From Fistulifera solaris (Eukaryota): 64,000 nucleotides of DNA. Positions 1 through 64,000 of the stretch are shown piece after piece. The notes beneath the pieces are model-generated. The model worked only from the letters and a program-made list of their open reading frames with translations, searched no databases and was not told the origin of the DNA. Both the position numbers and the translations under genes were made by a program. Every line of letters begins with the position of its first letter. Position 1 is the stretch's first letter. The DNA lies in NCBI GenBank assembly GCA_030295235.1, contig AP026149.1, forward strand, positions 1 through 64,000, in the 5' to 3' direction.

Positions 1-260
1 CCTAACCCTAACCCTAACCCTAACCTCCTAACCCTAACCCTAACCCTAACCCTAACCCTAACCCTAACCCTAACCCTAACCCCAACCCCAACCCTAACCC
101 TAACCCTAACCCCAACCCCAACCCCAACCCTCAACCCTAACCCTAACCCTAACCCTAACCCTAACCCTAACCCTAACCCTAACCCTAACCCTAACCCTAA
201 CCCTAACCCTAACCCTAACCCTAACCCTAACCCTAACCCTAACCCTAACCCTAACCCTAA
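1..260 (+). repeat. Telomeric repeat array (CCCTAA)n, i.e. a TTAGGG-type chromosome end
   Basis: About 43 tandem CCCTAA units from base 1, with a few CCCCAA/CCCCTAA variants. Confidence 0.98.
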
Positions 261-264
261 CGTT

Positions 265-2985
265 CTTGTCGGGACGGACGCGTCAAGCCGCCCGACAGCT
301 CACTTCCCGTGCCTCGGTGGCTCTGCTCGACCCACAGGATATCGATGCTAAATCGAACTGTCCTGTGCTTCGAGGTCCTCCCGATCCAAGCATCCGGGCT
401 TGCGAGTCCCGGATCTGGATCGAAGGGCAGACGGCTTTTGAGGCATATGATTCATGCCCAGAAGTCCTTCCTCAGGTCATCTCTGCCGGCCATCGAAATG
501 GACGGGCGCCAAGCTTTCCGGCGGGCGGGACCCAGCGGTATTGATTCCGCTGACCTTCGCCACTGGCTCCTTCGATTTGGTTCACACTCGGAGGGGTTGC
601 GCACGGAGCTTGCCGCATGGACACAGTGGTTCTGCAATGGCGACCCGCCATATGCAGCTCTTCGCGGCGCTTCATGGCTTGTCGACTGGTAGCTCTTGAT
701 AAGGAACCGGGTGTCCGCCCGGTCGGCATCGGAGAGATCTACCGTCGCTCATGGCAAAGACTGTTGTTCGCCTGGCAGGCCACGTGGCTACGGAGTCATG
801 TGGCAACTTCAATCTCTGTGCTGGACTTGCTGCCTGGCATTGAGAGTGCGGTCCATGCTGTCAGGTCTCGGGTTCGAAGCGACCGAGCGCAAGGAACCTC
901 CTGGAGAAGAAGAGAGTGTGGACATCCTCGGCCAGGGCCTGGGCTAATGCCGCGTCCCGCGGCCCCCAGTGAAAGCCCCGCCGAGGTCGTAGAGTCTGAC
1001 GATCTGGAGGCTGTTCTACTAGTTGATGCCCGCAATGGCTTCAACGAACTCAGCCGCTTTGGCGATGCTCTGGACGGTCCGGCCATCTGTGGCCGCATGG
1101 AGCTCGCTTTGCCTTTCAATGCTATCGCCATGCGGGCGGTGCTGATTGTCCGCCAACGATCGTAGTTCTGTGCGACCATACTGAGCTGGAAGGCGCCACC
1201 CAAGGTGACCCTCTCAGCATGGTCCTGTATGGTCTCACTCTTACACCACTCGCCAGCAAATTCAAGGCCGCTACCAAGGATGTTGTTCAGCCCTGGTACG
1301 CCGGACGATATGGTTATGGCGGGAACGGTCCGTGGCATTGCGAATGCAACACTTTTGTTGCAGCGCTTTGGCCCCTAATCGCGGGTTACTTCCCCCTAAC
1401 CGGAAGAGCATCCTGGTCTGCCGCGAAGCACACCAGGCTCAGGCCCAGCGCAACTTGGCGGCATTTCACTTTCAGTATGCCACAGGAGCTCGCTACCTGG
1501 GAGGATTCATTGGAAGCCCCATTGATCAAGCCGGAGTGGCTTAAGCCTCAGATCGATGCGCGGTGCTTCGGGGTCCGTGTTTGGCGAAAGCCGCAATGCA
1601 GTATCCACAGACTGCATATGCTGGCCTCTGCAAGTCACTCCAGGCTGAGTGGCTTTACTTGCAGAGAGTGCTTCCCGACCGCGGTGGAAGCCTTCGCCCC
1701 ATTGGAGCGTGAAATCCGGGAGAAGTTCATTCCTGCCCTCCTCGGCGAGAATGAAGCGCCAGGAGATGCACTGCGCTCTCCTGACGCAGCTGAGCGTTAA
1801 GTCTGCAGGCCTTGGGATCCTCAACCCCACCTCCACGGCTGCCCACAATCACGCCCAGCTCTCTCTATCACGGAATCCGGCCGTGACAGTCTTCTCTCGA
1901 AGCGCTCCCTTGAATGTTGGCGGCACACCAGTCGCGATGCGAGGGAGCGCGCCGCGACTGCAGGGGGGAGCGACAGGCTGCAGATGCTGCCCAGCTCCAG
2001 CAGATCTGTCAGCAGGAGGGCCCGCGCGAAACTCGCTGCCTCCTTAAAGCCAGACACACAGGTCTCTGGCTTTCTGTCCTTCCCCAGACCCTGAACGGCA
2101 CGGACCTTTCCCGCGATGAGTTCCGCGACAGCCGCCCCGATCCTAATGGTCTCCCAGTGACCGCGCTACCAGTCACCTGTGATGGTGTGGCAAACCCTTC
2201 ACTCTCGCCAAGCACTCCCAAACGTGCGGCAAGAAGGGTGGACTGGTAACGATGCGACATGATGACCTGAAAATGGAAGTCATGTCCCTCTGTGCACAGG
2301 CCTTCAGCCCCGGTGTGGTTCGGGCGATGAACCCAAAATCAACACCTATCGCGACACACCGGCTGTTGGCTTAGACACAGAAGCTTCGGAGTTGCGTGGA
2401 GACATCTCTACCCATGGGTTCTGGACCCGGGTAAGACCACCATCTTCGACGTCCGAAAGTCACGGACACTGACGCCCCATCCCATTCAGGCCAGGACCCC
2501 TTTAAAGTCCTTGCCAAGCAGGAGCGCGGAGAAGCGGGACCTCTATGAAGAGCCCTGCAGGGCACGCCGACGCAGACTTTACTCCCCTCGTCTTTTCTGT
2601 GGATGGGTTGATGGGTGAGCAAGCCACGGCCGCTCACACGCCTGGCTCGGCCGCCCTGTCCAAAAGTGGGGGCGATCGTACTCTACCGCGGTGTGGATTT
2701 GTACGATCGCGCCTGAGTATCTCACTGGTCCGGTCTGTCAGCATGTTGCTGCCGCGACCGAGGGATGGAGCCCCTCCGCTGATAGACCCACCTGGGATGG
2801 CTCAGGTCTTTTGCTCTATTAGAGCTGCTGCTCTCCCATCTGGAGTCCATTCTTCTCTTGTGCAACCTGCCACTTGCATTTCTGGCTGCATCATTCTCAT
2901 TGCATCTTCCCCATCACCCCACATGTCTCAACAGGCTGGTTTTCGTAGTTCTAGCTTAATTTCTTCCTATAGCTGCGTTTTTTCC
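265..2985 (+). mobile_element. 5'-truncated CRE-clade (CRE/SLACS/MoTeR-like) non-LTR retrotransposon with RT and C-terminal restriction-like endonuclease
   Basis: Motifs read across shifting frames. RT: RLVALDKEPGVRPVGIGEIYRR, LLVDARNGFNELSR, QGDPLSMVLYGL, WYA(DD), YLGGFIGS, GLGI. Then a Zn-knuckle region ending RHDD, and RLE motifs RGDISTHGFW, FDVR, VTDTDAP, FTPLVFSVDGLMG. GC-rich, with a short pyrimidine-rich 3' UTR. Flanked by ACCCTAACCCTAACCCTAACGTT on both sides. Confidence 0.9.
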
Positions 2986-3008
2986 ACCCTAACCCTAACC
3001 CTAACGTT
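2986..3008 (+). repeat. Interstitial telomeric repeats (CCCTAA)3-CGTT; probable target-site duplication of 242-264
   Basis: Identical 23-mer at 242-264 and 2986-3008. Confidence 0.85.
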
Positions 3009-3379
3009 GACGTACGATCGATTGGGGATACTATTTTCCTGTCCCTCCATGTACTTGATTACCCTAACTCTTACTGGTACTTGTACAAGGTACTTTAAAT
3101 TTTGGCGAGGGCTTGGTAAACCCTAAAGTGCCAGAAACTGGCACTTTTAAAATTTTTTTGGATATTATTTATGTATGGTAACATACCAAAAATTTACACT
3201 GGTACACTCAAAGCAATGAAAGCTATTTTCCTGTCCCTCGATGTACTTAATGGACTACAACGTATATTTTTACGGCATCTGAACCAGAAGGTATTCTCGC
3301 ACTAAGGCTAGGGAGTTAGAACCAAAGCTTACTCATTGAAGTGTCAGACTGAAATATATGTGAATGAAAAGTGGTTAAT

Positions 3380-6300
3380 TGACAAATGCCGGACAAATTG
3401 GGTCGCGGTGCGCTACTCAACTTGTTTCTAGTAGACTTTCTACATACGTACCCGTCTGTTTGCGGACCGCTTGTCCGGCAATCGCCGATAATGGTAAAAC
3501 ATCTTCAGATCATTTTTCGTACAAGTGCAACGTGTCTTTTGTAGAGAATCAATCGTCGGCAAACTTGAGACAATTGCCGGACAAATTTTGGCTGGTAGCT
3601 TTTCTACAGGAGTGACAAGTTCTTACTTGGCAAAAATCCGAACCGCAAAAGCACCCACAGCTGAGCCCACAACAATGGTGCAAATGACAATTACAGCCTT
3701 TTATTCCAAGAATTGTTACTACCATAACCAACAGAAACCTCATCATGTCAGCTCAAAACGTACCAGTACAAGCAAATGTCGTTGCAGGCCGCGTGGTCCT
3801 TGCACGACCAATGTCACTACAGCAGATGGATGATGGGATTGTTTCGAAAAACGCCTTTTAGTTCCTATTGTAATGGCATCATACACTTCATCAACTGGTG
3901 TGCTGTGCAAAATGTTGACGAGACATCGGAGCTTTTGACGGAACTTGCTAAAGAAACAGTTAAAGATTGTCGAGATCCCAATGAAGGCGAGCAAGAAGAA
4001 ACATAGAGCTCGGGTGAAAGCTGTTTATATGAATCTGATTCGCGAATGCCAGAAACAGTCCTCTTGTTATTGAAGAGAACATTACTCCTGGCCTTGTTAT
4101 GAAGTACATTGCATCGGGGGCCAATCAGCAAACTGGGAAAGCGCTTTCACGATCATCCTACAAGGGAAAACGCTCTGCCATCTTTCATTTGTTACGTTGT
4201 CATAATGGACGGGGTCCCACGGAGGAGTACAAGCAGCGCATTGGAAACTATTGGAAGGGATTTGGAAGGAAGCGGAGTAATAGGAGTCCTCAGAATGAAG
4301 ACGAGAATGAAGATGGAAATGGCGACAGTAGCGATGATGAGGAAGACGACCGTGATGAGCTCAATGAAGGCAAGGAGGCTATATCCACCGAGCTGTACCG
4401 TTCAATCCTCAAATGGCTGCTAGAATATGCATCAGTTGACAGCTTGCTTGCTGCTTGTTTCATTTGTCTCACATGGAATCTTGCTTGCCGCAGTAACAAT
4501 ACGGCAAAATTGAAGCTTAGTCACTTGTCCTGGACAAAGTTCGATGCAATGCAGATAAACTTCAAGCACACAAAGACAGATGTAACTGGAGCAGAAAAGC
4601 AAGTTAAAAGAAATCTGTATTCCAACATCAATGAGCCCCGACATTGACTTCACGTTCTTGCTTGGTCTATATCTAGCAACAAACTTTACCACGGTGCAAG
4701 AAGCTGGCTATCGATTGTTCCCGGGACTTCCGATAGTACAACAAAACGCGTCAGCCGTAAGCTTCAGGAGGTACTTGAGCTTCACGAAGATGAAGTCATA
4801 GCTATGGGATATGCTTCCATCTCCGACATTGGCTTACATTCTCTCCTAAAAGGCGCAGCTACTTATTTGGGATCGCTGCCAGGTGGGCCATCTCCAGTAG
4901 CAATATGCCACCGATGCGGTTGGAGTACTGGCAAGGTGTTGGATATCTATTTCCAGCAACTACAACGCTGGAGATGAATTTGTTGGGCGTGTCTTTCTCT
5001 CTTAAATTTGATGTCTAGTGACTTTGCATCGCCACTCCGCGCATTTTTGCCCAGAAGTTGTTGACAATGAATGGATGGCAAACTGTGTTAAGAAAGTGTT
5101 TCCTTGCTTCCATCATATCAACGGCATGCAAAAGATTCTACAACGTTGTCTTGCAAGCATGATTCACCACCACGATTATGTTGCGCGATTTGAGGCAAAT
5201 CATCCAGCAAGAAAATCTATTGCTATCTTCCGCGATTACAACCTCATGGAACATGGTCTGGCTGCTTTAAAGACTCATAAAGCCTGGGATACAACAAATC
5301 ACATATCTGGAGTACCCCCTCATGTGAAGGAGCTAGTGGATCTAGCTGAAATCAAGGACCAGCTAGGATCGATTGCTGAAAGGATATTTGAAAAGGTGAT
5401 GAAAGGCGTGACTGATTATTTTGAGACTCGACTTAATTGGTGGCGGTGAATTAACTGAAGAACGCCCTGATGGAGCTTATACAGCGAAGCTTCGGATAGT
5501 ACACGCCTGAGGTTTTTGATAGACTAACATTGCAACTAGAGCGTTTGGTCGAATCTTTTCAACAGAATCCCCTTCGTGGAATGTACGTTGAAGAGCCTAC
5601 CAATGGTAACGCGATTCTCATCAACTGAGTTGCCCATCGACTTTGAATTTCCAAGATCAAACACATTGGATTTGTGGGTGCAATGGAATACTCCAAATAG
5701 AGAACAAAATATTCCTGCATTAAAGAACGTAAGCACAAAATCCTACAAGTTCCTTGATGAAAACAGCGATCAGCGGGTGAATGTAACAGATCGCCTCGCT
5801 TGCAAGCCAACCTAAAAGGAAAGAGACGGGAATCCCGAAGGACGGCAAGCTTACATGAAAATTCTCTGTCAATTTATTGAGGCCGGGCGCGGAAATTTGG
5901 TTTTGAAACTATTTCAGAGTTGAACATGCAGGAGGCTTTTGAGACGGTGGCAAAGAATTTGGGTTTGGCCAGGAAGCCTGGACCACAACATTGAAAGCCG
6001 TTCAAAAGTTGAAGAATGCAAGGAAAAATGCACCAGCTGTAGAAGCCGAAGAAGACCACAACGTCAGTGAAACACCACAGGATGCTTCCAATAGAAGGAC
6101 AGGATCAAGGCGAGCACGGCACTCCAGCGGTGAAGAAAGTAGCACAGATACTTCGTAATGGCATTTCTCGGCCCCAGGCAAAGACGGGCGAACACAATCA
6201 GCAATAGTGATGCAGACACCACATCAGTGACTGCAGCAACCGTTACAAATAGAAGAAGGGGATCAAGCCAGATTTGCATCACCAATACACAAGTACGCCA

Positions 6301-7215
6301 GCGACGACAAACACAAACACCTGCTCGGACACAAATAGCACGGAATCATAGAGCACGGTCAAATGTTCCTGGCAATATAGATCTTGCCGATCATTTCCCA
6401 GGTGCATTTGATAATCTCACAGCAGAGCAAATACAAGAACTCCATCATGTCAACCATCAGGAAATTGAGCGAATAAGAAGGGAGGAGCAGCAAGCTGCCG
6501 ACCAGGAATTGCTTGAAAATCGCGAGGATGATAATTCGTCATCCGCAAGGCATTACACAGAATCAAGGCCAGAACTCACTATTGGACCGTCAGCAGTATG
6601 CAGTGGTACTTGAAACTCTCCTGGAAGAAGATCTGGCCACTTCTCTGTCACCAGAGTACCGAATGGGTCCAAATGGGAGACTGATTGGACAGTGCAGCAT
6701 CAATGGATGTATTCACACATTTGAGGTGTATACATGCCACCTTGCTAGCTGCAATAAATATGTACATCATCTTTGTGCTGACGAGCACCAGCTTGCAAGT
6801 ATTCATGACGAGCAGTACAAGTATTGCTGTGTCGAGCACCAAAAATTGGGCGACAGGCGTTAATCGGAAAACATGCTAATTTGTGTTTAATTTGTATGAG
6901 GTATCTTTTAGAAAAATTCTTGTATCATCAGCTTGTTTGGTTATCTCGTCACAAGTGACGCATGGTCAAACTTACTGGTTTTTTTGGTCGGCGCCTTCTT
7001 TAAGATACCTGGTGTGCTGGCTTTTGCATTTGCCATTTTCCAATTAACATGACTCCAAGATGCCTCCAGTCACGGCAGGGGAAATAGTTCTACTCTAAGG
7101 TTTCGAGGTGAAAGAGCCTTGCATTGACGGTTGCAATACGGACCGTCCGGACGTGGCGGACAAGCCGGTCCGGCAATTGTCCAGATTATCTGGAAAATTC
7201 AGTCGAATGTCAAGA
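3380..7215 (+). mobile_element. Crypton (CryptonS-like) tyrosine-recombinase DNA transposon; boundaries approximate
   Basis: Contains the YR coding region. Flanks carry inverted motifs GACAATTGCCGGAC (3569-3582) / GTCCGGCAATTGTC (7168-7181) and CGGACCGCTTGTCCG (3463-3477) / CGGACAAGCCGGTCCG (7157-7172). Confidence 0.65.
3744..6863 (+). CDS. Tyrosine recombinase of Crypton type, with a GCR1_C-like segment and a C-terminal Cys/His zinc finger (multiple frameshifts)
   Basis: Motifs RSAIFHL, LTWNLACRSNN (catalytic Arg), HTKTD, and GLHSLLKGAATY...GGPSPVAICHRCGWSTGKVLDIY (H-x-x-[R], W, Y) read at 4831-4950. Later FEFPRSNTLDLWVQWN and CSINGC...CHLASCNKYVHHLC...YCCVEH. Confidence 0.75.
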
Positions 7216-7396
7216 TTAGATTCTGACGATTAAAAAATTAGGAATAAAATATATATGTGTATTCTATAGTTGGGGAGCGCTCTGCAGGCTTTCTTTGAAA
7301 AAAAGACACCACCACAAAACACAAAACTGCTCACAAAAGTCTACCTGGTATTTGCTTTGGACTTCATCTTCTCTGCTTGCATCAGCGAAAGCAACC

Positions 7397-8191
7397 ATGA
7401 ACGCCTACCAACTTTCTTCTCTGTTTTCACGCAACGAACTATTCTTGCGCTGCAATTCTCCCCCGCCCAAGTGTCCCGGCAAACGAAGAGTTTTCACGGA
7501 CAAATCCGCCCTTCGTATCGCCATTGAAGAGCACTTACTTTCACCAACTGAACCAAAGCCCAACTGCTGGGATGTGTCGGGCGTGACCGATTTAAGCAGG
7601 CTGTTCTATAATATGGCAACCTTCAACGAACCCATTGGCGATTGGGACACATCGGCCACCATCGACATGTCCGAAATGTTCTACAATGCCCACGTATTCA
7701 ATCAAGATATAAGTGGCTGGAATACGGCTAAAGTCCTTTACATGAATAGCATGTTCGCCGGTGCTTACCAGTTCAATCAAGACATCAGTGGTTGGATGAC
7801 TTCATCAGTTTTAAATATGGAAAATATGTTTTTTAATTGCGTGGACTTCAATCAAAGCCTTGGTGAATGGGAGACGTCACTCGTTACAGATATGAGTGGA
7901 ATGTTTTCTGGTAATACCAACTTGAATCAAGATCTCAGCAGCTGGGACACGGCACAAGTCGTTGACATGTCCTTGATGTTTGCAAATGCCTGGACTTTTA
8001 ATGCAAACATTGGCAATTGGAACATTGAAAAAGTGAGTAACATGAACAGCATGTTTTTGGAGGCAAGATCCTTTAATCAAGACCTTTGTGCGTGGAAAGA
8101 TAGTGGAGCAACAAAAGATAATATGTTTGTGAATAGCGATTGCGATAACACGACACCGTCGTCGAGTGCAATGTGTAAAGTTTGTCCCTAA
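7397..8191 (+). CDS. DUF285 / BspA-type leucine-rich surface-protein repeat protein
   Basis: About 7 tandem 25-aa repeats FNQDISxWxTSxVxxMxxMF. Confidence 0.9.
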   Translation: MNAYQLSSLFSRNELFLRCNSPPPKCPGKRRVFTDKSALRIAIEEHLLSPTEPKPNCWDVSGVTDLSRLFYNMATFNEPIGDWDTSATIDMSEMFYNAHVFNQDISGWNTAKVLYMNSMFAGAYQFNQDISGWMTSSVLNMENMFFNCVDFNQSLGEWETSLVTDMSGMFSGNTNLNQDLSSWDTAQVVDMSLMFANAWTFNANIGNWNIEKVSNMNSMFLEARSFNQDLCAWKDSGATKDNMFVNSDCDNTTPSSSAMCKVCP

Positions 8192-8332
8192 ATCGTTCCT
8201 TCAAGGGAGAGTTCAGTCGTAATATACCAGGGAATAAATGAAATAATAAATCAGTTCTTTGATCCGCAACAAAATAAGATAAAAAAATTGAGCCATCTCA
8301 TTATATGTTCCAGCATTTTGCAAACACCCATC

Positions 8333-8680
8333 ATGATGCATTGTGTTTATCACCTGCTTCCATTCTCGCAGCGATCATCTACACCGTCACTTGTGATGAA
8401 GTTGTCATCGAACGACTCGAGGAGTGTGAGAGCACATACAGACAAGCCTTGAACGGCTGCTCAGGAGATTCTACATGCACCAGATGCTTGCGAAGCAATA
8501 TGCGGGGGGGTTCTTACAGCTGCTCCTACTGTCGCTGCTGATTCCGGGACGCCGGTCCTGTCATTCAAGTCGAGGGTGCTAATGCAACCAATCCATCAAT
8601 TCTTGCCCAATCTCGCAATCTTTCGCAGTGGTTTGTCATCGGTGCAGTATTTGTGTTCTTTGTGTCAGATGTGCCCTAGC
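8333..8680 (+). CDS. Possible small secreted Cys-rich protein (frameshifted)
   Basis: Hydrophobic N-terminus, LEECESTYRQALNGCSGDSTCTRCL, and a hydrophobic C-terminal stretch. No recognisable family. Confidence 0.3.
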
Positions 8681-8729
8681 TACTAGATGTTTAGAACATT
8701 TATCTTTGAAGAAGCATTTTCAAAAGCCT

Positions 8730-9992
8730 CTAGTTTCTACCAAAGTTTAATTGCTCTTGTAACTCGCGTGCCAAGTCACTGTCAGATCGTTGAAGTGCTC
8801 CATCCGGCAGCTTCAACAAAACAGGTTCGATCGGTTGCAACTCAAATAGCGTCTTTTTGTTCATGCAGTGCCCATCTGCCAACTTCTTGCCGGATGGAAC
8901 ACTCTGTGGGACAGCTTCAAAAAACACGGATTGATTGTCGTGTTCCCAACAGGACAATAAAAATTGAATATGATTACGAAAACCCTCCAAATCTGGTTGA
9001 ATCGCTTTCAGGGCAACCACGCGGTTGACATCGGGCACTCCTCGACTGGCTATACTGGACCTCGTCTTCATAGCAATGCCCGCTTCCGATAGAAAAGCAA
9101 TCGCCAACCCGTATTCTTGATTCTCCCAACAAGCTCGAGCTTGAAAATACAATGTCAATCCCTCGTGCACCGCTATCTGCAATGCTACCAAAGTCATAAA
9201 GTCCTTATCGAGTCTCTGCATCGAATCAAACGCTTCGCGACGCAAGAGCGCAATAAAACCATCAAGTTGCTGTTGTACGCCAAGACATAATTTTGCGAGT
9301 AACGAATAGTTCGGCGTGCCGGGCTTCATCAACAAGGTCGCCACCGCCATTTGTTGCCCATTCGTCTGGAAAAGCAAACACAGTGCTTTGGCCATGGCAC
9401 CATGACACTCGCTTGGTAATTTTGTTGCATCGACACTGGAGCCTTTCGCTATCCATTTTGGCAAAAGATCGTCACTGAGAAATGCCCATACTCCCGCCGC
9501 GATCGCATAAGCTCGACTGGATGCCGCAAAATCCCCCGCAATCGAATTTTCCGTCGCCAACAATGCCTGCCCCAATCCAGTTGTTGCGACTGTCATGCAC
9601 AAATCATACAAGATAGCTTCTGAAGCGAAGGCCTGAGCTTGCGTCGAAGCTTCGACACCACTAACCCATTCGAAGACGAGCTTTTCATCCAAACGCGCTT
9701 GTTCGGGTTGAATTTGACAGGATAGTAATATTGTGTTGATGAGAGGTTCATACCGCTGTGCGCACTCCATCACTCGTTCAGCGGATACTTTCGAAGCGCA
9801 ACAAGCCTCGTGCAAAAGACGACGCGCTTCGTCGGCCTGTTTCATGTGGCGTCGGGTCTTTGCGTCTTTTCCTGTCGTATAAAAGGCATCAAAAAGGAAA
9901 CTTTGCGTGTTGTGGGTTGCGGAACGCGAAAGCGATGCACGACTGCGTAAGGAAAGTGAGAAATGGAGTGTCGTTTGTCGTTGTTCGTTCAT
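8730..9992 (-). CDS. BRO1-domain protein (BROX/ALIX-like); true start probably downstream or split by an intron
   Basis: FEW, YD...AAGVW.FL, QQMAV, LLAKL, YG.AIA.L and WEHDNQSVFFEAVP pattern typical of Bro1 domains. Confidence 0.8.
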   Translation of the reverse strand: MNEQRQTTLHFSLSLRSRASLSRSATHNTQSFLFDAFYTTGKDAKTRRHMKQADEARRLLHEACCASKVSAERVMECAQRYEPLINTILLSCQIQPEQARLDEKLVFEWVSGVEASTQAQAFASEAILYDLCMTVATTGLGQALLATENSIAGDFAASSRAYAIAAGVWAFLSDDLLPKWIAKGSSVDATKLPSECHGAMAKALCLLFQTNGQQMAVATLLMKPGTPNYSLLAKLCLGVQQQLDGFIALLRREAFDSMQRLDKDFMTLVALQIAVHEGLTLYFQARACWENQEYGLAIAFLSEAGIAMKTRSSIASRGVPDVNRVVALKAIQPDLEGFRNHIQFLLSCWEHDNQSVFFEAVPQSVPSGKKLADGHCMNKKTLFELQPIEPVLLKLPDGALQRSDSDLARELQEQLNFGRN

Positions 9993-10876
9993 GCTTTCTT
10001 ACCTGCCGCCAACCGAATAGCCGAATCGGGATGATCCGTTTTCGTTTTCTCCGGATCTTTATATAAATAATCGGACATGATATTTTAGGAGAGACACGGA
10101 AGGAGGAAAGATTCATAAAACAATAATAAAGTGCACGCTTGATGATTTCCCATTTTTGTTGTTCGTCTGATTGATCGTCGTTACTTACTGGTACCAGGTA
10201 CGGTAGCCAAAGGGCCTTGGCGGTAGAGCCGAGCGTTGAGCGTTTGTTGGGTTTATAAACGAAGTGACGTCACTCTCGTTATTCTTTCCATGCAAGACTT
10301 CTCGGAGAGGTGCGAAGAGATGCAAACCAACCAAAAAAAGTATAGAAATAACCGTTCCTAACGTTCTTCTCTTAAGACACCCAAAAGCTCAAGGAAATCA
10401 GCTTGATAGAATAAAGTACAGAGCCGAGGATCGAATTCCGAATTTATGATTTTTGTAGTTCCGAGTCGAAAATTCATATACGTCCTTTTACACTCCACTG
10501 TTATACTAATACCGTCTGAATACAAAGGAACAGTGCATAAATGGAACCTTGTTGGATTAATTCGTGCTTTTGATCAATACGAAACAGTAGAATAATCATC
10601 GTGATGCACAGCAAGCAACGAGCGATGTCACAAGGCACCCTTTCACTTTTCATTTTTATCATTTCTCACCTTCTGCTTCTGCTCATCATTCATCATTTCA
10701 TTGCAAATTTTGCACATACCATTTGGTCTGTCGTCACCATATCAATTGCCATTCTTCGCTCCAAGACGACCGCATTAAGTGCCTTGGTTGTGCTGTTGTT
10801 GGGCTCGATGCGTCACTGATCAGCAGTTCGTAACGACAAGCAACTCTATCGATCTGGTTTTGAGACAACAAAAACG

Positions 10877-12194
10877 ATGACAATCCGCAGTCTGATTACC
10901 CACAATCTCCGATTCATGCTTATCATGATTACAGCACTTTTGCTTTTGGTTATCCATTCCCTGTCACTCGCCCGATCTGTCTTGCCAGAAACGTTCTGGG
11001 ACGATATCACGCTGTCGTCTTTAGACAAAATCCAGTCATTACCTGCTGCAACAATTGCGCAAACAAATGACGGTTTTGACTGTTCAAAGATGTTCTTATA
11101 TATACCTCAGGGATTTGAGGGAAGCGGAATAACATCAAAGTTACAGAACTTTATTTTGGCATCACACGTGGCAGCTTCGTTCCACCGAGAGATTGTTGTG
11201 ATTGATCCTGGTTTGAACGCATCATCGGAATCCTTGGGCTGCAGTTCAGAAGGAAACACAATTCAGTATGTCGACTTACTCAATTTGCTTGAAATTCCAT
11301 CGGCTATGGCCTGCAAAGAGGCATTGTGTACCAAGACGTATTCCGAATGGAAACAAATTCTGGCCACAGCAAAATCGAATGATGAGCTAACAACCGTTAC
11401 ATGCTACAAAAAGATAATGGACCACCGACATCGGTAATGGTCAGTGGGGATTTGCTCTCAGAGACTTATACCCTACTCCTATACGCGACAATGCCAAGCA
11501 ACTCGACTTTCCTCTTTGGGTGCGTCATTTAGGAGCGACGCCCCGACAACTAGAATTCTTTAGAAACACTAGCAACACAGTTGAGGATCTGTGGACGGGC
11601 GTCGCTGGACTTATAGCACCCAAAGTTCAGTGGCGAGCTTCCATTAGAAAACAAGTGACAAAGCGTATCACGGAGATGCATCTTCCGCCGCGCTTCACTG
11701 CAATCCATGTTCGACGGGGTGATAAGTTGAACGGTGAAGCATACGAAATGGTGAAAGCCTACTGGGAGTTTCGTGGTGGCAATCCGAACAAAATCAAATA
11801 TTTGCCTTTGGAGGCTTACGTGGCTCAGCTAGATATTTTCCGAGATCCGCTAGACATTTACATAGCCACGGATGATCCTGTGACAGTCGGGAAAGAAATC
11901 AAGCAACTCAAAGCGGGGACCAAGTGGAAGATTCATATTCTTTCAGGTCATCGTTCTCATCCTGGTCATGTCTTACAAGAAAACAATTGCACTGTGCGCT
12001 ACGCCATGACTATGGACGCCCTGGCGGAGCTGGAAGTCCTTATTCGCGCGGATGTGTTTGTTGGCGAATTCAATTCAAATTGGGGCAAATACATTCATAC
12101 AATGAGGACAGATTTCACTGAAGACTATCCAAAAGTTCGCGATTTTCGGTTTGCCATTACTTTAGAGAAAGAGAATCAATATCTGGGTCATTGA
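10877..12194 (+). CDS. GT23-like alpha-1,6-fucosyltransferase family protein, type II membrane (frameshift near 11420)
   Basis: N-terminal TM helix, AIHVRRGDK, IYIATDD, DVFVGEFNSNWG. Confidence 0.8.
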
Positions 12195-12950
12195 TGGTTG
12201 ATGGTAGACTATTGATTAATCGTTTCGGGGAAATAATCGTTTGAATAACGCGTTGTTTTGTTTTGTTTTGTTTTGTAACTCCTCGTGCTATTCAGCGTCT
12301 TGGACGGTATTATTAGAGTGTCTCGACTCGGTTGAAATCAAGACGACCAAACTATTCTCGAAAATCAAAATAGGAAGGTACGGCTTCCTAAGGAAAGACA
12401 AGTTTGCAACACAAAACGTATGCGGAGAATGAATTCGAATGGCTGTACATCCACATAGGTCAATTGAATCACATTAAGTTCCGCTTTTTCATCTTCTGAT
12501 AAGACGCAACCGCTTTTAGGAGTGCTTTGTGTAATTCTTCACCGATCAACCGGCTGAATGCTTCTGTTGCTTGTCGTGCAGAGAGCGTGTTCGACATCAT
12601 TTCCATACGAGTGCTTCCTTCCGGCGCGCTTTTTTAGGGTTGCATACGTATCTATAAGCAAAGAGTGCTCTTCAATTATGTAGAAACAGAAGGATAAGTA
12701 GAGGAGTCAATATGCATTGAAAGCAATGGATGAAAGATTGCGCATTTTGTCGTGGCTTTTTTATTCGCGACAAACCCGGCTAATGGGTGACGTCACATGA
12801 GGCATTCAGACAAGACTTCTCGAACTTGCAGCAAAACGTTTTGAATTTTGACGCGCCGTGGCGAATTTACACGACAAAAATAATAATTTGAATGATTTTT
12901 ATTCTTTGTTGCAATTGCGGTCTCTCCTTTCCTTTTCCTTTTATAAAGCA

Positions 12951-13797
12951 ATGAGTGGTTCTTATGAAGATTACGAACGGGTACGATATCCATATTTCGA
13001 GCGTGTGCGCGTGTGTGTGTACGTTTGCTCGAGTACTTGTAAAGAGAAACTTTAAAGAGTCTCTTTATTATTCGTAATATTGTATCTTTAATCGCTGCGC
13101 TTCCTGTTCTTTCGCTTTGATTCACACACAATGTTATTTATCTACTTCTCTTATATTTCCTTTCACTTTTTTCCTCTTTGTCCAGGAATACAATGCCCAT
13201 TTAGCCCGCATTCGCAGTTACCTCGCGGGCACCCGCAATCGTTCGACTTTATCTGAATGCGATCGTCTCCTCCAAATGGCACAACAATGTGCAACGGCCA
13301 TGAATAGCTTAGCGCAAGTAGAAGGAAATGCAATGCGCATTCGTGAAACGGCGGCCTTGACACAACGAGATTTAGCCCCTCTTAAGAAAGAAATTCAGCG
13401 GGCCTTGCAAGCCACGGGACGAGACGAATTGATGGGGAGTGTTGAATTGCAGAGCAGCCCAAGTCATTATCATTCTTCGGCAGATGTGGAAGCCCTCATA
13501 CGTAGTTCCGACGATATGCTACGAGAATCGCAAATGCTATTGGCCGAAACGGAAGAAATTGGGACACGGACGTTGCATCAAATGGGACGACAACGCGAAC
13601 AGTTGGAACATTCACGGGATTCTTTGCAGGCGTTGCAGGAAACGGCGAATCAAGCCAAACGAATATTGCTGGATATGAGTCGTAGGGCCTTTCGCAGTCG
13701 ACTGGCATTGCATGCTATGATCGGAATGTTGATAATGGCCAATTTGTATGTATTGCGCTTGATTTATCAAAAGCATCATTCTTCGAAACAACCATGA
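12951..13797 (+). CDS. VTI1-like Qb-SNARE; exon 1 12951-12980, intron 12981-13185
   Basis: MSGSYEDYER|EYNAHL joined by a GT..AG intron; SNARE motif LAETEEIGTRTLHQMGRQREQL; C-terminal TM helix. Confidence 0.8.
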
Positions 13798-13905
13798 GCT
13801 GCAAAAAGTCTCATTGACTGATTATTGCTGCATAGAGCTTGAATGATAGTATTAGTAATTTACCTTTATTTCGTCACATCATTTCTTATTTCGGAGTTCT
13901 GGTAT

Positions 13906-16900
13906 TTACAAAACGCCCACAAAGTAGCGTTGGTAACGATCGTACCAATCCGTGCGCCAGTTCTCAATACTATCGTCGACCAAGCTGTGCACGTATTCAC
14001 GACACGCCCGGTCGTTGAGATCCAATCGGAAGCGATCCCGCATTTCTTGAATGGCCAGGTCCGGTTGACCGCGGAAACATTTCAGTTCTTCGTTGCCGAT
14101 TTTCAACATTTCCACCAAGAGAATCAATTCCATACAGTGTCGTCGGAGAGCAATGAAGGTTTTAACGCACAATTCACGGTACACTCGGAACAAGTGACTA
14201 TTGGGACCATCCAGTAGCTCAACGAATTCGCGTGTCAACTTGAAAGGGGCACTTTCAAAGCCCGCATTTTTACCGGGAGAACTCAAAAGAAGAAACCAAA
14301 ATCAATGTGAATGAGGTGTCCACGGTTGGTCAAAAGAATGTTACCATTGTGGCGGTCCTTGAGTTGCAACACAAAACAAACAATGCTGTAGGCAGCGAGA
14401 CTTTCGACAAAATTGGCTTTGGCATCGGCTAGCTCCTCGGGCTCGGTGAAATGCGAATGGAAAAATCCACGAAGGCTGGTGTAGCGCGAATCGTTCTTTT
14501 CAGGGAGTCCAAACTGATAGTGTCGGGGATCGCCTCAATAATACCGCCATTTTCAGTCAGTGCCAGAATTTCGTAGTTGTACAACCAAACAGATACTTTC
14601 TCGCGGGCAAGAATAACTGCCATTTTGTAAATCAGCTGGGCGGCCAATTGCTCTTGTCGTAAGTCATCGTTTGACTTTACTAGCACCGGTAATAACCTCC
14701 ATCCTGGGTGTGATCCGTACGCAGACGATTCTCGTATACGTTTCTCTTTGGCCTTCCAGTCTTCACGAAAGACTACCGGTGGACCACTAGCTGACTTGTC
14801 GGTTGCTTTCGGTTTTGATATTGTTTCGTCATTATTCGCCACCAAAGTGAGACTAGATATGTTTGTTTTTTCCACGTGGGATGAGTCGGATCCATACCGG
14901 AGTCGACCTTGTTCCAATCGGTCAAAATCTGTTTCAATCCGACGCTTAAAGCCCGCCAGTGTCGTATTATCAGCCTTTTTCTCCCTTTTCTTCGGATTCG
15001 TGACCATGAGGAGAGGACCATTGTCCCATGGAAATAATCGACGCCCCGCTGTCACTACGAGAAAAGTTACGATTGTTTTTGGGACTCGTCACATTGTTCT
15101 CCCGTGCCGAGGCTGGTTCTTCGTTAACAGTAGTGGCATTCTGGGGTGATCCATTGAGCGAGTAATGTCTGACGAATGGCTCATTCAAATATTGCGCCTC
15201 TTCCGAGAATGACCGATCTCTATATAACTGCAGTTGGTCTTGAACCACCTGTACATTGCTTTGCACAGTTGCGCTAACTTTGTGCAGAAAGGGGGACCGT
15301 CGGTGCGGATTTCGTTTAGTATTGCGCCAAGCTCCAACCAACTGCAAAGAAAATTGAGGCAACGTTCAATAAGATTTTTCTCCCAGAACCACCTTCCATG
15401 CTTACCTCGGCCTCAGTCCAATCCTCCGGAGAATGCACTTTACTAATGGGTGTACCAGAAACGTCCTCCCGGCGCTGTACACGAGCCAACAAATTACCCC
15501 ATGGAAGACGTCGACCGTTCTCTCTTCTCCGTTTATGGATATCGTAATCAATGACTTCTAGGCACACGATACAAGGCACGCGTTCCTTCGTACTCAAGGC
15601 CAGTGATTCCGACGCCACGATCCTCCATACACAGTGTCGGTGCTGTCCCAGCGGAACATAAATCATGTTGGATGGCAACAGGTCGCATTCCAACTGCTGC
15701 AGCCGCTCTCGCAAAACAGTCTTTCGATTTTCACGGGGAACTCCGAACAACTCATCTGCAATCAGTAACAAAGAATCCATGAAATGAATAGTCCGGTCAA
15801 AGGCATCGTTGAATGGGAGTACGAGTTCCGCGACAGGCGTAAATCCAAACCGCCGTGCGGTTGTGAGGGTTTGGTAATGACGTACTGAAGGCTCATTGGT
15901 TGGAGGTCGTCGCGGAATCAAATCACGGTTCGCAGCTTCTTCTATGGTTGCAGCCGAACGCCCCGGCACGAAATCACGTGCCATCATACCACCATCCGAG
16001 GTACTATCTGCCAACGAAAGAGAATCCTGTCGCGCGATTTCAGGAAACGTTTCTTCATGTACATACTCCATAGCATATGCCGCCGTATTACCGCTTTCCT
16101 TAACACGTTCTAATAATCGTTCAATCATCTGCAACTCTTCTGGTAAAAGTTGTTTGCCATTGGGTGCCGCGACTTTTCGCGATGGATTACAGTCCTGCAA
16201 ATAATAGGAAGGCGATGATGGCTCATCGAGATATGGTGGCGAGGATGGGGAATACTTCAACCGATTTTCGCTATTACTCCGAGACGGCAATCGTGGTCGG
16301 GCTGGAGCTTGAAGGCACCACGCTCGCAAAAACCAAAAGCAGCGATGAGCGAATTCCAAATGCGTCGAACATTTCTCCAGAATCCAAGTCTCCAACTGTG
16401 GCGATGAATACAATGCCCCATGCAACAAAAACGACAATAACTGGGGAACAAAAAAGGTCAAGGCTGCCCCATCATCTTTTTCAAAAATGGCATCGAGTTT
16501 GCCGTTGCTCAAAACGTCCTCGTAGGCAAATAACAACAACATGACACGGAATGGCGTCAAGGTGGTCTCTTTGTTGCTGGTATTGTTCGATTGTTCCGAA
16601 TTTGCTGTAATACGTGCCGTAAAATCATCCAAGCGTGCCGTCCATTCTGATTTGGCTCGTCGTAACCGTGTGCGTACTTCTCCGAGAAAATCGTTCATCG
16701 CGTGCATCAAATCATTGTCATCGGAAAGATGCAATTCCATGCCAGGCCCCGTTCGCAGTGTATAATACAAAGAAGGTCGATGTTGCTCTTCTCGGGAAGG
16801 CCAATAATATTGCGGTGCCGAACTGCGAACATGCCAAAACATGACGACATGACACGCCGTCGATACGAGCGTCGCAATTAACACCCACCAAACACGCCGT

Positions 16901-17300
16901 AATTCGTGCAAATGATCGATACTGTCATCACTACCAATAGGATGAAACGGTAGTATAGCTTCTAAAGAAGCTGGATTCGTGAAGCACAATAACAACATGT
17001 GCAAAATGACGGCCGATAACGTGCCAGCGTACAACATCGGATACCAAGACGAACATCGAATTGCCGTGCCTGTATACGAATGAAACAAAAGCGGCAGACA
17101 CAGCAGCGCTATCCGTGTGTAAGCGAGGAGTATCAGATAATAAATATGATACACCGCTGTTTTCAAGACGAGAAAGAAATATGAGAAGTGAAAAGATTCA
17201 TGCGCATTCAACACAACTTTCTCAACGCACCGCGATCATCTTCGCTACTAAAGTATTCGTGCCTTCTGATTTGATGCAACCAGAGAATTAGGGCATCTGA
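13906..17300 (-). CDS. Phosphatidylinositol 4-kinase (type III beta-like) with N-terminal hydrophobic segments; frameshifted, 5' end uncertain
   Basis: [49 protein letters not shown] (14330-14365), [27 protein letters not shown]. Confidence 0.92.
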
Positions 17301-17686
17301 TAAGAGAGCCGTCAAGGCTGGTAATAAAAACGGCATCTTAATGAAAAGGGACAAGCGAAATGAATACAAAAGTCATTTGTCTCAATCAAGGTGTTTTATT
17401 TTTCGTTTTCAGTTTTTCATCACGTTTCGGAGTGCGGCCGAGGAGGAGGACGAGCTTGGGCTTGGGTGTATCCACGAACCTGTCCTCCGAGATGGGCGGG
17501 CGTGTCCGTTGAGAATGCATATAGATTTTTAATGCACCGGATCTCTATCTGGGAAAACTGCAGCGTTCACACCAAACACAATACAAACTTTCCGTTGGCT
17601 CTACGACCCGCCAATAACGGTGACGACAGCGATGACGAACTCTTCGACAGGAGACTACTTATTTAAGGGATGCTAGCCTGAAGCGG

Positions 17687-18681
17687 GGATACCTGCAAAA
17701 ATTCGCGGTGGTGCGTACGGCGACCGTTCAGAAAGGTCTAACCTCTTTCCGCTTAACACGTTCGCGCAATAGGCATTAAGGTTAATTGTCTATGGGAATA
17801 AGTAGGAAAGCGGTACTCACATGAGGATGGTCACTACTAAGCTCTCTGAGGGAGTTTCTATTTCTGAAACACCTACCACCTTATTCGATCTCGTGTTGTC
17901 GCCAAACTTGCACCACTTCGCCGCACGTTCGGGTCGCGGTCGCGTCGCAGTCGCGTCGTGTCGCGGTCGCAATGCGGTCGCATTCCATCGACCGAAAAAA
18001 GCAAGTCGGCCATTGCAGATAGAGGCTACCGCACTAGTGTCCTCTCCGAGCAAGAGAAGCTCTCACTGCCGAACGACTTTGATGGCGATGAATTAAAGGA
18101 CTTCAAAGGGTGTGCTAGATCTCGCCACGAGAGTTTCAATGGAAGGCTCAAGAAGTTCGCAATTCTCGATAAAACCTTCCGCCACCGGCCTTTGATGCAA
18201 AAGCATGGCCATGCTTTTCGCGCTGTGGTTGTTACCCAGCAATACCAATTGGAAAATGGTTCTGTTTTGTTTGAAGTTTAATTCGAAATAGATTTCATCG
18301 CAGTTTCTCCATTTTTATGAATAGAAAGTCCACAAGTAGAATGGTCGCAAATTGGTCGCACGTTGTCGCAAATCGGTCGCGATGGTCGCATTACGACGCG
18401 ACCGCGACACGACGCGACTGCGACGCGACCGCGACCCGAACGTGCGGCGAAGTGGTGCAAGTTTGGCGACAACACGAGATCGAATAAGGTGGTAGGTGTT
18501 TCAGAAATAGAAACTCCCTCAGAGAGCTTAGTAGTGACCATCCTCATGTGAGTACCGCTTTCCTACTTATTCCCATAGACAATTAACCTTAATGCCTATT
18601 GCGCGAACGTGTTAAGCGGAAAGAGGTTAGACCTTTCTGAACGGTCGCCGTACGCACCACCGCGAATTTTTGCAGGTATCC
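17687..18681 (+). mobile_element. Non-autonomous PIF/Harbinger-like (DDE_Tnp_4) DNA transposon with 284-bp TIRs and 3-bp TSD CGG
   Basis: 17687-17970 is the reverse complement of 18398-18681. CGG flanks both sides. The internal fragment reads IADRGY...ARSRHESFNGRLKKFAILDKTFRH...H..AF.AV. Confidence 0.85.
17990..18281 (+). pseudogene. C-terminal fragment of a DDE_Tnp_4-type transposase
   Basis: D-x-G-Y and R..E..NG.LK motifs (last D and E of the DDE triad). N-terminus absent. Confidence 0.75.
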
Positions 18682-19521
18682 CGGGCAACATGGATGTATC
18701 TTCTTTTGCATTTACTCTCCTGCAGCTTTGAATTTCCAAAGCCAACAGTCTTCTTTCCTTTCGAATGAAAAAATACTCGGTTGAAATAACATAGAGAGAG
18801 AGAGAGCTTAGAAAGCATGCCTCTCCCTTTGCCGCCCTGACTCCCAAGTTATTACGACCGACCACCCTACCTGAGAGTGACCTAATGATGAGATGAAGGT
18901 TCACTTTTGTTCGTGAGCGAAATGGTTTTGGCGTGACCGTGACACGGCTCAAAGCCATACGGGTATGCGGCTAAAAAAGCTAAAAAAACACAAAGCAAGT
19001 CCCTTCGGAGCAATACTTGCACTGTACGGGGTAAATTTACTGGCTATAGAAGGAAAGGTACGAGAATTTGAAGAGTAACATCTCGTGAGAACCATTTTCT
19101 CTTCTACTTCTGCCGAATGAAGAAAGCGATCCAAAAGACCCAACGACACTTTCGTCTATAGACCGATAAGTAGGGCTCTGACGACATAGCAAAACCCTTA
19201 TACATGCTACATGCTTCAGTCACGTGTATCTTTCATAGCGGATAAATCGATCATCGATCAACCAGTGAGAGTGAAAGAGATGACTAACGTCGCGACGTTT
19301 GCCCGTTGTTGCGCTCGTCTGTTCCGCTCCATGATCGATGGCAAAGAGCCGAACAGACCATACCAGGTACTTGTAGCATACTTCAAGAATTCTCGATCTT
19401 CTTCGCTGTGTGTCATTATCTCTGTTGCACCTGTTAATTCAGATAAAACGCAATGTAATGACAAGTCATTATTTCCCTCCACAATTACGACCACGCCATC
19501 GAGATCGGATCTATTCCCCAA

Positions 19522-19560
19522 ATGAAGGTGATTCAGATTAAAAATTGGAATCAAGCGGAT
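19522..19560 (+). CDS. 5' fragment (MKVIQIKNWNQAD) of the ankyrin gene interrupted by the Copia array
   Basis: Joins in frame to GSGSTPLLMACRFG at 30504 once the element and one TSD copy are removed. Confidence 0.65.
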
Positions 19561-19977
19561 TAACAATAGTTTGGATCACTCACGACTGGATTTTTGGTCG
19601 TGGTCATTGTGTTTTTCCTCAAGACAACGCTGTGACACAATTTACATATCTATCACGTTTTGCAGATTTGATTCGGGAGCAATCGCAGTTTTACGCAGTA
19701 GAATAACAAACGTTTCTAATCATAATTTTGATCTGTCTTGTTGTTGTTGTTACTCGTCTCCCGTCGATAACCATCTCTTGTGTTTCTCTCCCTTCGTGCT
19801 GTGGAGAAACTCAAGGTAGACCGATTGAAGCACTGCTCCCTTCTGGAGGTCACCGGTGCTGCGAAAGCGTAGGGTCGCTCCTACTTTATCGTTCGTTCGA
19901 TTGTCAACTGTGTCTCGTCTCGTTCAGAGAGCGGTACCAATAGCAGGAAAGGTGCAAACCGTTTCTAGCTATTGTTA
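19561..19977 (+). repeat. LTR 1 of tandem Copia array
   Basis: Termini TAACAATAG...CTATTGTTA; near-identical to LTR 2 and LTR 3. Confidence 0.95.
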
Positions 19978-20080
19978 GATTAACAGTCGCAACTATTCTC
20001 TTGTAAGAGCTTTTCTGTCTATCAGATCGCTCTCTGTTGTCTTCTCTCCTTGAACTCGGTACCTCCTTTGATTACCGCGT

Positions 20081-23000
20081 CATGGCTAAATCCAAGGTTG
20101 AGAAGAAGCGACCTCCTCCGATCCCGATCCTGATAAGAACGTGGATAACGACGTAGAACACAACGAATCTGATGTCAGCGATAAGAATAGAGATGATGAT
20201 GAAAAGAGCACCGAGTATCAGATGAAAAAGGACCACGTCGTCGAAGAGGAAATCACTAAGCTCGAATTCACACCTTTCGAGCACCTCATGTTCAACGTGT
20301 ATGGGAAAGTAACCAGAGAATCCACTATCTACAAGGCACTAGTTGCTAATGGGATGGATACATGCATGCATTTCAAATCACGACAACGAACCACAATATA
20401 TCGACAATCTTTCGTTCGTCGATCAGAACAGCATTCGTGATTCAACCACTGAATGGAGCTATCATCTCACTTATCAAGTTCTACAAGTTCATACGATCGT
20501 TGAATACTCGAAGCTACCGTGAGTGAAGAAAGTTTCTATTCGGTTACATTCGATATGTGGGAAGAACACTACAGTCAGCAGCCTCCTGTCGATGTTCCGA
20601 TTGTTACATCTCATCCTGGTTTTGCTCCCCAATCACCACCAGGTTCCCCAAGTAAATCTATTCAGTTTCCACACGGTCATTACTCCCCTTCCAAAGTGCA
20701 GCTCTTCATGAAAGCAAAACGGAATGAAGCGGCTTTCATGGTCCTGAAACATCAAAATCAGTGGCTCGACTGGTATGATTCGACACGCCGACATGCCGAC
20801 AATCAAGACTGCTCCCAAGTTTTGGATCCGGATTACGTACCTATGACTGAAGAGGATGAGGAGTTATTTAAATTGCAGAAGAAATACATGCTCGCTGTCT
20901 TCGACACTCACGCTCAAAACGGCCAAGAGTCGACAAATTCTCAATGCACATATTGAGGACAAGGATGCACAAGCAGTTTTTCGTGAAGTCTTGACTTACT
21001 ATACCGACTCCACAAACTCCTCTCTCACAGCCCAGGATTTGCTTTCAAAACTTATGCGTGCTCGGATGCTTACCGATGGGAAGGGGATGTCGTATGAATT
21101 CTATCTGCTCCGTTATCAAGACGAACTTCGACGTTACGACTCCTTGGTTCCGATGAATGAGCGTTTGTCTAACGCCATGAAGAATTCGCTCACTCAGAAT
21201 CTTATCAAGGGTATTCCGTGTTTGATGAACGTCCGTAGTAGTGCCGGCATCATGAAAATCGGCACAGGTTCTGATTTAAGCTTCGAGAAATACATTGAAG
21301 CTCTTATGACGGCCGCTATCGAACACGATGACCAATTCCGTGGTTCCAGCAAAGGTGGTAAACTCAACGTGTACTCGCATGACATCTTTGGTGACCCAAT
21401 CAAGGAATTCGGTTACGGTGAATTGTCCGATGATGAGGCTACGTATGGAGCATATCTTGCAAGTGGCCAAACGGGCTATTTTCCGAAGCTCACTCGAGAG
21501 CAATGGTCAAAATTGTCTCCTGAGGACCGCACCGTATGGGATAAACTGTCTGATGCCGGCAAGTCTATCATTATGCATCGCGTCAATTCTGCAACAAAGC
21601 AACCGCCGGCAAAGCGTAGCGAAAAGTATCCAGGGACCATCCGTCAAGCGAACATGAATGAGGCCTCACTCGGAGACATCACGCTCAGCCAGATGCTTTC
21701 AGCGCTTGCCCACGGCACGCAACGACTTCGTATTGCGACGATTACAACAACGAAGAGACGTATGATGTCGAAGTGAACCAAGCAAAGACCAACGTCACTC
21801 ACAACGAAAAGCATCCAACACATCCCGCATCACTGCACAATACTCGAAAAGAAACTTGGACAAGGCACGAAAGCAAACAGCTGGCAAAGCGAAGGCGGTT
21901 ATCAGCATCAGAACTATGCTGAACGGAAGATTCAGGATGTCAAACGAATTTGTGATATTGTTATGGACAGGTCGGGAGCACCAGATGATTTGTGGTTTGA
22001 GTGTTTGTCGCATGTCGCCGATATCCTTAACCATACGTACAATCGTGCACTCAAAGACGTCCCATTGCGTGTTTTGAATGGCGACACACCCGATATAAGC
22101 CCGTTCATTCGTTTCCGATTTTACGAGAAAGTTTATTATCGCGTCGATGCACATTCTTTTCCGTCTCAATCACGCGAAGATGTCGGTTATTTTGTGGGAG
22201 TATCGAAAAACGTCGGTAACGCCATGACGTTTAAGATCTTGACTCTTGGCACGCTGTCGTATTATTCATCGCTCTGCTGTGCTCGGGCTGACACGACCAT
22301 GGATCCTAATCGACGCGTTGATCCTCTACCTCCTCCTCAGCCCATCGTCACGATTGATGGGGAGATGGAACCCCTCCTTCTCGTCAACTTGAGTTGGTCT
22401 CTCGTCGCGAATTGGATGGGGAGCATGGTTCAAGTCGTGCCGATGTTCCGATATTCCATCCTGACGAGCTCATTGGCCGTACATTCCTTTACCACGATCC
22501 AGAAAATCCGGAAGGGCTCAAGCATCGGGCCAAAATCGTCGGAATTGCGGGTGATATTGCCGAGGCGGTTGCTGCGTTTGAGCAGAATCGTAACCGCATT
22601 CAATATCGGTGTTCGATCAATGAGGGACAGTTTGAGGAACTGCTCACTTATGGGGAGGTAATGGATTATATCAACCGGGATATTGCCAACCCTACGGTCT
22701 GGAAGTTCCGCAAGATCGTTGATCACCAGGGTCCACTCACGGTAAAGGACAAGGAATATGCTGGGTCTCCGTATAATGTCAAAGTAGCTTGGGAGAATGG
22801 GGAGGTGACGTGGATACCATTAGATCAGTTTGCCAAAGAGGCACCGGTAGAGTGTGCGATTTACGCCAAAGCCAATGACCTACTGCATGCCAATGGATGG
22901 CGCCGATTCCGTGCAATGGCCAAGAAGAAAGAGAAAGTTTTTGAGCGTCTTGTAAAACAGGCCAAGCTTCGTTCTTATAATACGGCCCCACGCTACAAGT

Positions 23001-24721
23001 ACGGTTATGAGATTCCGCGAAACTTTCTCCATGCTATTTTGTTAGACGAACGGAACGGAAACACGAAGTGGATGGACGCAACTGCTCTAGAATCGGATTC
23101 GCTCCATGAATACTCCACATTCCGTGACTGTGGACATAAAGATAAAGTCCGCCCTCCCGAAGGTTACAAGAAGATTCGTGTTCATTTCGTTTACGATGTG
23201 AAGCATGACGGTCGCCACAAAGCAAGACTTGTTGCCGATGGACATTTGACAGATATTCCGTTAGATAATGTTTATGCTGGTGTGGTTACTATCAAAGGAG
23301 TTCGGATTGTTGTTTTTGTCGCCGAACTGAACGAACAGGAACTTTATGCAACTGATGTTGGGAACGCATATCTCGAGGCCAAAACACGTGAGAAAGTTTA
23401 CATCGCCGGCCGGTCCTGAGTTTGGAGCGTTGAAGGATCATATCCTTGTTATCGTCAAGGCATTATATGGTTTGCGTTCGAGTAACTATCGATGGGCTGA
23501 ACGACTTGCCGATGTACTACGTGAGTTGGGATTCTTTCCGTCAAGTCGGAACCCGATGTTTGGATGCGTCGCTGCGACGACCTGTACGAATACATTGCTG
23601 TGTATGTGGATGACCTGCTTATCGCCTCTAAACAGCCAATGTTGATTGTTGAGGCATTGAAACATACGTCACGGTTTCAAGCTGAAGGGAACAGGTCCGA
23701 TATCGTTTCATCTTGGTATGAATTTTGTCAGAGATTCGACAAACACTCTTAGCTATTCTCCCGACAAAGTATCTTGAGCGAATGTTCGTCAACTACGAAC
23801 AGGTCTTTGGTCAGAAACCTCGGAATTACCAGTCGCCTTTGGAACCAAAACGATCATCCTGAGCTAGATACTTCAGAGTTCCTTGATGATGAGAAAACGA
23901 AGACTTATCAATCGCTTATTGGTGCTTTGCAGTGGCTTGTCACAATTGGACGGATTGATATTTTTACTGCCGTCATGTCGATGTCTTCTTTCCGTTCTGA
24001 GCCTCGGTTCGGTCATATGGACCGTGTCAAACGCATCTACGGTTACCTGTATAAGTTCCGTCACTCCGCTATTCGCGTTGACGTCTCGGAACCTGATTAC
24101 AGCACGTTACCAACTGTCGTACATGATTGGGATTATTCTGTTTACGCTGGAGCCGAAGAGATGATCCCACACGATGTTCCAGAGCCATTGGGAAAACCTG
24201 TATTGACGACCACGTATGTCGATGCCAACCTATATCATGATATGCTAACGGGCAAGTCGGTTACAGGAATTCTGCACATGATCAACAATACCCCATATGA
24301 ATGGTACTCAAAGAAGCAAGCTACAGTGGAAACCGCTACTTATGGAAGTGAATTTAGTGCGGCACGTACTGCGGTTGAACAGATCACAGATTTGCGTTTA
24401 ACGTTACGCTACTTGGGTATCCCTGTTCGGAAGACGAGCTATCTATTCGGTGACAACAAGTCTGTTGTCGACAGCTCGGTGCTTCCTGGCTCTAAGCTTC
24501 ACAAGCGCCACACGATGCTATCGTATCATCGCGTGCGACGTGAAGCTATAGCTTCTGGTATCATTGAGTTTCACTATATTCCAGGAGAGCTGAATGCTGC
24601 TGATCTGCTTAGCAAGCATTGGTCTTATGCGAAGACGTGGAAACTCATCCTTCGTCCTTTGTTGTTCCTTGTCGGTGGTAAACCTATTGACGAAGAAGGG
24701 AATGATAAAGAAGAAGCTTGA
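20081..24721 (+). CDS. Copia gag-pol polyprotein, copy 1 (protease and N-terminal/core integrase missing; frameshifted)
   Basis: ORF fragments 20141-24721 carry gag, IN C-terminal part, chromo-like, RT and RNaseH motifs. Confidence 0.85.
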
Positions 24722-24824
24722 CAATTACTGTTGTCAATGGTTTGGTATGATGTGTTGCGAGCACATCATTTGCATGTTTACATTGGAATCAATTGTGTGT
24801 GTTGCCCTTCGGAAAAATGGGGAG

Positions 24825-25242
24825 TAACAATAGTTTGGATCACTCACGACTGGATTTTTGGTCGTGGTCATTGTGTTTTTCCTCAAGACAACGCTGTGAC
24901 ACAATTTACATATCTATCACGTTTTGCAGATTTGATTCGGGAGCAATCGCAGTTTTACGCGAGTAGAATAACAAACGTTTCTAATCATAATTTTGATCTG
25001 TCTTGTTGTTGTTGTTACTCGTCTCCCGTCGATAACCATCTCTTGTGTTTCTCTCCCTTCGTGCTGTGGAGAAACTCAAGGTAGACCGATTGAAGCACTG
25101 CTCCCTTCTGGAGGTCACCGGTGCTGCGAAAGCGTAGGGTCGCTCCTACTTTATCGCTCGCTCGATTGTCAACTGTGTCTCGTCTCGTTCAGAGAGCGGT
25201 ACCAATAGCAGGAAAGGTGCAAACCGTTTCTAGCTATTGTTA
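24825..25242 (+). repeat. LTR 2 (shared central LTR)
   Basis: Preceded by the PPT and followed by the same leader as LTR 1. Confidence 0.95.
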
Positions 25243-25346
25243 GATTAACAGTCGCAACTATTCTCTTGTAAGAGCTTTTCTGTCTATCAGATCGCTCTCT
25301 GTTGTCTTCTCTCCTTGAACTCGGTACCTCCTTTGATTACCGCGTC

Positions 25347-28300
25347 ATGGCTAAATCCAAGGTTGAGAAGAAGCGACCTCCTCCGATCCCGATCCTGATA
25401 AGAACGTGGATAACGACGTAGAACACAAACGAATCTGATGTCAGCGATAAGAATAGAGATGATGATGAAAAGAGCACCGAGTATCAGATGAAAAAGGACC
25501 ACGTCGTCGAAGAGGAAATCACTAAGCTCGAATTCACACCTTTCGAGCACCTCATGTTCAACGTGTATGGGAAAGTAACCAGAGAATCCACTATCTACAA
25601 GGCACTAGTTGCTAATGGGATGGATACATGCATGCATTTCAAATACGACAACGAACCACAATATATCGACAATCTTTCGTTCGTCGATCAGAACAGCATT
25701 CGTATTCAACCACTGAATGGAGCTATCATCTCACTTATCAAGTTCTACAAGTTCATACGATCGTTGAATACTCGAAGCTACCGTAGTGAAGAAAGTTTCT
25801 ATTCGGTTACATTCGATATGTGGGAAGAACACTACAGTCAGCAGCCTCCTGTCGATGTTCCGATTGTTACATCTCATCCTGGTTTTGCTCCCCAATCACC
25901 ACCAGGTTCCCCAAGTAAATCTATTCAGTTTCCACACGGTCATTACTCCCCTTCCAAAGTGCAGCTCTTCATGAAAGCAAAACGGAATGAAGCGGCTTTC
26001 ATGGTCCTGAAACATCAAAATCAGTGGCTCGACTGGTATGATTCGACACGCCGACATGCCGACAATCAAGACTGCTCCAAGTTTTGGATCCGGATTACGT
26101 ACCTATGACTGAAGAGGATGAGGAGTTATTTAAATTGCAGAAGAAATACATGCTCGCTGTCTTCGACACTACGCTCAAAACGGCCAAGAGTCGACAAATT
26201 CTCAATGCACATATTGAGGACAAGGATGCACAAGCAGTTTTTCGTGAAGTCTTGACTTACTATACCGACTCCACAAACTCCTCTCTCACAGCCCAGGATT
26301 TGCTTTCAAAACTTATGCGTGCTCGGATGCTTACCGATGGGAAGGGGATGTCGTATGAATTCTATCTGCTCCGTTATCAAGACGAACTTCGACGTTACGA
26401 CTCCTTGGTTCCGATGAATGAGCGTTTGTCTAACGCCATGAAGAATTCGCTCACTCAGAATCTTATCAAGGGTATTCCGTGTTTGATGAACGTCCGTAGT
26501 AGTGCCGGCATCATGAAAATCGGCACAGGTTCTGATTTAAGCTTCGAGAAATACATTGAAGCTCTTATGACGGCCGCTATCGAACACGATGACCAATTCC
26601 GTGGTTCCAGCAAAGGTGGTAAACTCAACGTGTACTCGCATGACATCTTTGGTGACCCAATCAAGGAATTCGGTTACGGTGAATTGTCCGATGATGAGGC
26701 TACGTATGGAGCATATCTTGCAAGTGGCCAAACGGGCTATTTTCCGAAGCTCACTCGAGAGCAATGGTCAAAATTGTCTCCTGAGGACCGCACCGTATGG
26801 GATAAACTGTCTGATGCCGGCAAGTCTATCATTATGCATCGCGTCAATTCTGCAACAAAGCAACCGCCCGGCAAAGCGTGAGCGAAAAGTATCCAGGGAC
26901 CATCCGTCAAGCGAACATGAATGAGGCCTCACTCGGAGACATCACGCTCAGCCAGATGCTTTCAGCGCTTGCCCACGCATCGCAACGACTTCGTATTGCG
27001 ACGATTACAACAACGAAGAGACGTATGATGTCGAAGTGAACCAAGCAAAGACCAACGTCACTCACAACGAAAAGCATCCAACACATCCCGCATCACTGCA
27101 CAATACTCTCGAAAAGAAACTTGGACAAGGCACGAAAGCAAACAGCTGGCAAAGCGAAGGCGGTTATCAGCATCAGAACTATGCTGAACGGAAGATTCAG
27201 GATGTCAAACGAATTTGTGATATTGTTATGGACAGGTCGGGAGCACCAGATGATTTGTGGTTTGAGTGTTTGTCGCATGTCGCCGATATCCTTAACCATA
27301 CGTACAATCGTGCACTCAAAGACGTCCCATTGCGTGTTTTGAATGGCGACACACCCGATATAAGCCCGCTCATTCGCTTCCGATTTTACGAGAAAGTTTA
27401 TTATCAGCGTCGATGCACATTCTTTTCCGTCTCAATCACGCGAAGATGTCGGTTATTTTGTGGGAGTATCGAAAAACGTCGGTAACGCCATGACGTTTAA
27501 GATCTTGACTCTTGGCACGCTGTCGTATTATTCATCGCTCTGCTGTGCTCGCTGACACGACCATGGATCCTAATCGACGCGTTGATCCTCTACCTCCTCC
27601 TCAGCCCATCGTCACGATTGATGGGGAGATGGAACCCTCCTTCTCGTCAACTTGAGTTGGTCTCTCGTCGCGAATTGGATGGGGAGCATGGTTCAAGTCG
27701 TGCCGATGTTCCGATATTCCATCCTGACGAGCTCATTGGCCGTACATTCCTTTACCACGATCCAGAAAATCCGGAAGGGCTCAAGCATCGGGCCAAAATC
27801 GTCGGAATTGCGGGTGATATTGCCGAGGCGGTTGCTGCGTTTGAGCAGAATCGTAACCGCATTCAATATCGGTGTTCGATCAATGAGGGACAGTTTGAGG
27901 AACTGCTCACTTATGGGGAGGTAATGGATTATATCAACCGGGATATTGCCAACCCTACGGTCTGGAAGTTCCGCAAGATCGTTGATCACCAGGGTCCACT
28001 CACGGTAAAGGACAAGGAATATGCTGGGTCTCCGTATAATGTCAAAGTAGCTTGGGAGAATGGGGAGGTGACGTGGATACCATTAGATCAGTTTGCCAAA
28101 GAGGCACCGGTAGAGTGTGCGATTTACGCCAAAGCCAATGACCTACTGCATGCCAATGGATGGCGCCGATTCCGTGCAATGGCCAAGAAGAAAGAGAAAG
28201 TTTTTGAGCGTCTTGTAAAACAGGCCAAGCTTCGTTCTTATAATACGGCCCCACGCTACAAGTACGGTTATGAGATTCAGCGAAACTTTCTCCATGCTAT

Positions 28301-29977
28301 TTTGTTAGACGAACGGAACGGAAACACGAAGTGGATGGACGCAACTGCTCTAGAATCGGATTCGCTCCATGAATACTCCACATTCCGTGACTGTGGACAT
28401 AAAGATAAAGTCCGCCCTCCGAAGGTTACAAGAAGATTCGTGTTCATTTCGCTACGATGTGAAGCATGACGGTCGCCACAAAGCAAGACTTGTTGCCGAT
28501 GGACATTTGACAGATATTCCGTTAGATAATGTTTATGCTGGTGTGGTTACTATCAAAGGAGTTCGGATTGTTGTTTTTGTCACCGAACTGAACGAACAGG
28601 AACTTTATGCAACTGATGTTGGGAACGCATATCTCGAGGCCAAAACACGTGAGAAAGTTTACATCGTCGCCGGTCCTGAGTTTGGAGCGTTGAAGGATCA
28701 TATCCTTGTTATCGTCAAGGCATTATATGGTTTGCGTTCGAGTAACTATCGATGGGCTGAACGACTTGCCGATGTACTCACGTGAGTTGGGATTCTTTCC
28801 GTCAAGTCGGAACCCGATGTTTGGATGCGCTGCGGCGACCTGTACGAATACATTGCTGTGTATGTGGATGACCTGCTTATCGTCTCTAAACAGCCAATGT
28901 TGATTGTTGAGGCATTGAAACATAAATGCACGGTTTCAAGCTGAAGGGAACAGGTCCGATATCGTTTCATCTTGGTATGAATTTTGTCAGAGATTCGACA
29001 AACACTCTTAGCTATTCTCCCGACAAAGTATCTTGAGCGAATGTTCGTCAACTACGAACAGGTCTTTGGTCAGAAACCTCGGAATTACCAGTCGCCTTTG
29101 GAACCAAAACGATCATCCTGAGCTAGATACTTCAGAGTTCCTTGATGATGAGAAAACGAAGACTTATCAATCGCTTATTGGTGCTTTGCAGTGGCTTGTC
29201 ACAATTGGACGGATTGATATTTTTACTGCCGTCATGTCGATGTCTTCTTTCCGTTCTGAGCCTCGGTTCGGTCATATGGACCGTGTCAAACGCATCTACG
29301 GTTACCTGTATAAGTTCCGTCACTCCGCTATTCGGCGTTGACGTCTCGGAACCTGATTACAGCACGTTACCAACTGTCGCACATGATTGGGATTATTCTG
29401 TTTACGCTGGAGCCGAAGAGATGATCCCACACGATGTTCCAGAGCCATTGGGAAAACCTGTATTGACGACTACGTATGTCGATGCCAACCTATATCATGA
29501 TATGCTAACGGGCAAGTCGGTTACAGGAATTCTGCACATGATCAACAATACCCCATATGAATGGTACTCAAAGAAGCAAGCTACAGTGGAAACCGCTACT
29601 TATGGAAGTGAATTTAGTGCGGCACGTACTGCGGTTGAACAGATCACAGATTTGCGTTTAACGTTACGCTACTTGGGTATCCCTGTTCGGAAGACGAGCT
29701 ATCTATTCGGTGACAACAAGTCTGTTGTCGACAGCTCGGTGCTTCCTGGCTCTAAGCTTCACAAGCGCCACACGATGCTATCGTATCATCGCGACGTGAA
29801 GCTATAGCTTCTGGTATCATTGAGTTTCACTATATTCCAGGAGAGCTGAATGCTGCTGATCTGCTTAGCAAGCATTGGTCTTATGCGAAGACGTGGAAAC
29901 TCATCCTTCGTCCTTTGTTGTTCCTTGTCGGTGGTAAACCTATTGACGAAGAAGGGAATGATAAAGAAGAAGCTTGA
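25347..29977 (+). CDS. Copia gag-pol polyprotein, copy 2 (same internal deletion; frameshifted)
   Basis: Near-identical to copy 1, with indels at different positions. Confidence 0.85.
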
Positions 29978-30080
29978 CAATTACTGTTGTCAATGGTTTG
30001 GTATGATGTGTTGCGAGCACATCATTTGCATGTTTACATTGGAATCAATTGTGTGTGTTGCCCTTCGGAAAAATGGGGAG

Positions 30081-30498
30081 TAACAATAGTTTGGATCACT
30101 CACGACTGGATTTTTGGTCGTGGTCATTGTGTTTTTCCTCAAGACAACGCTGTGACACAATTTACATATCTATCACGTTTTGCAGATTTGATTCGGGAGC
30201 AATCGCAGTTTTACGCAGTAGAATAACAAACGTTTCTAATCATAATTTTGATCTGTCTTGTTGTTGTTGTTACTCGTCTCCCGTCGATAACCATCTCTTG
30301 TGTTTCTCTCCCTTCGTGCTGTGGAGAAACTCAAGGTAGACCGATTGAAGCACTGCTCCCTTCTGGAGGTCACCGGTGCTGCGAAAGCGTAGGGTCGCCT
30401 CCTACTTTATCGCTCGCTCGATTGTCAACTGTGTCTCGCCTCGTTCAGAGAGCGGTACCAATAGCAGGAAAGGTGCAAACCGTTTCTAGCTATTGTTA
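30081..30498 (+). repeat. LTR 3 of tandem Copia array
   Basis: Preceded by the PPT and followed by TSD CGGAT. Confidence 0.95.
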
Positions 30499-30503
30499 CG
30501 GAT

Positions 30504-31275
30504 GGCAGCGGGTCGACGCCACTTTTGATGGCTTGCCGCTTTGGGTATTTGCATATTGCCAAGGTGCTTGTCAATGAACATCACGTGGCTTTGAATGTTT
30601 CCGATGTGTGTAAAAAGACGCCTTTGCATGTAGCAAGTGATCAAGGACATGCGGAAATTGTGGCTTTTTTGTTGCAAGCTGGAGCTTCTCAGGATTTATG
30701 CAATCTACAAGGCGAGACAGCCCTTGAAGCGGCATGCTCGAAAGGACATTTGCCTGTTGTGAAACTCCTTCTGCAGCAAGCCAGCGACGAACAAGTGCAA
30801 AAAGGACTCTCGGCGTGCTTTAGTTGGAAATCCGGATGCATCAATGTCGTTCAGTACATACTAGAACAGCGCCATTCTCAGCAGTTACTCAACACCGCCG
30901 ACGGCAATGGTCGAACGCCGCTAATACAAGTACTTAGGGGCGTGGAAATATTCCAAAGACACCAAAGTGCGTGGAGAAAAGACCGAATTGATGAAGTATC
31001 TTGTCACTATGGGTGCCATTATCAATGCCGACACATTTTTGTATGCCACCAGCTCGGAGAATCAATCCGCCGTGTATTGGATGGTCCGGCATCACCCGGA
31101 ACTCTGGCAGCCTCTTCGGAAGCTCTTGAGAAACCCAACGCCCCAAACTATTTTACGAAAAAAGTCGGCGGAAGAATCATCTCGATGGATTGCTATTTTG
31201 AAGAAAGACTCGTTCGACATGTCGCCTTCTTATCAAAGAAGAAGGGGTACTATGAACGATCCTATTGTTCCGTAG
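30504..31275 (+). pseudogene. Ankyrin-repeat protein, 3' part, separated from its start codon by the retrotransposon array
   Basis: GSTPLLMAC, KTPLHVASDQGHAEIVAFLL, GETALEAACSKGHLPVVKLLL, GRTPL. Confidence 0.8.
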
Positions 31276-31959
31276 TATGCTAGGACTTGGGACGTTTTGT
31301 TTGCTTTGTTGGTACCGACCGTTCCATCGTAGTTTGGGGTCATTTTGTTTAGAAACCATGTCATTGAGATCAAACTGATCGTTTATGTGGATTGATAAGC
31401 TTGTGTTATGGATTTCTCCGTACTTTTGGGCATTCCGTCGCTATAACGAGACTCGAAAAAATGAATGGAGCCTGGCTAAGTCTTAGTTATCCGTGACTCG
31501 GACTTCTGCCGTGGTCCGTCCGTTTTCGTTGTACTCCTAGCATCGTAAGTGCCGCTTCAAATACAATCTACACATTAGTTGAGACTACATCCTGTTTTTC
31601 CTAAGGAACAGCTGTAGAATCTGGTATTCAACTTCGTTCCGAATCGGAGTCACACAAGGAACGTCACAATCGATTGAGTATACGACAGGAAGTGGTATCT
31701 CCCATCTGTTTCTCCTTTTCCCCTGCGGATGTTTCTTGACCGAATCATTTCTTCGCTTTCTGTGGCAGTTCTTCAGTGAAGAAGAGAAGAAACGAGGAAA
31801 ACGTCGTCGTCGTTCGTGCAAGCCGCAAAGCCATTCCTTTCCTGACAGCTGTCACAAAAAACATCGCAACCCATCGGAAGTTAAAGATACTATCCGAGTT
31901 GTATAATAAATTATCACTACATACAAAAAAAAGACAAATATCAATTAAATCAAAGAATC

Positions 31960-33379
31960 ATGACCATGGACGCATCGCATCTTCCAGGACTCGCCGGAAA
32001 GCACGTCAATGTCGCTATGATGACCAGCGGTGGCCTTGCCCCTTGCCTTTCGTCCAGCATCGCGCATCTTTTGATGGGCTGGATTCAAGCTCTCAAAGAA
32101 GGAAAAATCTCCGGATTGACTTTCCGCATGTACATTGGAGGGTACAAGGGTTTGCTGATCGGTGATTCCTTTGTCGTCCCTGAATCGGAATGGGAAATGG
32201 TCGATCAGCTCAATCAGTTGGGCGGTTCACCGATTGGAAATTCTCGTGTCAAGGTAAGAGCACGGAGAAGCTATTACCTTTTCTATATTAAAGAAGGCAA
32301 TTTCTCACCTTGCATTCTCCCGCAGTTGACCAACATTACGGACTGCATCAATCGTGGTTTTGTTCAGGAGGGAGACACCCCGTTGGAAGTCGCTTCGCAG
32401 ACTTTGTTGAAAGACCAAATTCACGTCCTTCATACCATCGGTGGTGATGATACCAATACCCAAGCCGCGCAGCTGTCGGCTTATTTGTTGGAAAAACATC
32501 AAGGCAAGGTGATTGTCGTCGGAATGCCCAAAAGTAAGTGAATCGAAATCAACCGGGTCGTTTTTTATGGCTATGACATGCATCTCATATGTTACGTCCT
32601 TCCCTCTTGCTTTCATCACAGCCATTGACAATGATGTATACCCTATTAAGCAAACATTTGGTGCACATACGGCGGCCAGCCAAGGTGCCAGGTTCTTCGC
32701 CAACGTCGTCAATGAATCGACGGCCAATCCACGTATGCTCATTTTGCACGAAGTCATGGGTCGTGATTCGGGTTATCTCACCGCGGCCACCGCGCAAAGC
32801 TACCGTGAAACATTAGCGTCGCAGCCTATGCATGGTAGTAGCTTTCCTTACTGTGCCCAAAAGGCTCGTGACATTCACGCTATCTGGATTCCGGAAGTCG
32901 CTTTGGATTTACATGCCGAAGGAGAGCGTTTGAAGAAAATCATGGATACGGTGGGATGCGTCAACGTTTTTTTTGGTGAAGGCACAGGTGTGCAAGAAAT
33001 TGTGGCTGAAATGGTCGCTCGAGGAGAAGAAGTGCCTCGTGATGCGTTTGGGCATGTTGTGTTGGCCAAGATTAAGCCTGCCGACTATTTCTCGAAACAC
33101 ATTGCCGAAATGGTCGGAGCTGAAAAGACTTTGGTCCAACGCAGTGGATACTTTGCGCGAAGCGCCGCGGCCGACACTTTCGATCAGGATTTGATCCAAA
33201 AGTGTGCATACGCCGGTGTCGCCAGTGCCATTGCAGGAGTTTCGGGATGTATGGGACAAGACGAAGAAAGAGGGGACGAAATTCGTGCCATTGAATTTGA
33301 ACGTATCAAAGGACACAAGCCCTTTGATGTTTTGCAGCCGTGGTTCCAACAGATGCTCAAAGAGATTGGACAAATGTAA
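31960..33379 (+). CDS. PFP: Pyrophosphate-dependent phosphofructokinase; introns 32254-32325 and 32534-32621
   Basis: TSGGLAPCL, GGSPIGNSR, IGGDDTN (Asp indicates the PPi-type), spliced MPKTIDND, EVMGRDSG, RDAFGH, SGYFARS. Confidence 0.93.
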
Positions 33380-33760
33380 ATCGTAGTATGACTTTTATTA
33401 AAACCTAATTACATCAAATGGGATGGGTTTACTCTTTCGTCATGAGTCATGGTCGTGTTATGGATTGATGAGGCGGTCTCAGAACCGGAGTCCCGCTAAG
33501 GCACGCGGCCCAAGTAGCGCGAAACTGGAAGCTGGTCGTGCTTTATTGAAAATCGTCGCACAAAAAAAACGCCACGTTTTCTTCTTACTCCGCCGCCACA
33601 AAAACATTCTCCGTTTCACGGAGTATTCCCCTCGATCCAGAAGATCGCGAGACGGAAGCTATATTGACGAGAAATTGTAATGATGCTTCGACCATCATCA
33701 ACTTTCGTGTCTTCCGGCGGCAATCACTAGGTCGCTTGTAAGCATATGCTTTGATGTGGC

Positions 33761-35107
33761 CTACGAGGGTGACGAGGGATTAGACGAGTCTTGAGGGTCA
33801 TCGGCGTTAGGAACTCTCGAGCCTTGTGCTAACGCAGCAATCAACTCAGAGTCCCCGTGAAGCGCGTGTTGTTGAGCGAGAGATGACTGAATCCCCAGCG
33901 GAAGGGATAATTGGGGGCTGAAAGCCGAACCTTGCTGCATTTGATTGGCGAGTAGAGCTCGTAGAAGCAAATCGTCACTTGAAGACATGAAAATACCTGC
34001 TGTCGAAGCACCAAGTTGGTTTCTTATAGGTCGGAAAGGCGATGATTCTTTTGCTTCTCCCATAGAGAGACGTTCTTGAAGGGTGGCGGCGGCGGCTCGT
34101 TGCTCAATCTGATGTGGCAACCATTGGTCTCCCCGAGACAGCAAGCTTGCATGGGAGAATATTCTATTGTTGATGTCAGTTCCGCTAGGCGGCAGAAACG
34201 ATATTGCTTGATCTTGCCTTTGCAAAAGCGGATTCCGTGCGGGACTTGCCTGTTGCGACAAAAGGAAGGTGCGCCGACGCAGCTCTTGCTCCAATATATC
34301 CGTGATCTGCTGCTGCCGAATACGCTCCTGCATCTCCAACAACGCGCGCAATTGTGCTGTATCGTCTTGTGACGCAGCTGCTTCTCTTAACGAATGTCTG
34401 TGCAACGCCGCCAGGTCGACGCCCACATCGGCTGGAATGCGAGAGAGCTGCTGTAGAAGCTGTTGCTGCAGTGATGCCTGGAGACCAGACGTGTTTTCCA
34501 GTTGCTGCTGTAACAACCGCTGGAGTAATAGGTTGTCCTCTCCATCCGGTGAAGCGTATGCATTTCTAGAAGTGCGTGCTGGTCGCTGAGGAGACAGCAC
34601 TGAACTGGGGGTCATACTGGGTCGAGGGCTAGATGCTGGGCCACCTGTTCCGTAACTAGAGGCTTGTACTGGTTGGAAAAAAAGATCTGGTAGAGCAGCA
34701 TGTTCATGGTTGCCTTCTCCCTGAGGATACTCTAGTTCGCTGGGTTTCGCGTCAGCTGGTACGGATGGACTTATACCTCGCTGCTTTGCCTTGTATGCAT
34801 CAACCTTCTCATGATACTTCACGGTCTCTTCCTCAGCCATCAAATTATATTTCTGTCGCTGATCTAGCGGCAGGCTCATCCAGCGTTTGCTGATTTCTGC
34901 TGACATGGCCAAGAAAGGACTCTTACCCGAAGAGTCTTGACTTTTTTTCGCCGCGCGTTCTTCAAGGTACCTTGATCTTTCTTCTCGAAAGAAGAGATTG
35001 TAAGCACTCAGAGGTCGCTTCGGTTTCTCGAGGGCACTGTGTTCTTGTTTTCTACGCTTTGCTTTGGGTCGGCCATCATCAACAGGCGAAGGTTTTCTGT
35101 CCGACAT
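33761..35107 (-). CDS. HMG-box DNA-binding protein with Q/S-rich C-terminus
   Basis: KPKRPLSAYNLFFREER...ISKRWMSL...Y...AEEE...Y. Confidence 0.9.
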   Translation of the reverse strand: MSDRKPSPVDDGRPKAKRRKQEHSALEKPKRPLSAYNLFFREERSRYLEERAAKKSQDSSGKSPFLAMSAEISKRWMSLPLDQRQKYNLMAEEETVKYHEKVDAYKAKQRGISPSVPADAKPSELEYPQGEGNHEHAALPDLFFQPVQASSYGTGGPASSPRPSMTPSSVLSPQRPARTSRNAYASPDGEDNLLLQRLLQQQLENTSGLQASLQQQLLQQLSRIPADVGVDLAALHRHSLREAAASQDDTAQLRALLEMQERIRQQQITDILEQELRRRTFLLSQQASPARNPLLQRQDQAISFLPPSGTDINNRIFSHASLLSRGDQWLPHQIEQRAAAATLQERLSMGEAKESSPFRPIRNQLGASTAGIFMSSSDDLLLRALLANQMQQGSAFSPQLSLPLGIQSSLAQQHALHGDSELIAALAQGSRVPNADDPQDSSNPSSPS

Positions 35108-37021
35108 GCTTTGGAGAAGCTTTGACTTTGAGATGTACGGCAGCGACTCTCGCAAATGAGAGGTGTCAGAAAACAAACACAAGAGACAATACCAAAAAAG
35201 TCGATTTCTTTTGTCGAGGAAGACCACCGTTTTTGCTCCGTGCCGTAAAAGTTGATAGCAGATAGCAGGTTATCTCTTTGGACAAGGCGATTATAGAGAG
35301 TCGCATTTCTATTCTACGATTTTGTTTTTAGAATGGCGTGAATTGTGCTGCGTGAATACCCCTGGATTGCTGAACGCTTGTCATCGGGTCAACTATTTGT
35401 TATCGACACCTTAAGATCAATTCAGTATTGACGAAGCCATAAAGAAGGTGTTCTTTTGCATACGTAAGCAGTAAATGGTACTCCAGTATCGTTTTTGTAT
35501 GAAACGCCTCAGCAACAAGCTAATTTCATAATAAACCTACATGAGACTCTAGGTCTCGGTTGGACAAGTTGGATGTCCAACGGCAGAAATGACACGACAT
35601 GCCATCGCTTACTTAGGAAATCAGGCTAGTTTGTTTCTAAATCCAATTCCTCATCCTATATTGTACCCGAGTAGACTGGTCAAGATTAGGCTTATACTTA
35701 TATAAGTTCTTGACACGAGTCAGAGATGGTACTACTCTTGTCTAGTGACACAAGCTCACAAGTTGCACCACGTCATCGCGCTACAATAGAAGAATGAACA
35801 GCCAGCAGAAATTCGAGACAATAAATTTTGCGAACAGAACCTATACCATTGTGACTTGTGACCTTCACACTCCACGCCTCATTCTTGCAGCTGGCTGATC
35901 AATTTTTACTCAAGTTTTTGCCTTTTAAAACGAAGAATGTATGGAGGACTCTTAGACGACTTGCCTTATACGAAAGATGAGCAACAGCAGCATCAGCAAA
36001 AGCTGGAGATGGGAATGAGAACCAAGGAAATACAGGAACACCTCTGGAATGTTCCAACAACAAATAGATCAAGATAAATCCAAAAGCTGAACAATATTTT
36101 TTGAAACAACAAAATAGTGTCGTTGTACAACTACTCCTCTTTGCAAAAGTTCCAACCGCATCCGCATCACATTTGAATGTCACGTTACCGTTATCTTGTT
36201 TGTCTAGGGCCAAAAAGACTCGCAAGACAGAGAAGTAGCAACAGTGGCTCAGAAAGCCGAAATCAAGTCAACAGCTTCAAGTACGGCTCTACTCGACGCT
36301 GCAGACACAGAAACGAATGAGAAAACATGCAATCCTTCCATTTCTACCGCGGAACAACACACACAGTGATAACACCATGACGATTACAATCCTTTCCTTC
36401 CGTATGATTTACTGGAATGCTGTACTGGGAACAAATGGCAAGTTTAGGAAAATTGGCTCAAGAATCAGCCGAAAAACAGAAGGACAAGACATTGAAGTGA
36501 TAACAATTCCGGGACTCTTGATCAAAATAGTAACTTGTCACTGAGAGGCGGTTCAAGAATAAATGATAAATAAATGTGTTTGAGAAAATTGAATGATAAA
36601 ATAAGCCTAAAGGTTCAAAATGTGTTATGAATTCACTGGCATGGTAAAACTTGTTGTGATTCCTAATTTTACGGCGATGGGAAGTGAGAAGCTTTGCTAT
36701 GGCCACCAAAGGAGAATATGTTACTCCCTTGTGGCCACCACCAACTACCAACGTTAAACCGGGTGCCGGTACGATGAAGATCGTGGGAACTTTGCGGCGT
36801 TCCGTGGAGTACTTTCCACTGTCAGACTGACGTAACAATCAACTGGATCGCTGACTTTGCTGACGTGGTGGTTTTTTGTGATCCACTTTCAACTTTTAAC
36901 AGAAATCCGAACTCGATTTTCTCCCTCCATTTTTTGACCTAATTCCAATTCAAACCAACGGTCGTTGCAACATAAAAAAGACACGAACAAATCGTCCCTT
37001 TTAAAGTATCCAGAATTCCAC

Positions 37022-37504
37022 ATGCTACGACAATCACACTTTTGGAGCCTAACCGTTTCATTGGGAATACTGACAGCCGTCAGTATTGCATCTGCAACGA
37101 TTTCTCTCGGTGATAACGCTTTCAATGCCAAGAAAGTGCCTTTCGAGACGCTCGACGATACAGACGTTGATACTGATACGGAAACTGATGAGTCTTCCTG
37201 TGATCTAGAAGATGATGAGGTACAACAGGGGGAACAGGCTTTCCGAAAAGAAGAAAGCGTACATGAAGTAAAGGAGCAGCAGGTCAGCCAGCGTCAGCAA
37301 GCGCAAGAGACGGAGAACATGGCGGCGGCAAGCGAAACCGTTTCCATTAACGATGATACTGTTTGCGAGGTCCAGGAAGAACCAGATGTGGTCAAGGAAG
37401 AGATGATAGCGATAATTACTGTTAAGAATGAAACCGCTTGGGAGTGGCCCGATCTTTTCACAAGGATCAATAGGTTTCGTTTCTCCGAGCGACTTGAAAT
37501 TTAA
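37022..37504 (+). CDS. Hypothetical acidic protein with N-terminal signal/anchor
   Basis: Hydrophobic N-terminus followed by a D/E-rich region; open ORF. Confidence 0.5.
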   Translation: MLRQSHFWSLTVSLGILTAVSIASATISLGDNAFNAKKVPFETLDDTDVDTDTETDESSCDLEDDEVQQGEQAFRKEESVHEVKEQQVSQRQQAQETENMAAASETVSINDDTVCEVQEEPDVVKEEMIAIITVKNETAWEWPDLFTRINRFRFSERLEI

Positions 37505-37880
37505 ATAACGCTCGAAGCATTCTGCTTACTAGGACTTATTTTCGGCATTGTAGATCGCGCTTTCAGTAACTGTGCGCATATGATTTCAAATAAAGGAGTA
37601 TGATCGTTAATAATAAACACCCCTTCATAGTCGTTCTTCGAGCCTGCGAGAAAACATTCGTGTCACGCTACATCAAGTGATGGTTGTTTATAGCTTGCAA
37701 GACAAGAAAATGATCAAAGTAGTAGCTGTATGCGCCTGGAAATTGTATATACTCAATGATAGTGCTCCTTTCGCGCTCGTAAGAAATTTCTTGCAATCAG
37801 AGGGAGCGAGTCCGCTCGCGCTCTTTCGCTCGAGAGCTTCAGAAAATGCCTTTCCAACAAAAAAAGCTGAGGCAACAGGT

Positions 37881-39582
37881 TCATCCCTTAGACTTGCTGG
37901 CAGCTGGGACCAAAGGTTTTGGATCTCGAAACGACGAATTCGTCCGCAACGAAAGATAGACGAGAATGATTCCGACAATTATGGAATCAGCAAGCGCGGA
38001 ATACTTGAACAAAAGCACAGTCCCATAATTGTGTTGCAGTTTGCCACCCAAAATGGCACCCAGCGATTGACCCAAACCACCATACATGGCATTCAAGAAC
38101 ATCAGCATTGTGGCATGTAAGCCAGGGGGCGACACTTTGTGTGCGTAAATAGTCCCTGAACTCCAAAAGGCGGCAAAGGTAACGCCGCGCAACGCCTCAG
38201 CCGGAAGTCCCTGCAGTGGGGTTCGCATGTAGGCGTAAATCAAAAAGCGTGCTACATAACTTAGCAAAGATAGCACAAAGACACGATCCACACCCAGTGC
38301 TTTACTCAGACGGCCTAATCAAGAGGGTCAAGTTAGTCAGAATGGATCATCATTGACCCATTCCCTCCGTAAAAATACGTACCACTAAACCAGAACATGG
38401 GGGCCCCGGCTAAGCTCGATACTAATCGACTTAAACCCATCTCTTTACCCGTACCGCCGACTTCGCGAAGACGCACATAGGCAAAGTTCTCAATCACCCC
38501 GCTGGAAATACCGACGACAAGGACGAGAAAAAAGAAAAAGAGCACGTCGGTGTTGTGAAATAGGAGACTGAGACCCTGCAGAGTGGCATTAGGCGCAGCG
38601 GTGGACGTTTCGGTTTTCTGTCGTGCTTGTTCCTTGTCTTTCTTTTTCGCTTTCGCAACTGTCTCCGATATCAGAGCCTTTCTGGCTTTCTCTTCTTGTT
38701 GCTGCTGTACGTCTAATCGTCGGAAGGCTTGAATGCACAACCAGGTCGGTAGTGACAAGGCAGCGTACGTAAAGAAAAGAAGTTTGTATCCGGTGAGGCT
38801 TTGCCAAAACTTATCGAGGAAGCGGATTGCCTGTCGCACATACGAGCTGGAAAATTGTTCCGCCAACCAAACTTCAAGTTCTGGGTGTGTAGTCGTATCG
38901 CGGAAATGAATTTGCTTTGATTTTGACAGCAATACACCCACCAAGCTGCTTCCCAAACCAAATCCCATTTGACCCCACAGACGCAAGCGCCCATATTGTG
39001 TTTTGTCGGGTATATGATCGAGCACCATACTATCGAGTAGCGACTTTACCGGCGCATTAAACAACGCCGTCACAAAGACCATGGCCATGATGAATTTAGC
39101 ATCATCGCGACACGCTAAGAGCAATTGTCCGACGAGTGAAACTAGAAACGTGAGTTGCAAAATCAAGAACGGATTTTGCAACTGATCGGCTAAAAGTCCC
39201 CACACAGGTGCCACAATAAAGGTAGTTGCGGGCTTGACGGCACCGAGAAGACCGATAATTTGTCCACCGTGTCCCAAAGAATCGTAGTACACGGGTAAGT
39301 AGGGCATTAAACTTCCAAGAGATCCGTAATAGCACAAAAAGAGAGAGCGTATCAGGAAGTTGATGGGAATACCAGAAAATGTCGTCTTTGCTGGTGTTCT
39401 CGTTGCCGCATCAGAGACTTTGGGAATTGCTGAATGATTCAGAGGCCGGCGCACGAACGTTTTGGGCACAAGGGATCGTGGCGATCGGGCTTGTGAATCG
39501 GCATGACAACTGATGGGGCAAAGACAAAAATTGCCATCGATACCGATAGTAATAAAAACTCTCTTAGGCGCCTTCTCCCCAT
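37881..39582 (-). CDS. MFS transporter (MFSD6/MFS_1-like); intron 38315-38382, 5' end approximate
   Basis: Multiple TM helices; PYLPVYY, APVWGLLAD, YGRLRLWGQMGFG, GLGQSLGAILGG. Confidence 0.88.
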
Positions 39583-39945
39583 TATTCTCCCACTCTCACT
39601 GCTGTTTCTAAGTTTCAACATGATGGGAAAGAAACCTGTAAAGGTTGTTTTACGACAGCAACCGCTTTGGATATTAATCATCGGATTGCAAATAGGGAAA
39701 ATCGGGTCGCGTCCGTTGAAATTATTTGCGCTAAACTCGTGACTGAAGTAATCATTCTACTTTTTAGATCAGAGTTTTCATGTCGTGACAAAGACAGCTA
39801 AAGTATTAAAATTAAACCAGAGCGTAGGAACAAAGAGCACCACCACAACAATACTTCAAGCGCGGAAACATTTGTGGCTGGCTCAGGCCGATGATGACAA
39901 CGATAGAAATCGTTTTCAACGAAGTTTGCAGCTGACAGGAGTATG

Positions 39946-42900
39946 TGTTGGCTTCTCACAAAACTATCGCCGAAAAACAAGAAAAGACTTGAATTGCAAT
40001 AGAAAGGAGAATTAGTAAAAAGATTACGTAAAAGAATATTTTGCTTGAGGACCGCAGTTGGCGAGTTGGTCATTTTGATTGTTGAATGTGTATAGGAGTA
40101 ATATGTAGATTGGATATGTAAGTGCCGATGATTGCAACGGAAGAAGATTCATTAGGATTCAGGGGCGGCAATCACGGACACGGGAATGAATGAATCGTAG
40201 GTCGGTCAACACTCTCCCCTAATTCAGAGCGAAGGAATGGATTACAAAGAAGACCGACAGAGTAAAAAGGTTAGGGTGGGTGGGTGCGGACTTGAATGAC
40301 ATGGCCCATGAGACGATGACAGTGACGTGAATGGAGAACCCAACCAAGAGGTTTGGTAAGATCATCAGAAGGATTGATGATACCGGGGAGAAAGAGGAGA
40401 ACAATGTCGCCTTGTTCTTTCCATTGTTGGATGGCAAAGAATTGGATCGCAATATGACGAGATCGATCGGTAGGAATCTTGGCATTCACCATGTTGATGG
40501 CTGACTTGTTATCACAGTACAATGGGGTAGGAGCAGTTTGCGGGAGGCCAAGTTCATGAAGAATTGCACGAAGATAGCGAGCGTGTTTGGCTGCAGTAAC
40601 CGCGGCATAGAATTCAGCTTCTGTAGAACTTGTAGCTGTAAGAGGCTGCGTTTTGCAACGATATGAGACACATCCGGCCGGCCATCATGAATGCATAACC
40701 GGTGGTAGAGCTGACGGTTACGAAGATCGTTGGCATGGGCAGCATCAATGAAACCAGTTAACTGACAACCGGAAGCAAGGTCAGGGAATGTCGGTAGGGA
40801 GGCATCGATTGAGACTGACGGAATGAGACACGGAGGTAAAGAAGCAACAGTGGAAATTCAATGAACTGCTGCTGCATAGGAATGAAAGATGGACTTTGAC
40901 TTGGAGTCGTCCGGGACTTTGATTGAGTATAGGCCAGCTTCAAACGAATCATCGGCAAGCTCGTCATCATCGCTATCAGTCGCTTCATCAACGTCAGTGA
41001 GGTCGATTGCACTGACGGCTGTAGGTTGCATCAGTTTGCGAAACAGTTTGACAAGTTTGTTCGCAGGAGCAGATGAATTGCATTTATCTTTGGCGTCGGT
41101 GCGAGCCGGGCTGTCGGGGGCCATGAGATATTTATCCAGAGTTTCAACTAACTGATCACCTTTGTACTTGTGGCGAAGACTGACAATGCAACGTTCGTCT
41201 CTAGTCACACGATTAAGGTAGGAATTGTACTTGCAGTTGTTGATGAAGATGTCAAGTTCAGCTTCATCGTCCAAGGAAGAGTTGATGTTGGAGATGTACA
41301 CACGCAGCTGGAGATAGTCATTGAAGAGCTTGTAGAATTCCAGCATCAAGCGATCGCGTTGCTTTGGGTAAGACGTGATGAGCGTGGACGACTCGCGGGT
41401 AGAATGCAGGATGCGAAGGGAATAAGATTGCTTTCAATGCAACATAGCCATCGTTTTCAGCAGCATGAACAATGTAATGGAGACGACTGTTAGGGGGGAA
41501 ACATGTTGCGTTTCATCAGAAGGCGTTGAAGTGGGCCAGCCATGTTTGCAACCATCATCGTCATGGTGCTGGGAAGGTCGTCGTTTGCATTGTCACCGAT
41601 TGTGAAAACGCATTTTCCACCATGATCAGGGCGGAAACAATAGATCGGATGACAGTAAAAGCCGTCGTCATGACAGGCTTGCATAAACTTTTGATACCAG
41701 TTGCGGACGCCAGCATGGGTATCATCATCGCAAGAAACCATGGCCTTGAAAAGCTTTTCTCATTTGGGACTGGAACTTTTACAAACACTGTCCCATCGGC
41801 AAGAACTAGTTTGTCAAGGCCTTCTATATGATACATGTATCCTGAACTATACGGAGTCTTGACAACAGAACCAAGAATGAGACCACCTTTCTGCTTGTTC
41901 TGATAGCGGGAGCGTACATCAGCAGGATTGTTCAAGTAAAGCATAGACATTGGAATGGGACTGGGATTGATACCAGCTGCGGCGGTCGGACTTTCAACGG
42001 CAGCGGTTGGACGGTAGGCAGCTGCAAAACGCCATCGCTAGATCGTTTGCAGAAGGAGGAGCAGGAATAGCACCAGCAACAGCTGCAGCAATATCAGCGG
42101 CAGTGAGAACATGCGGTGCAACAGGAGGGGCGACAGCGGTAGTCGAGAACTTATTCCAATCGAGATAAGTAATCAGTCCAGTCGTTTAGGTCAATGAAGA
42201 AGTGACTGGTTCCGACCTGAATCTCAACAGCAGGCTTTTGGTTCACAATTGCATTGACAACAGCAGCGGTAAGGTTCGTTTTGTTCAAGCGATGTTTGAT
42301 TTTCTTAACATCGGTGAACATTGGCGCTGCAGTCAAGAGAGGCATGATAATTGTCGTGTCCGAAGTCTGGGAGGCACGAGGAGTAATCAATTCATCACAA
42401 ATAATGCGACGAATCATGGCGAGAAGTTCAGTATCGCCGAGCAACTCAACAGGAGACTCAGGATCAACAAACAAGCGATGGGAATCCGGGATTGGTTCAC
42501 CATAGTTGATGTTCAAATGAACATGCAATTTTTCATGGTGACCATGAGGAAGGAACTTGACCACGAACTTCGGAAGTTCAGGGACAACGTTGGAGGCTCG
42601 CGGCAGCAGAGGCGAGGGTAGAAGCAATTGACATTCCAAACAAAGGAGAGGAAGAGGGCAAAGGCAGGCGAGGTGCGCAAGGAAAAAGGAAACTGGCACA
42701 GTGAAGATAAAACTTCGAATACGCTTGTAATTTACAATTCAGCGCACTAACCGTAGTAGTCTGCGATCCTTGTAAATCAGGAAGAGTATTCTGGGCTCTA
42801 TAACCTGTTGGCTTCTCACAAAACTATCGCGAAAAACAAGAAAAGACTTGAATTGCAATAGAAAGGAGAATTAGTAAAAAGATTACGGTAAAAGAATATT

Positions 42901-43071
42901 TTGCTTGAGGACTGCAGTTGGCGAGTTGGTCATTTTGATTGTTGAATGTGTATAGGAGTAATATGTAGATTGGATATGTAAGTGCCGATGATTGCAACGG
43001 AAGAAGATTCATTAGGATTCAGGGGCGGCAATCACGGACACGGGAATGAATGAATCGTAGGTCGGTCAACA
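39946..43071 (-). mobile_element. Non-autonomous Copia LTR element (gag-like ORF plus RNaseH tail only), TSD GTATG
   Basis: 266-bp LTRs TG...CA at 39946-40211 and 42806-43071. GTATG on both sides. PBS GGTTATAGAGCCCAG; PPT AGGGGAGAG. RNaseH motifs SSTEAEF, YCDNKSAI, NPSDDLTKPL. No PR, IN or RT motifs seen. Confidence 0.93.
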
Positions 43072-44369
43072 GTATGCGACCCCATTCCTCCCGGTGCCAA
43101 CCCCAGAGTGTGTCGAACGGTAATTGGCACTGGTATCTCTCTAGATGCTAATGGAGAGAACTTTAATGCGTGCTCCAAATATGGAGGACTACATGGTTTC
43201 CGCAACGGATTGTCGAGATGTGGCTGAAGCGAATGGCAAGACTGTAGGCTGGCAGTACGGCTGTAGGATTGATACCCAGAGTGTGTGTGCTTTTCTTTGT
43301 GAAGTTGATGTCGATGGCCAGCGTTACGAATCTTTGCCCGAGTGACTTTAGTCAATTTGGGCTTTCGGGTCGACTTGGGACAGGTTTTCCCAAACAGACG
43401 GCGGACGGTATCTTCGAGTGTTATGGCTGCGAATAAACTTATACGCACTACTGTTTACATGAGAGTGCCAAAACAGCTGCCTCGCTGTATGATTATTCTT
43501 GCTATTGCACTGCGTGATTACGCATGTACCGCTATCGAGGTAAATTGGAGTAGTAAAGTTTGCCTATTGTCATTGCTTCTTAGTTTGGCGTTCACTTCGA
43601 CGGGAAATCGGTTAAGATGATTGGCTTAGCATGAACTTAGTGTAAAGTGTAAAGAATAATAGCTGTCGGAGGAATGCTTTAATCTATCGGCGTCATTACG
43701 TCGTGAATTAGTTGTTCAGAGTTCAGAGAGGGGTTCTCACGTTTTCACTCTCACTTGGTTCTACCACATCATAAATCATACGGAGTAATACAGTACCGGT
43801 ACTGTATTCTGTTTTTAATTATTGCCGGCAGATTATTCCCGAAAAAGTTTTTTCAGAGACTTCAGCCTTCGCATTTCCTCAAAATGGAATTTAAGAGAAA
43901 ACGGAGTAACCGGTTAATAGAACGGTGTTGAACGTCAGTTTTCATGGCGAAAATGTATTGTCCTCTTTATTCATTGCGAAAGAAAATCTAGGAAATCATT
44001 GACTCATTAAACACGAACAGACCCGCACTGCCGTATTGCTATGACCCGCTTTATCGAAAACCAATAGATGATTCCCCAGAAAAAACCTGATAAAAGGTCG
44101 CTATTTGAATAGAAAAGAGTGATATTGGTATAAATAGATGATGAGCTGACACAACGCATGAGGCCAATGCTAACCATGCGCCAAAATGCAAAGTGAAAAT
44201 GCCCAAGCGGTACTGCACTTTTTACCTGCAAGCTGCAAGCCTATCATTCTCGGAGTTTCGGTAACGTTCAGACATGACTTCCCTCAATAGCCCATAGCAT
44301 CAAATGTCAGTCCGTCGGACGAGAGCTTGTTCCGACTTCCGACCATGAAATTCCGTTGACACCACGTGA

Positions 44370-44775
44370 GGCGTGACGTCGTAAGACGTTAAGCGAGAGC
44401 TTGACTGACGTGGCTGTTGATTCCGCCGAAAAATCGGGTGACGACACAGAGAAAAAAAGGAAGTTCAACAAAGAAAGCGTATCGTGGGCTTGCGTCAGTC
44501 CTCCAATCAAAATGAGTTGATGACCTTTTTTCTCGAAAGGTTGAATAATCGACCGAAAATCGTAGTACTGTTCATGATCGGAGTTGCCAAACGTAAGACA
44601 AAAAAAAGAAAACATGACGTCTTTTATACTGCACAATCCAAGTGGTGTCCACGTAGACAACACGTTAATTCCGGCAATAAAGAAGCGGAATGAAAATTGG
44701 GTGCATACAAGAGTGTAGTAGATACTTCGCATCGGCTCACGTGGCGGAAGTTTTCAATCGACAGACGTCACATCG
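44370..44775. promoter_or_regulatory. Cluster of TGACGT/ACGTCA (CRE/CCRE-like, bZIP-type) motifs upstream of SLC4
   Basis: TGACGT at 44374, 44406 and 44615; ACGTCA at 44765 (also 43932); CACGTG at about 44363 and 44738. Confidence 0.55.
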
Positions 44776-44907
44776 TCTAAAAACGCAAACCAAATCGACA
44801 AAACTCTTTTTCATTTCATCTCACAATTGTTGCTTTCCGCAGAAGTGAAACAGAAAGCAACGACTACCAAATTGATTCAAAAGACTTTTCAGAATAGGTC
44901 GTGCGAG

Positions 44908-46793
44908 ATGCCTCCCAAGTCGAATGACATTGAAGCCGGTCAGGCAATCAAGCGATTGCCGTCAAACGCCGAGCTTGTTCCTCATGCAGGAAAAATCACT
45001 ATGGATGAGCCCGCTTACTTCGGAAAGGGCATCATCAAGGACTTAAAGACTACAGTCGGAACGCACTGGAGACAGGTAAGTCATCATGAAAGCACTAACC
45101 CAGGAAAAGCGCCTCAAAGAGTATCACTAACTCGTCCTTTCGCTTTTTCCGCTTGCAGGAAATGACGAACTTCAACCAGAAGACGGTTGCCGTTTCCATG
45201 CTCATGTTCATTACCGTCATCGCCCCTACCTTGGCGTTCGGTGCCTCCTACAGTACTGCGACAGAGAGTCACATTGGAGCTATTGAGACTATTCTGGCTA
45301 CGGCGTGGATTGGATGCGCCTACTCCTTCATCGGTGGTATGCCTCTATGTATCATTGGTTCGACTGGTCCTGTGCTGGCATTTACCACCGTTCTTTACGA
45401 CATGTCAAAGAATATGGACATTCCATTCTACACCTTCTACGCCTGGGTCAGTGTGTGGATGCTTATCTACGCCTTTCTCTGCAGCTTCTTTGATTTGACC
45501 CGGTTCGTCCGTCTCGCGACTCGCTTTACGGATGACATTTTTGCCTTTTTGATTGTCAGCATCTTCGTCATCAAAGCCATTGGCGACCCGTTCGGTGGAG
45601 TTGACGGTATTCTGTTTCCCTTCGACCCGAATCACAAGACCCATCAGAACCAAGACGCTGACTACGACTTCCTACAGGTCGCCCTTTTAGGTGTGATCTT
45701 GGGTTTCGGTACCACCTGGTTGATCTTCTACCTTCGCAGCTTTAAGAACTCATCTTTCTTCTGCAGTGACACCATGCGCAGCTCTATCCACGACTTTTCC
45801 GTCACTTTCTCAGTTCTTATCTGGACGATTGTCAGCAAAGTCATCTTCAAGGACGTCGAAGTGGCAAGTTTGAATGTCCCTGATCAGTTCGAGCCTACCT
45901 ACCAGTGCTGTGATGACGCTTGCACCATGTTCTTCCCAAGGAGTGCCCGGATCAAGCGGAGCGCGCCGGTGTCCGCTCGTGGTTCGCCGACATGGCCGAT
46001 ACTAATGGAAAGGGATGGGTTCCGATTGCTGCTGCCGGGCCCGCTGTTCTTGCCTTTTTCCTTCTTTACCTCGACAACGGTATCACTTGGCACTTGATCA
46101 TGCACAAGAGCAACAACGTTCATCACGGAGAAGCTTACAACTACGATTTGTTGCTTTCGGGTTGCTTTAACTTTGTGAATGGACTATTGGGACTTCCATG
46201 GCTCGTGGCTACGACAGTTCCATGCATTGTGCACTTGAACTCGCTCGCCGAGAAAGACAAGGATGGCAACATCCTTCACGTTCAAGAGACGCGTCTCACC
46301 ATGCTTTTCTCGCACATGTGTGTCGGGTTCTCGATTTTGGCACTTGATCTTCTCAAATTATTGCCCTTACCGGTCCTCAATGGTGTCTTTTTTGTTCATG
46401 GGCGTGTCCGCGTTGCCTGGCATTCAGTTCTGGAACCGCTTCTTGCTCTTCTTCCAACAGCCCAGCAAGTATCCCGAGACCCCTTATACGAAATATATGG
46501 ACAAGGGTCGAATCCATCTGTTCACCATCATCGAACTGTTCTTTTTTGCCATGGTCTTTGTTGTGCAAAACATCAAGGCCGTAGCGGTTGTTTTTCCCAT
46601 GATGACCTTCTTCTGCATTCCTGCTCGTACCCACTTGCTTCCCCGCATCTTTGAGGGATGGGAGCTTGTTCTGTTGGATGGAGACATCTTTGAGATTCAG
46701 GAGTGGATTGACAGGAAGACGGATTCTGTTGCCGAATACGAAGCTTCCTTGCGCGGCGACTTGTCTGAATACGAAGATGATGCCACGCAATAG
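44908..46793 (+). CDS. SLC4: SLC4-family bicarbonate transporter; intron 45076-45158, two frameshifts
   Basis: GIIKDL, IAPTLAFG, GGMPLCIIGSTGPV, TRFTDDIFAFLI, AYNYDL, GLPWLVATTV, VQETRLT, FLFMGV. Confidence 0.93.
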
Positions 46794-47097
46794 AGTGCTC
46801 TGCCTTGATTCGACCTGGAAGCAATTGCTTTACTTTATATGTGCAATCGAGACGAGAAACAATTAGTTTTTCGTACATTATGATAATGTGATGAAGACAA
46901 GTAAACACTAATAGCCTAAAAACATTCCATCGTCATACAAACTATTGCTTCATTATCGGTTATAAGCAGCAGCAGGTCTGTCGATGCTCATCATCCGGGC
47001 ATTGAAGTGAACTCAAAATTGCCAAGTCTATAATATATAGATTGTGACCTCATCGCCCGATACGAAAGACTCCCCTAACAGCGAAAGCTTGTTACAC

Positions 47098-47970
47098 TTA
47101 ATCTTCCTGCACGGGCGCTGATACGGCTCGCAGTTCCATTCCGACTTGTTGCGCATCAAGCACGAGTTTATTGAGCAAAACCTCTGCTGTTTCCAGTGAT
47201 GACACCAGATTGTGGACGAGTTGATCCAATTCTAAATCACGAGGAGGCTCTCTGGAGTTCTCCAGAACATTCAACCAACTTGGATAGTAAAGGGCGGGCC
47301 TCATGTCATCGCTATCTTTTTTACTGAATGCTACACGGTGACCGGGCGCCACAGTCACTGTGTCTTCGTTCCAAAAGTTCAATTCAGTCGGATCATTTAG
47401 AACATTCAACCAGCTAGGATAATAGAGAGCTGAATGACCCTCTTTGCTGGGCCGTTTTTGTAGATTGGATTGTACTTGAAGCAGGTTCTGTCGGGCAACG
47501 TTCTCTTCCACAGCGTCGAGTACACGAGCCGCGCTAGCGAGCACGCTTCCTACATTCAATGCATAGTAGGCCATCGTCAAAATCATTCCGACCAAAAAAA
47601 ACCCATAGACAATCAGATTCGCTTTCAGAACAGACTTTTCTTTCCATGGTCCGTCTATACTGCATGCGTCCTCGTCGTGTTCATCTGTATCATCAAAGAC
47701 ATCAAATGAAAACCGATTCATGCTGGCAATCGGAGTAAAACGTGGGTTTGTTTCAATTATCATTCGACTGTCTGTCAAGCGGCGCCCTCCAGCCGGTAGT
47801 ACCCATGTCGATCGATCCGAATCGGGGTTGTAATAATATTCCCGCTGTTGCCGTTCACTATAAAAAACATACCAGCTCTCCTCATCGGCTTCCTCGTCGT
47901 TCATGGGAGTCACGACGGCGACGGACGCAACTGGCGTTCTCCTTGCTGCTTCTGGTGATGCTAGATCCAT
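47098..47970 (-). CDS. WW-domain type II membrane protein
   Basis: WYVFYSERQQREYYYNPDSDRSTWVLP; one TM helix; duplicated ALYYPSWLNVL. Confidence 0.75.
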   Translation of the reverse strand: MDLASPEAARRTPVASVAVVTPMNDEEADEESWYVFYSERQQREYYYNPDSDRSTWVLPAGGRRLTDSRMIIETNPRFTPIASMNRFSFDVFDDTDEHDEDACSIDGPWKEKSVLKANLIVYGFFLVGMILTMAYYALNVGSVLASAARVLDAVEENVARQNLLQVQSNLQKRPSKEGHSALYYPSWLNVLNDPTELNFWNEDTVTVAPGHRVAFSKKDSDDMRPALYYPSWLNVLENSREPPRDLELDQLVHNLVSSLETAEVLLNKLVLDAQQVGMELRAVSAPVQED

Positions 47971-49217
47971 CAGGAATTGATAGTTGATTCAAATAGAGCG
48001 TGGGACGAGTCGTCCAGTCTAGCAATAGGGGTAGAAAGTCCAAGTTATATTCAAAAACCCCGCGCGTCGCTTTTCAACTGAATGGAAAATGGAAATATTT
48101 TTTCTTGTTTCAACGCATGCCGCTTTATTACCAGTACGTAGGACCAGGTATTGAACTTCATCGAAAAAGCTCACCTCGGCTACATGTTGCGTCATAGTGC
48201 ACTTACAATGTCCATTTAGTCACGTGTGATGTCCGTTTCTCGTATTACCTGTACGTAGTACCAGTATGCTTTTTCTAGCCAGGAAGCGATGGCTGCGTTC
48301 CTTTTAATACATCAAAATCAAAATCAAAATGATTTTTAGGTGTGAAGGCGGCAATGAAGAGATACACCTGAACATAAATAATGATTAATTGCATTACAAG
48401 ATTGAAGCAAGCTGAACGTTCCAGAAAAAAATCCGATACAAGTACACGGTCCGATTCTTGACAATTACGTAAATGCTGACAATCAAAAAGGCGAAATTGT
48501 CGTCAGCAAAGCGAATCACTAGACGAACCAGGAGCATCCGGAAGGAGGTCCGTGGACCATCTTTACTATCGTTGGAATCGGTTGGCATCTTGATGAGACT
48601 AAAGACTTTCATAAAAAGGGTCTTTGCATCAAGACGATTATTTGGTTTTGTGCGAGTCTTTGGAATGATGTTTTCGAGTGTTTGGGCAAAAAAACCGCGC
48701 AATGAACGTCAGGCCATGCGAGCAGATGAAGATCTTCGTGCACTCTTGTATCAACGCGCAGTCAAGATGCTTTTCAAATTGATGAGGTTGCTCCTAAATA
48801 GCAGTATGGATCAACGTCATAGTCTTGTTCTGTCTCAATTCTCAATCCCCCTTAGCCCTTCGATTGCTTCATTCATACCAGGTAGTTCTTTGTCGAGTAA
48901 GAAACGTTTACAAAAATTCTATTCTACATCGATTGTGATTGGTCGAATGAATAGATTTCCTTTTACGATTTACGATTTCAGTTTGAACTTGGGGAGCCCT
49001 AGTGGAATAAACAAAAGGCCACGTCACTCAATTGGATTCGCATTCTATCACACGTTATCCGTGACTCACTCTCTGTATCGTGGCTCGTTGTCACACGTCA
49101 TAACGACCGACACAATGAGAGAAAATGAGAAAAGCCAGAAAAATGAAAACTGACTTTTTGAGATGACAACTATCATGCCACAAAAAAAAACCATTGTATT
49201 GATCAAGTTATCTTAAA

Positions 49218-50923
49218 ATGAAGTTCCTTTGCTGTCTTATACTCGTTGCCGGAAGCGCATCGGCTCTTATGACGATAAAGCCGACGATGCCAACGCAACG
49301 GAATATCGTCCTTCGTGCCTCGAAATCATCGGAGACTCATATTGTGGTAGTGGGCGCAGGCTGGCCGGGTTGGGGAGCGGCGAAAGCCGCGTGTGAAGCT
49401 CGGTGCTCGTGTCACGTTAATCGATGCGTTGCCGGATCCGCGTATTCCCTACTTATCATCGACGGGCAAACCCGTCGAAGCCGGAAACGCGGGGATTTTG
49501 GAAAGATTATCCGAACATACAAGCCTTGTGTCGGCAACTGAACTTGCAACCGTTTACGCCCTTCACCAATAGTTCGTTTTATTCTCCCGACGGTTTGGAA
49601 GCGACGGCTCCCGTCTTTGCGGAAAGCGGAATACCTCAATTGCCCTCTCCACTGGGACAAGTGCTGGCGACCTTTCCTTTATTTGAACGCATTCCCTTGT
49701 CCGATCGTGCCAGTATGGTCGGATTGCTTCTCGCTACAGTCGACTGTTTGGGGAATAGTAACAATGAAAAAGTTATGGAAGCGTATGATCGTATGACGGC
49801 GCACGATTTGTTTTTGCGGTTCGGTTTGAGTGATCGGCTGGTTCGTGACTTTATCAAGCCAACACTGTTGGTGGGACTGTTCAAACCTCCGGAAGAGTTG
49901 AGTGCATTGGTTGTCATGGAACTGCTTTATTTCTATGCACTTGCACACATGGATAGTTTTGATGTACAGTGGATCCGAAATGGGACTGTAGCTGACAGTC
50001 TTTTGGGTCCTTTGGCGACGCACTTGGAGAACAATTACAATATCACTTTTCTGAGTCAAACGCGCGTCGAAACGATTGCAGTTGACCCAAAGACCCAATG
50101 TGTAAGCTCCATCACATTCCAAAGTGGACCGAATCGTCAAAAGAAAGGAAATACAACCACACAGACGTTGACCGATATGGATGGGGTCGTCTTAGCGTTG
50201 ACGTCAAAAGGGATGGAAAGCGTCGTTTCCAAAAGTCCCGATTTGGCCAAACACAACATGTTCAGTCAAGCTGCATCGTGTCCGGGTATCGATGTGATAT
50301 CCGTTCGACTGTGGTTCGATCGCATTGTACACACTCGCACTCCGGCCAACGTATTTTCACGCTTCGAAGGGCTCCGGGGGGCCGGTGGTACATTTTTCAT
50401 GCTGGATCAATTCCAATGTGAACATCAGCGCGAACTTTGGGGGCCCGATACTACATCACAGGGATCGGTGGTGGCGTGTGACTTTTATAATGCAAATGGA
50501 CTGATGCATTTGTCGCAAGAGGAACTGGTCCGTCTTCTCACTCAGGATTTGTTACCAGCGGCAGTGCCCGCCTTTGCCCAAGCGCAGCTCGTTGACTCGT
50601 GGGTGGGAAAATATCCAACGGCCGTGTCATGGTTTGCGCCCGGATCCTTTTCGAAACGGCCAACGCTGCACACTCCTATTGTCAATTTGAAATGCGCCGG
50701 AGATTGGGTTCGACTCGGCGACCGAGAGCACGGTGCGAAAGGTTTGTGTCAAGAACGGGCATTGGTGACGGGCTACGAAGCCGCCAACGCTTTATTGCGC
50801 GATTTCTCGGATTTGAATCCTCACGTTGTTTTGCCAGTGAGGAAAGACGAAGCCCAATTTCGCGCTGCGGTGGCACTGAATCAACAATTGATGCGGTTCC
50901 TGCCTCGATTTTGGGTACGATAA
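49218..50923 (+). CDS. FAD-dependent oxidoreductase (amine oxidase / carotenoid desaturase-like), probably plastid-targeted; frameshifts near the N-terminus
   Basis: Signal peptide ending SASA-L; IVVVGAGW.GWGAAK (dinucleotide fold); GFWKDYPNI; CAGDWV; CQERALVTGYEAAN. Confidence 0.82.
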
Positions 50924-51137
50924 AGACTTGTTGCTGACTATAGCATTAGCCACTGATTTCATAATTAAGGGACCTTATAAAAATCATAACTAAAAACACA
51001 CTGGGGCTTCGCTTTGATAGTATTATTACCTTGATTAATCAATTGCAGCAAGAATAATGTGCATTAATCGCTTGTCGTGTGGTTTTCACAAATAAGTCAA
51101 AACAAACGTTAATATGAGGAACCTCCATAAATGCTCA

Positions 51138-52735
51138 CTATATTTTTACCGCCACACCTGAGTCCTCTCCATGATTCATATCAAAACCCAACCAATCCAT
51201 GACCTGCTCTAAAATGACTTGCCGTGCTCGTTGTATATGAATGTCATCGGTACCCTTCGGCGGATGCGTCCAATAGTGATGACTGGCACCCGGTACAGAA
51301 TGAAAGGGCTGATGATTCGGCGGTGGATGTTCCGGACGAAACGCTAAAGTCGTCCAAGGATCTTCCGTCCCCGTCACACTGAGCACTCTCGTAGCAAACA
51401 TGTCGTAGCCCCCATACCGATTGTTGGTAGCGTGGACGTTGTTAGCTACATTGGTAATATTGAATGCAACACGACAAATTTCCAAGTCTTGTTCGAGAGG
51501 GTGCCATCCTCTTCCATACGGACAATTCGTATCGGGTAAACACGTTTGATAGTACCCAACTTCGGTACATGTTTGCCATAACCACGACCGCCATTCTTCA
51601 CGGGGCTGTGACAATTGATGCAATGTTTCATTCCAATCCAGTACGAGACAATCCATTGCACTAATTGATGATAGACGCATTGTACGCGACAACCACGCCA
51701 AAGCCGACCACTCCGCACCTTGCACCGCACGCGACACCAAGGCATCGCATACTTTGGCAATGTTGCACAACTCGTCAGTACAGGCCGGATCATTTCTTTG
51801 GACGTCCCATTGGATGACCCCGTCTCCTAAGAAGAGTTGGATATTTTTGTTTCCATCAAACTATCGACATCGCAGAGTTGAAATTCCGTCGCGAGCAAGC
51901 CATGATAGTCGGGTTGCCTTACCAAATGGTTCAATTGATCATGACCCTGTACAAAGACGTCATAGCAGGCAGACGAACCACCCAATTGTTCATTTTGCAA
52001 ATTCGCTCCCACTGCATCATTGTACGAAATCATATTGAGTGTGGCTTGTACTGGAGCGGAGGAACTCACGGCAGCCGAAACAAGGTGAGGAAACTTCAAA
52101 CGCAACAAAGCTGATAAATATCCTGGATAACTGGCGCCGAACGTGACGACTGTAGCATTCTGCGACTGTTGCTGCAAAAAGTACGCTGCGTCATGCAAGG
52201 CTTGATCACTGGACAAGTAACGCAACTTGTCGTTGGTGTAATAATCTTCCGAAAAGGGCTGCGATGTTCCGTAAAAGCGATGTTCGAGAGCATACAAATG
52301 AATGTTGACATTCCATATTTCGTGCAAATATTGGGCTGTATACAACATATCTCCGGAACAATGGACACTGTCGATTAAGACAGAAGCATCGAGCGGAGGT
52401 CCTTCGCCTCCGACGCACAAGAACATGTATTCAGCAGCTTGTTGCCGTCTGGACTCCTTCATCGAATCATCATGATATTTTTGAACAAATTTATTAGAAT
52501 AAAAGTAGCGCTGTTGCCATGTACGAGTATCTTGATGCTGGAAATGATCTAAATATTGCGTGAAGTACAATTCTTGCACGTCCGGCGACGATGTTGTATG
52601 AAGAGGCTTCGGCTTATCGACGGAAGAGGACCGCGACGAAAGCACCTCGACCGCGCGAAATCGAGGAATCGCTAGTGTTGATTCCAAACCGACTAGTAAA
52701 GCAAGTAACACGACAGCATACTGATGCAGTTGCAT
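51138..52735 (-). CDS. Serine carboxypeptidase family S28 (frameshift near 51830)
   Basis: Signal peptide; QYLDHF, QRYF, GGEG, LEHRFYG, FGASYPG, SSAPV, QTCTEVGYYQT, DPW, GASHH. Confidence 0.92.
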
Positions 52736-53094
52736 TGTTTTACTTGACTTCGTCCAAGAGATACGTTATTAATGATAAAGTAATGAACGGAGTGAAAATG
52801 GATTGAGAGTTGCGAAAAGAAGCCCAGCGTCGCAGCGTAGTGTAGGCCTGAGTCACGAATAAATTGATTTCGTTTTTTATGGCCCCATCTCCACATCACA
52901 AAAACAATCAAATTTTGAGCTCTGTCAAAAATAACACGAGTCCGCTAGAGTCGTATTTTATCTTTCAAGTTGTGGCATCGGGAGGCGCTCAAATATCTCT
53001 TTTACTACTGCATAGAATGTTTTCTCGTCGCCAAAGGTGAACTCATTGCCTATTTGATCTTCAAAAATAGTTTTGTAATCAAGATCACTTTGAT

Positions 53095-53648
53095 CTACTT
53101 GCTTATCCTACTACAAAGACTTGTTCTTCGTTGGGGTTTCAAAGGCATCCTCCATTCCGAAGATGAGCTAGGATCCAAAATATCGGAAGAATGCACCCAG
53201 CGATGGCCGTCCATCAAGAAGGGCGGTTCGATTTTTCGTTGAGACGAATATTGGTCGTTCATAAATACATCGCAAGTGCTTTCATTAGCGTCCTCATCGA
53301 GCAAACTTTTTCTTGTCCCCATCAGTTTACCAAAAATCGAACGTTCAGAAGAAGCACTATGATCACTCGGGTCCGTGGTCGTCAACATGGATACCGAGTC
53401 ACTCGAATGCAGTGACAAAGAGGACGTGTATTTACTAAAGTACGATGACTGATTCGACAGCGCATTCCTTTTTCTATGGAAGACGAGCCGACTGGCGACA
53501 AGGAGGATACTTCTAGTCGGGCCTCATTTTTGTCACAGCAACAATTGTATTCGCCACTGCTCACTTGACGCTGTGGTATCGACGGTGGTAATAAGTCCGA
53601 CGAATGAATATCATGATAAAGATGAGAAGACGAAAATGAAGCTTGCAT
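53095..53648 (-). CDS. Hypothetical Ser-rich protein with PxxPxRxxS motifs
   Basis: PSIPQRQVS and PLKPQRRTS in adjacent frameshifted ORFs. Confidence 0.45.
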
Positions 53649-54237
53649 GGTGACGAATTGTGTTGGGTTGTGAATTATTTCAATGGTGTCCGCTCTCGTT
53701 CTTCTGGGCGTTTTTGCTCCTGTCGCGTCGCGGATGGCAGTTTGTAACAAAACATAAAACATACAAATAGAAAGCGAATGGTGACAGAAACTGTGTATCG
53801 GAACATTGGTAATTAAGGAGTGTACAGACGCACTCGAAAACAAATCCGAAAGGCATTTGGTCTTGGTCGAAAGGGTGCCTTTGGGGAAATAGCAATGGGG
53901 AACAGAACACTATATTATATCCTTTCGCTTACACTGGGCTTTAGACATCTCCGCCTGACGCCGGAAATGGGAATGACAATAATACAAAAAGCCGGGTGAA
54001 GAAAATATGCATGATGCTGGTAAAAGTAGTTTTCTGTGGAAAAAGGGGGTTAGCTGTTCGTCTGCAGATGGCGGTCAGCTAGCAACCTAGAGAACTTATT
54101 TCTATTACTTCCTTTAGTCGATACGGGTTTTACGATCAGATAGTAATGATATTGGCAATGTAGGATCCTTTATCTATCATCTATTTAACGTCCTTTCCTG
54201 TAAGCCGGCAATTAGAAATCGGCCAAACAGGCATCCA

Positions 54238-54712
54238 TCATCTTGTACGCCGTAAGGGGAAATCGGAAGGTGCACCTTTACCAGGTACTGGTACCTGGTA
54301 GTATGCCTCGAGAAAAATGAAAATGCGGTTTTTCTGTAGCAATGGTTGCAAACTATCTTTTCGTTGAGGCTTAGAAGGCATCGAGCGCTCGGAAGATGCT
54401 TCGCGATTTTGTGGTGCAGAAAACCTATGTGACCATCCTCTTCCAAAACGCTTACTCCGGAGTATGTCGCTTTCCTCATCAGAGCTGAAGTATAGCGTTC
54501 GGGTATCCATGAGAAGCCACGCGTCTTGTCAACATACTTCACTCTACTTGGGATCGTGAAAAATTTGTTCGTTGTGCCATCGGAAATTGACTATTGTTTA
54601 GAGTGGAACTATTGGCGAATCTTCTTTCGCAGATAGTTCCAAACAGATAGAGGACTTGAAAGATCCAGCAAGTGCGGAACCCAATGATTTGTTTTGGTGT
54701 TCATCAAACATC
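54238..54712 (-). CDS. Hypothetical protein or exon with PxxPxRxxS motif
   Basis: MPSKPQRKDS. Confidence 0.35.
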
Positions 54713-54951
54713 CTAAAAACAAAAAAATGGGTCACCAGTCGCCAGTCCAGAGACTCTAGTATCGTCCGCCGTCCTTTTTAAACGGCAGAATCATCGTTTA
54801 TAAAAATGTTGTGCTGGTATCTGGTATGCGGAGATCCGTTTGTCACAGCACTATCCTTAAAATACCCGGAAGAGACGCTATTCTAGCGTAGATAGTGTTT
54901 CCGCAATTGGCTATAAACAAGTTGCTAGGTTTTATTAAACTAATAGTTTGC

Positions 54952-55570
54952 CTAAACTAGGAATTCGGAGCTGGTAGTTCGCTTGGGCATAGAAGGCATG
55001 TGAATTCCCGATGAGACTTGCTTTAATCGCAAGGACCCCGTCGACTCGTAACCCGAGCTGAGCCATCGTGTTTGAGGGAGACTTAAATGCTTCTTCTCGA
55101 AACGATTGATGTTTTGGGAGAAGTCAAAGTCCATCGATGAATCGAGGAGTAACACCTCGACTTGTTCCAACGTCTTTTTGAGTTTAGAGGAATCTTTCGA
55201 GAAGAAAATATTTTTGCGGTCGGAAGGATTCGAAATGACAGGTGTTGTCATATCGTAGCTTTTATCGCTGATATTTTTTGGATCTTGGCAGTCCCAAGGT
55301 TCGGGAAACGACGCATTGTGCGTAGACCCTTGCACACTGCGTCGGCGAACGGGCTTGGACGGCATGCTGTCGATGGATAGAACGGAATCCTTTAACAGAT
55401 CCTTCAGCAGTAGACTCTTTTTGGATCGTTTTGTTGGTGAAAGAACATTATCGAACGCCTTTAACTTAGTGAGCGTAATGCTGGACCCACTTTTGATGGA
55501 GAAGTTCCCCCTGTTGTAATTTCTTTGCGATACGATGGAATGCTTCTGCTTCCGTTCTCGATTTGTGTGT
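54952..55570 (-). CDS. Hypothetical Ser-rich protein with PxxPxRxxS motifs
   Basis: MPSKPVRRRS and MPSMPKRTTS; reading frame extends upstream of 55365. Confidence 0.45.
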
Positions 55571-55954
55571 CATTAACGCTCTTTATCTTGACGCCTTGGG
55601 TGCCGCACATTTTCTACTTTAATCTTGGTTTCTTTCTTCGATCGATAGCAAAATAATGAATGAATTGCTGATAAAAAGAAAGTAAATGATGATATTATTA
55701 TGAACCTCTTGACAGCCATCAAAAGCTGGTTCTCCATTTTTACAGAAGGACCGATGACCGCAGTGAGTCAGGCCCGTTCCTAACCAAAATATCGTACCCA
55801 ATATCGTACACTTCATCGCACTCATTTCCGGGTCATCCCTTTTTTTTGTGCGATGGATTTCCATCGTACCCTCGCGTGCGATGGGGTACGATGCGATCCA
55901 TCGTATCCAAACTCGAACCATAAACTGGGAACCTTTTGAATAACAACGAATTGA

Positions 55955-56322
55955 TGTTGGCTTTTGGTATTCCAAAAACGCTCAGTCACGCACGACAATC
56001 AATCGTACGCGGGACAGTGCGCAGCAATCAACTTTGCACTCCGTTACTAAGCCTCGAAAACAAAATGATAAAACACAAAGTCAATCAAACTCTGTTTAAA
56101 TCGGGATTGTTTCGAGAGAATGAGCTCTCTCGAAACCGTGCACAACAACGCTCGCCCAAGTTACCGGTTTACTACTTTCATCGGCGATCTTTTTCGCCAC
56201 GGCATCGGCGTGTTCTCTACTTACGATCTCGCCGCATGCCTCCGCTAAGTAATCATCCTCCTGAATCACATCCGCGTTTTCCCTCACTGTCCGAAACGTG
56301 TTCGGTTCGATTATTACCAACA
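55955..56322 (-). repeat. 3' LTR of full-length Copia
   Basis: Near-identical to 61823-62188; purine-rich GAGGAGCG immediately upstream on the sense strand. Confidence 0.95.
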
Positions 56323-59300
56323 CGCTCCTCGGCCGGATTCGATTCGGGCAAGTCGAGGGAGCTAATGTGCTTGTATCCCATGATCACGTCAGCAGCTTGT
56401 AAAAAAGGTTTCCCTGTAGCGGCTTGGTGAAGAAATCAGCTAACATGCTCAACGTCTGACAGTGGCGAATCTCAATATCTTCCGTTTTGATCCTGTCCTT
56501 GATAAAGAAATAACGGATGTTGATGTGTCGCGACTTTGGTCCCGCCGACGTGCGTCCATTCTTCTCCAATTTAATCGCACTCTCGTTGTCCTGCTCCAAC
56601 ACATTTTCAACTATCTCATATCCTTGGGACTCGAGGAACATCTTTAACCACAACGTGTTGGGTAGATAGTCGCTCGCACCAACCAATTCAGCTTCGGTCG
56701 AACTCTTCGTGTTTAACTTCTGTTTCGTCGACTTACAGATCAATCCTCCAGTTCCGAAAGAAATGACCCCACCTGTGTGACTCTTCATGTCTGGATGTAC
56801 TGCATATGACGCATCTACCCAAGTGCGCGCAGTTTTCCAAGATCGTCGGCTCCTAAGGTAAACGCAATGTCTAAGGTTCCATTCAAATACTCCAGGACCC
56901 TCTGTAGCTTTTCGTAATCTTCCTTGGTCGACTTGGACACTCTGGTACAAAGGAAACACACTGGTAACAAAATATCCATTCGGGCCCTGGTGGCCACGTA
57001 TAGTAGTTTTGCCGCAATACTGTGAAAACGTTCGGCATCTTCCTTTTCCAAAAACGGGAGTTCTTCGTCCACGTCAAACAACTGTTTCTTTGCCGGGAGT
57101 AGCCGCGAGTGCGTGTCTTGTCTAGACCAAACTCTTCAATCGCCTCAAGAAGGTACTGCTTCATTTTGATTGTCGCTGTGCCATCACCATTGTAATTAAT
57201 GTTCATGCCAAGGAAGTTATGCTCGTTTCCGCGGGTGACACTCATTTTCCCAAATTTGGACTCAATCTTCTCGATCACCTCCGTCACAACATCCGGATCC
57301 TGGTGAGAGATCTTTGTATCGTCTACATACCACACGATGGTGCACTGCGATCCTTTTATCATGCAATTGGCCACGCACTGGTCGTACGGGTTCAACTCAA
57401 AACCCATGGACTCCAATTCCTCTGAAAACACTTTGTACCACAGAAGGGCACTCTTTACACATCCGTACAGGGCCTTGGCCAATCTCACGTACAGGGTCGG
57501 GACTCCGTTCTCTACTATGGTATACTGCTTGTACATCTCGTCCATTTCGCAAATGATTTCGACGGATTTCCCAGTAAATTTCATTAGAACAAAATCGTCC
57601 ATCTTTGCTTTCAAGTAAGCACCAGCAACGTCCGCCGTGCCAACATGGCGCCTCTCGAAAGCATCAATCATAATAGAAATGAGTAGCGCATCGGACGAAA
57701 CCGTGGGGGACGCCGTTTCAGTTTTGTCGTATAATTCCCTTTGGGGTCTACCATCTGCAACCGTTCTTCCCTTCAATGTTCCATCACGCTTTTCTTTTAG
57801 TAGGTTGATGGCTCTTAATGCTGATCGACGCTGCTCCGGCGTTAGTTCCCCTGCATGCATCGGGTAAAAAACATTGAGGTTGTGTAGTTGACGGAACTCG
57901 TTCATTAGCGCTTCTTCGGCTCGTTTTCCATGTTTTCGATACCCTTTCTTTTCTGACATCTGTGTGAACACTAACCCAAAAATCAGGCGCTGGACTACAT
58001 CGCTGTCAGGGGACTGCGGTAAGGCTTCTACTGCTTGCTGTAGTAAAGTCACCGGTGGAAGATACGACTGGTTGCTGTGTGGATTGTCCATGGCATCCGC
58101 AAAACGGGGATTCTGTCCGCTGCCGTTCACGTAGATGGTAGCCGTGGGTCGCTCCTTGAATTTCCGCTCCTTGGTCTTCCGCTCCTTGATTTTCCGCTCC
58201 TTCGTCTTCATCTGCAGCCGGGATTAACGCCTCATCTGGGAGTACGAGGTCATTAGGTTGGTCGTGTGGAAGATGGTCAAGCACCTCGGGCGGATTCTCA
58301 GCATCCTCGGGCTCGGGGGTCTGGGAAGTGGACGAAGAGTGGGTTGTCATTGTCGTCAGGCTCGTCTGCTTCGAAAGGTGGGTTGTTATTTTCGTCAGGC
58401 TCGTCTGCTTCATCAGCCAGAATCGCTCCTTGATGGTCGTCAGTGGGGGCAGACAGATCATCATCTGTAGGCTGAAGCAGGGAAAAAAGTTCGTTGTCGT
58501 CAATGGGAAAGAAATTGGCAGGGACGTCTTCATCGTCGGGGGTCAAGGCCGGGTGTGAAGTCGGGATCGTAGATGTCGTCGTCAACAGGGGGCGTCGGGG
58601 CGCCATTCAACGGCTAAACCACTGGATTGAATGAAAGGCATGCCATCGGCGGCGGCGAGGGCGTCGACACGAGCAATTGCGGTATCGGTAATGTGGAATT
58701 CCTGCCAGGACCGACGAACAACGCGAGCGCCGGTGGCAAGGGAAAGGAAGTAGTAGTCACCATTTGCATTGCCGGTGGGACCCATGGCAATGGCGCCCAA
58801 AGTGCGTGCTTTCACAGTGTTGGAAGGATCATTGTCTTCAAAGATCTGCACATAGGCACCAAAATCAAGCTTGAACTTGTTGTAGTCCGGCAAACCGCGT
58901 CCGGTGACAATCGTGGACGGGCTCAGTGTCTGGGAGACCCCATTCTTCCGCGGGAACATGTTGAGGCAATCCACAGTGTTGGCCACCAAGTGTTTGAGCA
59001 TGAGCTTGGGGAGACGGCGATAAGGCATGGCGTGGACTGCGGAACGGAGACGTACTTTGACTGTTTCAATTGAGCGCTCAACTTCGGGCACATGACTGTC
59101 TGGAGCGACTACATCGAGGTGAACAGGGGCGATATGTGGTCGGATACACTCAAACTCGGCGTCACAGTGGAAATCGCGGACGGTAAAACCTCTGGCCTCA
59201 TAGAGTCGTGCGACGTTCTTGCTCTCACGGACCATGACGGCTTTGCTGCGGTCGGCAACAGATTTGGCGGTGCGAAAACCAATGTTGCGAGAAATGGTGT

Positions 59301-61822
59301 GATAGAAGGGGATGCCCTCGACATAGAAGAAATCGGCGCAAATGGTAACATCGCGGTGATGTTGAAGGATGGGGGGCGGAATCGATACCGCTTTGAAAGT
59401 GGGTACGGGCGGCGCTGCTGTAGATCGTCGCGTGGTGCCTTTCACATGGGCAATGTCAGGGCCATAGATGAAGAGTGCGCGTTTGGCGTGCTCCGAAGTA
59501 ACAGGACAGTTCAGGACAAAATTCGAACGCAGGATGTGCTGGAACTCTTGCTCAGATGGGGCGTCCAATGCGGCCATAGAGCACACGAGCAGCATCCGCT
59601 TCTCCAACTTGTCTCTGGTTGAAAAACTGCTTCTGCTGCGCTACGGTTTGGAGAAGAGAGTAGGCACTAACAGATTCGCTAGAGTTAGGTTGGAAAATGT
59701 ACAAACCCATCGGGTGCTGAACAAACTTCATGATGGACCCATCGAGGCGGTGCACTAGTATCGCTGGCTCAGCTGTGGTGTCCATGGTGACACGACGAAC
59801 CGCGACTAACTTCAGCAAGGGACAGAATATTAGCAATTGACTCGGGATTGTACCATACTGGACCAAGGTTGGGGAAATCACCAATGAAAGAGGAGTTCTG
59901 GTGTCCACCGTTCGTTAGGGGCGTGCAGCATGTGCTCGCTAGGTCGAATGTTGGACAGCATAGCGGCGTTGCGAAAAACAGAAACAGTGGACTGGGAGTC
60001 CAAGAGGATCCAGTTGGGATCAATGGTAGCCGATGCGGTGTGGGCAAGGCTGAAACCCAGTTGGACGAGAGTGGTTCCGTTGGCAGCGGTTCGGGCAACA
60101 GTTTGCATAGTGCCCGGGCTTGTTGCATTCGTTGCAGGTGATATTGGGGTGTTCCTTTCCGTCGGTCCCCTTCACGGGATCGCCTTTCTGCACGAAGGTC
60201 ATCGCGCTGGCCTCAGGGCGTGGGTGCGGGAGCGGAAGCGGAATTGTTTTGTCCTCGCGTGTTGTTGTTGGTGTTCCGCGCTGCAGCCGGAATCTTGTAG
60301 TTTGCCAGCAGGTTGTACGCCCGACACAGGATCCGTGGGGTACTGGTCGTTGTCGAGCAAATAGGAGTTGGCCAAATCATTCTTTAATGCACCAAAACGT
60401 GCCTGGTCGGCGTTCCGGATGATGACGATGCCCAAAGTACGGTCTCGGGCCGCGTTGTAGCGTTGGATTGCGTCTTCCGTCGCGCGGGTAACGGGATCAA
60501 GCGTGACTGATTCTTCATCGCTCTCACTGTCGCTATCGCTGTCACTTCCTGTCAAGTTGCTATCTGAGTCGCTGTCGGATTTGGTTCCTTTCTCACCATC
60601 CACATCAGCGTCCGGGCCAGCAGCAGGAGGAGGAGAAGGAGCAGGAAGCTGCACCACAACAGGAGGGGGCGGGGTGTACCATCGGCACTTCATTGATTGT
60701 GCCTCCATAGGCCTCAATCGAGTCCGCCCAGTTCAGAAGCTCATCCACGTAGTCATCGACGGAGTCGCCTGGTCTCTGTTTACAGTTCAGAAAACCGGCG
60801 TGCGCTTCGACCAGGGAAAGGATTGGATTCTGGGTGCGGTCAAAACGGAGACTGATGGCCTTTATCTCTCGTAGTAGCCATGCACAGTCAGATTTTTCGT
60901 AAGCCTTCTTGTACTTAGGATGCGCTCGCAGCTTCGACAACATGGCCACGGTGCAGTTTCCAACGGTCGTGAGTGAAGATTTTCAAACGGTTTCCGCGAA
61001 TAGAGTCGCGACGGGCGTCATATCGCTTCTTGGCTTGCTTGTAGTTGAAGATTTTCGTCTCTCCGGCGTCCTTTCCAGGGTCTACGGGCTTTTTTTAACT
61101 TCGGGTTCACGATCTCGTCACCGAAGAGACACGCGACGTCTTCAGCGTGGGTGAGGGTTGCGTTGGAGTGGTGCTGGAGAGCCTCCAGAGCTTTCTTAAA
61201 ACGGTACTTTGAGCCTTTCTCGCCGTGGCACGCAAACATGTAGCCGTCCATGCCCGGGGTCTTTCCTACTTCTTTGGGGCGTCGCCGTCGGACGCACTTA
61301 CTCCCGACTTCGCTGTTGCCGCCCCCCACGATTTCCCCCCGGTTTCTGCGGTTCCTTCCACTGCGGCTCGTGCCAGAGCCATCCCCGCTCGTATTCTGTG
61401 CTTTCGGGTTTGCTGGCGCGGGAGAACTCATCCTTACGCGATGCGGCGTACGTTGCGCGGCGCTTCGCCACGTGCTGATTCCGGTCTCGGTGCGGGAGAG
61501 TGATGCGTCCTTCGCCCTGTCACAACGGCAAAAGTGGATTGTCGGTTAACCTCCGCGGTGTCCAAAGGCCAGTCCAGTATTGTGGTCGCCCGCACTCCGT
61601 TGAGGATTGACAGCGGTCGCCGACGGCAAGGGCCCGTTGCTCCTGATCCGGTCTCGCTCGGTCTCTCTCGTCGACTTCGCTCTCTTTGTAGCTCGGCGCT
61701 GGAGTTCCGCTTGACCAATCCGAAGTTCTTGAGTTTTCGTGAGAATGTCCCCGATGCGGTCGTCGTCCATTCGGGTTGGACGGGGTGAGCGTTGAGAAGA
61801 ATATTTTTTCTCTCGGAAACAA

Positions 61823-62188
61823 TGTTGGCTTTTGGTATTCCAAAAACGCTCAGTCACGCGACGACAATCAATCGTCGCGGGACAGTGCGCAGCAATCAAC
61901 TTTGCACTCCGTTACTAAGCCTCGAAAACAAAATGATAAAACACAAAGTCAATCAAACTCTGTTTAAATCGGGATTGTTTGAGAGAATGAGCTCTCTGAA
62001 ACCGTGCACAACAACGCTCGCCCAAGTTACCGGTTTACTACTTTCATCGGCGATCTTTTTTCGCCACGGCATCGGCGTGTTCTCTACTTACGATCTCGCC
62101 GCATGCCTCCGCTAAGTAATCATCCTCCTGAATCACATCCGCGTTTCCCTCACTGTCCGAAACGTGTTCGGTTCGATTATTACCAACA
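61823..62188 (-). repeat. 5' LTR of full-length Copia
   Basis: Near-identical to 55955-56322. Confidence 0.95.
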
Positions 62189-63166
62189 ATTGACATTCCA
62201 ATAAAATTTCTTTGACGCACACACTTTTCAATAATTTGGAAGAAATCATCCATCATTATTGTTAGGACACAGCTATCCCTTTTTGGTACGGAACATGAAT
62301 AAAAACAATGTTATTGAGCCAAGGAAACGCTTCCATTGCAGCAACAACCTATTTTCGAAGCGTTTCAACGAAGCTGGTCAAAATGTTGCTTTCTGCCACT
62401 GGCGATGATGGCATGGCTGTTATGTTGGATTCACACGATTTTGTGATTTGGCCAGCGACTTCGTCGAAGAGAAAGGTAAGTCATCAACGAAGATTATCAA
62501 CAAGAACTTTAGATTGTTAATAACATAACTGTACTATAATCATTGTTTTATTTACTTATCACTATTGTTGTTGTTCAATTCCGATAGCGACCCATCCGAC
62601 AAACATCCGGCTCAAAGGAAAGCAAACGGCAAAACAATTGACCTTTAAGGGCATCCATCGACAGCCTCTGACAAAGCAGTCAACCCATCAGTCCGAAAGC
62701 CTATAAAATGGCGAGCAAATGCATCAAGGAACTGAATCACAGTTGCACGACCGGTCAAACCAATCGCACAACGACGCCATGAAGCGATGGTAACTCTTAC
62801 CGCGTCGGATGTCGCGATCAAATAGCCAAAGAACAAAGCAAATGCAAGGGAAGGAAATACAATCAAACGATAGCATTGAAAGATTTATAAAAACAATTGC
62901 AAAACAAACATTATCCACAACGACCCCTGGGTGACAATTATGAGACGACCAAATGATGGAGCCGACGGAGAATCATGACGAAGATTGTTTTTGAATTTTA
63001 TGTTGTATACGTTCCGTTGTCCGCAATTGCGTAGGATAAGTAAGACGAAATAATAAATAATGAAGTTATGGAGGAATGATTGTTTTGCGGATCGGAATGT
63101 CAAATTGGCGCCAATTAATCAGTGGGGTTTGAATGCCGGATGGTACGATGGAAGCGATTCGGTTAG

Positions 63167-63254
63167 GACTGGAACATCGTCACCCAGCTTCCTTCGTACG
63201 TTGACGAACGACTGGAACATCGTCACCCAGCTTCCTTCGTACGTTGACGAACGA
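63167..63254 (+). repeat. Perfect 43-bp tandem duplication
   Basis: GACTGGAACATCGTCACCCAGCTTCCTTCGTACGTTGACGAAC x2. Confidence 0.9.
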
Positions 63255-64000
63255 TGGATTGGGGGTACAGCTGTTTGCTTCCGGTCACTAACCTGTGTAA
63301 AATTCGTAGAAAATGTACCTGATGGTACAAAATCTACGTGCCATTTTCGAGTAGGAGCTAAGTCTTCATGACGAAAGTCCATGATTTGACTGAAAAATCA
63401 TTTGTTTCAGAAAATAAATTTTATCATGCTGACACTAATCATTGTTGACAGCAATTTCTTGTAATCAATTCTTTTAAAACCTACCCTTTTTTTGAACAAA
63501 TGGTCTGTTTCATAATCACTCTCAGTCCCGAGTCAGTCACGCATCGTCACACAACCGGAAGACTCCTCCTTTTCGCGCAAAATCTCGCTCTTCTTGCAAC
63601 ATGCCCTCATTAACATTCTTGTTCAAGTTTCTGCATTTTTAGCAAATGTCATGATAAAGTAAGTTTGAATTACATGCAATTGGTACACCCTGTGAGCGCT
63701 GAATTTAGTCGGTTTCATCCTCTGTTTCGCTCTCTGACGGCAAATAATCAGGCAGCTCGAACTCGTCCGTATCGTCACTTTCGTCTTCATCATCGATTTC
63801 GTGTTCCGCAATGAGTGATAACCCCTTCTTTTTTGTTGATGTATTGTTTTTGTCAGTTGTTGTTTTTACGGCCATCTTAACAAAGCCTGCATCGAAGTCC
63901 AACGCACAGCGGTGTGTCTTGAATTTTTCATGACGCGTTCGATTTCAAAGTGCGAAATGGTGATTGTTTTCTTTCCTTTAAGCTTTCCTTGATCTCGTTT

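What the first reader, a model, noticed from the sequence alone, without database searches (positions are those of the whole stretch)
242..3008. Telomere-junction-targeted CRE-clade non-LTR retrotransposon with a telomeric TSD
Seen: an RT+RLE element lies directly inside the terminal CCCTAA array. Its 5' end faces the chromosome tip, and the same 23-mer ACCCTAACCCTAACCCTAACGTT occurs at both ends (242-264, 2986-3008). That 23-mer includes the non-telomeric CGTT that begins the subtelomere, so it looks like a TSD made exactly at the telomere/subtelomere boundary. Known: RLE-bearing CRE-clade elements are often site-specific (spliced-leader genes in trypanosomatids; telomere repeats for MoTeR in Magnaporthe, same orientation). 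Inference: a telomere-targeting retrotransposon family in a diatom-like genome, which I do not recall being described. It may remodel chromosome ends.
Basis: partly seen in the sequence, partly recalled or inferred. Interest (0 to 1): 0.85.

Follow-up and report, generated by a model that had tools for sequence, protein, structure and literature searches.

The report
Telomere-lodged retrotransposon in a diatom
A shortened copy of a jumping gene that encodes its own reverse transcriptase and DNA-cutting enzyme sits at the base of a diatom chromosome's telomere, and it belongs to a previously unnamed diatom family whose members lodge in simple DNA repeats.

Summary
The 23-mer occurs at 242-264 and 2986-3008 and brackets a 2.7-kb GC-rich insert between a 43-unit CCCTAA array and the subtelomere.

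The insert is the 3' two-thirds (residues 281-1127) of a single-ORF non-LTR retrotransposon. It carries a reverse transcriptase followed by a CCHC plus restriction-like endonuclease (RLE) domain, whose model matches R2 structures first. Its 5' end faces the chromosome tip.

Telomere association goes beyond this copy. A full-length relative (L001, 79% nt identity) has CCCTAA repeats on both sides. Short-read contigs of run X1 show a second 3' junction with a different flank. More distant relatives are flanked by (AC)n, (AAC)n or (ACT)n, so this is a simple-repeat-seeking clade with one telomeric lineage.

The target-site duplication (TSD) is likely but not proven. Twenty of its 23 bases are telomere repeat, and GTT is also the element's own sequence in L001 (AAG TTC). 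Chance would give the CGTT match in about 0.2% of random healing events. I favour target-primed insertion with a 20-23-bp TSD and 3-nt microhomology.

CRE-clade membership could not be tested. The many frameshifts may be assembly errors. No diatom telomeric LINE turned up in my literature searches. It is a new member of a known kind.

The parts
1..261 (+). Terminal telomere array, 43 units of CCCTAA with a few variant units in 24-134
242..264 (+). Left copy of the 23-mer ACCCTAACCCTAACCCTAACGTT (candidate TSD copy)
262..264 (+). GTT shared by the subtelomere start and the element itself (aligns to L001 1553-1555, where the upstream base is A). This is microhomology at the 5' junction
265..2985 (+). 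5'-truncated copy of the non-LTR retrotransposon (2721 bp; 2724 bp if GTT is counted). It is 79% identical in DNA to full-length L001
263..2822 (+). Remnant of the single ORF, equal to residues 281-1127 of P0001. It is spread over all three frames (29 ungapped pieces); stop TAG at 2820-2822
525..1510 (+). Reverse-transcriptase core (AGPSGID ... LLVDARNGFNEL ... QGDPLS ... WYA(D)D ... YLGGFIG)
2106..2819 (+). C-terminal CCHC + restriction-like endonuclease domain (CDG(C) about 2178, RHD 2255-2263, RGD to 2403, FDVR from 2448)
2823..2985 (+). 3' UTR ending ...GCGTTTTTTCC. The last approximately 10 bases are shared with L001 (...CCCGTTTTTCC)
2986..3008 (+). Right copy of the 23-mer: three internalised telomere units (2986-3004) plus CGTT
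3005..3400 (.). Start of the AT-rich subtelomere (CGTTGACGTACG...)

Best explanation
The insert is a 5'-truncated copy of a single-ORF non-LTR (LINE-type) retrotransposon. The element encodes a reverse transcriptase followed by a CCHC zinc knuckle and a restriction-like (PD-(D/E)XK) endonuclease. It belongs to a telomere-repeat-specific lineage within a diatom clade whose other members sit in (AC)n, (AAC)n and (ACT)n repeats.

The most likely history is target-primed reverse transcription (TPRT) at the base of the telomere. All steps below are inferred.
1. The endonuclease nicked the G-rich strand inside TTAGGG repeats, about 20 nt from the subtelomere (TTAGGGT^T).
2. That 3' end primed cDNA synthesis on the RNA's 3' end (...UUUUUUCC, possibly with read-through telomeric letters that set the register).
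3. Synthesis or joining stopped at residue 281 of the ORF.
4. The C-rich strand was cut just past the last repeat (CGTT^GACG). Its GTT-3' end annealed to AAC in the cDNA.
5. Fill-in produced a 20-23-bp target-site duplication with 3 nt of microhomology.

The old telomere stayed distal as the cap, and three repeats became internal. About 0.85 for 'a telomere-repeat-specific RLE retrotransposon inserted here'; about 0.6 for the whole account including the TSD.
For: Identity of the element:
- P0001 residues 281-1127 align to window 263-2819. 819 of 1127 positions are filled at 75% identity.
- A profile of 30 relatives hits LINE-1 ORF2p (E 2e-6 to 4e-5) and R2 proteins (E 3e-4 to 0.015) in the PDB.
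- The C-terminal domain model has pLDDT 88.4. Its seven best PDB matches are all R2 retrotransposon proteins (E 8e-6 to 7e-4). Viral cap-snatching endonucleases come next.
- C25, H36, C40, R49, H50, D97, D113 and K140 are invariant in 48 relatives.

Telomere specificity:
- L001, a full-length relative, has (ACCCTA)8 before its 5' end and (ACCCTA)6 after a 3' end that shares ...CGTTTTTCC with the window.
- In run X1 one 68-nt contig covers 2932-2999 without a difference. A contig then leaves the window at 2999 into other sequence. This is a second 3' junction, with 14 telomeric letters.
- The window copy, P0001 and L001 form a clade (support 100). It lies inside an 11-row clade (support 99) of (AC)n- and (ACT)n-flanked elements.
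- Every flanking repeat is C/A-rich on the sense strand.

TSD: the chance of the CGTT match under random healing is 0.18%.

Fungal counterparts behave alike. MoTeRs always have the 5' end nearest the tip (PMC7367193, passages). FoTeR 3' ends carry 3-8 repeats (PMC12857005, section 19).
Against: - GTT of the 23-mer aligns to the element's own sequence in L001 (GGG AAG TTC TTG), and C is the next telomere letter. All 23 letters of the left copy can therefore be explained without a duplication.
- Only one copy with both junctions in unique DNA is available.
- No empty site was seen.
- No TSD was found in 14 copies of distant relatives examined. Several of those flanks look like contig or adapter artefacts, so that test is uninformative.
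- The contig path through L001's telomere repeats may be ambiguous. Its head-to-tail arrangement is therefore not secure.
- Endonuclease activity and nick sites are untested.
- X1 may be the sample the window was assembled from, so it is not independent support.
Confidence: 0.6

Rival explanations
1. Same telomere-specific element, but no TSD. A longer or full-length copy at the chromosome end lost its distal part by breakage or attrition. Telomerase then added new repeats onto the exposed element sequence (...CAAGAAC + GTTAGGG on the G strand). The shared GTT is coincidence.
For: - GTT is element sequence in L001.
- In Magnaporthe, canonical telomeres are attached to truncated MoTeR sequences, and de novo telomere addition to truncated MoTeRs is a documented repair route (PMC7367193, passages).
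- The proximal 127 bp of the array (135-261) are perfect repeats.
Against: - It needs a coincidence in both phase and three letters: 29 of 16,272 (0.18%).
- The exposed 3' end ...GAAC has no likeness to the telomeric G strand.
Confidence: 0.25
2. Endonuclease-independent end addition. A critically short telomere (three repeats left) used its G-strand 3' end to prime on the element RNA. The new end was then capped by telomerase, as proposed for endonuclease-deficient Penelope-like elements and for Drosophila HeT-A/TART.
For: - Orientation and the very short repeat tracts proximal to the element fit: 3.2 units here, 14 letters at the second X1 junction, 6 units in L001.
Against: - The family keeps an endonuclease domain with invariant catalytic-type residues.
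- Relatives sit at internal repeats with unique DNA beyond.
- It needs the same 0.18% coincidence for CGTT.
Confidence: 0.07
3. Assembly artefact: a chimeric or mis-joined contig end places an element between telomere and subtelomere.
For: - The copy differs from X1 contigs by 46 substitutions and 66 one-letter gaps over about 2.6 kb. All 12 indels listed are surplus letters in the window. This suggests a poorly polished contig end.
Against: - X1 short-read contigs cover 271-1255, 1267-2876 and 2932-2999.
- The first of these contigs starts 39 letters before 271. That is where the first 31-letter word containing G262 would start (my inference, taking 31-letter words for these contigs from recall).
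- An error process would not create a 23-letter direct repeat.
- L001 shows the same architecture in another organism.
Confidence: 0.05

Closest known systems
MoTeR1/MoTeR2 (Magnaporthe oryzae) and FoTeR (Fusarium oxysporum) telomeric retrotransposons
   Same: - Non-LTR elements with RT plus a C-terminal CCHC/REL endonuclease, embedded in (CCCTAA)n.
- The 5' end lies nearest the chromosome tip.
- Many copies are 5'-truncated.
- A few telomere units follow the 3' end: FoTeR 3-8; here 2.3, 3.2 and 6.
- Sources: PMC7367193 passages; PMC12857005 passages and section 19.
   Different: - The host is a diatom, not a fungus.
- L001's 5' end has no TTCGGG(TTTGGG)n-type variant repeats.
- The motif reads RGD where they have RAD or R/KPD, and two spacers differ by one residue.
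- Its nearest relatives sit in microsatellites.
- Kinship of the RTs was not tested.
- The FoTeR authors could not define a TSD. Here the insertion lies so close to the boundary that one may be readable.
Microsatellite-specific RLE non-LTR elements: Togen, (TG)n, near NeSL; some HERO families; Dong in R4 (the last recalled)
   Same: RLE-encoding LINEs that insert into simple repeats in one orientation (PMC4640811 passages). Here 8 of 52 relatives with long ORFs have the same repeat on both sides.
   Different: Those families are from animals. The clade relationship is untested. Here one lineage has moved to the telomere repeat.
GilM/GilT of Giardia
   Same: They are listed among retrotransposons that insert at telomeres (PMC10088271 passages). 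That they carry an RLE and form head-to-tail arrays is recalled, not seen in a call.
   Different: Different host supergroup. No sequence comparison was made.
TRAS/SART of Bombyx (R1 clade)
   Same: Telomere-repeat-specific, orientation-specific LINE insertion (PMC10088271).
   Different: They use an N-terminal apurinic-type endonuclease and poly(A) tails (recalled). This family has a C-terminal RLE and no such Pfam hit.
R2 retrotransposon proteins (solved structures 9dou, 8iby, 8gh6 and others)
   Same: The fold of the C-terminal zinc-knuckle plus RLE module is the best PDB match.
   Different: 13-18% identity. R2 targets 28S rDNA through N-terminal zinc-finger/Myb domains (recalled). No such domains were detected here by Pfam.

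Membership tests
Non-LTR retrotransposons with restriction-like endonuclease (CRE, R2, R4, NeSL, HERO group) | LINE-type reverse transcriptase | tested here: met
   RT motifs can be read in the window frames. They align to P0001. The profile of 30 relatives hits LINE-1 ORF2p and R2 RT regions in the PDB. Pfam RVT_1 is only sub-threshold.
Non-LTR retrotransposons with restriction-like endonuclease (CRE, R2, R4, NeSL, HERO group) | CCHC motif and PD-(D/E)XK-type endonuclease C-terminal to the RT | tested here: met
   P0001 reads C-x2-C-x7-H-x3-C-x8-RHD-x21-E-x21-RGD-x15-D. Key residues are invariant in 48 relatives. The model has pLDDT 88.4. Its top 7 PDB matches are R2 proteins.
Non-LTR retrotransposons with restriction-like endonuclease (CRE, R2, R4, NeSL, HERO group) | 3'-anchored, 5'-truncated copies without LTRs | tested here: met
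   The window copy starts at residue 281 of 1127 and has a complete 3' end. L001's full-length copy is bounded by telomere repeats, not LTRs.
CRE clade (CRE1/2, SLACS, CZAR; MoTeR and FoTeR are placed near it) | RT groups with CRE/SLACS/CZAR in a phylogeny | not testable with these tools
   No reference sequences of named clades could be obtained. The 120 listed hits and carry no clade names.
CRE clade (CRE1/2, SLACS, CZAR; MoTeR and FoTeR are placed near it) | REL motif C[x1-3]C[x7-8]H[x3-4]C[x9-10]RHD/N.x19-33.E.x9-21.R/KPD.x12-14.D/E (as quoted in PMC12857005) | tested here: inconclusive
   The order and most spacers fit. Exceptions are x8 where x9-10 is expected, x15 where x12-14 is expected, and RGD for R/KPD. 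From recall, the motif is shared by RLE elements generally, so it does not assign a clade.
MoTeR/FoTeR-like telomeric retrotransposons (behaviour) | Embedded in telomere repeats, 5' end towards the tip, short repeat tract after the 3' end | tested here: met
   Window, L001, second junction in X1. Compare.
MoTeR/FoTeR-like telomeric retrotransposons (behaviour) | Variant telomere-like repeats at the element's 5' end | tested here: not met
   L001's 5' end reads (CCCTAA)8 then ATCCTACCGACCGACG.
TRAS/SART (R1 clade) | Apurinic/apyrimidinic-type endonuclease N-terminal to the RT | tested here: not met
   No such Pfam match in six relatives or in the full L001 ORF. The endonuclease is the C-terminal RLE.
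Endonuclease-deficient Penelope-like telomeric elements (Athena, Coprina) | No endonuclease domain | tested here: not met
   A conserved RLE domain is present.

The most novel reading that the evidence does not exclude
The lineage is not merely telomere-repeat-specific but junction-seeking. The G strand is nicked within the last few repeats, and the C strand is cut a few letters into unique DNA. Copies therefore always lodge at the very base of the telomere, and a TSD spanning the boundary becomes readable. Repeat tracts of 14, 19 and 36 letters at three junctions fit this. So does L001, where ATCC follows the repeats both at the 5' junction and, one letter later, at the flank. Such elements would be a standing buffer between telomere and genes in diatoms. 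The switch from (GT)n-primed to (TTAGGG)n-primed insertion would show how telomere specificity evolves from microsatellite specificity.
Probability: 0.2. Interest if true: 0.7.

Novelty: new member of a known kind. Interest (0 to 1): 0.5.

Why it matters
Telomere-specific LINEs have arisen several times: in insects, fungi, Giardia, Chlorella and a lizard. I found none reported for diatoms or other stramenopiles.

This one comes with its evolutionary context. It is part of an abundant environmental clade of about 1100-1300-residue 'hypothetical proteins' that sit in C/A-rich simple repeats. That makes the change of target from microsatellite to telomere traceable.

The insertion lies only three repeats from unique DNA. 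It may therefore be one of the few telomeric LINE insertions where the length of the target-site duplication can be read. The FoTeR authors state that they could not do this.

In practice, such elements explain GC-rich blocks and interstitial telomere tracts at diatom chromosome ends, and they can mislead telomere-based scaffolding. In Magnaporthe, interstitial tracts of three or more repeats promote breakage (PMC7367193). The same may hold here.

Tried and rejected
- Whole-genome search: no genome is held for this window, so other copies could not be tabulated.
- Pfam on 13 raw frame pieces of the insert gave nothing usable.
- The look-up of sequencing runs: one holder (X1, 0.33 of the words). 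No RNA holder is listed. X2 and X3 laid nothing.
- X1 contig depths rise towards the 3' end (12.7, 44, then 49.5+31.5, then 102). The tool warns that contig depth is no copy number, so I do not use them.
- Exact 3'-junction pattern in genome contigs and viral contigs: 0 matches each.
- P0001 in the same two collections: no relative.
- TSD search at 14 copies of distant relatives: the longest shared words were 4-7 letters, which is no TSD. Two 5' flanks (L009, L025) carry what I recall as a sequencing-adapter sequence, so these contig ends are unreliable.
- The loose-end flank of X1 does not occur in the window.
- ESM Atlas gave only generic 'hypothetical protein / RVT_1' clusters (after two unanswered tries).
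- The IQ-TREE 'quick' run did not finish, so FastTree was used. L002 and L013 sit there on very long branches because their longest ORF is another gene.
- Homopolymer test of the indels: 8 of the 12 listed positions lie in runs of 2 or more, against 45% of all bases. Not decisive.
- Earlier findings of this scan: nothing.
- Starnes 2012 (PMC3374306) is not held. What I say of MoTeR comes from PMC7367193.
- No supplements were opened.
Full report
**What is in the sequence.**
- The window opens with 261 bases of CCCTAA repeats: 43 units, 96% matches. They are in the orientation expected of a left chromosome end.
- From 265 to 2985 lies a block of 52-63% G+C. The following 9 kb have 38-48%.
- The 23-mer ACCCTAACCCTAACCCTAACGTT stands at 242-264 and at 2986-3008. 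The sequences diverge directly after each copy.
- CCCTAACCCTAA occurs nowhere else in the 64 kb: 33 matches, all in 6-260 or 2987-3004, and none in 100 shuffles.

**What the insert is.**
- Its reading frame is broken into many pieces, and Pfam sees nothing in the pieces.
- A search with one piece found 149 proteins, mostly 900-1300 residues long, on contigs of about 4.2 kb.
- The best hit, P0001 (1127 aa), aligns from residue 281 to its last residue with window 263-2819, hopping between all three frames. There are 29 ungapped pieces. 819 of 1127 positions are filled, at 75% identity.
- The RT motifs can be read directly in the frames.
- A profile of 30 relatives (A1) hits LINE-1 ORF2p (E 2e-6 to 4e-5) and R2 proteins (E 3e-4 to 0.015) in the PDB. 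These are 8 of the 10 sequences at E up to 1. The other two are designed proteins.
- The C-terminal 235 residues were modelled from 48 relatives, with pLDDT 88.4 and pTM 0.84. The seven best PDB matches are all R2 retrotransposon proteins (E 8e-6 to 7e-4, TM 0.46-0.56). Cap-snatching endonucleases of bunyaviruses and arenaviruses follow. I recall these as PD-(D/E)XK enzymes.
- P0001 reads C-x2-C-x7-H-x3-C-x8-RHD-x21-E-x21-RGD-x15-D. This is close to the REL motif quoted for CRE/SLACS and MoTeR/FoTeR in PMC12857005 (passages).
- C25, H36, C40, R49, H50, D97, D113 and K140 are invariant in the 48 sequences.
- So the element is a single-ORF RT + RLE non-LTR retrotransposon. The window holds its 3' 65%, with a complete 3' UTR (2823-2985).

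**The host.**
- The window carries ordinary eukaryotic genes: BRO1, HMG box, MFS, a bicarbonate transporter, an S28 peptidase and a copia-type RT.
- Named relatives of the transporter fragment are diatoms. Fistulifera solaris is at 69%, and Epithemia clementina and an Amphiprora transcriptome are at 60-61%.
- The only organism names among the listed relatives of the element are Fragilaria crotonensis and one partial protein of a bacterial MAG, presumably mis-binned.

**Is the family telomere-associated?** Three lines say yes for this lineage.
1. *L001.* This is a 4549-bp metagenome contig whose ORF is 91% identical to P0001 and whose DNA is 79% identical to the window copy.
   - It holds a full-length element with an ORF at 225-4097.
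   - (ACCCTA)8 precede its 5' end. (ACCCTA)6 follow a 3' end...CCCGTTTTTCC, that matches the window's ...GCGTTTTTTCC. Unique, ORF-like DNA comes after that.
   - Its first 44 bases repeat the element's 3' end, which suggests a head-to-tail pair. The contig path through the telomere repeats may be ambiguous, so I trust only the individual junctions.
2. *Run X1* (coded; possibly the window's own sample, so not independent).
   - Contigs cover 271-1255, 1267-2876 and 2847-2961.
   - A 68-nt contig covers 2932-2999 with no difference.
   - One contig leaves the window at 2999, after ACCCTAACCCTAAC, into different sequence. That sequence is absent from the window.
   - This is a second 3' junction with a short telomeric tract.
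3. *Rarity of the lineage.*
   - Among 79 fetched loci, only L001 has CCCTAA repeats.
   - In the 5.8-billion-protein collection, nothing but P0001's own cluster exceeds 57% identity to P0001.

**The wider clade.**
- I kept the 52 of 79 loci whose longest ORF is at least 800 aa and dropped the other 27. I then added P0001 and the window copy.
- Fifteen of the 52 have a simple repeat within 700 nt after the ORF.
- Eight of the 52 have the same unit on both sides:
  - (AC)n in L006, L035, L049, L056, L067 and L077;
  - (AAC)n in L047;
  - (ACCCTA)n in L001.
- (ACT)n separates head-to-tail copies in L011 and L014, with 4, 8 and 10 units. (AC)3 and (AC)13 do so in L015 and L016.
- All these repeats are C/A-rich on the sense strand, so the priming strand is always G/T-rich.
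- In a FastTree tree (local support only), the window copy, P0001 and L001 form a clade (support 100). It sits inside an 11-row clade (support 99) with (AC)n- and (ACT)n-flanked elements.
- A third clade of 25 rows mostly lacks such flanks.
- The telomeric lineage thus looks like a target shift within a simple-repeat-seeking group. This behaviour is known for RLE elements (PMC4640811, passages).

**The TSD question.**
- Twenty of the 23 letters are telomere repeat and carry no information.
- The window aligns to L001 from base 262 (GTT) onwards. L001 reads GGG AAG TTC TTG there.
- So GTT can be the element's own sequence, and C261 is simply the next telomere letter.
The answer is AGTT, in a relative 79% identical.
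- Two readings remain:
  - (a) TPRT with a 20-23-bp duplication and 3-nt microhomology at a truncated 5' junction;
  - (b) no duplication, with a telomere healed onto a truncated element.
- Under (b), with a random break point and random repeat phase, the left junction would reproduce CGTT in 29 of 16,272 cases (0.18%).
- Reading (b) is a documented fate of MoTeRs (PMC7367193, passages).
- I weigh (a) at roughly 0.6 and (b) at 0.25.
- A weak second hint comes from L001. ATCC follows the repeats at the 5' junction (CCCTAA-ATCC-TACC), and, one letter later, at the flank (CCCTA-T-ATCC-GGTG). The element's true 5' end is not known, so this may be chance.

**State of the copy.**
- Against X1 contigs the window shows 46 substitutions and 66 one-letter gaps over about 2.6 kb. 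All 12 indels listed are surplus letters in the window, and 44 further indels are not shown.
- The 3' UTR end and flank contigs show 0-1 differences.
- An excess of indels over substitutions suggests unpolished long-read errors in a repeat rather than decay. I could not settle this: 8 of the 12 positions lie in homopolymer runs against a 45% background.
- The copy is truncated in any case.

**Mechanism.**
- *Shown:* the domain set, orientation, truncation, junction sequences and the repeat context of relatives.
- *Inferred:* the G-strand nick within TTAGGG about 20 nt from the boundary; priming on the RNA 3' end; the C-strand cut just beyond the last repeat; microhomology-guided second-strand priming; and survival of base-of-telomere insertions because longer internal tracts break, as in Magnaporthe.

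**Comparison and novelty.**
- It works like MoTeR and FoTeR: the same orientation, and the same short 3' repeat tracts (FoTeR 3-8 units).
- Whether it is their kin (CRE clade) could not be tested.
- It is not a TRAS/SART-type element, because it has no apurinic-type endonuclease. It is not an endonuclease-less Penelope-like element either.
- A 2023 survey lists telomere-inserting retrotransposons in insects, Giardia, Chlorella, Pyricularia, an anole, rotifers and Drosophila, but none in stramenopiles (PMC10088271, passages).
- The Phaeodactylum annotation and telomere-to-telomere papers report no autonomous LINE or telomeric element in the passages I read (PMC5859163; PMC9266582).
- Four full-text searches found no diatom case. 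Subscription journals and Repbase reports are not covered.
- Verdict: a real feature. It is a new member of a known kind, with a likely but unproven boundary-spanning TSD.

Noticed in passing
L004, L006, L016, L035, L047, L049, L053, L056, L067, L077, L011/L014, L015/L016: Distant relatives (33-55% aa identity) end in or are bracketed by (AC)n, (AAC)n or (ACT)n, always C/A-rich on the sense strand. Head-to-tail copies are separated by variable numbers of units: (ACT)4, 8 and 10; (AC)3 and 13. The 5' ends of L014 and L016 share a GGTCCC...GAGCAAGG...GGGACCC inverted repeat.
   Followed up: partly
L001:4294-4549: The DNA directly after the six telomere units is open in one frame for 84 codons (no Pfam match). 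It looks as if a telomere had formed inside or beside a gene, or the contig is chimeric.
   Followed up: partly
L001:118-137: The 5' UTR of the full-length relative holds an inverted telomere-like motif (TTTTTAGGGTTAGC). It might be a binding site for telomere-repeat-binding factors. Untested.
   Followed up: no
window 3059-3068 and 3117-3127: Isolated telomere-like words (ACCCTAAC; AAACCCTAAA) lie in the AT-rich subtelomere just inside the insertion.
   Followed up: no
window 3298-3400: Very high summed contig depth in run X1 (1905, against 12-120 nearby), with several loose ends. This points to a short high-copy repeat in the subtelomere.
   Followed up: no
window 4099-5449 (+): Three adjacent ORF pieces (182, 57 and 143 aa) in different frames. 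By eye they recall the catalytic region of a tyrosine recombinase (Crypton-like?). Pfam found nothing for any of the three pieces; the PDB sequence search, run on the first piece only, found nothing.
   Followed up: partly
window 56883-58211 (-): A 442-aa ORF with an RVT_2 (copia-type) reverse transcriptase, E 1e-18. It belongs to an LTR retrotransposon unrelated to the finding.
   Followed up: no
L009:223-241 and L025:12-31: The 5' flanks of two metagenome contigs carry a sequence I recall as a transposase sequencing adapter. Those contig ends are therefore artefacts, not genomic junctions.
   Followed up: no
window 24-134: Variant telomere units (CCTCCTAA, CCCCAA x5, CCCTCAA) are confined to the distal half of the array. 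They may be real variants or read-end errors.
   Followed up: no

Follow-up and report, generated by a model that had tools for sequence, protein, structure and literature searches.

Primer choice is a basic trait of LTR retroelements. To our knowledge, self-priming has been experimentally shown for the Tf1 group alone, and the case for Copia elements stops at a prediction, made for a single plant lineage. In Tf1 and Tf2 of Schizosaccharomyces pombe, which belong to the Tf1/sushi group of Ty3/gypsy chromoviruses, a self-primer in R pairs with the primer-binding site (PBS), and the reverse transcriptase (RT) of the element releases it from the mRNA by cleavage and elongates it (PMC5341516, citing Levin 1995 and Lin & Levin 1997). 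The plant lineage is TAR of the Ty1/copia superfamily, including Houba and Osr-1, for which Neumann et al. 2019 (PMC6317226) predicted self-priming, the basis being a stretch of LTR able to pair over 10 bp or more with sequence that begins 0-5 bp past the 5' LTR. Half-tRNA-primed Copia elements, such as Drosophila copia, Osser, Bryco and Bianca, also possess a PBS without TGG (PMC6317226). In addition, the fungal Copia element GalEa has no tRNA-type PBS and carries a Conserved Hairpin Site at the PBS position (PMC5445492). The CoDi elements (Copia-like elements from diatoms; Maumus et al. 2009) have diatom hosts and divergent Copia RTs (PMC2806351); in a term search of the main text of that paper, 'PBS' occurs only as a buffer and 'tRNA' does not occur, and priming is not discussed there.

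The window, namely the whole 64,000-nt stretch of Fistulifera solaris DNA that was analysed, contains an LTR retrotransposon, termed E1, with the following parts:

55955-62188, minus strand: E1, an LTR retrotransposon delimited by an LTR pair and a 5-bp target duplication
62189..62193, minus strand: target-site duplication TCAAT on the 5' side of E1, read from the sequence
61823..62188, minus strand: 5' LTR of 366 nt, TGTTGG...CCAACA, a direct repeat with 55955-56322
60089..60139, minus strand: Gag CCHC zinc knuckle, a weak Pfam zf-CCHC match (E 0.022) at residues 80-96 of ORF 60020-60376
58585..59640, minus strand: integrase-fold ORF piece 5' of the RT, from an AlphaFold2 model (pLDDT 82.5) and Foldseek
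57111..57794, minus strand: Copia-type RT, Pfam RVT_2 at E 9.9e-19 with 68.3 bits (cut-off 31.6)
56323..56330, minus strand: GAGGAGCG, a putative polypurine tract abutting the 3' LTR on its 5' side
55955..56322, minus strand: 3' LTR of 368 nt, a direct repeat with the 5' LTR
55950..55954, minus strand: target-site duplication TCAAT on the 3' side of E1, the same 5 nt after the 3' LTR

The LTRs, the 5-bp target duplication, the RVT_2 RT and the integrase-fold ORF 5' of the RT establish E1 as a Ty1/copia-type LTR retrotransposon, in line with the Copia assignment of a preliminary description of this DNA, and the element is young or recently inserted. An LTR pair with a short target-site duplication is characteristic of Ty1/copia, as is, within the order PR-IN-RT-RH, the integrase ahead of the RT, a placement that E1 shares as judged from the structure model. 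The alignment of the two LTRs over 371 columns contains no substitution and six single-base gaps, two of which lie within A runs and four at or beside CpG. The integrase ORF had no match by Pfam or PDB sequence search, and a structure model was thus needed to recognise it; the top Foldseek matches of this model in PDB are all retroviral integrases, with an E of about 1e-7 and a probability of 1.00. Moreover, the residues D564, D621 and E649 are invariant among full-length relatives, ahead of the RT block 1064-1300, and the motif GGAGCG ahead of TGTTGG is seen again in relatives of E1. Unlike Tf1/sushi elements, E1 has an RVT_2 RT with the integrase ahead of it instead of the gypsy order RT-RH-IN, and lies outside the Tf1/sushi clade. 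The coding region is split into about ten frame pieces, and this copy may be dead if the frame breaks are real. The assembly of the window has indel errors at CpG sites and homopolymers, and frame breaks are also present in host genes of the same assembly.

Directly 3' of the 5' LTR, the sense strand of E1 reads TTGTTTCCGAGAGAA (61822-61808), which lacks TGG, as previously noted. E1 resembles Tf1/Tf2 in lacking a tRNA-type PBS, and this site finds its complement inside the LTR, at a segment that we refer to as the arm:

61808..61823, minus strand: putative PBS, the LTR-terminal A plus TTGTTTCCGAGAGAA, complement of the LTR arm with one extra C
61974..61987, minus strand: TTCTCTC-AAACAAT of the 5' LTR, the putative self-primer at the start of R, with one G fewer than the 3' LTR copy
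61988..61990, minus strand: TCA within TCATT, the initiator-like opening of the 5' LTR arm, and a putative transcription start by its motif
56106..56120, minus strand: arm in the 3' LTR, TTCTCTCGAAACAAT, which matches the arm of the relative L009 in every base and exactly equals the reverse-complemented PBS once one C is left out
56121..56123, minus strand: the same TCA in the 3' LTR, read from the sequence

Both the letters and the positions given earlier for the arms are correct: the 5' LTR has TCA-TTCTCTC-AAACAA at 61990-61975, without the G that is present in TCA-TTCTCTCGAAACAA at 56123-56107 of the 3' LTR, and the two copies differ by an indel at the arm. Reverse-complemented, the 3' LTR stretch reads TTGTTTCGAGAGAA, from which the PBS of E1 differs by one extra C, leaving 14 complementary nt between the PBS and this arm. 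Against the 5' LTR copy the PBS shows two irregularities, and the pairing with one or two bulged bases proposed before is hence borne out. These irregularities share one CpG within the repeated motif, a place with indel noise in the assembly. As in Tf1/Tf2, the segment at the (in E1 putative) start of R complements the site directly after the 5' LTR. By contrast, the site in GalEa is a local palindrome for which the authors report no complementary LTR sequence (PMC5445492), whereas the partner in the E1 lineage resides in the LTR.

RNAduplex gave -17.2 kcal/mol for the PBS against the 3' LTR copy, compared to -10.5 ± 2.0 for shuffled PBS sequences, with one of 300 shuffles reaching the observed value. 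For the 5' LTR copy, the energy was -12.9 kcal/mol and 36 of 300 shuffles were as good. The two other LTR elements of the window, E2 (19561-30498) and E3 (39946-43071), served as negative controls with the same number of shuffles (n=300), and neither has a PBS-LTR complement above shuffles (162-164 of 300 for E2; 149 and 261 of 300 for E3). Taken alone, the match in E1 is suggestive, and it is the pairing in the relatives that makes it decisive. That the match arose by chance, from low complexity or as an assembly artefact might be argued from the modest significance of E1 by itself and from the indel noise; such an origin is hardly credible to us, and it was refuted by the same architecture on 43 independent metagenome contigs with differing sequences.

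Of 2520 candidates scored in a homologue search with residues 100-446 as query, 653 proteins reached E <= 0.001. Among the 120 relatives listed, four have a taxon-bearing source name, and all four are from the diatom Fragilaria crotonensis, a host range resembling that of CoDi. No relatives of E1 were found in the viral contigs scanned. We surveyed pairing at 80 metagenome loci with related RTs, of which 43 possess the LTR arm as well as the junction between the LTR and the internal region; 36 further loci lack one of the two sites and were left outside the count. All 43 pair with at most one mismatch in 15, and the pairing is a perfect 15/15 in 38 of these testable loci, including L009, whose arm is the same as that of E1. 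The 14-nt arms of L016 and L017 are also perfectly paired, and L037 is a decayed copy. Altogether, the LTR arms take 23 distinct sequences and combine with their PBSs in 26 ways, and each arm is compensated in its PBS. The preliminary description had proposed compensatory covariation between R and PBS in related families as a check, and this is what the 43 loci display through their 23 arm sequences.

In the 27-row alignment of arms and PBSs (A3), 94.5% of the cells are paired, compared to 67.0 ± 1.6% after shuffling (0 of 500 as high), and sliding the partner by 1-3 columns reduced the value to 41.6-58.1%. Changes on both sides were found in 12 of the 15 pairs, amounting to 104 cells, and most of the unpaired cells come from rows that are out of register, namely E1 (assembly indels), L016 (14-nt arm) and L049 (16-nt arm). 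The arm-PBS helix is the sole consensus structure found by RNAalifold, and MFE folding of the RNA segment that runs from the A within TCA up to the PBS also recovers it in all 26 versions. Stems between primer and PBS are 61.0% paired against 55.0% in shuffles, which is weak support from an unreliable part of the alignment. In the lineage the duplex is 14-16 nt long, with its 3' edge between ...AAT and CC, overlapping the last LTR base, and the LTR partner lies 100-195 nt upstream of the PBS. The Tf1 duplex, by comparison, is 11 nt. In 43 of 43 loci, the first base of the helix 3' strand is precisely the final base of the LTR, and in L053 this base also co-varies (AAC/GTT). Moreover, near-identical RTs are accompanied by compensated single changes, as in L067/L073 versus L069/L070/L072, and L023 versus L042/L051.

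Covariation of this kind proves pairing at the sequence level, and not priming. The helix might then be a structural RNA element, a 5' UTR cyclisation serving packaging, dimerisation or translation control, with another primer in use; in tRNA-primed Ty1, too, the 5' end of the RNA pairs with the PBS region or downstream sequence. Nevertheless, we regard such a structural role in place of priming as unlikely, since there is no alternative PBS and none of the 26 versions starts with TGG. Furthermore, the position of the helix 3' strand at the exact LTR end is the one required of a primer, and compensated changes in near-identical elements fit the copying of a primer better than slow selection.

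A tRNA, half-tRNA or tRNA fragment could also prime E1, the LTR match being incidental, and half-tRNA priming is known in the Copia lineages Osser, Bryco and Bianca (PMC6317226). We consider this very improbable. In half-tRNA-primed Copia elements, the PBS matches a segment from inside the tRNA and stays conserved throughout a lineage, whereas that of the E1 lineage is not conserved: its 26 versions each track their own LTR, and no shared cellular primer would fit them all. Neither the site after the E1 5' LTR nor any of the 26 PBS versions has TGG at or near its start, Rfam gave no match in E1, and ARAGORN found no tRNA within the 64,000-nt window. Run on 14 of the 80 loci (those on the longest contigs), ARAGORN made one tRNA-SeC call.

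The earlier observation that the complementary stretch begins at an initiator-like TCATT holds as a sequence feature across the lineage: in 22 of 24 rows the arm opens with TCAYT, which also marks where the helix has its 5' edge, and the C and A of TCA are invariant in A3. The E1 motif fits the Inr-like motif TCAH+1W of diatoms (PMC4686930) and the oomycete INR YCAYTYY (PMC3599244). In every family the arm-PBS complementarity ends at TCA, as would be expected if the plus strand copies the primer up to the 5' end of the RNA. The helix thereby offers a free prediction of the LTR transcription start.

Just upstream of the putative start, the PBS-like copy reported previously could be verified, together with its hairpin:

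61993..62002, minus strand: hairpin arm in the 5' LTR, GTTTC-AGAGA, with one G fewer than the 3' LTR copy, read from the sequence
56126..56136, minus strand: U3-side hairpin arm GTTTCGAGAGA, the PBS-like copy in the 3' LTR, pairing with 56119-56109 in the MFE fold

In the 3' LTR, GTTTCGAGAGA (56136-56126) and TCTCTCGAAAC (56119-56109) form an 11-bp stem closed by the loop GCTCAT, with a duplex energy z of -6.3 against shuffles. The upstream sequence pairs with the arm at z < -2 in 10 of 24 rows, and the stem includes or passes TCA in several families. A hairpin reaching upstream of the putative start could mean that transcription starts further upstream and that the primer is an internal segment, switching between hairpin and PBS before the cut. 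We judge this form of self-priming to be improbable, because the complementarity to the PBS ends at TCA in every family, TCAYT fits the published stramenopile initiator motifs, and the hairpin is not significant in 14 of the 24 rows. With priming from the RNA 5' end, the U3 sequence in E1 and part of the lineage would pair with the primer sequence only at the 3' end of the RNA, where alone the hairpin is formable, and speculatively it may stop the 3' copy from competing for the PBS. We know of no Tf1 equivalent of this hairpin at the U3/R border.

The pairing with compensation in the relatives, the lack of TGG and the absence of the feature from E2 and E3 make Tf1-like self-priming the best explanation, and we consider it likely that the E1 lineage swapped a tRNA primer for its own transcript. 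The initiator-like TCA(Y)T within the LTR would be the start of transcription, and the first 14-16 nt of the RNA would fold back onto the complementary site, whose first base is the terminal one of the 5' LTR. By analogy with Tf1/Tf2, RT/RNase H would cut the RNA at the 3' edge of the duplex, after ...AAU, and the freed 3'-OH would prime minus-strand strong-stop DNA. Plus-strand strong-stop synthesis would subsequently copy the RNA primer and rewrite the PBS in each cycle, which would explain the fully compensated differences between almost identical RTs. In Tf1 the cleavage and the start site are experimentally shown, whereas in the E1 lineage they are predicted from sequence.

The design proposed in the preliminary description, Tf1-like self-priming in a Copia lineage, is thus supported by the relatives, but its statement of knowing no described case needs correction: TAR was predicted to self-prime by Neumann et al. 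2019 (PMC6317226), and the diatom case is not the first for Copia. Like TAR, E1 belongs to the Copia superfamily and has predicted self-priming; unlike E1, TAR elements reside in land plants. The literature searched on self-priming with diatom or Copia terms contained no description for diatom elements. The 23 primer sequences, each matched by its PBS, amount to a natural mutagenesis series with unusually clean covariation, and since this series fixes the duplex length at 14-16 nt together with the 5' and 3' edges, the mechanism is directly testable. Annotation pipelines that validate LTR elements by a tRNA-PBS match will under-call the diatom lineage. The CoDi study describes LTR retrotransposons as a major part of diatom genomes that is activated by stress (PMC2806351).

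More tentatively, and with less than an even chance in our estimate, tRNA priming might have been lost across an entire diatom Copia lineage, one common in aquatic metagenomes, independently of Tf1/sushi and plant TAR. Each family of this lineage would carry a private primer/PBS code, and a U3 anti-primer hairpin would mask the 3' copy from the PBS. If so, the rewriting of this code in every replication cycle would let it drift fast with the pairing staying perfect, and the private, fast-moving PBS would go unseen by host defences that use tRNA fragments against tRNA-type PBSs, and so escape them.

Sequence analysis revealed that E1, on the minus strand of the window, is a complete LTR retrotransposon with TCAAT, a 5-bp duplication, on both flanks. 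Between its two LTRs there are six one-base gaps and no substitutions:

62188-61823, minus strand: 5' LTR of E1 (TGTTGG...CCAACA)
56322-55955, minus strand: 3' LTR of E1 (TGTTGG...CCAACA)

The reverse transcriptase (RT) is of Copia type (Pfam RVT_2, E 9.9e-19), and the interior contains a weak match to a CCHC knuckle. A 352-residue ORF piece 5' of the RT was not recognized by Pfam or PDB sequence searches; the top Foldseek matches of its AlphaFold2 model (pLDDT 82.5) are exclusively retroviral integrases, with E values of about 1e-7. Because the integrase precedes the RT, in addition to the RVT_2 domain and the 5-bp duplication, E1 is a Ty1/copia-type element. Its coding region is split into about ten frame pieces. 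In the E1 lineage, the polyprotein frame continues across the polypurine tract (PPT) into the 3' LTR (window 56323-56383 and relatives; consensus of alignments A2 and A4), and GAGGAGCGTGTT, composed of the PPT plus the LTR start, codes for the conserved C-terminal ...EERV.

Re-reading of the window sequence confirmed all coordinates of the preliminary description, including the sense strand past the LTR-terminal CA, TTGTTTCCGAGAGAA (61822-61808), which forms the primer-binding site (PBS). The 3' LTR contains TCA-TTCTCTCGAAACAA (56123-56107), the putative self-primer arm, and the PBS minus one C is its reverse complement; the G of that same CpG is absent from the 5' LTR copy of the arm. The duplex of the PBS with the 3' LTR copy has an energy of -17.2 kcal/mol, equalled by 1 of 300 shuffled PBS sequences, and the score with the 5' LTR copy is reached by 36 of 300. 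Taken by itself, the E1 duplex is only moderately unusual.

The bulges in this pairing are probably not real. The three irregular motif copies (the PBS and both 5' LTR arms) are all affected at the same TCGA, and of the six LTR differences, four fall on or next to a CpG and two within A runs. Other repeat pairs of the window also differ mainly by gaps (30 gaps versus 19 mismatches, and 2 versus 1). Moreover, in host genes of the window the Pfam profile coverage continues across overlapping ORFs that differ in frame:

31885-33376: phosphofructokinase (PFK), split host gene
45099-46651: HCO3- transporter, split host gene
51141-52765: peptidase S28, split host gene

The PFK pieces cover profile positions 1-124 and then 123-272, and those of peptidase S28 1-206 and then 227-434, which suggests single-base assembly indel errors rather than introns. 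Altogether, gap-rich repeats, gaps at CpG and A runs, and frame-split genes are the signature of assembly indel noise.

A search with the E1 RT yielded 653 relatives at E <= 0.001 among 2520 scored candidates, and 14,156 in the representative library. Among the 120 relatives listed, four have a taxon in the source name, in each case the diatom Fragilaria crotonensis. The polyproteins of full-length relatives span about 1,600-1,800 residues, and their RT is found around residues 1,000-1,340. Scanning metagenome contigs with the RT alignment gave 80 loci (L numbers), in each of which inverted repeats were sought. In the 43 loci with both sites, 14-16 nt from the last LTR base (...AAC|A TT...) pair with a stretch inside the own LTR, 100-195 nt upstream (...tCA|TT.........AAT|cc), as its reverse complement; the Tf1 figure is 11 nt. 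The pairing is a perfect 15/15 in 38 of the 43 loci and perfect with 14-nt arms in L016 and L017, and has one mismatch each in L010, L024 and L059. One family includes a decayed copy, L037.

Another 36 loci, which lack one or other site, fell outside the pairing test: five begin inside U5, with a PBS and no arm (L011, L020, L062, L063, L068), four have a 3' LTR with the arm followed by flanking DNA (L027, L029, L033, L050), and L079 has a 3' LTR with the arm and no identified LTR end. The rest are too short to include both sites, since the PBS precedes the RT match by 3,278-4,022 nt; where an assembly is collapsed or tandem, it follows the match at 1,869-2,032 nt. No locus with both sites but without pairing was found among the 80.

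In many contigs, LTR and interior are circularly permuted or arranged in tandem, and the PBS comes after a 3' LTR (e.g., L012, L018, L019, L054 with 127-nt terminal overlaps, and L072). They probably result from assembly collapse of two LTRs, true tandem arrays like that of E2 being the less probable origin. E2 is a second Copia-type element (RVT_2) on the plus strand (19561-30498), arranged as LTR-internal-LTR-internal-LTR, with unusual termini (TAACA...TGTTA) and the target duplication CGGAT:

19561-19977, plus strand: first LTR of E2
24825-25242, plus strand: second LTR of E2
30081-30498, plus strand: third LTR of E2

At the E2 site after the LTR (GATTAACAGTCGC...), TGG is absent and complementarity to the LTR does not exceed chance. 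A short LTR element, E3 (39946-43071), has 266-nt LTRs (TGTTGG...TCAACA), the target duplication GTATG and no Pfam domain in three ORF pieces. If its sense strand is the minus strand, the site after the LTR is GGTTATAGAGCCCAG, which may resemble half-tRNA-type Copia PBS sites; no LTR complement of this site was found in either orientation. In addition, a perfect 285-bp inverted repeat (arms 17686-17970 and 18398-18682, spacer 427 bp) adjoins a PI3/PI4-kinase-like gene.

The 43 loci carry 23 distinct LTR arms (e.g., TTATCTCGAAACAAT, CTTCCTAAAAGCAAT, TTCTTTTTGATTAAT, TTAAATCGTTTGAAT and TTCGTCTGCAATTAAT) in 26 arm/PBS combinations; L009 has the same arm as E1 with perfect pairing. Compensatory covariation, expected under the proposed self-priming, is evident in alignment A3 (27 rows: one representative per combination plus E1), where 94.5% of cells are standard pairs, compared to 67.0 +/- 1.6 upon shuffling (0/500). 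Both sides change in 12 of 15 pairs (104 cells), and sliding the partner by 1-3 columns leaves 41.6-58.1% paired. Unpaired cells come mostly from three out-of-register rows, namely E1 (indels), L016 (14-nt arm) and L049 (16-nt arm). The last LTR base also co-varies in L053 (AAC with GTT). Without any hint, RNAalifold gave the arm/PBS helix as the sole consensus structure, and minimum free energy folds of the RNA segment that starts at the A of TCA and ends with the PBS contain it in 26/26 versions. In an RT tree of 39 rows (E1 and the 38 of 43 loci with a sufficiently long, stop-free RT match), the arms follow the phylogeny, and compensated changes separate elements whose RTs are identical or almost so (L067/L073 versus L069/L070/L072; L023 versus L042/L051).

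The conserved motif AGTTTNATTGAC, found 25-30 nt past the primer arm (A3 columns 56-67; E1 about 61948-61959, minus strand), can fold as a small hairpin in which about 80% of cells are paired, and the PBS is preceded by a second stem-loop, whose loop resembles RTTSAAGGY. Overall, both are weakly supported. One sub-group (L010, L014, L015, L024, L027, L035, L036, L066) has within its RT gene an inverted repeat of 11 nt, AGGAAAGCAAT ... ATTGCTTTCCT, with about 383 nt between the two copies; it could reflect RNA structure or a coincidence of conserved coding sequence.

Immediately 5' of the arm/PBS helix, C and A are invariant and the preceding T nearly so; over 24 rows the motif is TCATT in 18, TCACT in four, and CCATT and GCATT in the other two. 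This TCAYT agrees with the Inr-like TCAH+1W proposed for Phaeodactylum (PMC4686930), and with the oomycete INR YCAYTYY, commonest as TCATTCT (PMC3599244). The PBS-like copy described upstream of the arm is real: GTTTCGAGAGA (56136-56126) pairs with TCTCTCGAAAC (56119-56109) in an 11-bp hairpin. In 10 of 24 rows, the upstream sequence pairs with the arm far better than shuffles do, most strongly in E1 (z -6.3), L061 (z -5.3), L001, L003 and L013, and the C-to-T change of the arm between E1 and L061 is matched upstream. In the other 14 rows the signal is not significant against shuffles, so the hairpin characterizes only part of the lineage. With an RNA start at TCAYT, it could form solely at the RNA 3' end, where, speculatively, it might keep the 3' primer copy masked; the alternative is a start further upstream, with the primer segment internal to the RNA. 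Complementarity to the PBS never extends 5' of the TCA point, save the A itself in one family, as it would if plus-strand copying of the primer ran to the very end of the RNA. We infer a putative transcript start at TCAYT.

In Tf2/Tf1 (PMC5341516), a self-primer in R hybridizes to the PBS, is cut off the mRNA by the element's own RT and extended, and the short cDNA afterwards transfers to the 3' end. Comparative evidence from the related loci strongly supports the reading that this Copia lineage is self-priming. The design is not new to Copia, because Neumann et al. 2019 (PMC6317226) predicted self-priming for the plant TAR lineage. Unlike the E1 lineage, fungal GalEa (PMC5445492) is without a PBS, and its hairpin is local, with no partner in the LTR. 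A literature search with thin coverage of subscription journals found no description of self-priming in diatom elements, and by term search the main text of the CoDi paper (PMC2806351) does not treat priming. The sequence requirements of the Tf2/Tf1 scheme are present in the diatom lineage, here on a Copia backbone, and what is new is limited to the host group, the lineage and the hairpin.
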